A stretch of DNA of 26,962 nt, from the NCBI GenBank assembly GCA_964427565.1, contig CAYRVO010000001.1, positions 1 through 26,962 of the forward strand, given 5' to 3'. How positions within the stretch are numbered: position 1 is the first letter of the stretch; every line of letters begins with the position of its first letter. The DNA comes from an uncultured Halanaerobiales bacterium (lineage in GTDB: Bacteria > Bacillota > Halanaerobiia > Halanaerobiales > JADQBU01). A program made the translations under genes and the position numbers. The notes under the pieces are model-generated. The model was not told where the DNA came from, did not search any database, and saw nothing but the letters and a program-made list of their open reading frames with translations. Shown in pieces: positions 1-26,962 of this stretch.

Positions 1-713
1 TTTGTTATTTTTAATATGGAAGGTACAGCAGAAGCTATAGTATTATCTGTAGGTAGATAAAAAGCATCTACTTTATCTACAAGAGAAGAAGCAGCTAGGC
101 CAACTTCACTGGTATTAGTGACAGTACCTTCTACAATTTCTAGTCCAAGTTCAGGTGCGACTTCTTTAGCCACATCAACCTGAACAACTGAATTTACTTC
201 ACCAGAATTGTATAAAATACCTATTTTTTTAGCATCAGGTACAAATTCCTTAATTAAAGCTAACTGTTCAGCAATAGGGTTCATATCATTGGTACCTGTG
301 ATATTACCCTGTGGATTTTCGAGACTTTCGACTAAACCGGCTGCTACTGGATCAGTTACAGCGGTAATTAATAGTGGAATTTCTTTTACAACATTGGCAG
401 CTGCCTGAGCACTTTTAGTAGTAATAGCCAGAATTAAATCTGTGTCGCTTTCCTTGAATTGTCGGGCTATTGATTGGGCAGTAGCAAAATCGGCCTGAGC
501 ATTTTTTACTTTAATTTTGATATTATCTCCATCCACAAATCCCTTTTCAGCCAGAGCATCAATAAATCCATTGCGGGCATTATCCAGTGCAGGGTGTTCA
601 ACAAGCTGTGAAATTCCTATTGTATAATCCTGAGCAGCCACCGTTACACTGAAAAGTAATAAAGCAATTACAAGAACCGACATTAGTAATACTAGTTGTG
701 ATTTTTTTACCAT
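1..713 (-). CDS. ABC transporter substrate-binding protein, ABC_sub_bind (Trp/Tyr-type) family; 3' end runs off the window
   Basis: Not in the ORF track because no stop falls in the window. Hand translation from ATG 713: MVKKSQLVLLMSVLVIALLLFSVTVAAQDYTIGISQLVEHPALDNARNGF...ITAVTDPVAAGLV...NITGTND...PTDNTIASA, which are hallmark motifs of the family. SD AGGAGG at 724-729 on the minus strand. Confidence 0.9.
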   Translation of the reverse strand, partial: MVKKSQLVLLMSVLVIALLLFSVTVAAQDYTIGISQLVEHPALDNARNGFIDALAEKGFVDGDNIKIKVKNAQADFATAQSIARQFKESDTDLILAITTKSAQAAANVVKEIPLLITAVTDPVAAGLVESLENPQGNITGTNDMNPIAEQLALIKEFVPDAKKIGILYNSGEVNSVVQVDVAKEVAPELGLEIVEGTVTNTSEVGLAASSLVDKVDAFYLPTDNTIASAVPSILKIT

Positions 714-758
714 AAATATTAATCCTCCTTATAATATTTGTTTTGGTAGGAGGAAATT

Positions 759-788
759 AAAAAAACACACACCTGTAGGAGTGTGTGT
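759..788 (-). terminator. Intrinsic terminator inside the ABC gene leader (attenuator)
   Basis: Minus strand ACACACAC-tcctacag-GTGTGTGT followed by 6 more T. It lies between the promoter (854-883) and the start codon (713). Confidence 0.8.
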
Positions 789-804
789 AGACATAATTAG
801 TCCA

Positions 805-843
805 CTAAATATTTTTAACTCCTACCATAATACCATAATACAT
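805..843 (-). other. Candidate leader peptide MYYGIMVGVKNI*
   Basis: ATG TAT TAT GGT ATT ATG GTA GGA GTT AAA AAT ATT TAG, starting 3-5 nt after the predicted TSS. It has no SD. Codons 6-9 cover the strand that competes with the terminator. Confidence 0.3.
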
Positions 844-853
844 AATTTAATTA

Positions 854-883
854 ATTATATAATTTATAAAGTGGGATTGTCAA
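854..883 (-). promoter_or_regulatory. sigmaA promoter for the ABC gene
   Basis: Minus strand TTGACA (883-878) - N18 - TATAAT (859-854); both hexamers match consensus exactly. Confidence 0.8.
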
Positions 884-979
884 TAGTAAATGGAAAATTA
901 TTAAATGGAAAGTTGGACAAACTTAGAATGTTATTTATACAATTACTGATCAATCTTAATTTCTGTTAGCTTTTTTAAG

Positions 980-991
980 AAGTGATCACTT
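980..991. promoter_or_regulatory. Perfect 12-bp palindrome overlapping the punA -35 box (candidate operator)
   Basis: AAGTGATCACTT; the last two bases are the TT of TTGACA. Confidence 0.45.
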
Positions 992-1019
992 GACAGAAAT
1001 GAAAACATTCTAATATAAT
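990..1019 (+). promoter_or_regulatory. sigmaA promoter for punA-pdp
   Basis: TTGACA (990-995) - N18 - TATAAT (1014-1019). Confidence 0.8.
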
Positions 1020-1104
1020 TGATGTAACAATAAACAAAGTCAGGTGATAACTTATATTTTAACTATGAAAGATTCTGAAATATAAAGGGGAGGGATATTA
1101 AGAA

Positions 1105-1914
1105 ATGGATGATATAAAAAAAGTAGCAGATATAATAAATAAACAGATTGATATAAAACCGGAAATCGGGCTTATTCTTGGTTCAGGTCTGGGTGTAATG
1201 GCGAATGAAATAGAAGATCCAGTATATATTAATTATAGTGATTTACCGAGTTTTCCAGTTTCAACTGTTAAAGGACACAGGGGTAGATTTGTAATTGGTA
1301 GTCTGGATGGTAAAAATATTATTGCTATGCAGGGCAGATTTCACTATTATGAAGGATATACAATGCAGGACATTGTATTACCTGTAAGGATAATGAGTTT
1401 ATTGGGAGTTAAAAAATTAATTGTAACAAATGCAGCTGGAGGTATTAATTTAAATTATAAAGCAGGTAGATTTATGCTGATAACTGATCACATAAATTTA
1501 ATGGGTGATAATCCTCTACGTGGTAAAAATATAGATGAATTTGGGCCCCGTTTTCCTGATATGACAGAAGCCTACAATAAGGATTTAATATCAGTTGCCG
1601 AGAAAGTAGCGGCAGATAAGGGAATTATTGTAAATAAAGGTATATATGCAGGATTGGGTGGTCCTAATTATGAAACACCTGCAGAAATAAGATATTTGCG
1701 CAATTGTGGTGCAGATGCAGTCGGAATGTCAACAATACCGGAAGTAATAGTTGCCAATCATATGAGTATGAAGGTGCTTGGTATATCGTGTATTACAAAT
1801 ATGGCTGCCGGGGTATTACCTGAACCTTTGAATCATGAAGAAGTGATGAAAATTGCTGAAAAGGTAAAACCTAAATTTATTCTACTGCTAAGAACTATTT
1901 TGAAAAGATTATAA
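1105..1914 (+). CDS. punA: Purine-nucleoside phosphorylase (trimeric type)
   Basis: 269 aa; ILGSGLG, GHRG, QGRFHYYEGY, TNAAGG, GPNYETPAE, GADAVGMST, TNMAAG; SD GGGAGG. Confidence 0.95.
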   Translation: MDDIKKVADIINKQIDIKPEIGLILGSGLGVMANEIEDPVYINYSDLPSFPVSTVKGHRGRFVIGSLDGKNIIAMQGRFHYYEGYTMQDIVLPVRIMSLLGVKKLIVTNAAGGINLNYKAGRFMLITDHINLMGDNPLRGKNIDEFGPRFPDMTEAYNKDLISVAEKVAADKGIIVNKGIYAGLGGPNYETPAEIRYLRNCGADAVGMSTIPEVIVANHMSMKVLGISCITNMAAGVLPEPLNHEEVMKIAEKVKPKFILLLRTILKRL

Positions 1915-1940
1915 GAACAGTTCACAATGGAGGGATAAGT

Positions 1941-3248
1941 ATGCGTGCCTATGATATTATCTTAAAGAAAAGAAATGGTAAAGAGCTATCAGAACAAGAG
2001 ATAAAATTTTTAATAAATGGATATATAGAAGGGGAAATTCCTGATTATCAGATTTCCGCCTGGGCAATGGCTGTCTATTTCCAGGGTATGAGTGCGGAAG
2101 AGATAACAATTTTAACACAGGTTATGGCAGAATCAGGTGTTATGATAGATCTTAGTAGAATTATCGGTCCTAAGATTGACAAACACAGTACAGGTGGTGT
2201 AGGTGATACAACGAGCCTTATACTTGTTCCTCTTGTTGCAGCTGCTGGAGTTCCAGTAGCTAAAATGTCAGGTAGAGGTCTGGGACATACAGGGGGTACC
2301 ATTGATAAATTGGAATCTATTCCCGGTTTAAGGACAAATTTGACGATTCAGGAATTTACCACTCAAGTTAATAAAATAGGAATTGCAATTGCCGGACATA
2401 CGGGTAATCTTACTCCGGCAGATAAAATGCTTTATTCTTTAAGAGATGTAACAGCAACAGTCGATTCCATACCACTTATTGCCAGTAGCATTATGAGTAA
2501 AAAAATAGCAGGTGGCACAGATGGGATAGTACTTGATGTAAAAATCGGTAGTGGAGCATTCATGAAAAAAATTGAAGATGCTTATAAACTGGCTGAGACT
2601 ATGGTAAAAATAGGAAAACAGGTTAAAAAAAATACAATTGCAGTAATTACCGATATGGATCAGCCACTTGGTCTGGCTATTGGTAATTCACTTGAAGTAA
2701 AGGAAGCAGTAAATATATTGTCTGGTGAAGGTCCTGAAGATTTGCGTGAACTCTGTCTAACTTTGGGAGCAAATATGCTTTTATTAGCAGAAAAAGTACA
2801 GGATTCAAAAGAAGGATATAATAAGTTAGAAGCAATACTTAAAAGAGGTAAGGGATTAAATAAATTTGCTGAATTTGTTGAAGCTCAGGGTGGAAACCCG
2901 GAATTAATAAATAATTTAAATCTTTTACCAGAAGCAGAAAAAAAGATAGATATATGCTGTGAAAGTTCGGGCTATATAAAAAAAATAGATGCGCTAGCTG
3001 TTGGTAATGCTGCTATGTTAGCAGGTGCAGGTAGAGAGAAAAAAGGAGATAAAATTGATATGGCAGCAGGTGTAAAATTAAAGAAAAAATGTGGAGATAG
3101 GGTTAATAAAGGAGATATTGTTGCTGTATTACACAGTAATAAAAAAATGTCAGAGCTAAAACAGGTTTTTGACATTTTAAAAGATGCATTTGAAATTGGG
3201 AAAAACGGGCAACAAAAAACAGAATTAATTAATGATATATTAAAGTAA
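1941..3248 (+). CDS. pdp: Pyrimidine-nucleoside phosphorylase
   Basis: 435 aa; DKHSTGGVGD, KMSGRGLGHTGGTIDKLESIPG, LRDVTATV, SIMSKK. Confidence 0.96.
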   Translation: MRAYDIILKKRNGKELSEQEIKFLINGYIEGEIPDYQISAWAMAVYFQGMSAEEITILTQVMAESGVMIDLSRIIGPKIDKHSTGGVGDTTSLILVPLVAAAGVPVAKMSGRGLGHTGGTIDKLESIPGLRTNLTIQEFTTQVNKIGIAIAGHTGNLTPADKMLYSLRDVTATVDSIPLIASSIMSKKIAGGTDGIVLDVKIGSGAFMKKIEDAYKLAETMVKIGKQVKKNTIAVITDMDQPLGLAIGNSLEVKEAVNILSGEGPEDLRELCLTLGANMLLLAEKVQDSKEGYNKLEAILKRGKGLNKFAEFVEAQGGNPELINNLNLLPEAEKKIDICCESSGYIKKIDALAVGNAAMLAGAGREKKGDKIDMAAGVKLKKKCGDRVNKGDIVAVLHSNKKMSELKQVFDILKDAFEIGKNGQQKTELINDILK

Positions 3249-3390
3249 GTACTTGTATTTTAAAAATAGTGATCTCAAATATTCTATTTTCCTATCTACG
3301 AAAGTTATAACATTTGCATAAAATACCTTCCTGGTTAATAGATATTACTGAATGAATGTAAATTTATTTAACCCGGGAGGGAGAGACAGG

Positions 3391-4599
3391 ATGTTTAATT
3401 TTAAAAGTGTAATAACTATATTTTTAATGATTGTTTTGTTTTCAGTACCTGTTTTGGCTGAACAGCCTGATTTTAAATTAACTGCCAGTTCAGCATTATT
3501 AATGGAAGCAGATACAGGCGAAATATTGTATGCCAGGAATGAACATAAAAGATTACCTCCTGCCAGTATGACGAAAGTTATGACAATGCTCCTGGTTATG
3601 GAGGCTATTGATGAAGGAAGAGCTCAGCTTAATGATAAGCTACTGGTTAGTGAAAGGGCTGCAAGTATGGGGGGGTCACAGGTATATCTGGAACCGGGTG
3701 AAGAAATCACATTAGAAAATGCAATGAAAGCAATTGCTATATCTTCTGCAAATGATGCCTGTGTAGCAGTGGCAGAATATATATCAGGAACTGAAAAAGA
3801 CTTTATTGAAGCAATGAATGAAAAAGCAGAGAAATTAAATTTAAGAGATACGTATTACTATAATACTAATGGTTTACCTCCATCTGATCCAGAAATTAAA
3901 GGTAATTTTACAAGTGCCTATGATCTAGCTCGATTGACTCGGGAAATAATAAAATATCCCCAGATCTTTGAATGGACTTCAACCTGGATAGATTATATTA
4001 GAGAAGGTGAATTTGTACTTAATAATACAAACTGGCTTGTAAGACATTACAAAGGTGTAAATGGGTTAAAAACAGGTTATACTCAGGAAGCTGGGTTTTG
4101 TGTTACCTGTACATCTCAGAAGAAAAATTTAAATTTTATATCTGTTATTATGAATGCAAAATCTTCTAAAAAGCGTTTTTCTGAAGCTGCAAAATTATTA
4201 TCCTATGGCTATAATTCTTATGAAAGTATTATTATTGCTAAAAAGGGAGAGAAAATAGAAGATGTAAAAATAGCTAATGGATGTAAACAGGAAGCTTCAA
4301 TTGTTGTACCTACTAAAATAACTGTTGCTGTTAGAAAAGGAGAAGAAGAAAAGATAAATAAAGAGATTATTGTCAATAAAAATTTAAAAGCCCCCTTAAA
4401 AAAAGGAGATACAACGGGAATACTCAATATTTATAATGGTAATTTAAAAATTAAAGAAGTAGAATTAACAATAAATAGAGAAGTAAAAGCAGCCTCTATT
4501 TTTCAGATAATTATGAGGATATTAAAAAATCTTTATATTATTTTAACTAAAATATTTTTTGGAGAAGGAATTAGGAATTTTTTGCTGAATAAAATATAA
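3391..4599 (+). CDS. dacF: D-alanyl-D-alanine carboxypeptidase (peptidase S11), DacF-like
   Basis: SxxK in PASMTK, SAN and KTG motifs, signal peptide. Start moved from 3352 to ATG 3391, which follows SD GGGAGG. Position upstream of spoIIA matches dacF. Confidence 0.88.
   Translation: MFNFKSVITIFLMIVLFSVPVLAEQPDFKLTASSALLMEADTGEILYARNEHKRLPPASMTKVMTMLLVMEAIDEGRAQLNDKLLVSERAASMGGSQVYLEPGEEITLENAMKAIAISSANDACVAVAEYISGTEKDFIEAMNEKAEKLNLRDTYYYNTNGLPPSDPEIKGNFTSAYDLARLTREIIKYPQIFEWTSTWIDYIREGEFVLNNTNWLVRHYKGVNGLKTGYTQEAGFCVTCTSQKKNLNFISVIMNAKSSKKRFSEAAKLLSYGYNSYESIIIAKKGEKIEDVKIANGCKQEASIVVPTKITVAVRKGEEEKINKEIIVNKNLKAPLKKGDTTGILNIYNGNLKIKEVELTINREVKAASIFQIIMRILKNLYIILTKIFFGEGIRNFLLNKI
4566..4590 (+). 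promoter_or_regulatory. sigmaH-type promoter for the NAPRT-like gene, embedded in the dacF 3' end
   Basis: gaAGGAATT (4566-4572) - N14 - GAAT (4587-4590). Confidence 0.6.
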
Positions 4600-4603
4600 T
4601 AAT

Positions 4604-4612
4604 TGATATAAT
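4604..4612 (+). promoter_or_regulatory. Extended -10 sigmaA promoter for the NAPRT-like gene
   Basis: TGaTATAAT 18 nt before the ATG and just upstream of SD GAGGTG; no well-spaced -35. Confidence 0.5.
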
Positions 4613-4629
4613 CTGAGAGGTGACAGCAA

Positions 4630-5958
4630 ATGACAGTATTTAATGGTGAAAGATTACCGGTTGAGATTTTTCAAATAGATAAAGAAAGAATGGTAAATGG
4701 CTGGTATTCTGATGTTTATTTTCGTAATATAGCAAAATTACTTACTAGATTATCAAAGGAAGGATATACTTTTGAAGAAGAAGATATCGGCAATATAGAA
4801 GTTGAAATGCAGATATTCCCCAGGCGTAAGCCGTTTTGTATACTGGGTGGAGTTGATGAAGCTCTGGCAATTTTGCGGAATGCTACAGGTTACAGAAATA
4901 ATAAGGGAAATTATATTAGTACATTTAGTAATTTAGAGGTTGAAGCATGTCCGGATGGTATAAAGGCTTATTATCGAGGAAATCCCAAAAATGTTGAACC
5001 AGTAATGAAAATAAAGGGAAGGTATAGAGATTTTGCCATACTGGAAACACCTATTCTTGGTTCTTTAACAGAGGCCTCAAGGATAGCTACTAATGTTTTT
5101 GAAATCATTAAGGCTGCCCGAGGGAAAGATATTCTATTTTTCCCTGCGCGTTTTGCCCATTATAAACTACAGGCATTACATGGATATGCCTATTCCCTGG
5201 GAGTAAAGGCCTACAATACTCAGTACGGAACTAATAGTCACAGATATATCTCCACAGATGAGCAGGGTGCCTGGTGGGGAGGTAAAGGAGGGGGTACGAT
5301 AAGTCACTCCTATATAGCTGCTTTTTTAGGTAATACTGCTGAATCTATGTTACAGTTTTCACGTTTAATGCCTTTGAAGGTAAATAGGATTGCCCTGGTA
5401 GATTTCAAGAATGACTGTGTACGGACAAGTTTAAAAGTGTTGAAGGATATGTTCTATAAATATAATAAATTATTGAAAGATGGTAAAAATAAAGAAGCTG
5501 AAAAATATAAATTATATGGTATTAGGCCTGATACATCTTCAAATTTAAGGGATAAAAGTATTGAACCTTTGGGTGATAAAAAGCTGGACAATGGTGTTAA
5601 TGCACGTCTTATTTTTAAATTAAGAAAAAAAATTGATAATGCTTATAAAGAGTGGAATATAAATAAAGAAGATAAAAAAATTGCCTACCAGTACTGTCAT
5701 GATGTAAAGATTATTGCTACTGGTGGATTTGATCCCGAAAAGATAAATGAATTTGAGAAATCTCAGGTCCCTGTAGATGTCTATGGTGTAGGAAGCTGGC
5801 TTTTATCAAATAGTTCTCTAGAAGGGACAAGTAGTGATTTTACTGCTGATGTTGTCAGAGTAAAGAAAGATGGTAAATGGATAGATATGGCTAAATATGG
5901 AAGATGCCCCTGTGATAATAATAATTTAGAAAGAATACCTGATGATTATGGAAATTAG
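4630..5958 (+). CDS. pncB: Nicotinate phosphoribosyltransferase-like type II PRTase
   Basis: 442 aa; SDVYF, FFPARFAH, GTISHS (position of the phospho-His), ALVDF, GIRPDTS, IIATGGF, YGVGS. Family is clear; exact substrate is not. Confidence 0.72.
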   Translation: MTVFNGERLPVEIFQIDKERMVNGWYSDVYFRNIAKLLTRLSKEGYTFEEEDIGNIEVEMQIFPRRKPFCILGGVDEALAILRNATGYRNNKGNYISTFSNLEVEACPDGIKAYYRGNPKNVEPVMKIKGRYRDFAILETPILGSLTEASRIATNVFEIIKAARGKDILFFPARFAHYKLQALHGYAYSLGVKAYNTQYGTNSHRYISTDEQGAWWGGKGGGTISHSYIAAFLGNTAESMLQFSRLMPLKVNRIALVDFKNDCVRTSLKVLKDMFYKYNKLLKDGKNKEAEKYKLYGIRPDTSSNLRDKSIEPLGDKKLDNGVNARLIFKLRKKIDNAYKEWNINKEDKKIAYQYCHDVKIIATGGFDPEKINEFEKSQVPVDVYGVGSWLLSNSSLEGTSSDFTADVVRVKKDGKWIDMAKYGRCPCDNNNLERIPDDYGN

Positions 5959-5982
5959 ATTAGTATTTATATTGTTAACTTC

Positions 5983-6009
5983 ACTACCGTTTTACTGGCG
6001 GTAGTTTTT
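5983..6009 (+). terminator. Intrinsic terminator after the NAPRT-like gene
   Basis: ACTACCGT-tttactg-GCGGTAGT followed by a T tract. Confidence 0.85.
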
Positions 6010-6137
6010 GTTTTTCATGTAAAGTGTGGAAGTTTTCTTTAATAACTTAACTTCTGGAAATGAATAATATTTTCAATTATGTTTTCAAGTGTTCAATCAT
6101 TTTAAATTGTCTATTGATAAAAATAAGAATGTAATTA

Positions 6138-6183
6138 TTCGTAAATGCAGAAATAAAAAGGTATTTTCTTCCTTATCAAGAAT
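6138..6183 (+). promoter_or_regulatory. sigmaH promoter of spoIIA with an upstream Spo0A-box-like site
   Basis: aaAGGTATT (6159-6165) - N14 - GAAT (6180-6183). TTCGTAA at 6138-6144 reads TTACGAA on the minus strand, one mismatch from TGNCGAA. spoIIA is known to be sigmaH/Spo0A-driven. Confidence 0.7.
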
Positions 6184-6224
6184 ATAATAAATCAAAGGAA
6201 ATTATTAATAAGGGAGGAAAAATA

Positions 6225-6575
6225 TTGAATATTAATTATGCGCAAAAAGGTGATTTTCTTATATTTAGATTGTATGGTGAGTTGGACATGAATACAGTAC
6301 CGGATTTTAAAAAAAAGATTAATAAATTGAGAAAAGAAAAAAGGATAAATAATATAATAATAAATCTAAGTAAAATTAAATTTATTGACAGTACAGGTAT
6401 AGGTGCAATTCTTGGTAGATATAAAAAACTCAAGAAAAATAATGGCCAATTAGTATTAGTTGGGGTTAATAAAAGAGTAGAAAAAATTTTTGCTTTATCG
6501 GGTATTACTGGATTGATTCCAATTTATGATAAAGAAAAAACAGCAATTTCTGAGTATAATAAAGGAGGCAAATAA
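6225..6575 (+). CDS. spoIIAA: Anti-sigma F factor antagonist (STAS)
   Basis: 116 aa, TTG start with SD GGGAGG; RLYGELD, FIDSTGIGAILGRYK with the phospho-acceptor Ser retained. Confidence 0.93.
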   Translation: MNINYAQKGDFLIFRLYGELDMNTVPDFKKKINKLRKEKRINNIIINLSKIKFIDSTGIGAILGRYKKLKKNNGQLVLVGVNKRVEKIFALSGITGLIPIYDKEKTAISEYNKGGK

Positions 6576-6576
6576 T

Positions 6577-7017
6577 ATGGACAACCATGCACAATTAACA
6601 ATAGTAAGCAAAAGTAAGAATATAGGACTGGCCAGAATAGCTGTTTCTACATTTGCCTCAGAAATAGATTTCACCTTAAATGAGCTTGAGGAAATTAAGG
6701 TTGCAGTTTCAGAAGCTGTTACAAATAGTGTTATCCATGGTTATGCACATTCAAAGGGCAATATAATTATGAAGATGGAAATTGAAGATAAAAAATTGCA
6801 GGTTGTTGTAATTGATCATGGTATAGGAATAGCAGATTTGGAAGCTGTTTTGCAACCATCATATTCAACAAAAGAAGAACATATGGGGCTAGGTTTTGCT
6901 TTTATAGAATCCTTCATGGATGATTTTAAAGTTGAATCTGAGGAAGGTAAAGGAACTTCTGTTTATATGACAAAAATACCGGAACGTAACAACAGGGCAG
7001 AAAATCAGGGGGGCTAA
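6577..7017 (+). CDS. spoIIAB: Anti-sigma F factor (GHKL kinase)
   Basis: EIKVAVSEAVTNSVIHGY, DHGIGI, MGLGF, GKGT. True start is ATG 6577 after AAGGAGG, not 6526. Confidence 0.94.
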   Translation: MDNHAQLTIVSKSKNIGLARIAVSTFASEIDFTLNELEEIKVAVSEAVTNSVIHGYAHSKGNIIMKMEIEDKKLQVVVIDHGIGIADLEAVLQPSYSTKEEHMGLGFAFIESFMDDFKVESEEGKGTSVYMTKIPERNNRAENQGG

Positions 7018-7020
7018 AAG

Positions 7021-7791
7021 TTGGATAATAATATAATTGACCTCCCTGGAGTAAACTTATTAAAAGAAAAAGAAACAAAAAACTATATAAAAAAAGCACA
7101 GCATGGTAATAGTAAAGCTCTCAATAAGTTAATAAAACACAATTTACGACTTGTATTAAAAATGACTTACAGATTTAAAAACTCAAAATATGATCTCCAG
7201 GATTTATTTCAGATTGGGGTTATTGGCTTAATAAAAGCTGTTAAGGGTTTCGATTTAGAAAGAAATGTAAAATTTTCTACTTATGCTGTTTCCAGAATAC
7301 TGGGAGAAATAAAACTTTTTATGCGTGATGAAGGAATAATTAAGGTAAGTAGAAATTTGAAGAAAATTGGCAGAATAGTTAGAAAAAGAGAAGAAGAATA
7401 TAAAAAGAAATATGGTCGAGCACCAACTATTAATGAAATATCTGAAATAACAGGTTTTACGAAGCAAAAGATTATTAGAGCAATGGAAGCCAATAAATAT
7501 CCTACTTCTATTAATAAGGAAATTTATGAGAAAGAAGGACAAAAGCTTTATCTGGTAGATAGTATAGAGGATGAGGAAGCAAGAGATAAAATTGAAAATC
7601 TGGACCGTGTAACACTTTACAATTTGATACAAAATTTAGAAAAACGGGAAAGAAAGATTATATATTTGCGTTATTTTGAGGATAAAACTCAGGCAGAAAT
7701 AGGAAAAGAAATAGGAGTTTCTCAGGTACAGGTATCAAGATTAATAAAAAAAATATTGGCTGAGTTGCGTAAAAAGATAAATACCCAATAA
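7021..7791 (+). CDS. sigF: Sporulation sigma factor F
   Basis: 256 aa; DLFQIGVIGLIKAV, FSTYAV, DKTQAEIGKEIGVSQVQVSRL; third gene of spoIIA. Confidence 0.92.
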   Translation: MDNNIIDLPGVNLLKEKETKNYIKKAQHGNSKALNKLIKHNLRLVLKMTYRFKNSKYDLQDLFQIGVIGLIKAVKGFDLERNVKFSTYAVSRILGEIKLFMRDEGIIKVSRNLKKIGRIVRKREEEYKKKYGRAPTINEISEITGFTKQKIIRAMEANKYPTSINKEIYEKEGQKLYLVDSIEDEEARDKIENLDRVTLYNLIQNLEKRERKIIYLRYFEDKTQAEIGKEIGVSQVQVSRLIKKILAELRKKINTQ

Positions 7792-7806
7792 TGGGTATTT
7801 TTTTTT
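7779..7806 (+). terminator. Intrinsic terminator overlapping the sigF stop codon
   Basis: AAATACCCA-ataa-TGGGTATTT plus further T; the TAA stop sits in the loop. Confidence 0.85.
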
Positions 7807-7835
7807 GTATATTTTTAGACTTTAATAAAATAATA
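7807..7835 (+). promoter_or_regulatory. Possible sigmaG-type promoter for the small ORF/spoVA unit
   Basis: GTATA (7807-7811) - N17 - AATAATA (7829-7835). AT-rich context makes this weak. Confidence 0.3.
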
Positions 7836-7890
7836 TAACTAGGTTCTAATATTTACGACTCTTTCATATTCAACTTAAGTACGGCCTGCT

Positions 7891-7919
7891 TTGATTTAAT
7901 CTACTGAGGATTTAATCAA
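7891..7919. repeat. Imperfect inverted repeat with 11-bp arms
   Basis: TTGATTTAATC-tactgag-GATTTAATCAA; 10 of 11 positions pair. Confidence 0.6.
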
Positions 7920-7964
7920 TTATGAAAAATTTCTATTGTGAAATTTGCTTATTTAATAACAGAG

Positions 7965-8084
7965 GTGAAAAAAATCAAAAAATATATACTTTTGCTATTG
8001 TTATTTATTATTATGGCTGCTGTAGTGTATTTGATAGGTCTAAATTATGGTGAACATATTCCGGCAGATGCATTAAAAATATAA
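7965..8084 (+). CDS. Small single-pass membrane or secreted protein (36-39 aa)
   Basis: GTG 7965: (V/M)KKIKKYILLLLLFIIMAAVVYLIGLNYGEHIPADALKI*. Basic N-terminus, about 20 hydrophobic residues, SD-like AGAGGTGA. Below the ORF-track cut-off. Confidence 0.6.
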   Translation: MKKIKKYILLLLLFIIMAAVVYLIGLNYGEHIPADALKI

Positions 8085-8138
8085 CCATCTAAAAAGTTGT
8101 AAGTTGAATTTATAAAGTAAATTAAGGAGTAGTTAAAT

Positions 8139-8588
8139 GTGGATAATATAAATAAAACTCCAGATCAGTACCGGAGATTGATTAGTAAAATTAAACCACC
8201 TGTTCATAAGATCAAAAATATTATCAAAGCATTTATTATAGGTGGACTAATCTGTGTTGTAGGTCAATCTTTTTGGAATATATATAAACAATTAAATTTA
8301 TCTCAAGATAATGCCGGAGTAATGGCTACAATTACAATGATATTTCTGGGGGGCTTGTTTACCGGGCTGGGTGTCTATGATGAACTTGGACAGTTTGCCG
8401 GTGCAGGTTCAATAGTTCCCATAACCGGTTTTGCTAATGCTATGGTCTCTCCAGCTATGGAATATAAACAGGAAGGTTTAATTTCTGGACTGGGAACAAA
8501 ATTATTTAATGTTGCTGGTCCGGTTATTACTTATGGGATGGTATCTGCATTTATTATAGGCTTAGTAAAAGTTGTACTGGCGGTGTAA
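8139..8588 (+). CDS. spoVAC: Stage V sporulation protein AC
   Basis: 149 aa, GTG start; AFIIGGLICVVGQ, GVYDELGQFAGAGSIVPITGFANAM, AGPVITYG. Confidence 0.95.
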   Translation: MDNINKTPDQYRRLISKIKPPVHKIKNIIKAFIIGGLICVVGQSFWNIYKQLNLSQDNAGVMATITMIFLGGLFTGLGVYDELGQFAGAGSIVPITGFANAMVSPAMEYKQEGLISGLGTKLFNVAGPVITYGMVSAFIIGLVKVVLAV

Positions 8589-8590
8589 GG

Positions 8591-9606
8591 ATGGCAAAAA
8601 ATATAGAGGGTCAAAGTTTAACATTTGAAACTAGACCAGGTGTTTTTGGTTATGGTACAGTTGGTGGTCCTGAGGAAGGAAAAAGTCCCCTCAGTAATAA
8701 ATTTGATTTAATTTATGAGGACGCACGTTGTGGAGAGAAAACCTGGGAACTGGGCGAAATGAAGATGGTCAAAAAAGCTATTGACTATGCTCTTGGCAGA
8801 GCAAGCCTGGATAAAAATAGTATTGATATTATTCTGGGGGGCGATCTTTTAAATCAGATAGTTGTTTCGAATTTTACAGCACGTAATTTAAGTATTCCTT
8901 TTCTTGGATTTTATGGAGCCTGTTCTACCATGATAGAGGTATTGCTTGTTGGTAGTTTACTTATTGATGGTAATTATGCCGATAATATTATGGGCTTTAG
9001 TTCCAGTCATTATCAAACTGCCGAAAGACAATTTAGAACACCTTTAGAATATGGAGATCAATATCCGCCAACAAAACAATGGACAATTACAGGTGCAGGT
9101 GCATATATTCTTGACCAAAATAGAGGAGAAGTTGTAATAACTCAGGGCACTATTGGTAAGGTTATTGATCTGGGAATTAATGATAGTAATGATCTGGGCT
9201 CTGCAATGGCTCCGGCTGCAGCTGATACGATATTACAACATTTCAGTGATCTTGATCGAGGCCCTCAGGACTATGACCTGATAATTACTGGTGATTTAGG
9301 AAGAGTGGGTAAAGATGTACTTAGGGCTTTGATGCAGGAAAAGAAATGTGATCCCGGTGATAAATTAAAAGATTGTGGTTCAATGATCCTAAAAATAAAA
9401 AAAAATATGGTGCTGGTGGTAGTGGTTGTGCAGCAACAGCTCTTGCTCTGGGTAGTATATTTATTCCCAAATTGATAGAAGGGAATATTAGAAGGATTCT
9501 TGTGGTAGGTACAGGTGCCCTTATGAATCCCTTAATATTGAACCAGAATGAAACAATTCCTGCTATAGCTCATGCGGTTGTTATTGAAAGGAGTATGAAT
9601 GGGTAA
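8591..9606 (+). pseudogene. spoVAD: Stage V sporulation protein AD, split by a -1 frameshift near 9389-9405
   Basis: ORF 8591-9475 carries GGDLLNQ, GACST, AERQFR..EYG, LGSAMAPAAA, TGDLG, DCG. The AGGSGC...ILVVGTGALM..ETIPAIAHAV C-terminus lies in ORF 9373-9606. One added base gives a 338-aa protein. Confidence 0.9.
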
Positions 9607-9952
9607 TTACTTTACAGCTTTTTTAGTTGGGGGTTTTATCTGTGCTATTAGTCAAATAATACTTGATAATACTAAATATACTCCAGCACATTTATTGGTA
9701 GGATTAGTTATAGCTGGTTCTTTACTGACCGGTCTCGGTTATTATCAACCATTAATTGAATTTGCAGGTGCGGGAGCTACAATACCGGTAGCAAATTTTG
9801 GACATATACTTACTAAAGGTGTATTACTGGAAGCCAAAAAAGATGGTTTGTTAGGTCTTTTTAAAGGTGTATTTGAAATTGCTAGTGCTGGTATTAGTGC
9901 TTCAATTATTATAGCTTTTTTTATTGCTCTTATTTTTGATCCGAAGAGGTGA
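9599..9952 (+). CDS. spoVAE: Stage V sporulation protein AE (SpoVAEb type)
   Basis: 117 aa; AFLVGGFICAISQ, TPAH, YQPLIEFAGAGATIPVANFGH. Confidence 0.92.
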   Translation: MGNYFTAFLVGGFICAISQIILDNTKYTPAHLLVGLVIAGSLLTGLGYYQPLIEFAGAGATIPVANFGHILTKGVLLEAKKDGLLGLFKGVFEIASAGISASIIIAFFIALIFDPKR

Positions 9953-11439
9953 AATATTTGCAAAAAAGATCCCTGAGTAAAAATCTAGATAAAAATATGG
10001 ATATATTAAAAAAGGAATTGGGAGCAGATGAAAGTTTTGATGTATTGACTCGTGGTTTTTATATAGGTCGTAAAAAAGCAGGTCTTTTATTTATTGATGG
10101 TTTTATAAAAGATGATATAATACATGTTCTTAGGGAATTAATGAATAGTGAAAGCAAAAATATTAGTGTAAATACCCTCAAAAAAATTATTCAAAAAAGA
10201 TTACCATATTATGAAATAAGTATTGTCAATAGTATGGAGGAGATAATTGATGAAGTATTAACAGGCCCTCAGGCATTACTAATAGATGGCTTAAAACAGG
10301 CTATAATTATTGATGCCCGACAGTGGTTAAGCCGTTCTCCGGAAGAACCTGAACTTGAAAAGGCAACCCGGGGTCCGGCAGATGGTTTTGTAGAGACAAT
10401 GCTTTTTAATGTTAATGCCGTGAGAAGAAGAATTAGGGATGTTAAGTTCAGGGCAGAGGTCTTAAAAGTAGGTAAAAGGTCTAAAAATGATATAGCCTTA
10501 TTATATATAAAGGATATAATTAATCCCGATCTTGTTAAAAATATAAAAGATAAATTAAATAATGTAGATATTGATGGTATACCTCTTGCTGATAAATCTG
10601 TAGAAGAAATAATTACAGGTGGTACTTTAAATCCTTTACCACTGGTTAGATATACAGAAAGGCCAGACAATGTTACTGCCCATATACTTGAAGGCCATCT
10701 GGCGATTATTGTAGACAACTCACCGACAGCTTTAATTTTGCCAGCACCATTTTTTGCCCATATTCAGACCCTGGAATTGTATAGGAAGAGTACAATAGTC
10801 GGTACATATTTATCTCTTACTAGAATATTGGCTATATTTGTCTCTGTTTTTTTACCGGCGATTTGGCTACTGGCTGCTACCAACCAGGATTTACTCCCAG
10901 AATATCTTGCTTTTATAGGGCCCAAACAGGAGAGTACAATTGGACTGGGTATTCAATTTATTTTAGCAAGTCTTGGTATTGATTTAATTAGAATGGCTTC
11001 CATACAGGTACCAGGGACAATGGCAACTTCTCTAAGTTTAATAGGGGCTTTAATACTGGGTGATTTTGCTGTGAAAGTTGGTCTCTTTTCTCCAGAAGTT
11101 ATTTTATATATGGCAATTGCTGCTATAGGAAACTTTGCTATTCCGGGTTATGAGCTGGCATTAGTTTTAAAAATGATAAGATTTGCATTTTTGATTTCAG
11201 TAATCATTGCTAATATATGGGGCTTTATTATTGTGCTATTACTGTTATTAATCTGGATGGCATTTACAAAGACATTTGGTGTTTATTATCTCTGGCCGTT
11301 GATTCCTTTCAATTTTCAGGGATTAAAATCTTTTTTTGTTACAGAGACTGTACTGGATGTATCCCATATTAGGCCGGAAGCTTATAATGTACAAGATAAA
11401 GATAGGGCTGTAAAGGATGAAGATGAGAATAAGAAATAA
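9949..11439 (+). CDS. spoVAF: SpoVAF / GerA-family spore membrane protein
   Basis: 496 aa, GTG start overlapping spoVAE; RSPEEPELEKATRGPADGFVET, RYTERPD, LEGH...VDNSP, C-terminal TM bundle. Confidence 0.9.
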   Translation: MKYLQKRSLSKNLDKNMDILKKELGADESFDVLTRGFYIGRKKAGLLFIDGFIKDDIIHVLRELMNSESKNISVNTLKKIIQKRLPYYEISIVNSMEEIIDEVLTGPQALLIDGLKQAIIIDARQWLSRSPEEPELEKATRGPADGFVETMLFNVNAVRRRIRDVKFRAEVLKVGKRSKNDIALLYIKDIINPDLVKNIKDKLNNVDIDGIPLADKSVEEIITGGTLNPLPLVRYTERPDNVTAHILEGHLAIIVDNSPTALILPAPFFAHIQTLELYRKSTIVGTYLSLTRILAIFVSVFLPAIWLLAATNQDLLPEYLAFIGPKQESTIGLGIQFILASLGIDLIRMASIQVPGTMATSLSLIGALILGDFAVKVGLFSPEVILYMAIAAIGNFAIPGYELALVLKMIRFAFLISVIIANIWGFIIVLLLLLIWMAFTKTFGVYYLWPLIPFNFQGLKSFFVTETVLDVSHIRPEAYNVQDKDRAVKDEDENKK

Positions 11440-11459
11440 ATAGATAAGTGGTGGTATAA

Positions 11460-12476
11460 ATGAAAACTAGAATTGGAATACCCAGATCTCTTTTTTATTA
11501 CTACTATTACCCGGGATTAAAAAAATTTTTTCAGGACCTGGGAGTACAGGTTGTTCTTTCTCCCCAAACAAATCGCAGAATAATTGATAAGGGAGTTAAA
11601 AAAGCAGTAGATGATATTTGTTTACCAATTAAAGCATATTTTGGTCATATTGGTGAATTGTTAGATAAAGTTGATTATATATTTGCTCCGAGGTTTATTA
11701 GTCTGGGTAAAAAAAATTTTGTTTGTCCCAAATTTATGGGATTACCAGATATGTTAAGGGCTGCATTTAATAATAAAAATCTGCCCCCGCTGATAGATCC
11801 TGATATAGATCTTAGAAAAGGTATATTTCCTATTCGCAGGATTGCACACTTAATTGGTAAAAGATTAAAAGCAGGCTATTTAAGGGTTGAGTGGGCATTA
11901 TGGAGAGCAATTTATAGACAGAAACAATTTGAGAAGATAAAAAAGTCAGGTCATACGACTGCAGAAAGCATGAAAATATTAGATGATCAAAAAAATATAA
12001 AAAATACAAAAAATAAATCATTAGATTTAGAGTCTGGGCAGAACAAAAATGATCTTGAAATTGCTGTACTGGGACATTCATATTTAATTTATGATGATTA
12101 TTTAAGTATGGGTTTGATTAAACATTTGAAAGATAGGGGGATAAAAATATTAACACATGACATGATTCAAAATAATATACTGGAAATGAATGCTGTTAAA
12201 TATAACAAAAAATTATTCTGGTATTATAATCGCCATATTCTTGGGGCTGCAAATTATTTTATTAATGCTAAACAAGATGAAATTGATGGTTTAATACAGG
12301 TGGATGCTTTTGGTTGTGGACCGGATTCTATTATTAATGAACTTGTAAAATTGAGGTGTAAGGAGAATGATATTTCATTATTAAATGTTAACCTGGATGA
12401 ACATACAGGTAAAGCAGGTATTCATACAAGGCTGGAAGCTTTTACTGATCTGCTAATAAGGCGGAAAAGTGGATGA
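11460..12476 (+). CDS. DUF2229-type / 2-hydroxyacyl-CoA dehydratase-like Fe-S subunit A
   Basis: 338 aa; IGIPRSL, ICLPIKAYFGH, FVCPKFMGLPD, FGCGPD, DEHTGKAG..TRLEAF. Confidence 0.75.
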   Translation: MKTRIGIPRSLFYYYYYPGLKKFFQDLGVQVVLSPQTNRRIIDKGVKKAVDDICLPIKAYFGHIGELLDKVDYIFAPRFISLGKKNFVCPKFMGLPDMLRAAFNNKNLPPLIDPDIDLRKGIFPIRRIAHLIGKRLKAGYLRVEWALWRAIYRQKQFEKIKKSGHTTAESMKILDDQKNIKNTKNKSLDLESGQNKNDLEIAVLGHSYLIYDDYLSMGLIKHLKDRGIKILTHDMIQNNILEMNAVKYNKKLFWYYNRHILGAANYFINAKQDEIDGLIQVDAFGCGPDSIINELVKLRCKENDISLLNVNLDEHTGKAGIHTRLEAFTDLLIRRKSG

Positions 12477-13558
12477 AAAAAATAACTTTTCCTCATATGG
12501 GTAATTTATATATTGCAGCTGAAACATTTTTTAAGGAACTGGGTTATGAGGTAATAGTACCACCTAAAAACTCAAGGAAAACACTTGATCTAGGAATGAA
12601 ATACAGTCCTGAATTTGCATGTTTACCTTTAAAAATAAATATAGGTAATTTTATTCAGGCCCTTAAAAAAGGTGCAGATACAATTGTTATGGGTGGTGGT
12701 GTTGGTCCCTGTCGCTTTGGATATTATTGCGAAGTGCAGAAAGGAATATTAAATGATCTGGGTTATGATTTTCAGATGATTAGCCTGGAACCAGAAATCT
12801 TGAAAACATTTAATAATATCAGGCAAGTAATGGGTGGAGTTCCCTGGACAAAAATTTATGGATCCGGAAAACTGGCCTGGAACAAAATAGTTGCTATAGA
12901 TGAAATTCATAAACAGGTTTTAAAAAGTAGGGGTCAAGAGCAAAAAGAAGGCACAATTAATGAAATTTATAATAAATTTCTGGAACGAATTCAGGATATA
13001 TGGTCAATAAGAGGTATTAAAGATATAAAAAATGAATATTATAAATTGATTAAAGAAGCAGAGGGTAATTATAAACGGGGTATAGAAATTAAAGTTGGTA
13101 TTGTTGGTGAGATATATGTAGTAATAGAACCTTTTACAAATTTAAATATCGAACAGAAGCTGGGTGATCTAGGTGTTACTGTTGAAAAAGAGTTATATAT
13201 TAGTCATTGGGTTAGACAATTCTTAAAAATGGATAATAATCACAAAGAAGTAAAAGAAGCCGCAGCGCCTTATTTAAGAGGAACTGTTGGTGGGCATGGT
13301 CTTGATTCAGTAGGTAATGCTGTCTTATATGCTAAAAAGGGTTTTGATGGAGTAATTCAAGTAGCACCATTTACCTGTATGCCAGAAATAGTGGCCCAAT
13401 CTATATTACCTGAAGTAAATGATAATGAGGATATTACAGTATTATCTTTGATATTTGATGAACATACGGGTGAAGCAGGTTTAAAAACAAGGCTGGAGGC
13501 TTTTGTGGATTTGTTAGCAAGAAAAAAGAAATTAAAGGGAGCTGTAAGTAGTGGATAA
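12473..13558 (+). CDS. 2-hydroxyacyl-CoA dehydratase-like Fe-S subunit B (CoA protein activase-associated)
   Basis: 361 aa; TFPHMG, ACLPLK, GPCRFG, VGIVGEIY, PFTCMPE, DEHTGEAG..TRLEAF. Confidence 0.75.
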   Translation: MKKITFPHMGNLYIAAETFFKELGYEVIVPPKNSRKTLDLGMKYSPEFACLPLKINIGNFIQALKKGADTIVMGGGVGPCRFGYYCEVQKGILNDLGYDFQMISLEPEILKTFNNIRQVMGGVPWTKIYGSGKLAWNKIVAIDEIHKQVLKSRGQEQKEGTINEIYNKFLERIQDIWSIRGIKDIKNEYYKLIKEAEGNYKRGIEIKVGIVGEIYVVIEPFTNLNIEQKLGDLGVTVEKELYISHWVRQFLKMDNNHKEVKEAAAPYLRGTVGGHGLDSVGNAVLYAKKGFDGVIQVAPFTCMPEIVAQSILPEVNDNEDITVLSLIFDEHTGEAGLKTRLEAFVDLLARKKKLKGAVSSG

Positions 13559-14519
13559 TTACTATCTGGGTATTGATGTTGGCTCAGTAAGTATTAATAT
13601 TGTTTTGATTGATGAATTTAAAAATTTATTTGACAAAAAGTATTTGCGAACAAGAGGAGAACCAATAAGGGTTATCAAAGAAGGATTAAAATATTTACAG
13701 GAAAAGCATCCCGATATTAATATAAAGGGGGTTGGAACTACAGGAAGTGGTAGAAATCTGGCCGGGGTTATGGTAGGAGCAGATACTATAAAAAATGAAA
13801 TTACAGCACATGCAGTTGCAGCAGCACATATAAATTCTGATCTAAAAACCGTACTTGAAATAGGTGGTCAGGATTCAAAAATAATTATTATCAGAGATGG
13901 TGTAGCAGTAGATTTTGCCATGAATACAGTCTGTGCTGCTGGTACCGGCTCTTTTCTTGACCAACAGGCAATGAGATTAGGAATACCAATTGAGGAGTTT
14001 GGAAGTATTGCTCTTAATGCAGAAACTTCAGTGCGCATCGCTGGACGATGTGCTGTATTTGCTGAATCCGATATGATACATAAACAGCAAATGGGACATG
14101 ATATACCAGAGATTATTGCTGGTCTTTGTGATGCCCTTGTTCGTAATTATTTAAATAATGTTGGTAAAGGTAAAGACATTCAACCACCAGTTGTTTTTCA
14201 AGGGGGAGTTGCTGCAAACGAAGGTATAAGGGATTCCTTTAGCCGGGCTTTAAATACGAAAATAACTGTACCACAGAATTATGATGTAATGGGTGCTATA
14301 GGAGCAGGTATTTTGGCTAAAGAAATCATTCAGGAAGAAAAGCGTTCTACGAATTTTAAAGGTTTTGATATAACCGATTTTGATTACAGGGCTGAAAGCT
14401 ATGAATGCACTGGTTGTTCAAATCACTGTGAAATTATAAATATTTATCAAAATGGAGAATTAATTGCTCGCTGGGGAGGTAGGTGTAGAAAAAATGAATT
14501 AAAAACAGTTTCTAATTAA
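13551..14519 (+). CDS. Acyl-CoA dehydratase activase (HgdC/BcrA-D-like ASKHA ATPase, [4Fe-4S])
   Basis: 322 aa; LGIDVGS, EIGGQDSK, MNTVCAAGTGSFL, RCAVF, QGGVAAN, extra C-terminal CTGCSNHC...GRC. Confidence 0.88.
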   Translation: MDNYYLGIDVGSVSINIVLIDEFKNLFDKKYLRTRGEPIRVIKEGLKYLQEKHPDINIKGVGTTGSGRNLAGVMVGADTIKNEITAHAVAAAHINSDLKTVLEIGGQDSKIIIIRDGVAVDFAMNTVCAAGTGSFLDQQAMRLGIPIEEFGSIALNAETSVRIAGRCAVFAESDMIHKQQMGHDIPEIIAGLCDALVRNYLNNVGKGKDIQPPVVFQGGVAANEGIRDSFSRALNTKITVPQNYDVMGAIGAGILAKEIIQEEKRSTNFKGFDITDFDYRAESYECTGCSNHCEIINIYQNGELIARWGGRCRKNELKTVSN

Positions 14520-14521
14520 GG

Positions 14522-14550
14522 TTGTTTTTAGTTGAAGAAAAATATATAAT
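14522..14550 (+). promoter_or_regulatory. sigmaA-type promoter for the C26-to-scpB unit
   Basis: TTGTTT - N17 - TATAAT (14545-14550), followed by SD AAGGAGG. Confidence 0.55.
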
Positions 14551-14574
14551 TATGTAAAGGAGGAAAGAGAACAT

Positions 14575-15264
14575 ATGTCTGTAATTATAGGCATTTCAAT
14601 GGGATATAAGAGTAATAATGAAAAAAAGCTGGAAATAGACAAAAATTATTTGCAGGTAATTAAAGAAGTAGGTGGAATACCTGTTATCTTAAATCCTTTT
14701 ATAAACGAAAAATATTTTAATAAAATTAATATAGATGGAATATTATTGACAGGTGGAGGCGATGTAGACCCTCGTTATTTTGGTGATAATCCACATAAAA
14801 AAATACGGAGAATAGATCCTGTACGCGATAATTTTGAGATAAAATTATGTAAATGGGCTATAAAGTCAAGACTACCTGTATTAGCAATTTGCAGGGGTAT
14901 ACAGGTTTTAAATATAGCCTATGGGGGAACAATTATTCAGCATTTAGATGGAGATATTATCAAACATGAACAGGAAAGTCCCGGCTGGCACCCATCTCAT
15001 AAGATTAATATTAGTGATAATAATATATTAGCAGATATCTATGATAAAAGGGAAATATATGTTAATAGTTTTCATCATCAAGCTGTTTTAAAAACGGGTA
15101 ATGGTTTAGAAATTGTAGCCCGGGCTGTGGATGGAATTATAGAATCTATAGCTAGCAGTGATAAATACTTTATTATTGGAGTTCAGTGGCATCCCGAATT
15201 AATGTACAAAAAAAATAGCAAACATTTAAAATTATTTAAAAGATTTATTAAAAATTGTGAGTGA
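14575..15264 (+). CDS. Gamma-glutamyl hydrolase-like class I glutamine amidotransferase (peptidase C26, PuuD-like)
   Basis: 229 aa; LTGGGDVDP, LAICRGIQ (catalytic Cys), VNSFHHQAV, GVQWHPE (His-Glu). Confidence 0.88.
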   Translation: MSVIIGISMGYKSNNEKKLEIDKNYLQVIKEVGGIPVILNPFINEKYFNKINIDGILLTGGGDVDPRYFGDNPHKKIRRIDPVRDNFEIKLCKWAIKSRLPVLAICRGIQVLNIAYGGTIIQHLDGDIIKHEQESPGWHPSHKINISDNNILADIYDKREIYVNSFHHQAVLKTGNGLEIVARAVDGIIESIASSDKYFIIGVQWHPELMYKKNSKHLKLFKRFIKNCE

Positions 15265-15278
15265 AGTGGTGTTTATAG

Positions 15279-16976
15279 ATGAGTATAGATGATATACTGA
15301 AAAAAGATGTAATAACAGTTAATCCCGAAACTAAATTTGGCCGAGTAGAGAAAATACTGACTGAAAATAATTTGACAGCATTAGCTGTTACAGTTGACGA
15401 AAAGATCAGGGGGATTATATCTATGTCAGATATATTAAAAATAAAGCCCCATGATTATGATGGTTTAGCGATTAAAAGATATATGCAAAAGCATTTTCCG
15501 GTTATTAAGAATGATACAAAAATCAAGCAGGCGGCTCAAATTATGAATAATTATAATTTAAGTATTTTACCTGTAGTTGAGAAAGAAAAATTTCTAGGGC
15601 TGATTTTTAAAAAAGATATAAAAAATTATTCTAACAGTTATAGCTATACTTTTTATGGTAATTGCTTAATAAAAATAAATAAAAAGATCTTTAATATAGA
15701 ACAAAAATTAAAAAATTTACCTCTTAGATATATTAATGTAATTAACAAAGTAAGTGCTATCTTTAATAAATACAATATAAAAATATATATAGTTGGGGGA
15801 TTAGTTAGAGATATTCTTCTTAATAAGGAAAACAGGGATCTTGATTTTATTTATGAAGGAATCATTGAGCCAGAAAAATTAAGAGAAATAATAGTGGAAA
15901 TAGTAGAAAGACTCAATACAAACTGGGAATGTAACATATCTTTTAAAACAAACACATCTTTTAGAACAGCATCTATTCATTTTGAACAGGGTTTAAACCT
16001 TGATTTTGCAGCTTTAAGGAGAGAATATTATACATCTCCCGGTTCACTTCCTGAAGTTAAAGTAGCAAATCTGCAAGAAGATATTTTAAGAAGAGATTTT
16101 ACAATTAATACATTAGTTTTGGATATTAATCCACTTAACCGGGGTGATGTATATGATTATATCGGGGGCAGAAAGGATTTGAAAAAGGGATTAATACGGG
16201 CTCTTCATTGTTATAGTTTTTTAGATGATCCAACGCGAATTATAAGAGGTATCAGACAGTCTATAGAGTTAAATTTTGATATTGAAGAGCAAACTAGAAA
16301 GTTAATAGAAGATGCACTCTTATATGGTAAATTTCCAGACTTGACAGAAGAAAGGGTATTTAAAGAGTTGAAACTTCTTTTTGACAGGCAAATAAATAAT
16401 AAATTTATAAAATTATTGTCAGATTTACCTGTTTTTAATCTTCTGGCAATTAATATTAATATGAATAAGAAAATTGTTGCTAAATTATATAGACTTGAGG
16501 ATATTCTTGCATATTTTTTAGAGAGGGATTATAATGTTAAAGACTGGTTATTGCGGTTGGCTGTTATTATTCCTGAAAGTCCTGCTGTAAAACTTGAAAC
16601 CTGGAATATAAGTAAAGAAAACAAAGAAATACTATCTTTTCACGATTATGATAAATATATGAAAAAGTTATATTCAGCAGAAAAATCATCTCAGTTAGCT
16701 GATGTTTTAAATGACTTAAAACTGGAGAAAGTTATTTTATTAATGGTTGAAGATGAAAATATAGTTGATAAAGTAAAATATTATTATGAAAAGTTAGTTA
16801 AGATAGAACTGGCTATAAATGGTAATGATTTGCTTAAACTTGGACTTAAACCTGGTCCGGAGATAAAATATATTCTCAAAGAAGTCTGGAAGGCAAAGGT
16901 AAATGGTAAGCTAAATAATTACAGGAATGAAATAAACTATGCAAAAAAATTAATCAGAGATAAGGAAAGGAGCTAA
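15279..16976 (+). CDS. CBS-domain tRNA nucleotidyltransferase (CCA- or A-adding; class II)
   Basis: 565 aa; N-terminal CBS pair, VGGLVRDILL, RDLDF, RREYY..PGSLPEV, RRDFTIN, FLDDPTRIIR, ERVFKE, C-terminal INGNDLLKLGLKPGP. Confidence 0.88.
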   Translation: MSIDDILKKDVITVNPETKFGRVEKILTENNLTALAVTVDEKIRGIISMSDILKIKPHDYDGLAIKRYMQKHFPVIKNDTKIKQAAQIMNNYNLSILPVVEKEKFLGLIFKKDIKNYSNSYSYTFYGNCLIKINKKIFNIEQKLKNLPLRYINVINKVSAIFNKYNIKIYIVGGLVRDILLNKENRDLDFIYEGIIEPEKLREIIVEIVERLNTNWECNISFKTNTSFRTASIHFEQGLNLDFAALRREYYTSPGSLPEVKVANLQEDILRRDFTINTLVLDINPLNRGDVYDYIGGRKDLKKGLIRALHCYSFLDDPTRIIRGIRQSIELNFDIEEQTRKLIEDALLYGKFPDLTEERVFKELKLLFDRQINNKFIKLLSDLPVFNLLAININMNKKIVAKLYRLEDILAYFLERDYNVKDWLLRLAVIIPESPAVKLETWNISKENKEILSFHDYDKYMKKLYSAEKSSQLADVLNDLKLEKVILLMVEDENIVDKVKYYYEKLVKIELAINGNDLLKLGLKPGPEIKYILKEVWKAKVNGKLNNYRNEINYAKKLIRDKERS

Positions 16977-16980
16977 AATT

Positions 16981-17622
16981 ATGCCTTCAATACAGGAAAT
17001 TATCTTATTACTTCCTATATTATTATTTTCATTGTCAATACATGAATTTTCACATGGTTTTATGTCTTATAAATTGGGAGACCCAACTCCAAAAGTAAAT
17101 GGTAGACTGACATTAAATCCTTTAGCTCATCTTGATTTAATAGGTAGTCTTGTTTTGATTATTACCCGGAGAATAGGCTGGGCAAAACCTGTTCCTATAA
17201 ATCCTCGTTATTATAAAAACCCACGCAAAGGGATGATGTATGTTGGATTTGCTGGTCCCGGGGCTAATATAGTTATGGCAATAATTTTATCCTTGATTAT
17301 CAGGGTATTCTTGATTTTTAGTAATACTTCTTTAAACATGGTTTATAGTGGTTATTATTCGAATTTAACACAGACTATTGCCCGTTTCTTTCTACTGGCA
17401 ATTATTATCAACCTTAGTCTGGCAGTATTTAATTTAATCCCTGTACCACCACTTGATGGCTCAAAAATATTACGTGGATTTTTACCTCCTCGTTTTGATA
17501 AGTATTTTTATAAGCTAGAAGGTCCACTAGGGATGGTAGTATTGTTAATACTGGCTTATACAGGTATATTATGGAAAATAATCAGTCCGGTTGTTAATTT
17601 ATTTTTGAATATATTAATATAG
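16981..17622 (+). CDS. Site-2 protease family (M50) membrane metalloprotease
   Basis: 213 aa; HEFSH, GRLTLNPLAHLD, AGPGAN, FNLIPVPPLDG. Confidence 0.92.
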   Translation: MPSIQEIILLLPILLFSLSIHEFSHGFMSYKLGDPTPKVNGRLTLNPLAHLDLIGSLVLIITRRIGWAKPVPINPRYYKNPRKGMMYVGFAGPGANIVMAIILSLIIRVFLIFSNTSLNMVYSGYYSNLTQTIARFFLLAIIINLSLAVFNLIPVPPLDGSKILRGFLPPRFDKYFYKLEGPLGMVVLLILAYTGILWKIISPVVNLFLNILI

Positions 17623-17632
17623 GAGCTAAAAT

Positions 17633-18385
17633 ATGGAGTATGAGATTGATTTAGATATATTTCAGGGGCCACTGGAACTATTATATCAATTAATAAAAAA
17701 GAATAAGATCGAAATAAATGAGGTTTCTCTGGCTGAAATAACAGATCAGTATTTATCTTATTTACAGGAATTAAAGAGTTTTGACCTTGATTTGGCCAGT
17801 CAGTTTATGCTTATTGCAACAGAACTAATAGAATTGAAAACTGAAAATCTTTTGCCGGTTAAGTCCAAAAAAGAAAAAAGTAGTAATGAAAAGGATCTAG
17901 TTAATAGACTAAAGGAATATCAGAAATTTAAAAAAGCTGCCCATATATTAAGAGAAAAAAGAAAGAAAGCTGCAAAATCATATACTCGTAGGGTAGATAT
18001 AACAGAAAAATATGATGAAAACTATGAATTGCAAATAAAAAAAGATGGGAATGAGTTAGCTGAAATTTATCTGAAAACAATAAAATCCTCATCAACAACT
18101 AATGATAATCAAATAAAAAAAGAAGAAAAATTAGATATAGATTACATTAATGAAGATGATATTAATGTTAATGATAAAATTAATTATATAATGAATAATC
18201 TAAGAGATAGGAATTCAGGAATTAAATTTAAAGAAATTATTGATAATAATAGTAATTGTCTGGAGATTATTGTTACTTTACTGGCTATGCTGGAATTGAT
18301 TCATAGAAAGAAAATAAAGATTGAACAGGACAAATTATTTTCAGAGATAAAAATTTATATTGTTAATGAGAAGGTGTTTTCATGA
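17633..18385 (+). CDS. scpA: Segregation and condensation protein A (kleisin)
   Basis: 250 aa; FQGPLELLYQLI, ITDQYL, C-terminal LLAMLEL..QDKLFSEI. Confidence 0.93.
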   Translation: MEYEIDLDIFQGPLELLYQLIKKNKIEINEVSLAEITDQYLSYLQELKSFDLDLASQFMLIATELIELKTENLLPVKSKKEKSSNEKDLVNRLKEYQKFKKAAHILREKRKKAAKSYTRRVDITEKYDENYELQIKKDGNELAEIYLKTIKSSSTTNDNQIKKEEKLDIDYINEDDINVNDKINYIMNNLRDRNSGIKFKEIIDNNSNCLEIIVTLLAMLELIHRKKIKIEQDKLFSEIKIYIVNEKVFS

Positions 18386-18894
18386 ATGAAAAATATATAG
18401 CTATAATTGAAGCTTTATTATTTACAGCTCAGGATATGATATCTTTAACAGAGATTGCAGATGTTATAGGTTTATCCAGAGTAGAGACTGAAGAATATAT
18501 ATCTATATTGAGTGATAGATACAGGGAGAAGGCTCATGGATTATTGCTTAAAGAATACAATAATAATTATATTTTAACAACTAAGCCCTTTTTTAGTTCA
18601 TATATAGAAGATATGCATAATATAAAAAATAAAGTTAGTTTGAGTAAAGCTGCTCTAGAAACACTGGCAATAATAGCCTATAAACAGCCTGTAACTAGAT
18701 CAGAGATTGAAGAAATAAGAGGAGTAAAGGCTGAAAAGACGCTTTTGACACTGGGTAAATATAATCTTATTAAAGAATTAGGGCGTAAAGATACTATTGG
18801 TAATCCTATTGTTTATGGTACAAGTGAAAAATTTCTTGAATATTTTAATTTAAAAAATTTATCCAAATTACCGGAAATAGAAGAAACTGATTAA
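18382..18894 (+). CDS. scpB: Segregation and condensation protein B
   Basis: 170 aa; IEALLF, LSKAALETLAIIAYKQPVTRSEIEEIRGV, YGTSEKFLEYF. Confidence 0.95.
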   Translation: MNEKYIAIIEALLFTAQDMISLTEIADVIGLSRVETEEYISILSDRYREKAHGLLLKEYNNNYILTTKPFFSSYIEDMHNIKNKVSLSKAALETLAIIAYKQPVTRSEIEEIRGVKAEKTLLTLGKYNLIKELGRKDTIGNPIVYGTSEKFLEYFNLKNLSKLPEIEETD

Positions 18895-18951
18895 TAAATT
18901 ACAGCCAAGATTTTTTCATTTAATTATTAAGACACTTTATTTTTAAAAAAA

Positions 18952-18981
18952 GAATATTTTTAACATGTTATGGAGATTATA
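18952..18981 (+). promoter_or_regulatory. sigmaF/sigmaG-type promoter for ytfI-like/ytfJ
   Basis: GAATA - N15 - GGAGATTATA. ytfJ (gerW) is a known forespore-expressed gene in B. subtilis. Confidence 0.45.
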
Positions 18982-19001
18982 AGATATGGGTGAGATAGAA
19001 A

Positions 19002-19505
19002 TTGATACTTATCTTATTAATCTCTTTTTTTATTTTTATAGCTTTATTATTTATTCCTGTAAGTGTAAAGATAGTGTATAGTTATAATCAAAACAAAAAT
19101 TATTATAAAATAAAAATAAAAATATTTAAAATTATTACTATACCATTATCCAGGGAAGAAGATAAACTAAAAGCTGATATAAAAATAAAAAATTACAAAA
19201 AATATTCACAAATTATCTTAAAAAGATTAAATATAAACTGGAAATTTTTATATCTTGAAAGCAAATATGGTTTTGGCAATCCAGCTTATACAGCGATTTC
19301 TTATGGCATCATCTGGAGTATTTTGGGAACATTAGTTACTGCTTTTGATATAAAAAAACCGGTTATAAAGATAAGCTCAGAATGCAATGAAAAAATTTTT
19401 ACATTACATATTGAAAGTATATTTTCTCTATATATAGGTAATATTATTTATACAGGATTTTTTATTTTAAAGGAGGAAATATGTAATGGCAGAACAAAAT
19501 ATTGA
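19002..19505 (+). CDS. DUF2953 / YtfI-like membrane-anchored protein
   Basis: 167 aa, TTG start; N-terminal TM, YGFGNPAYTAISYGIIWS; directly upstream of ytfJ. Confidence 0.75.
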   Translation: MILILLISFFIFIALLFIPVSVKIVYSYNQNKNYYKIKIKIFKIITIPLSREEDKLKADIKIKNYKKYSQIILKRLNINWKFLYLESKYGFGNPAYTAISYGIIWSILGTLVTAFDIKKPVIKISSECNEKIFTLHIESIFSLYIGNIIYTGFFILKEEICNGRTKY

Positions 19506-19869
19506 AAAATTACTGGATACAGCTATGAAAAATATTGAATCTATGGTTGATGTAACAACAATAGTAGGTGAACCGGTAGAAACTATGGAAGGAAGTGTAA
19601 TAATACCTGTTTCACGTGTCAGTTTTGGTTTTGCTGCCGGGGGAGGAGAATTTCATAATAAAGCAGAAGCAGATAGAGAAAACCCGCCATTTGCCGGTGG
19701 TAGTGGAGCAGGGGTTATGATTAATCCCGTAGCTTTTCTAGTGGTTACAAATGATGAAATAAGGTTATTGCCGGCAAAAAATAATGCGGTAGCAGAAAGA
19801 CTGGTAAATATTGCTCCAGAATTAGTTAAAGAGATAAAAAATTTAATAAAAAATAAAACCAGCATGTGA
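19486..19869 (+). CDS. ytfJ: Sporulation protein YtfJ / GerW
   Basis: 127 aa; MVDVTTIVGEPV, IIPVSRVSFGFAAGGGEF, FAGGSGAGV..NPVAFLVV. Confidence 0.93.
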   Translation: MAEQNIEKLLDTAMKNIESMVDVTTIVGEPVETMEGSVIIPVSRVSFGFAAGGGEFHNKAEADRENPPFAGGSGAGVMINPVAFLVVTNDEIRLLPAKNNAVAERLVNIAPELVKEIKNLIKNKTSM

Positions 19870-19885
19870 AAAAATGCTGGTTTTT
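19855..19885 (+). terminator. Intrinsic terminator overlapping the ytfJ stop codon
   Basis: AAAACCAGCAT-gtgaaaaa-ATGCTGGTTTT(T); the TGA stop sits in the loop. Confidence 0.85.
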
Positions 19886-19946
19886 AAATTAATATTAATT
19901 TAAATATCACATATATATTTTAATATAATGTATAGTAGGTGAGCAA

Positions 19947-21209
19947 ATGCAGAAGAAAAAAAATATATATTTAATTTTATTAATAATAACAATAATAATA
20001 TTGTATTCTAATTTTGTATTTGCCAGCCCCCCACAGGTTGGTGCCAGAGCAGCTATAGTTATGGATATTAAAACAGGGCAGGTATTATATAATAAACATA
20101 TGAATGTAAAGATGCCTCCTGCAAGTACTACAAAAATATTAACAGCAATAATTGCTATTGAAGAAGGTAATCTGGAAGATACTGTAACTATCAGCAGAAA
20201 AGCTGCTTACCAGGAGGGTTCTTCTATCTGGTTAAAAGAGGGGGAAGAATTAACTCTGGAAGAATTATTGTATGGAGTAATGCTTTCTTCAGCTAATGAT
20301 GCTGCTATAGCTGTTGCCGAGCATATTGCTGGATCTGTAACAGAATTTGTGGAACTTATGAATGAAAAGGCAAAGGAAATAGGGGCTAATAAAAGTAATT
20401 TTTTAAATCCTAATGGATTACCCTGTACAGGTCATTATTCTACTGCATATGATCTGGCAAAAATTATGAGTTATGCTTTAAAAAATAATACTTTTGCTCA
20501 GATTACGGCCACAAAATATAAAACAATATCATGGGATGATAACACATGGGATAGGGGGTTAAGAAATCATAATAGGCTATTGTGGTCTTACAAAGGAATA
20601 ACAGGAGGTAAAACTGGATATACAAAAGCAGCCGGTAGATGTCTTGTAACTTCTGCTAGCAGGCAAGGAAGAGAAGTAGTTGCAGTAGTTTTAAATTGTG
20701 CGAGTGATTGGCATGACTGTAAAAGATTAATGGATTATGGTATAGAGAACTTTAAATATGAAAAAGTTTTTACTCGTGGTGATAAAATATGTTCATTGAC
20801 ATGGGAGGAGACTGCTGAAAAAGATTTTAAATTATTAGCCAGTAAATCACTTTATGTGACAGTACCGAAAGGTGGTAAAATATCCGTTAAAAAAGTAATA
20901 AATATTTTAGAAGAAAAAGAGTTACCGGTTAAAAAAAATGAAAAATTGGGTTATATATCTGTTTATCATAAAGATAAATTAATTGACAGGATAGAACTTG
21001 TCACAGATAGGGAATTAAATTTCAATTCTTTATTTAGACGTTTATGGCATAACCTGACTCTGGTTTTAAAAAATAATTTTAATAAAGGATTAAATTTATC
21101 TTTAAAGAATATACAAACAGGGAGGTATGCTAAATTATATGCTACGTTTGCAGAAATTTATGGCCCATGCCGGAATAGCTTCCAGAAGAAAATCGGAAGA
21201 TATTATTAA
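19947..21209 (+). CDS. dacB: D-alanyl-D-alanine carboxypeptidase DacB-like, with anomalous C-terminal extension
   Basis: PASTTK, SAN, GGKTGYTKAAGRCL; position before rluB matches dacB. The last about 45 aa overlap the rluB promoter and start. Confidence 0.82.
   Translation: MQKKKNIYLILLIITIIILYSNFVFASPPQVGARAAIVMDIKTGQVLYNKHMNVKMPPASTTKILTAIIAIEEGNLEDTVTISRKAAYQEGSSIWLKEGEELTLEELLYGVMLSSANDAAIAVAEHIAGSVTEFVELMNEKAKEIGANKSNFLNPNGLPCTGHYSTAYDLAKIMSYALKNNTFAQITATKYKTISWDDNTWDRGLRNHNRLLWSYKGITGGKTGYTKAAGRCLVTSASRQGREVVAVVLNCASDWHDCKRLMDYGIENFKYEKVFTRGDKICSLTWEETAEKDFKLLASKSLYVTVPKGGKISVKKVINILEEKELPVKKNEKLGYISVYHKDKLIDRIELVTDRELNFNSLFRRLWHNLTLVLKNNFNKGLNLSLKNIQTGRYAKLYATFAEIYGPCRNSFQKKIGRYY
21086..21110 (+). 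promoter_or_regulatory. sigmaH-type promoter for rluB
   Basis: aaAGGATTA (21086-21092) - N14 - GAAT (21107-21110), then SD GGGAGGT at 21120-21126. Confidence 0.55.
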
Positions 21210-21867
21210 ACAGGGAAGAGTAAAAGTTAATGGTGAAGTAATTACAGAAATGGGAGTAAAAATAGATCCAGAAAGTGATTGTGTTGAGGTGGATGGTAAT
21301 ATTATTAGTAAGGAAAACAAAATTTATCTTTTATTAAATAAACCTATAGGGTATGTTACAACAGTATCTGATCCTCGGGGACGTAAAACTGTTATGGATT
21401 TAATTGCAGGTATTGAACAAAGAATTTATCCAGTAGGAAGACTTGATTATGATAGTAGTGGTTTACTGATTATGACAAATGATGGGGATTTGACAAATAT
21501 TTTAACACATCCATCATTTGAGGTAAATAAAACTTATATGGTTCAGGTGGAGGGTAAAGCTGATAGAAAAAGATTGAAGAGGTTAGAAAAAGGAGTGAAG
21601 TTAAAAGATGGTTTAACTGCTCCTGCTATAGTAAAAAATATAAGTTATAGGGGTAATAGTACTGTTTTTAATATTACTATTCATGAAGGACGTAATAGAG
21701 AAGTAAGAAGAATGTGTAAAAAAATCAATTATAGTGTTCTTAATTTAAAAAGAATAACTGTTGCCAATCTTACATTAGGTAATTTACAGGAAGGTAATTA
21801 TAGACATTTAAATGAAGAGGAAGTTAATAATCTCAAGAAATTGAAGTTAAAGGAAGGAATTAACTAA
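21139..21867 (+). CDS. rluB: rRNA pseudouridine synthase (RluB/RsuA family, with S4 domain)
   Basis: RLQKFMAHAGIASRRK, LNKPIG, YPVGRLDYDSSGL (catalytic Asp), IHEGRNREVRRM. ATG 21127 abuts the SD, so 21139 is preferred. Confidence 0.9.
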   Translation: MLRLQKFMAHAGIASRRKSEDIIKQGRVKVNGEVITEMGVKIDPESDCVEVDGNIISKENKIYLLLNKPIGYVTTVSDPRGRKTVMDLIAGIEQRIYPVGRLDYDSSGLLIMTNDGDLTNILTHPSFEVNKTYMVQVEGKADRKRLKRLEKGVKLKDGLTAPAIVKNISYRGNSTVFNITIHEGRNREVRRMCKKINYSVLNLKRITVANLTLGNLQEGNYRHLNEEEVNNLKKLKLKEGIN

Positions 21868-21879
21868 AATATAAAGAAT
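21855..21879 (+). promoter_or_regulatory. sigmaH promoter for spoVS
   Basis: gaAGGAATT (21855-21861) - N14 - GAAT (21876-21879). spoVS is a known sigmaH target. Confidence 0.75.
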
Positions 21880-21952
21880 ATAAATACTACAGACAAATTA
21901 ATAATATTTAAATAATTCAAAGCATTCATTAAAAAAGGAGGATTCATAACAA

Positions 21953-22213
21953 ATGGAAGTATTAAAAGTTTCATCAAAATCAAGCCCTAAATCTGTTGCA
22001 GGTGCACTTGCTGCTGTATTACGAGAGGAGGGTAAAGCAGAAATGCAGGCTATTGGAGCGGGAGCTGTTAATCAAACAATCAAAGCTATTGCTATAGCAA
22101 GGGGTTATGTAGCTCCAAATGGTCTGGATTTGATATCAATACCGGCTTTTACTGAGATTGAAATTGATAATGAAGAAAGAACAGCTTTAAAGTTCTTAGT
22201 AGAGCCACGTTAA
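21953..22213 (+). CDS. spoVS: Stage V sporulation protein S
   Basis: 86 aa; MEVLKVS..S.PKSVAGALA, AIGAGAVNQ..KAIAIARG, IPAF. Confidence 0.97.
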   Translation: MEVLKVSSKSSPKSVAGALAAVLREEGKAEMQAIGAGAVNQTIKAIAIARGYVAPNGLDLISIPAFTEIEIDNEERTALKFLVEPR

Positions 22214-22250
22214 TAATAAACTTTAAAAATATAAATGTTTGTATGATTAT

Positions 22251-22279
22251 AAAACCTATCTATAACAGATAGGTTTTTT
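22251..22279 (+). terminator. Intrinsic terminator after spoVS
   Basis: AAAACCTATCT-ataac-AGATAGGTTTT-TT. Confidence 0.88.
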
Positions 22280-22280
22280 C

Positions 22281-22309
22281 TTGTATTTTTTACTGTATAT
22301 TGATAAAAT
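22281..22309 (+). promoter_or_regulatory. sigmaA promoter for smc-ftsY
   Basis: TTGTAT - N17 - TAAAAT (22304-22309) with TGn extended -10. Confidence 0.65.
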
Positions 22310-22333
22310 TAGTTGTTAATGAGGTGGCTAAAT

Positions 22334-25300
22334 ATGTTCCTGAAGAAATTGAAAATAAATGGTTTTAAATCATTTGCCAGACCAATTAAAATAGAATTCA
22401 ATTCTCCCTTGACAGCAATTGTAGGTCCTAATGGTAGTGGGAAGAGTAATATTGTTGATGCTATACGCTGGGTACTTGGAGAACAGAGTGCCAAAATGCT
22501 ACGTGGTAAGACGATGGCTGATATTATTTTTTCTGGTAGTAAAAATCATAAACCACTGCAAAAAGCAAGTGTTTATTTGTATCTTGATAATAGTGACCAT
22601 ACATTAGAAGTAGAAAGTAACGAAGTTATTATAGGTAGGCGGGTAACTAAAGATGGTGAAAGTGATTATCTGTTAAATGGTAATGTTTGTAGATTGAAAG
22701 ATATTAAAAAATTACTTCTTGGGACAGGCCTGGGTAAAGATTTATATTCTATTGTTGGTCAGGGTAAAATTGATTCTATTATAAATAGTAAGCCTGCTAA
22801 ATTAAGGGAATTATTTGAAGAAGCGGCAGGTATAAGTAGACATAAGATGCGTAAAGAAGAGGCTGAAAAAAGATTGCAAAAGACAAGCCAGAACCTGCAG
22901 CGTATAAATGATTTAATAAATGAATTAAAGAAACAACTTAGACCCCTGAAAAAAGAAGCAGAAAAGGCAAAAAAACATGAAAAGATTAAAGCGAAATTGA
23001 AAAAGATGGAAATAAATTTGTTTATGGATAAATGGGAAGAAAATAAGGTTGAATTTTCCTCAGTTAAGATGAATAAAAAATTTTTGCAGGAAAAACTAGA
23101 ATATAATCAAGAAGAATTACAAAAATTAAAAGATAATATTGAAGAAAATAATAAAATTATTGAGAAAAAAAAGAAATTAATGGCTAGAAAAAAAGAAAAA
23201 CTTTTTAACTTAAGATCCAGGAAGGATGAATTAAAGAACAAAGTTACACTCTACAAAGAAAGAAAAAATAACATTATTGATAATATAGATTCTATTAACA
23301 ACTGGAAAGAAAATATAATTACTAAAAAAGATGAGATCAAAGTAAATATTAATGAGTTGAAAGATAAAAGAAAAAAATCTGAGAATAAAAAAGAAACTTT
23401 ACAAAAAAAAATAAAGTCAGAGAAGGCTCAATTAAAGAAATATAGAGAAAATGTAGAAGATTTAAAAGAAGAATTAAATAATTATCAGGATGAATTAATA
23501 ATTGGCAAAGAAAATATTAAGGATATAAAATATGAAATGGAGAGAGTCAAAGAAAAAATAAATTATATTCAGGAAAATAAACAGAATTTAGAAAATGAAC
23601 AAAAAATGATAAGTAAAAAGATTAATATGCGTAAAAAAAATAGAGAAAAAGTTAAAACAGAACTTAGATCACTGGTTAAAAAAAGAGAAACTATTGAGAA
23701 GGAAAATAATAATTTACCAGAAACCAGGCAGAAAAAAATTGATTTATGTGAAAAAAAAGAAGATGAACTAGAAAGATTAAATAATAAACTACAAGATAAA
23801 ATTTCAAGATTAAACATACTTAGGGAGATGGATGATAGTTATAATGGATATTATTATGGTGTAAAAAATGTTTTGCAGGCTAATGATAAATTTGAAGGAA
23901 TAAAAGGTATAGTTGCCAACTTAATTAATGTTAAAAAGGACTATGTACAGGCTGTAGAAACTGCTTTGGGAGCCAAAATGCAGAATCTGGTTGTAGATAA
24001 TGACCATACAGCTGGAAATATAATTAAACATCTAAAAAGAAATAAACTGGGCTATGCTACATTTTTACCTGTTAATCTTATAAATGGGAAAAAGATAATT
24101 CTGGATAATAATATTAAAGATATAGAAGGATATAGTGGTATAGCATCTAACTTTGTTGAACATAAAAATTATTTACAGGGTATAGTTGATTATTTACTTG
24201 GTAATATAATAATTACCCGTGATATTGATTCTGCTGCCGAGATTACCAAAAAAATAAATAGTAGATATAAAATAGTAACTCTTGCGGGAGAAATAATAAG
24301 GACTGGTGGAGCAATGAGTGGTGGCAGCAAGAAAACTGCTAAGAAAAGTTTAATTAGCAGGTCACAGGAAAAAAAGAAGTTAGCAGCAGTAATTGAAAAG
24401 CTAAAAAATGAGGTAAATAGGAAAAGGCATAAAATTTCAAAGATAAAAATAGAAATTGAAAAGCTTGAAGATAATATGAATCAAAACAGAGAGATGATTC
24501 ACAGGTTGGAATTGGATGAAAGTAGTGTTCAGGCTGATCTTAAAGGGCTTAATAGTGATATCTATAAATTAGAAAAAACGAAAGAAAATAATGATAATAA
24601 GATTAAAATAGATAATAAAGAGTTGGGTAAATTAAATAATAGAAGAGAAAAGTTAATTTCTAAAATTGACGAATCAGATAATAATAGTAAAGAACAGGAA
24701 ATTATAAATAAACTGAAAAAAAGAATAAATAAACTGGAAGAAAATATAAATACTGTTAATAAAAAGATTACAGATGTAAAAGTAAAAATTGCTACTGAAA
24801 AACAAAAACTAGAAAGCTTTAAAACAGAAAGAAAGAAAATGAAAGAGAAAATAAATAGTTACAACAATAAATTTAAAGATAAGAACAAAAAAATCAAAAA
24901 TAAAAAGGAAGAATTAGAAAATATAGAATCCAAATTAGATGATGTAAAAAGTGAATTATTGAACTACAGACAGCGGATTAAAAATACTGATAATGATATA
25001 CCTGCTATGAAACAAAAAATTGAAGAAAAAGATAAAAAATTAGATGAACTTATTAATCAAAAGCAAAACAAAGAACAGGAAATTGAAAAAATAAAAGATC
25101 AAATACATAAAATAGAATTAAAATTGAACCGTCTAGAAAATAAGCGTCATAACATCAAGCAAAAGCTGGAGGAAGATTACCAGTTAAATCCTGAAAAAGA
25201 TAATCCTGACAATAGAATTAAAATAACAGATTATAAAAATGTTAAAAATAAGATAAATGAATTTAAAAAAACAATAAAAGCTATGGGAATGGTAAACAGA

Positions 25301-25906
25301 GGTGCTGAAAGAGAATATAATAAATTGAAAAAAAGGGTAGATTATCTGATAAGTCAAAAGCAGGATTTATTGCAGGCCAAAGAGTCAATTAATAAAGTAA
25401 TTGCAGAAATAGAGGATACAATGGGAAACTTGTTTTATAAATCATATACTAATGTTAAAGAAAAATTCGAGAATATTTTTAATGAATTATTTTCAGGTGG
25501 TAAAGCTCAATTAAGTCTAACAGAACCCGATAAATTATTGACTACAGGAGTAGAAATCAGTGCTCAACCCCCAGGTAAGAAGCTAAAAAAATTATCATTA
25601 ATGTCCGGTGGAGAAAGAGCTTTGACAGCAATTGCGCTTGTTTTTGCTTTTCTAAATGTAAGTCCTAGTCCCTTTTATATACTTGATGAAATAGATGCCC
25701 CACTGGATGATGCAAATGTTGATAGATTCGGTAGATTTATATCTAAGTACGCTAAATTTGCCCAATTTGTTATAATTACCCACCGTAAGCATATGATGAC
25801 CAGGGCCGATACTATATATGGTGTTACTATGCAGGAAATGGGTATATCAAGGCTGGTTTCTTTAAATATGAATTCTCAGGGAGGCAAAATATATGAATAT
25901 ATTTAA
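22334..25906 (+). CDS. smc: Chromosome segregation protein SMC
   Basis: About 1190 aa from ATG 22334 (SD GAGGTG); Walker A GPNGSGKSN, hinge GYATFLP and GEIIRTGGAMSGG, signature MSGGE, ILDEIDAPLD. Confidence 0.97.
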   Translation: MFLKKLKINGFKSFARPIKIEFNSPLTAIVGPNGSGKSNIVDAIRWVLGEQSAKMLRGKTMADIIFSGSKNHKPLQKASVYLYLDNSDHTLEVESNEVIIGRRVTKDGESDYLLNGNVCRLKDIKKLLLGTGLGKDLYSIVGQGKIDSIINSKPAKLRELFEEAAGISRHKMRKEEAEKRLQKTSQNLQRINDLINELKKQLRPLKKEAEKAKKHEKIKAKLKKMEINLFMDKWEENKVEFSSVKMNKKFLQEKLEYNQEELQKLKDNIEENNKIIEKKKKLMARKKEKLFNLRSRKDELKNKVTLYKERKNNIIDNIDSINNWKENIITKKDEIKVNINELKDKRKKSENKKETLQKKIKSEKAQLKKYRENVEDLKEELNNYQDELIIGKENIKDIKYEMERVKEKINYIQENKQNLENEQKMISKKINMRKKNREKVKTELRSLVKKRETIEKENNNLPETRQKKIDLCEKKEDELERLNNKLQDKISRLNILREMDDSYNGYYYGVKNVLQANDKFEGIKGIVANLINVKKDYVQAVETALGAKMQNLVVDNDHTAGNIIKHLKRNKLGYATFLPVNLINGKKIILDNNIKDIEGYSGIASNFVEHKNYLQGIVDYLLGNIIITRDIDSAAEITKKINSRYKIVTLAGEIIRTGGAMSGGSKKTAKKSLISRSQEKKKLAAVIEKLKNEVNRKRHKISKIKIEIEKLEDNMNQNREMIHRLELDESSVQADLKGLNSDIYKLEKTKENNDNKIKIDNKELGKLNNRREKLISKIDESDNNSKEQEIINKLKKRINKLEENINTVNKKITDVKVKIATEKQKLESFKTERKKMKEKINSYNNKFKDKNKKIKNKKEELENIESKLDDVKSELLNYRQRIKNTDNDIPAMKQKIEEKDKKLDELINQKQNKEQEIEKIKDQIHKIELKLNRLENKRHNIKQKLEEDYQLNPEKDNPDNRIKITDYKNVKNKINEFKKTIKAMGMVNRGAEREYNKLKKRVDYLISQKQDLLQAKESINKVIAEIEDTMGNLFYKSYTNVKEKFENIFNELFSGGKAQLSLTEPDKLLTTGVEISAQPPGKKLKKLSLMSGGERALTAIALVFAFLNVSPSPFYILDEIDAPLDDANVDRFGRFISKYAKFAQFVIITHRKHMMTRADTIYGVTMQEMGISRLVSLNMNSQGGKIYEYI

Positions 25907-26834
25907 AACAGATAGTAAAGATAATGATGGATTATTCAAAAGGCTTAAGTCGGGCTTAAAAAAAACAAGGGCAGGATTTGTAGATAAAGTAACAAATCTA
26001 TTCAGTGGTTATAGTAAAATTGATGATGATCTATACGAAGACCTTGAAGAATTATTAATTCAGGCTGATGTAGGTGTTCATACAACAATGACTCTGGTCG
26101 AAGATTTAAGAGAAAGGGCGGAAGAAGAAAAAATTGATAGTCCGGAGGAATTAAATAATATTTTTCAGGAAGAAATACGTAAAATTTTACAGGACGAAGA
26201 GCAACAGCTAGCAATAAAGCAGGGACTTAATATAATGATTGTAGTTGGTGTTAACGGTTCAGGTAAAACAACTACAATTGCTAAACTGGCTAGAAGAATA
26301 AAAGATAGAGATAAAAAGGTTATTCTGGCAGCAGGGGATACTTTCAGGGCGGCAGCTATTGACCAATTACAGATCTGGGCCCAGAGGCTAGGAGTAGATA
26401 TTATTGCCCAGAATGAAAATGCTGATTCAGCAGCAGTTGCCTATGATGCTGTACAATCTGCAAAGTCAAAAGATGCTGATTTTTTAATTATTGACACTGC
26501 CGGGCGTTTGCATACCCAGAAAAATTTAATGAAGGAATTAAAAAAAGTTAAAAGAGTTGTAAAACAGGAAGCAGGAAAAGCCGAGGTGCAGGTATTACTG
26601 GTTCTAGATGCCACAAACGGTCAAAATGCAATTTCACAGGCTAAGTTATTTAATGAAGCAGTAGAGGTTGATGGAATAGCCTTGACTAAATTAGATGGAA
26701 CTGCAAAAGGTGGTATTGTAGTAGCAATAAAAAATGAACTGGGTATTCCTATAAAATTAATTGGTGTTGGTGAAGACGCCGAAGATTTACAGGATTTTAA
26801 TCCGGACGAGTTTGTAGAGGCTTTATTTATGTGA
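25893..26834 (+). CDS. ftsY: Signal recognition particle receptor FtsY
   Basis: 313 aa; GVNGSGKTTT, DTFRAAA, DTAGR, TKLDGTAKGG. Confidence 0.97.
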   Translation: MNIFKTDSKDNDGLFKRLKSGLKKTRAGFVDKVTNLFSGYSKIDDDLYEDLEELLIQADVGVHTTMTLVEDLRERAEEEKIDSPEELNNIFQEEIRKILQDEEQQLAIKQGLNIMIVVGVNGSGKTTTIAKLARRIKDRDKKVILAAGDTFRAAAIDQLQIWAQRLGVDIIAQNENADSAAVAYDAVQSAKSKDADFLIIDTAGRLHTQKNLMKELKKVKRVVKQEAGKAEVQVLLVLDATNGQNAISQAKLFNEAVEVDGIALTKLDGTAKGGIVVAIKNELGIPIKLIGVGEDAEDLQDFNPDEFVEALFM

Positions 26835-26917
26835 ATCTTAATACAGAGCTGATATTTTTTAGCTAAAAGAGCCCTATCTAAAAGATTATTAGATAAGGCA
26901 TAATTTCCCCAATATCC

Positions 26918-26946
26918 TTGACAAATTAATTAATTTTAGTTATACT
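26918..26946 (+). promoter_or_regulatory. sigmaA promoter for the next gene outside the window
   Basis: TTGACA (26918-26923) - N17 - TATACT (26941-26946). ylxM-ffh commonly follows ftsY. Confidence 0.75.
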
Positions 26947-26962
26947 ATCATCTGTAAAGTTA

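What the first reader, a model, noticed from the sequence alone, without database searches (positions are those of the whole stretch)
713..860. Compact two-tier leader switch (terminator plus SD sequestration) without a T-box
Seen on the minus strand, in a roughly 135-nt leader after a consensus promoter. One 5' element, TGGTAGGAGT (827-818), has two alternative partners: ACTCCTAC (782-775, 8 bp), which overlaps the terminator loop and left arm, and CTCCTACCA (752-744, 9 bp). The second partner overlaps an anti-SD, TCCTCCT (754-748), that is perfectly complementary to the gene's SD AGGAGGA (729-723). The same 5' element could therefore weaken termination and later free the SD. No T-box motif is present and the leader is too short for one. 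I recognise no known riboswitch class here. Inference: an undescribed cis-regulatory RNA controlling an amino-acid importer. Caveat: the 8-bp competitor invades only 2 bp of the terminator stem.
Basis: partly seen in the sequence, partly recalled or inferred. Interest (0 to 1): 0.72.

Follow-up and report, generated by a model that had tools for sequence, protein, structure and literature searches.

The report
HutP-like protein-controlled attenuator leader
The leader of this amino-acid importer gene is a real, conserved terminator-plus-ribosome-site switch. Its sensor is most likely three 8-base GGUA repeats bound by a distant relative of the HutP RNA-binding protein, in an apparently undescribed system that also controls aromatic amino-acid synthesis genes.

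Summary
Relatives conserve the same logic, with compensatory changes in the pairings. No T-box or other Rfam family matches.

The 5' element is the last of three 8-nt units (GUARNAYG; window 841-818). This triple occurs in 32 of 83 orthologous leaders, against 1 hit in 1.3 Mb of background.

In 20 of 82 related loci a HutP-family gene (PF09021) lies immediately upstream. In the window's nearest relative it sits about 30 kb away on the same contig. None lies in the window.

The same motif precedes DAHP synthase genes and two hutP-like-linked chorismate mutase/DAHP synthase/prephenate dehydrogenase/EPSP synthase operons. In nine loci it covers the SD and AUG.

Best model, inferred and analogous to TRAP: an aromatic amino acid, probably tyrosine, loads the protein. 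The protein binds the repeats and blocks the antiterminator strand, so transcription terminates. In read-through transcripts the freed anti-SD closes the SD (predicted SD pairing 0.27 to 0.99).

Metatranscriptome contigs on a Halanaerobium orthologue run from about the transcription start to the terminator U-tract.

I found no description in the literature available to me. Binding, effector and sign of regulation are untested.

The parts
878..883 (-). -35 hexamer TTGACA of the leader promoter
   Evidence: 12/12 consensus with an 18-nt spacer. An equivalent promoter lies just upstream of the repeats in relatives.
854..859 (-). -10 hexamer TATAAT. The predicted transcription start is near 847.
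   Evidence: The start site is inferred from spacing only.
834..841 (-). Repeat unit 1 (GUAUUAUG) of the proposed protein-binding site
   Evidence: position-weight matrix with unit G-U-A-R-N-A-Y-G and period 8.
826..833 (-). Repeat unit 2 (GUAUUAUG)
818..825 (-). Repeat unit 3 (GUAGGAGU).
   Evidence: It is the most conserved unit: GUAGG in 28 of 32 leaders.
787..805 (-). Small hairpin (GUGGAC / GUCUAC) enclosed by the antiterminator
   Evidence: predicted fold. The sequence is not conserved beyond the close clade.
775..782 (-). 3' strand of the antiterminator (ACUCCUAC). It overlaps the terminator's 5' arm and loop.
   Evidence: the antiterminator is the minimum-energy structure of the nascent RNA up to 774 (-16.3 kcal/mol); complementarity is conserved and co-varies in relatives.
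759..788 (-). Intrinsic terminator: hairpin 788-765 plus U-tract 764-759
   Evidence: (-12 kcal/mol for the hairpin). In the orthologous Halanaerobium leader, metatranscriptome contigs end in the U-tract.
744..754 (-). Anti-SD UCCUCCU (754-748), overlapping CUCCUACCA (752-744), the second partner of unit 3
   Evidence: Conserved in L081 and L082.
723..729 (-). Shine-Dalgarno sequence AGGAGGA
   Evidence: pairing probability 0.27-0.28 with the repeats free and 0.97-0.99 with them blocked.
1..713 (-). 5' part (237 codons) of the PF04392 ABC-transporter substrate-binding protein gene, cut by the window edge. ATG at 713-711.
   Evidence: PF04392, E = 5.5e-64; the closest solved relative is 6HNI (CD0873); a permease gene and an ATPase gene follow in relatives.

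Best explanation
The leader is a protein-dependent attenuator that works at two levels.

The first about 30 nt of the transcript carry three 8-nt units (GUARNAYG; 841-818). I propose they are the binding site for one three-fold face of a HutP-family RNA-binding protein. In this clade the protein is encoded elsewhere in the genome.

Without bound protein:
- Unit 3 (GUAGGAGU) pairs co-transcriptionally with ACUCCUAC (782-775) and weakens the terminator.
- After read-through it re-pairs with CUCCUACCA (752-744). This holds the anti-SD and leaves the SD free, so the importer is made.

With bound protein, presumably loaded with an aromatic amino acid (most likely tyrosine):
- Unit 3 is unavailable, the terminator forms and transcription stops near 759.
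- In any read-through RNA the anti-SD (754-748) pairs with the SD (729-723) and blocks translation.

Shown:
- The sequence elements and their conservation and co-variation.
- The enrichment of the repeat.
- The linkage of the repeat to HutP-family genes and to aromatic-pathway genes.
- The HutP fold of the protein.
- Leader-length RNA contigs in an orthologue.

Inferred: that the protein binds the repeats, the identity of the effector, and the sign of regulation.
For: 1. Repeat enrichment. The strict triple G[UC]A-N5-G[UC]A-N5-G[UC]AG occurs in 32 of 83 orthologous leaders, against 1 true hit in 1.3 Mb of flanking sequence on both strands. The position-weight matrix gives the unit GUARNAYG.

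2. Linkage to the regulator.
- A PF09021 HutP-family gene (E about 1e-45) lies directly upstream in 20 of 82 loci.
- The association with the motif has odds ratio 31, p = 1e-7.
- In an unbiased metagenome pattern scan, 11 hits have the HutP-like gene immediately upstream and 12 have the binding-protein gene downstream.
- In the window's close relative, the HutP-like protein P0136 is on the same 63.7-kb contig as the importer, about 30 kb away.

3. Fold. An AlphaFold model of P0136 (pLDDT 90) matches HutP crystal structures at TM 0.72-0.80.

4. Regulon.
- The strict motif precedes DAHP synthase genes (L102, L183).
- It also precedes the L127 operon: hutP-like, motif plus terminator, chorismate mutase, DAHP synthase, prephenate dehydrogenase, EPSP synthase.
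- In Halonatronum (L084) an equivalent operon begins with the hutP-like gene itself. It is preceded by GUAG repeats at less regular spacing and a terminator.
- The importer's closest solved relative is the Tyr-binding CD0873 (PMC6816091).

5. Sign of regulation. In 9 loci the triple sits at -13 and covers the SD, the AUG and codon 2 (GGAGGAUGGUAGUAUGGUAGG). Binding there can only repress.

6. RNA logic.
- The antiterminator is the minimum-energy structure of the nascent RNA.
- The duplex between unit 3 and the terminator arm is -8 to -13 kcal/mol in most leaders.
- Cognate pairs beat non-cognate pairs; only 37 of 20000 permutations did as well.
- There are compensatory variants, for example GUAGGAA/UUCCUGC in L077 and GUAGGUGUG/CACCCCUGC in L076.
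- Blocking the repeats raises predicted SD pairing from 0.38 to 0.77 across 28 leaders. Blocking other 24-nt windows gives 0.39.

7. Transcripts. In two salt-lake metatranscriptomes, three contigs of about 135 nt span L012 3765-3897. This runs from about 8 nt after the predicted start to the terminator U-tract. Depth is 249, against 6-7 just downstream.
Against: - No binding, effector or termination experiment exists for any member.
- No HutP-like gene lies in the 27-kb window, and its presence in this genome is inferred from a relative.
- In the window clade, units 1 and 2 have U or C where most leaders have R (GUAU, GUAC).
- The period is 8, not the 7 of Bacillus subtilis HutP sites. Identity to solved HutP is only 13-21%, and sequence profiles do not connect the two.
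- B. subtilis HutP is an activator, the opposite of the sign proposed here.
- In the window the terminator conformer is about 3 kcal/mol more stable than the antiterminator, so read-through must depend on kinetics.
- Logan contig depths are poor measures of expression, and the contigs come from mixed strains.
Confidence: 0.62

Rival explanations
1. The same protein and the same site, but with the opposite sign. As with Bacillus subtilis HutP, effector-loaded protein binding to the repeats prevents termination and induces the importer.
For: - B. subtilis HutP is an antiterminator (PMC2425495).
- The protein has the same fold and belongs to the same Pfam family.
- Induction of an importer by its substrate would be plausible for catabolism.
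Against: - The bound unit 3 is itself the antiterminator strand, so occupancy should favour the terminator.
- No conserved second XAG site lies in or after the terminator.
- In 9 loci the triple covers the SD and AUG.
- The same motif precedes biosynthetic genes (DAHP synthase, chorismate mutase, prephenate dehydrogenase). Induction of these by an end product would make no sense.
Confidence: 0.12
2. A protein-independent riboswitch or RNA-only sensor, as the first reader leaned towards. The leader itself would bind a metabolite or respond to ions, temperature or polymerase speed.
For: - No regulator gene lies in the window.
- The leader folds significantly better than shuffles.
- The alternative pairings are conserved.
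Against: - There is no conserved structured pocket. Conservation upstream of the terminator is limited to a linear triple repeat.
- The spacer to the terminator varies from about 10 to 90 nt in length, and also in sequence.
- The motif also occurs unstructured across RBS and start codons.
- It is tightly linked to a HutP-family gene.
- There is no Rfam match.
Confidence: 0.07
3. The repeats are bound by a different multimeric RNA-binding protein, for example a TRAP-like ring or an unknown factor, and the HutP-like linkage is coincidental.
For: - The regulatory logic is the same as for TRAP, and the targets are aromatic amino-acid genes.
- Most motif-bearing loci (14 of 32 among the genome loci) lack an adjacent hutP-like gene.
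Against: - TRAP sites have 9-11 (G/U)AG triplets with 2-3-nt spacers (my own knowledge). Here there are 3 units at a period of 8.
- Three units match the three-fold face of a HutP hexamer (PMC2425495).
- The adjacency statistics are strong, and the link recurs in independent lineages and with two target types.
- HutP-like genes exist elsewhere in genomes that lack adjacency.
Confidence: 0.1
4. Ribosome-mediated attenuation through a short leader peptide rich in Tyr codons (AUG UAU UAU GGU AUU AUG GUA GGA GUU AAA AAU AUU UAG; 843-805).
For: The window has an in-frame 12-codon ORF with two Tyr codons directly after the AUG.
Against: - It has no SD, and its AUG is only about 4 nt from the predicted 5' end.
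- The AUG is absent in the closest relatives L081 and L082 (UUUAGUAUUAUGG).
- The apparent codons are a by-product of the AUGGUA repeat.
Confidence: 0.02

Closest known systems
TRAP (MtrB)-mediated attenuation of the Bacillus subtilis trp operon, with trpE SD sequestration
   Same: - An amino-acid-loaded multimeric protein binds tandem short repeats in the 5' leader that overlap the antiterminator, so the terminator forms.
- In read-through RNA the same binding event lets an SD-sequestering hairpin form.
- At other targets the repeats overlap the RBS directly.
- The regulon combines aromatic amino-acid biosynthesis and uptake. (The TRAP facts are from my own knowledge of Babitzke and Yanofsky's work.)
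   Different: - A different protein fold (HutP-like, not the TRAP beta-ring).
- 3 units of 8 nt (GUARNAYG) instead of 9-11 (G/U)AG triplets spaced by 2-3 nt.
- The targets are the common and Tyr-branch pathway and a PF04392 importer rather than trp genes.
- It is found in Halanaerobiales, Clostridia and Negativicutes.
HutP / hut operon antitermination in Bacillus subtilis
   Same: - The same Pfam family (PF09021) and the same fold (TM up to 0.80).
- The regulator gene often lies directly upstream of the regulated leader.
- The RNA site consists of three purine-containing short repeats (XAG in hut) upstream of a terminator. Three repeats fit one face of a hexamer (PMC2425495).
   Different: - Only 13-21% identity, with no sequence-profile link to solved HutP.
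- A period of 8 with a conserved spacer (A-Y-G) and core GUA(R), against UAG-N4 at period 7.
- No conserved second site in the terminator.
- The site overlaps the antiterminator, implying repression rather than activation.
- The targets are aromatic amino-acid genes, not histidine utilisation.
- The effector is unknown.
T-box control of trpX-type PF04392 importers (for example Streptococcus suis TrpX, PMC9382623)
   Same: The same transporter family, the same output (a terminator/antiterminator choice in the leader) and the same physiological purpose.
   Different: There is no Stem I, no specifier and no T-box sequence; Rfam finds none. The leader is about 135 nt, and sensing is by protein rather than by uncharged tRNA.
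PyrR attenuation of pyr operons
   Same: An effector-loaded protein binds the leader and shifts the antiterminator/terminator equilibrium towards termination.
   Different: PyrR recognises a structured anti-antiterminator hairpin. Here the site is a linear repeat that is itself the antiterminator strand.

Membership tests
T-box leader (RF00230) | Stem I with a specifier loop and the conserved T-box sequence, detectable by the Rfam covariance model | tested here: not met
   There is no Rfam hit at gathering threshold in the whole window. There is none at E <= 10 in 650-1110, and none in 13 related loci.
Any curated riboswitch or cis-regulatory RNA family (Rfam 15) | A match to a family covariance model | tested here: not met
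   Only chance-level snoRNA or CRISPR-repeat matches were found, all far below gathering scores.
Intrinsic-terminator attenuator | A GC-containing hairpin followed by a U-tract between the promoter and the gene, with a mutually exclusive upstream pairing | tested here: met
   (hairpin 788-765 plus a T-run). (the antiterminator is the minimum-energy structure before the 3' arm emerges). (conserved and co-varying in relatives).
Intrinsic-terminator attenuator | RNA 3' ends at the U-tract in vivo | tested here: inconclusive
   No RNA run holds the window. For the orthologous Halanaerobium leader L012, three metatranscriptome contigs end at 3897 inside the U-run 3891-3898. These are assembled contigs, not mapped 3' ends.
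HutP family (PF09021) regulator system | A PF09021 protein with the HutP fold | tested here: met
   (E from 1e-43 to 1e-47 for 8 adjacent ORFs). (model pLDDT 90; TM 0.72-0.80 to 1VEA, 1WPV, 4OK9 and 1WMQ).
HutP family (PF09021) regulator system | The regulator is encoded beside the regulated leader | tested here: inconclusive
   Met in 20 of 82 related loci and in 11 metagenome hits. Not met in the window or its clade, where the gene lies about 30 kb away on the same contig.
HutP family (PF09021) regulator system | An RNA site of three XAG motifs separated by 4 nt, in two sites flanking the terminator stem (PMC2425495) | tested here: not met
   There are three units, but the period is 8, the core is GUA(R) and the spacer A-Y-G is conserved. 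No conserved second site lies in the terminator. In the window, units 1 and 2 read GUAU.
HutP family (PF09021) regulator system | L-histidine/Mg2+-activated antitermination of hut genes | not testable with these tools
   The targets found are a PF04392 importer and aromatic-pathway genes. The architecture implies repression. The effector is unknown.
TRAP binding site | 9-11 (G/U)AG triplets separated by 2-3 nt (my own knowledge) | tested here: not met
   Three units at a period of 8.
TrpX tryptophan ABC binding protein (NCBIfam NF041285 equivalog) | A score above the curated cut-off of 390 bits | tested here: not met
   the closest full-length relative P0001 scores 313 bits. The closest solved structure is the Tyr-binding CD0873.

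The most novel reading that the evidence does not exclude
A large, unstudied branch of the HutP fold, present in Halanaerobiales, Thermoanaerobacterales, many Clostridia and Negativicutes, is a tyrosine- or aromatic-amino-acid-responsive attenuation protein. It recognises triple GUARNAYG repeats. It represses both aromatic amino-acid biosynthesis operons and a Tyr-type ABC importer by blocking an antiterminator or the RBS. It would be an independent evolutionary counterpart of TRAP.
Probability: 0.55. Interest if true: 0.85.

Novelty: new variant of a known kind. Interest (0 to 1): 0.78.

Why it matters
Protein-mediated attenuation by amino-acid-loaded RNA-binding proteins is known from very few systems, chiefly TRAP, PyrR and HutP.

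If the model holds, it would:
- add a widespread system that explains how many anaerobic Firmicutes lacking TRAP control aromatic amino-acid supply and uptake;
- reassign thousands of proteins now annotated "hut operon positive regulator" to a different regulon and the opposite regulatory sign;
- give a compact 24-nt RNA operator with a simple code, usable for genome annotation and as a synthetic-biology part;
- make the question directly testable, because the operator, the regulator and candidate effectors are all named.

Tried and rejected
- **Rfam.** A gathering scan of the window and an E-value scan of 650-1110 found nothing relevant.
- **Leader peptide.** MYYGIMVGVKNI is not conserved in L081 or L082, so I rejected it.
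- **Sequence link to solved HutP.** phmmer and a 27-sequence profile of HutP-like proteins against PDB gave no HutP hit at E <= 1. hhalign against a B. subtilis HutP sequence recalled from memory gave a negligible probability. I therefore did not attempt residue-level transfer of ligand or RNA contacts. Only the fold search linked the two.
- **Metagenome pattern scan.** It was heavily contaminated. 35 strand-hits are simple (GGTAGGAY)n octamer arrays in mostly GC-rich contigs, and 52 lie inside long ORFs. Only about 20 look like real leaders.
- **L136.** An HMGL-like gene lies 295 nt downstream of the motif. I left it as doubtful.
- **RNA evidence for the window.** No RNA run holds it. A 108-nt contig at 760-864 in a run of unknown type (X5) ends at the U-tract but starts upstream of the predicted transcription start, so it is inconclusive.
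- **H. congolense paralogue P0081 (L210).** It has no motif and no adjacent permease, so it gave no information.
- **NCBIfam.** It has no model for the HutP-like branch.
- **Literature.** Searches for HutP homologues or HutP-like proteins, for HutP with aromatic amino acids, and for GGUAG found nothing relevant. The library lacks most subscription journals.
Full report
**1. The observation**

- A perfect sigma-70 promoter: TTGACA 883-878, an 18-nt spacer, TATAAT 859-854 (12/12).
- TGGTAGGAGT at 827-818.
- ACTCCTAC at 782-775.
- A terminator hairpin at 788-765 with a T-run at 764-759. It is the only terminator-like site in 500-1300.
- CTCCTACCA at 752-744, overlapping the anti-SD TCCTCCT at 754-748.
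- The SD AGGAGGA at 729-723 and ATG at 713.

The 144-nt leader folds at -36.3 kcal/mol (z = -3.55). A 7-mer with two perfect downstream partners appears in only 2.6% of dinucleotide shuffles.

The gene is a PF04392 ABC substrate-binding protein, cut by the window edge. In relatives a permease gene and an ATPase gene follow it. Rfam 15 finds no T-box or any other family.

**2.

I fetched 80 genomic loci encoding orthologues and the two closest relatives, L081 and L082 (78-81% protein identity).

The leaders of L081 and L082 have the same architecture as the window. The same logic recurs across Halanaerobiales, Thermoanaerobacterales and other Clostridia.

The common denominator is not a folded domain. 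It is three tandem 8-nt units with consensus G-U-A-R-N-A-Y-G, and the third reads GUAGG(R)(R). In the window these are:
- 841-834, GUAUUAUG;
- 833-826, GUAUUAUG;
- 825-818, GUAGGAGU.

The strict pattern G[UC]A-N5-G[UC]A-N5-G[UC]AG occurs in 32 of 83 leaders. It occurs once in the remaining 1.3 Mb of the loci, counting both strands. The distance from the array to the terminator varies from about 10 to 90 nt and is not conserved in sequence.

**3. The associated protein**

- In 20 of 82 related loci a 132-152-aa gene lies within 4 kb upstream of the importer gene. In 19 it lies within about 500 nt and in 18 of those on the same strand. A promoter separates the two genes in the leaders I read. 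The protein matches Pfam PF09021 (HutP) at E about 1e-45.
- Adjacency and motif are strongly associated: 18/2 against 14/48, odds ratio 31, p = 1e-7.
- The window has no such gene.
- In L081's organism, the HutP-like protein P0136 lies about 30 kb away on the same 63,699-nt contig, as a stand-alone gene.
- Stand-alone HutP-like genes are common in Thermoanaerobacter, Thermoanaerobacterium, Sporomusa and others. A regulator acting in trans is therefore plausible for the window.
- An AlphaFold model of P0136 (pLDDT 90) matches HutP crystal structures at TM 0.72-0.80 with 13-21% identity.
- Sequence methods do not connect this branch to solved HutP, and NCBIfam has no model for it.

**4. The regulon and probable effector**

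- In Halonatronum saccharophilum (L084), the HutP-like gene is the first gene of an operon encoding chorismate mutase, an aminotransferase, DAHP synthase, prephenate dehydrogenase and EPSP synthase. The operon is preceded by GUAG repeats and a terminator.
- An unbiased scan of metagenome contigs for GTARNAYGGTARNAYGGTAGG was noisy: simple octamer arrays and coding hits. Among hits that look like leaders, it recovered:
  - 12 with a PF04392 gene downstream;
  - 11 with a HutP-like gene immediately upstream;
  - two DAHP synthase genes, L102 and L183;
  - two near-identical contigs (L127, L153) from a 70%-GC organism carrying hutP-like, motif plus terminator, then chorismate mutase. In L127, DAHP synthase, prephenate dehydrogenase and EPSP synthase genes follow.
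- The importer's closest solved relative is the Tyr-binding CD0873 (6HNI, E = 1e-84; PMC6816091). It scores below the TrpX equivalog cut-off.

The regulon therefore points to aromatic amino acids, with tyrosine the leading candidate. This is an inference from gene content.

**5. The RNA logic**

Co-transcriptional folding of the window leader:
- Up to position 774 the minimum-energy structure is the antiterminator (825-818 paired with 782-775), at -16.3 kcal/mol.
- Once the 3' arm is out, the terminator conformer is about 3 kcal/mol more stable. Read-through must therefore be decided kinetically.
- After read-through, unit 3 and the A-run pair with the U-tract and CCUCCUACCA (-31.7 kcal/mol), leaving the SD open.

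Blocking 841-818, to mimic a bound protein, raises the SD pairing probability from 0.28 to 0.97.

Across 28 non-identical leaders:
- mean SD pairing is 0.38 with the repeats free and 0.77 with them blocked;
- blocking other 24-nt windows gives 0.39.

The duplex between unit 3 and the terminator's 5' arm is -8 to -13 kcal/mol in most leaders. Cognate combinations are better than non-cognate ones (mean -9.65 against -8.54 kcal/mol), and only 37 of 20000 permutations matched the cognate mean.

Compensatory variants:

| Leader | Unit 3 side | Partner |
|---|---|---|
| Window | GUAGGAGU | ACUCCUAC |
| L013 | GGUAGGAG | CUCUUACC |
| L077 | GUAGGAA | UUCCUGC |
| L076 | GUAGGUGUG | CACCCCUGC |
| L023 | AGUGGG | CCCACU |

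In leaders without a terminator, the 3' flank of unit 3 co-varies with the anti-SD. It is GGGAA/UUCCC in L014, L096, L180 and L208, and GGGAU/AUCCC in L034.

**6. The sign of regulation**

Three observations point to repression.
- In nine loci a period-8 triple sits exactly at -13. Unit 1 is the SD, the A-Y-G of unit 2 is the start codon, and unit 3 begins at codon 2 (GGAGGAUGGUAGUAUGGUAGG). This also explains the conserved MVGK N-termini. Occupancy there can only repress.
- In terminator-type leaders the bound unit is the antiterminator strand itself.
- The targets include biosynthetic genes.

Together these favour a TRAP-like co-repressor mechanism over the activator mechanism of B. subtilis HutP (PMC2425495). 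The comparison with TRAP's dual control of the trp operon (termination plus trpE SD sequestration) rests on my own knowledge of that literature.

**7. Transcript evidence**

No RNA run contains the window. A 108-nt contig at 760-864 in a run of unknown type is inconclusive.

For the orthologous Halanaerobium leader L012, two salt-lake metatranscriptomes give three contigs of about 135 nt, from at least two sequence variants.
- They span 3765-3897. This runs from about 8 nt after the predicted start to inside the U-run 3891-3898 of the terminator.
- In run X10 their depth is 249, against 6-7 for contigs just downstream.
- One contig crosses the terminator.

This is what an abundant terminated leader RNA plus some read-through would give. 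However, assembled contigs are not mapped 3' ends.

**8. Comparison with known systems, and novelty**

| Question | Answer |
|---|---|
| Works like | TRAP |
| Regulator's fold family | HutP |
| Differences from the hut system | site geometry, targets, probable sign |
| T-box or any Rfam family | no |

The literature available to me contains no paper on HutP homologues outside Bacillus hut operons, and none linking HutP to aromatic amino acids. That library lacks most subscription journals, so earlier work cannot be excluded.

I class this as a new variant of a known kind, protein-mediated attenuation.

**9. Verdict**

- The most likely mechanism is repression by a trans-encoded HutP-like protein, loaded with an aromatic amino acid and binding the triple repeat (confidence about 0.6).
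- Binding, effector identity and sign of regulation remain to be tested.

Noticed in passing
L092, L113, L124, L137, L147, L155, L192, L202 (metagenome contigs): Long tandem arrays of the octamer GGTAGGAC/GGTAGGAT, up to more than 50 units in L113, in contigs mostly of 50-70% GC. In L202, L117, L109 and L125 they occur as inverted arrays (GTAGGACG)n ... (CGTCCTAC)n flanking genes, like a REP-type intergenic element. They appear unrelated to the Firmicute leaders.
   Followed up: partly
L081 9453-12972 (minus strand): In the window's close relative, the importer operon is followed, convergently, by a trp operon: trpA, trpB, trpF, trpC and trpD by Pfam. This is a further aromatic amino-acid link. 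Its leader lies outside the fetched DNA.
   Followed up: no
L002, L004, L007 from -13 to about +20 of the start codon (for example L002 about 3973-4005): A possible second repeat set overlaps the start codon: GGAGAGAUGUAAAAUGGUAAUUAAUGGUAAG. The -13 triple (units GGAG, GUAA, GUAA) has period 8, and a further GGUAAG follows 10 nt on. L008, L010 and L003 carry similar GGUAA repeats at their start codons by eye. This could engage the second face of a hexamer. The window has only a single AUGGUAA at its start codon (713-707).
   Followed up: partly
window 786-796 (minus strand): UAUGUCU(A/U), just upstream of the terminator, is conserved in the window, L082 and the L002/L004/L007/L008/L010 group. 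It is absent from L081 and from the L001/L009/L012 group. Its role is unknown.
   Followed up: no
window 1105-11439 (plus strand): The divergently transcribed neighbours are purine and pyrimidine nucleoside phosphorylases and a D-Ala-D-Ala carboxypeptidase. These are followed by spoIIAA/spoIIAB/sigF-like genes, spoVAC, spoVAD and a GerA-family gene. The organism is therefore a spore-forming Halanaerobiales-like Firmicute.
   Followed up: partly
L083 1-6635: A type I-C-like CRISPR-Cas gene set (cas3, cas5d, csd1, cas7, cas4, cas1) and a WYL-domain regulator lie next to the stand-alone hutP-like gene in the window's relative.
   Followed up: no
L005 and L210: Some Halanaerobium genomes carry a second PF04392 paralogue. 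In L210 no permease or ATPase gene follows it. Its leader has a consensus promoter but no repeats and no terminator. Only one paralogue therefore appears to belong to the regulon.
   Followed up: partly
L183 53-127: An Rfam group II intron domain hit (RF00029, 43.6 bits) on the contig that carries the motif-regulated DAHP synthase.
   Followed up: no

What the first reader, a model, noticed from the sequence alone, without database searches (positions are those of the whole stretch)
9949..14519. Uncharacterised ATP-driven radical dehydratase/reductase trio fused to the spoVA operon
Seen: three overlapping genes follow spoVAF after only 20 nt, with no terminator or promoter visible in the gap. 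The next sigmaA-type promoter appears only after the third gene (14522). Subunits A and B each carry three spaced Cys motifs (ICLP/VCPK/GCGP and ACLP/PCRF/TCMP), and the third gene is an ASKHA-ATPase activase. Established: HgdABC, FldBCI, HadBCI and class I benzoyl-CoA reductase use this architecture to inject a low-potential electron for radical dehydration or dearomatisation. No CoA-transferase, ligase or acyl-CoA dehydrogenase is linked, so it does not look like a standard amino-acid fermentation cluster. Inference: a forespore-expressed Fe-S redox enzyme of unknown substrate, co-regulated with dipicolinate transport. This is the best protein-level candidate for an undescribed system here.
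Basis: partly seen in the sequence, partly recalled or inferred. Interest (0 to 1): 0.72.

Follow-up and report, generated by a model that had tools for sequence, protein, structure and literature searches.

The report
Spore-operon iron-sulfur reductase gene trio
Three tightly packed genes at the end of a spore-making operon encode an ATP-driven iron-sulfur enzyme. It is distantly related to bacterial plasmalogen (ether-lipid) synthase and is kept beside, or under the same kind of promoter as, forespore genes in many anaerobic spore-formers, which marks it as an undescribed sporulation function.

Summary
Three overlapping genes (11460-14519) follow spoVAF after 20 nt, with no terminator between them. 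A and B each carry three invariant Cys. C is an HgdC/HadI-type activase.

These are the DUF2229-type ester reductases PlsA/PlsR (plasmalogen synthase) and Ger, not the acyl-CoA dehydratases. The trio is a split version (Red1, Red2, one free activase) of the fused Act-Act-Red1-Red2 protein. It is 25-30% identical to the Listeria fused protein and shares an extra 4-Cys module after the activase.

The sporulation link holds up:
- In 41 of 68 informative loci from several classes of Bacillota, the trio sits directly behind spoVAE/AF.
- A sigmaF/G-like promoter motif lies upstream of the trio in 14 of 44 loci that have a gap, including orthologues no longer next to spoVA. The rate in control regions is 29 of 506.
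- A paralogous clade lacks the motif.
- In Thermoanaerobacter vegetative RNA-seq, the first gene is nearly silent.

Best reading: a forespore-expressed, ATP-driven Fe-S reductase. Its substrate is untested; the most likely candidate is a membrane-lipid ester. This is a new variant of a known kind and a good experimental lead.

The parts
7779..7800 (+). Intrinsic terminator-like hairpin ending the spoIIAA-spoIIAB-sigF operon. It marks the upstream boundary of the transcription unit.
   Evidence: 9-bp stem followed by a T-run.
7807..7835 (+). SigmaF/sigmaG-like promoter motif (GTATA-N17-AATAATA). It is the candidate promoter for the whole unit: small ORF, spoVAC-AD-AE-AF, trioABC.
   Evidence: it is the only such motif on the + strand between sigF and trioA. 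Halothermothrix orenii has the same motif at the same place (L086 position 1912). This is motif-level evidence only.
7938..8084 (+). Small ORF for a single-pass membrane peptide of about 40 aa (C-terminus ...IPADALKI), the first gene of the unit.
   Evidence: the C-terminus is conserved in the 41-aa ORF of H. orenii (...IPTDALKI) at the same position.
8139..8588 (+). spoVAC
   Evidence: PF03862 and TIGR02838, 183.7 bits.
8591..9603 (+). spoVAD. It is frameshifted in an A-run at about 9394-9404: the listed ORF stops at 9475 and the C-terminal third continues in another frame to about 9603.
   Evidence: PF07451 covers only profile positions 3-267 of 329. The frame switch is seen by comparison with L001/L005 SpoVAD.
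9599..9952 (+). spoVAE (spoVAEB type)
   Evidence: TIGR02839, 145 bits.
9949..11439 (+). spoVAF (GerA-family membrane protein)
   Evidence: PF03323, E 1.4e-145. It sits after spoVAE, as in 26 related loci.
11440..11459 (+). 20-nt intergenic gap holding only an RBS (GGTGG). There is no hairpin and no room for a promoter.
11460..12476 (+). trioA: Red1-type catalytic subunit (DUF2229 plus a weak C-terminal HGD-D match). The putative 3-Cys [4Fe-4S] ligands are C54 (11619-11621), C89 (11724-11726) and C286 (12315-12317).
   Evidence: PF09989 183.5 bits; PF06050 21.4 bits, below the 28.4 cut-off. Cys invariant. AF2 pLDDT 91.8. HAD/BCR/DCCP fold. 27% identical to residues 670-971 of the Listeria fused PlsA-type protein.
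12473..13558 (+). trioB: Red2-type (PlsR-like) catalytic subunit. The invariant Cys are C50 (12620-12622), C80 (12710-12712) and C302 (13376-13378).
   Evidence: PF09989 61.4 bits and PF06050 23.8 bits. Cys invariant in 59 orthologues and present in Listeria Red2. 25% identical to Listeria residues 1030-1238.
13551..14519 (+). trioC: ASKHA ATPase activase. The bridging [4Fe-4S] Cys are C128 and C167. A C-terminal module of about 60 aa carries C286-x2-C289-x3-C293...C312 (14406-14486).
   Evidence: PF01869 and TIGR00241. PDB sequence hits to HadI, HgdC and MbdQ. Fold TM 0.85-0.90 over about 260 aa only. The 4-Cys module is invariant in 60 orthologues and present in the Listeria Act2-Red1 linker. 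It is modelled as a small three-stranded sheet, pLDDT about 85.

Best explanation
The three genes encode one enzyme system, a split three-polypeptide relative of the PlsA/PlsR/Ger class of ATP-driven iron-sulfur reductases.

Proposed mechanism (by analogy with HgdC/HadI/DCCP-R):
- TrioC is a homodimeric activase with a [4Fe-4S] cluster bridging the two monomers (Cys128/Cys167). It carries an extra 4-Cys metal-binding module shared with PlsA-type proteins.
- TrioC takes an electron from reduced ferredoxin or flavodoxin. On ATP binding and hydrolysis it injects that electron at very low potential into the TrioA/TrioB heterodimer.
- Each catalytic subunit holds a 3-Cys [4Fe-4S] cluster, whose free iron binds the substrate oxygen.

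Expression: in this organism the trio is the distal part of the forespore spoVA transcription unit, read from a sigmaF/G-type promoter at about 7807-7835. The enzyme would therefore be made in the developing forespore together with the dipicolinate channel.

Substrate: the most likely chemistry is reduction and dehydration of an ester or carbonyl. The most likely substrate is the sn-1 acyl ester of membrane glycerolipids, giving alkenyl or alkyl ether lipids in the inner forespore membrane.

What is shown: gene anatomy, conserved Cys, fold, homology to the PlsA-type protein, conserved linkage, promoter-motif enrichment, and vegetative silence of an orthologue. What is inferred: co-transcription here, sigmaG/F dependence, the cluster types, and the electron-injection mechanism. 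What is a hypothesis: the lipid substrate.

My probabilities: about 0.7 for a 'forespore-expressed PlsA-like reductase' and about 0.3 for a lipid substrate.
For: Family and mechanism:
- A and B carry DUF2229, at 183 and 61 bits. Characterised PlsA and Ger carry the same domain (PMC13159169), and so does the Listeria fused protein.
- The trio maps colinearly onto Listeria Act1-Act2-Red1-Red2.
- 31-34 of 56 near-invariant TrioA residues are kept in fused Red1 modules, including the CxPxK...GH motif.
- All six reductase Cys and the 4-Cys activase module are shared.
- Fold matches are restricted to DCCP, HadBC, BzdNO and MbdON for trioA, and to the activators for trioC.

Sporulation link:
- The gap is 20 nt here, 6 nt in H. 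orenii, and <=30 nt in 11 of 41 linked loci.
- 41 of 68 informative loci have spoVAE/AF directly upstream, across Halanaerobiales, Desulfotomaculia, Syntrophomonadia, Moorella, Tepidanaerobacter, Thermincola and Dethiobacter.
- The sigmaF/G-like motif occurs in 14 of 44 trioA upstream regions against 29 of 506 controls (Fisher p=8e-7). The control hits are concentrated at dacF-like and spoVAC genes. The canonical sigmaG pattern occurs in 4 of 44 against 5 of 506 (p=0.003). Shuffled sequences give a mean of 0.8.
- The motif is also present at unlinked orthologues: L032, L073, L050, L039, L017 and L023.
- The paralogous clade X1 has the motif in 0 of 13 loci, and L068/L060 have sigmaA-like boxes instead.
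- In vegetative RNA-seq of Thermoanaerobacter, contig depth over trioA is mostly 0-7 (at most 23) against 13-540 over the upstream flank and 79-330 downstream.

Lipid hint: a two-HKD PLD-family (cardiolipin-synthase-type) gene lies directly upstream in L032/L073.
Against: - There is no transcript data for this organism, and sigma dependence rests on motifs. The relaxed motif was written after inspecting the sequences.
- Identity to the Listeria fused PlsA-type protein is only 25-30%, below the 41-55% range reported among functional Pls proteins (PMC12838417). About half of the TrioB invariant residues differ from Listeria Red2. A different substrate is therefore quite possible.
- The sigF-spoVA-...-scpAB region is an ancient conserved block, so linkage alone could be inheritance rather than function.
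- 13 orthologous loci have lost the linkage.
- Neighbours at unlinked loci are heterogeneous and mostly unrelated to lipids.
- Vegetative cells of related lineages already make plasmalogens and ether lipids (PMC8982180, PMC8359318), so a spore-specific need is not proven.
- The 80 loci are the best-scoring of at least 579, so they are biased towards close relatives.
Confidence: 0.55

Rival explanations
1. The trio is a housekeeping ether-lipid or plasmalogen synthase used in vegetative membranes. It sits next to spoVA only because that chromosomal block (dacF-spoIIA-spoVA-lysA-...-scpAB) is ancient and rarely rearranged, and any read-through from spoVA is incidental.
For: The trio belongs to the same family as PlsA/PlsR/Ger. 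Related lineages contain plasmalogens and alkyl ethers in vegetative cells. The whole neighbourhood is syntenic, including unrelated housekeeping genes such as M50, scpAB and lysA. 13 orthologous loci are unlinked.
Against: The 6-20 nt gaps without terminators force co-transcription with a forespore operon in Halanaerobiales. Forespore-type promoter motifs occur at unlinked orthologues, and after terminators in L040/L044/L069. A separate paralogue (X1) co-occurs in the same MAG or contig and carries sigmaA-like rather than sigmaG-like upstream sequences. trioA is almost silent in vegetative Thermoanaerobacter RNA-seq.
Confidence: 0.15
2. The trio is a genuine 2-hydroxyacyl-CoA dehydratase or benzoyl-CoA-reductase-type enzyme acting on a soluble CoA thioester in the forespore. 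This is the comparison set the first reader used.
For: The heterodimer-plus-activase architecture and the 3-Cys motifs match. The fold matches HadBC, BzdNO and MbdON. There are weak PF06050 matches. The activase is 30-34% identical to HadI, HgdC and MbdQ in the structural alignments (sequence hits).
Against: The PF06050 scores (21.4 and 23.8 bits) are below the gathering cut-off of 28.4, whereas DUF2229 scores 183 and 61 bits. No NCBIfam dehydratase or reductase model matches A or B. Neither protein alone matches any PDB sequence; the alignment profile of trioA finds only the C-terminal 70 aa, and DCCP scores better than HadC. No CoA-transferase, ligase, dehydrogenase or second ATPase subunit is linked in the window or in 80 loci.
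Confidence: 0.1
3. The trio is a DCCP-like small-molecule reductase: a promiscuous low-potential reductase that protects or prepares the forespore cytoplasm, for example by reducing an oxidant or an unusual metabolite.
For: DCCP is the best sequence-profile hit (7yyl_C, E 3.7e-5) and the best structural hit (E 6.7e-9). DCCP-R is among the activase matches.
Against: DCCP binds its [8Fe-9S] cluster with six Cys in one chain. Here only three Cys per chain are invariant. TM-scores are only about 0.5 at 12-14% identity. The DUF2229 domain and the 4-Cys activase module tie the trio to PlsA-type proteins instead.
Confidence: 0.1
4. The trio is an alternative dipicolinate-forming enzyme, replacing DpaAB or EtfA and working together with the SpoVA channel.
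For: It is adjacent to the DPA transporter genes. Some clostridia lack both DpaAB and EtfAB (bioRxiv 10.1101/2022.02.25.481979).
Against: DPA synthase is a mother-cell (sigmaK) function and the reaction is an oxidation. This trio carries forespore-type signals and belongs to a family of ATP-driven reductases. No family relative is known to act on dihydrodipicolinate.
Confidence: 0.03

Closest known systems
Plasmalogen synthase PlsA/PlsR (Clostridium perfringens CPE1194-CPE1195; single fused protein in Enterococcus, Lactococcus, Bifidobacterium and Listeria)
   Same: The reductase modules carry DUF2229 (PF09989) plus a weak C-terminal HGD-D match. There are two paralogous reductase modules, each with three conserved Cys. 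The activase is of the BcrAD_BadFG type and is followed by a CxxCxxxC...C module. The trio matches the 1475-aa Listeria fused protein colinearly: C to residues 319-634 and 3-252, A to 670-971, B to 1030-1238 (PMC9702350, PMC12838417).
   Different: The trio is split into three polypeptides in the order Red1-Red2-Act, with a single activase gene instead of two fused activase domains. Identity is only 25-30%. About half of the family-invariant residues of TrioB differ. Regulation is tied to the forespore, whereas an O2-related TetR-type regulator is reported next to pls in facultative anaerobes. Activity is untested. C. perfringens PlsA/PlsR themselves could not be compared here because no sequence was at hand.
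Glycerol ester reductase Ger ('modified PlsA', Thermotoga maritima Tmari_0479; Desulfatibacillum alkenivorans)
   Same: Ger has the same Pfam vocabulary (domain string BBDHDDH: two PF01869, then PF09989 and PF06050 pieces). It is active only under anaerobic conditions and belongs to anaerobe or thermophile lineages that make ether lipids (PMC13159169).
   Different: Ger is one fused polypeptide and makes saturated sn-1 alkyl ethers in vegetative membranes. Its sequence was not compared directly here.
2-Hydroxyacyl-CoA dehydratases with their activators (HadBC-HadI, HgdAB-HgdC, FldBC-FldI)
   Same: They share the heterodimer of homologous subunits with 3-Cys [4Fe-4S] sites, the fold (3o3m/3o3n, E about 3e-8, TM 0.5) and an ATP-dependent activator with a bridging cluster (4eht and 1hux, TM 0.85).
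   Different: PF06050 scores are below threshold. There is no linked CoA-transferase or dehydrogenase. The activase has an extra 60-aa 4-Cys module that HadI and HgdC lack. Sequence identity to HadBC is 12-13%.
Double-cubane cluster protein DCCP with DCCP-R (Carboxydothermus hydrogenoformans; PDB 6eno, 7yyl)
   Same: It is the best PDB match by profile (E 3.7e-5, C-terminal 70 aa) and by fold (E 6.7e-9). It is also a two-component system of ATPase plus reductase.
   Different: DCCP is a homodimer with six Cys ligands per chain for an [8Fe-9S] cluster. The trio has a heterodimer with three invariant Cys per chain.
Class I benzoyl-CoA reductases (BzdNOPQ, MbdONPQ, BcrABCD)
   Same: They belong to the same fold superfamily for both the catalytic and the ATPase subunits (8s02, 9g87, 9gai).
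   Different: BCRs have two different ATPase subunits and PF06050-type catalytic subunits, and their genes sit in aromatic-degradation clusters. None of this is present here.

Membership tests
PlsA/PlsR/Ger (DUF2229-type ATP-dependent ester reductases) | PF09989 (DUF2229) in the reductase module(s) | tested here: met
   trioA scores 183.5 bits and trioB 61.4 bits against a cut-off of 29.4. The same domain is found in the Listeria and Paraclostridium fused proteins and is described for Ger.
PlsA/PlsR/Ger (DUF2229-type ATP-dependent ester reductases) | Four modules (Act, Act, Red1, Red2), with three conserved Cys in each Red module | tested here: met
   BLASTP matches to the Listeria 1475-aa protein are colinear. 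All six Cys are conserved. Caveat: here the two activase copies would come from a homodimer of a single gene product.
PlsA/PlsR/Ger (DUF2229-type ATP-dependent ester reductases) | Two tandem activase domains fused to Red1 in one polypeptide (the BBD architecture) | tested here: not met
   There is a single 322-aa activase gene, placed after the two reductase genes. Most of the best 150 representatives are 300-380 aa, and about ten are A-B fusions of about 700 aa.
PlsA/PlsR/Ger (DUF2229-type ATP-dependent ester reductases) | CxxCxxxC...C module following the (second) activase domain | tested here: met
   C286, C289, C293 and C312 are invariant in 60 orthologues and aligned to Cys in the Listeria Act2-Red1 linker. 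The module is absent from HadI, HgdC, MbdQ and DCCP-R, where only about 260 aa align.
PlsA/PlsR/Ger (DUF2229-type ATP-dependent ester reductases) | Sequence identity in the range seen among functional Pls proteins (41-55% to C. perfringens PlsA/PlsR, PMC12838417) | tested here: inconclusive
   Only the Listeria and Paraclostridium fused homologues could be compared. Identity is 25-30%, or 40% for the activase against Paraclostridium. No C. perfringens sequence was available.
PlsA/PlsR/Ger (DUF2229-type ATP-dependent ester reductases) | Converts the sn-1 acyl ester of glycerolipids to alk-1-enyl or alkyl ether under anoxic conditions | not testable with these tools
   This needs anaerobic heterologous expression and lipid analysis.
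2-Hydroxyacyl-CoA dehydratase (HAD) systems | Catalytic subunits match PF06050 (HGD-D) above the gathering score | tested here: not met
   Scores are 21.4 and 23.8 bits against a cut-off of 28.4, and only the C-terminal part matches.
2-Hydroxyacyl-CoA dehydratase (HAD) systems | HadBC-like fold with a 3-Cys cluster site | tested here: met
   Foldseek hits 3o3m_B and 3o3n_B at E 3e-8 to 9e-8, TM 0.49-0.57. Three Cys per subunit are invariant. The cluster itself has not been verified.
2-Hydroxyacyl-CoA dehydratase (HAD) systems | Genetic linkage to a CoA-transferase and a 2-hydroxyacid dehydrogenase (an amino-acid fermentation cluster) | tested here: not met
   None is present in the window. No such recurrent neighbour appears in 80 loci.
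HAD/BCR/DCCP activator ATPases (HgdC, HadI, BcrAD, DCCP-R) | ASKHA fold of PF01869 with two Cys that bridge a [4Fe-4S] cluster between monomers | tested here: met
   PF01869 153 bits and TIGR00241 183 bits. 4eht and 1hux match at E about 1e-35. TM is 0.85-0.90. Cys128 and Cys167 are invariant.
Class I benzoyl-CoA reductase | Four subunits, including two different ATPase subunits | tested here: not met
   There is only one ATPase gene. The benz_CoA_red NCBIfam models score far below their cut-offs (96 against 578, 77 against 380, 73 against 313).
Double-cubane cluster protein (DCCP) | Six Cys ligands per chain for an [8Fe-9S] cluster; homodimer | tested here: not met
   Only three Cys are invariant in A and three in B. 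There are two different subunits.
Forespore (sigmaF/sigmaG) regulon / spoVA transcription unit | Same strand, no terminator, and an intergenic gap too short for a promoter | tested here: met
   The gap is 20 nt here, 6 nt in H. orenii, and <=30 nt in 11 of 41 linked loci.
Forespore (sigmaF/sigmaG) regulon / spoVA transcription unit | SigmaF/G-type promoter upstream of the unit, or upstream of the trio where it stands alone | tested here: met
   The window has the motif at 7807-7835. It occurs in 14 of 44 trioA upstream regions against 29 of 506 controls, p=8e-7. The strict pattern occurs in 4 of 44 against 5 of 506. This is motif-level evidence only.
Forespore (sigmaF/sigmaG) regulon / spoVA transcription unit | Not expressed in vegetative growth | tested here: met
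   This was tested on a Thermoanaerobacter orthologue only. Contig depth is mostly 0-7 (at most 23) over trioA, against 13-540 over the upstream flank, in 4 RNA-seq runs from 3 organisms. Contig depth is a rough measure.
Forespore (sigmaF/sigmaG) regulon / spoVA transcription unit | Transcription depends on sigF/sigG and is confined to the forespore | not testable with these tools
   This needs mutants or reporter fusions in a sporulating species.

The most novel reading that the evidence does not exclude
Anaerobic endospore formers make a dedicated forespore isoform of an ether-lipid (plasmalogen or alkyl-ether) synthase. It is co-expressed with the SpoVA channel and converts ester phospholipids of the inner forespore membrane into ether lipids. 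This would contribute to that membrane's extreme impermeability, its immobility and its resistance to hydrolysis, heat, alkali and oxygen. Bacillus would lack this function because the enzyme is oxygen-sensitive.
Probability: 0.3. Interest if true: 0.85.

Novelty: new variant of a known kind. Interest (0 to 1): 0.62.

Why it matters
Knowledge of sporulation genes is built on Bacillus subtilis and a few clostridia. The comparative gene-set study I searched contains neither 'dehydratase' nor 'activase', and no searchable paper links such an enzyme to spoVA. An ATP-consuming, low-potential Fe-S reductase made in the forespore would be a new biochemical activity in spore development.

If the substrate is membrane lipid, the trio offers a concrete, testable handle on an old question: why the inner spore membrane is so impermeable and stable. 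It would also bear on how strict anaerobes protect dormant spores from oxygen and hydrolysis.

The work also sorts a large family, annotated only generically as 'acyl-CoA dehydratase activase-related'. The profile finds 4270 clusters at 50% identity with E<=1e-3. Among the loci examined, the family splits into a spoVA-linked orthologous group and a vegetative-looking paralogue.

Tried and rejected
1. Transcript evidence for this organism: only low-coverage soil-metagenome DNA runs hold the window.
2. Tepidanaerobacter metatranscriptomes: sigF, spoVAC/D and the trioA/B junction are all present at similar low depth. This is compatible with co-expression but not decisive.
L039 was used instead.
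4. Direct PDB sequence searches with A and B found nothing. NCBIfam has no model for A or B.
5. Sigma-70 consensus scanning is uninformative in this AT-rich DNA: 38 hits against 36.5 expected.
6. Neighbours at unlinked loci were searched for a functional partner. They are heterogeneous: Fur, TetR, DUF3786, a lysine-aminomutase-like radical SAM protein, selAB, glutamine synthetase, ABC transporters. Only the PLD/cardiolipin-synthase-type gene in L032/L073 hints at lipids.
7. The DPA-synthase idea was considered and set aside. DPA synthesis is a mother-cell oxidation, whereas this is a forespore-type reductase.
Halanaerobium is absent from the top-120 lists for A and C, while Halothermothrix, Halocella and others are present. 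That is only suggestive.
9. The spoVAD frameshift could not be checked, because public contigs break at the homopolymer.

Full report
**Anatomy**

The window comes from a low-GC (about 31%) member of the Halanaerobiales. The closest homologues are Halanaerobiaceae and Halothermotrichaceae MAGs, and only soil-metagenome DNA runs hold the sequence.

All genes lie on the + strand, in this order:

| Gene | Coordinates |
|---|---|
| dacF-like carboxypeptidase | 3352-4599 |
| spoIIAA-spoIIAB-sigF | 6225-7791 |
| strong terminator | 7779-7800 |
| spoVAC | 8139-8588 |
| spoVAD | 8591-about 9603 |
| spoVAE | 9599-9952 |
| spoVAF (GerA family) | 9949-11439 |
| trioA | 11460-12476 |
| trioB | 12473-13558 |
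| trioC | 13551-14519 |
| C26 peptidase | 14575-15264 |
| CBS-CCA nucleotidyltransferase | 15279-16976 |
| M50 peptidase | 16981-17622 |
| scpA, scpB | 17633-18894 |
| ytfI/ytfJ-like | 19002-19869 |
| dacB-like | 19947-21209 |

The spoVAF-trioA gap is 20 nt and holds only an RBS. A/B overlap by 4 nt and B/C by 8 nt. No terminator-like site lies between 7800 and 14519 except weak intragenic matches.

The 'sigmaA promoter at 14522' is a 3/6 -35 match, in DNA where such matches are at chance level. And spoVAD is not short: it carries a frameshift in an A-run.

**What the proteins are**

- **TrioA.** It matches DUF2229 (PF09989) at 183.5 bits, and HGD-D only at 21.4 bits, below the 28.4 cut-off.
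- **TrioB.** It matches DUF2229 at 61.4 bits and HGD-D at 23.8 bits.
- **TrioC.** It is a BcrAD_BadFG / TIGR00241 activase.
- **Curated models and structures.** No NCBIfam model matches A or B. Neither protein alone matches any PDB sequence.
- **Profile search.** A 60-sequence profile of TrioA reaches only the C-terminal 70 residues of DCCP (E 3.7e-5) and HadC (E 0.09).
- **Fold of TrioA.** A confident AlphaFold model (pLDDT 91.8) matches exclusively DCCP, HadB/C, BzdN/O and MbdO/N at the top of the PDB list. E-values run from 7e-9 to 3e-5, TM-scores are about 0.5, and identity is 9-14%.
- **Fold of TrioC.** The model matches MbdQ, HadI and HgdC at TM 0.85-0.90 over about 260 residues.
- **Conserved Cys in A and B.** Three Cys are invariant in A (C54, C89, C286) and three in B (C50, C80, C302).
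- **Conserved Cys in C.** The two bridging-cluster Cys (C128, C167) are invariant. So is a C-terminal CxxCxxxC...C module that the solved activators lack.

**Closest characterised family**

DUF2229 is the signature domain of bacterial plasmalogen synthase PlsA/PlsR and of the glycerol ester reductase Ger. Ger's domain string is BBDHDDH, that is two PF01869 domains, then PF09989 and pieces of PF06050 (PMC13159169; PMC9702350; PMC12838417).

A mislabelled Listeria chromosome fragment in the plasmid collection gave me a 1475-aa fused protein of this type, with PF01869 twice and PF09989. The trio maps onto it colinearly:
- TrioC matches residues 319-634 (30% identity) and 3-252.
- TrioA matches residues 670-971 (27%).
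- TrioB matches residues 1030-1238 (25%).

All six reductase Cys, the 4-Cys module, and 31-34 of 56 near-invariant TrioA residues are shared with the fused proteins. About half of TrioB's invariant residues are not shared.

The trio is therefore a split, distant relative of PlsA/PlsR/Ger rather than an acyl-CoA dehydratase. It fails the BBD fusion criterion, and its identity is low, so I do not file it as a plasmalogen synthase.

**Is the link to sporulation real?**

*Linkage.* One scan of GTDB species genomes returned 80 loci. tblastn with the window's proteins gave the following:
- In 41 of 68 loci with enough upstream sequence, spoVAE or spoVAF lies directly upstream on the same strand. The gaps run from -11 to 666 nt: 11 are <=30 nt, 12 are 31-100 nt, 12 are 101-250 nt and 6 are longer.
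- These loci span Halanaerobiales, Desulfotomaculia, Syntrophomonadia, Moorella, Tepidanaerobacter, Thermincola and Dethiobacter.
- Five more loci sit in the sigF neighbourhood. One of them is directly behind sigF.
- The complete genome of Halothermothrix orenii has exactly the window's order, with a 6-nt gap.

*Orthologues and paralogues.* An NJ tree splits the unlinked loci into two kinds.
- One kind is a paralogous clade, X1. It co-occurs with a linked copy on the same contig (L015/L052) or in the same MAG (L010/L068, L019/L077).
- The other kind is orthologues that lost the linkage. These are a Clostridia/Tissierellia-type clade, Thermoanaerobacter(ium), and a few others.

*Independent regulatory evidence.* Linkage inside an ancient syntenic block could be mere inheritance, so I looked for separate regulatory signals.
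- In loci with an intergenic gap, a sigmaF/G-like motif lies 25-80 nt upstream of trioA in 14 of 44 cases. The motif is G[ACT]AT[AG]-N17/18-[CA]A[TA]N[ACT]TA, with textbook instances such as GTATA-N18-CATAATA in L032, L073, L040 and L044.
- These 14 include six unlinked orthologues. They also include sites that follow a terminator (L040, L044, L069, L043).
- The motif occurs in 29 of 506 control upstream regions of the same loci (Fisher p=8e-7), in 2 of 44 on the opposite strand, and at a mean of 0.8 in shuffles.
- The control hits are themselves concentrated at known forespore genes: dacF-like 8 of 25, spoVAC 3 of 23, ytfI-like 3 of 12, and a dodecin gene upstream of spoVAC 5 of 7. This validates the pattern.
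- The canonical B. subtilis sigmaG pattern (taken from my own knowledge of the consensus) gives 4 of 44 against 5 of 506 (p=0.003).
- I wrote the relaxed pattern after seeing the sequences, so its p-value is optimistic.
- The X1 paralogues have the motif in 0 of 13 loci, and two of them show sigmaA-like TTGACG-N17-TATGATAAT.
- In the window and in H. orenii, the only such motif between sigF and the trio lies just after the sigF terminator (7807-7835; L086 position 1912). This fits one transcription unit running from there through trioC.

*RNA evidence.*
- For Thermoanaerobacter (L039; unlinked, with the motif upstream), pure-culture RNA-seq contigs from four runs of three organisms cover the upstream flank at depth 13-540 and the downstream genes at 79-330. 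They cover trioA at depth mostly 0-7, at most 23.
- In the same runs a separate transcript starts inside trioB and serves the downstream rodZ-like gene.
- Contig depth is a crude measure, but the contrast is 10- to 100-fold and reproducible. It is the opposite of what a housekeeping lipid enzyme would show.
- Tepidanaerobacter metatranscriptomes show sigF, spoVAC/D and trio fragments at similar low depth, which is not decisive.

**Mechanism**

The following is by analogy with the solved relatives, and is inferred rather than shown. Reduced ferredoxin or flavodoxin reduces the bridging cluster of the TrioC dimer. ATP binding and hydrolysis drive docking onto TrioAB and transfer of the electron at very low potential to the 3-Cys clusters. 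The unique iron of each cluster binds the substrate's carbonyl or hydroxyl oxygen, which leads to ketyl-type reduction and dehydration.

The substrate is untested. The family relationship, together with a PLD/cardiolipin-synthase-type gene directly upstream in L032/L073, points to a membrane glycerolipid ester. Related anaerobes do contain plasmalogens and alkyl ethers.

A forespore isoform that etherifies the inner membrane next to SpoVA is an attractive hypothesis, and I put it at about 0.3. A different substrate is entirely possible, because about half of TrioB's invariant residues differ from the Listeria Red2 module and overall identity to the fused proteins is only 25-30%.

**Novelty**

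The genes are annotated generically in public databases as 'acyl-CoA dehydratase activase(-related)'. The family is large: the profile finds 4270 clusters at 50% identity with E<=1e-3, and most of the best 150 are 300-380 aa split forms.

I found no paper that connects the trio with spoVA or sporulation. The text of the comparative sporulation gene-set study contains neither 'dehydratase' nor 'activase'.

I therefore rate it a new variant of a known kind, with a newly supported developmental context. It is worth an experiment but not yet a new category.

Noticed in passing
window 9380-9610: spoVAD is frameshifted in a homopolymer ('ctaaaaataaaaaaaaatatgg', about 9394-9404). The annotated ORF ends at 9475 in nonsense (…VLVVVVVQQQLLL…). 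The conserved C-terminus (…KKKYGAGGSGCAATA…AHAVVIERSMNG*) continues in another frame to about 9603. Public contigs break at this run and depth is only 3-5x, so an assembly error is likely. A real pseudogene or slippage site is not excluded.
   Followed up: partly
window 7938-8084; L086 1985-2110: A conserved single-pass membrane micro-ORF of about 40 aa (C-terminus IP[AT]DALKI) lies between the sigF terminator and spoVAC, downstream of the sigmaF/G-like motif. It appears to be the first gene of the spoVA unit in Halanaerobiales. H. orenii and several other loci add a dodecin (PF07311) gene there. Its upstream region carries the forespore-type motif in 5 of 7 loci.
   Followed up: partly
L013, L014, L021, L022, L024, L047, L052, L060, L067, L068, L077, L078, L080: This is a paralogous clade of the trio ('X1') that is never next to spoVA. 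Its upstream regions lack the sigmaG-like motif, and some are sigmaA-like. Three loci (L024, L060, L068) carry an extra B-type gene after the activase (A-B-C-B'). Neighbours vary: Fur, TetR, DUF3786, a KamA-like radical SAM protein, selAB. It could be the vegetative isoform.
   Followed up: partly
L008, L009, L011, L018: These are minimal versions with one DUF2229 subunit followed directly by the activase (A-C, no B). This suggests a homodimeric catalytic core in some lineages, including MAGs labelled NPL-UPA2.
   Followed up: no
L039 9640-9900 and 11220-11340: In Thermoanaerobacter RNA-seq, an extremely abundant short element just upstream of trioA reaches depth 1000-48000 and occurs at several genomic places, so it is probably a tRNA or sRNA cluster. 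A vegetative transcript also starts inside trioB and runs into the downstream rodZ-like gene. This implies an internal promoter embedded in the coding sequence.
   Followed up: no
window 14575-15264 and 4630-5958: The C26 gamma-glutamyl peptidase gene follows the trio after 55 nt with no terminator. The 442-aa ORF with a weak QRPTase_N match lies between dacF and spoIIAA. Both are singletons among the 80 related loci, so they are lineage-specific insertions into an otherwise conserved block. In relatives, lysA occupies the position after the trio, as it follows spoVAF in B. subtilis.
   Followed up: partly
L083 8001-10051; L017 2252-4314; L039 10001-12045: In Thermoanaerobacterium and Thermoanaerobacter only trioA and trioB are adjacent, and no activase gene follows them. 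A trioC homologue that is 65-67% identical does exist in Thermoanaerobacter and Caldanaerobacter (P0231, P0219), presumably encoded elsewhere in the genome.
   Followed up: no
L032 8438-9940; L073 (same position): A PLD-family gene of cardiolipin-synthase type (two HKD motifs, N-terminal membrane helices) ends about 60 nt before a textbook GTATA-N18-CATAATA motif and trioA. This occurs in two Clostridia-type genomes.
   Followed up: partly
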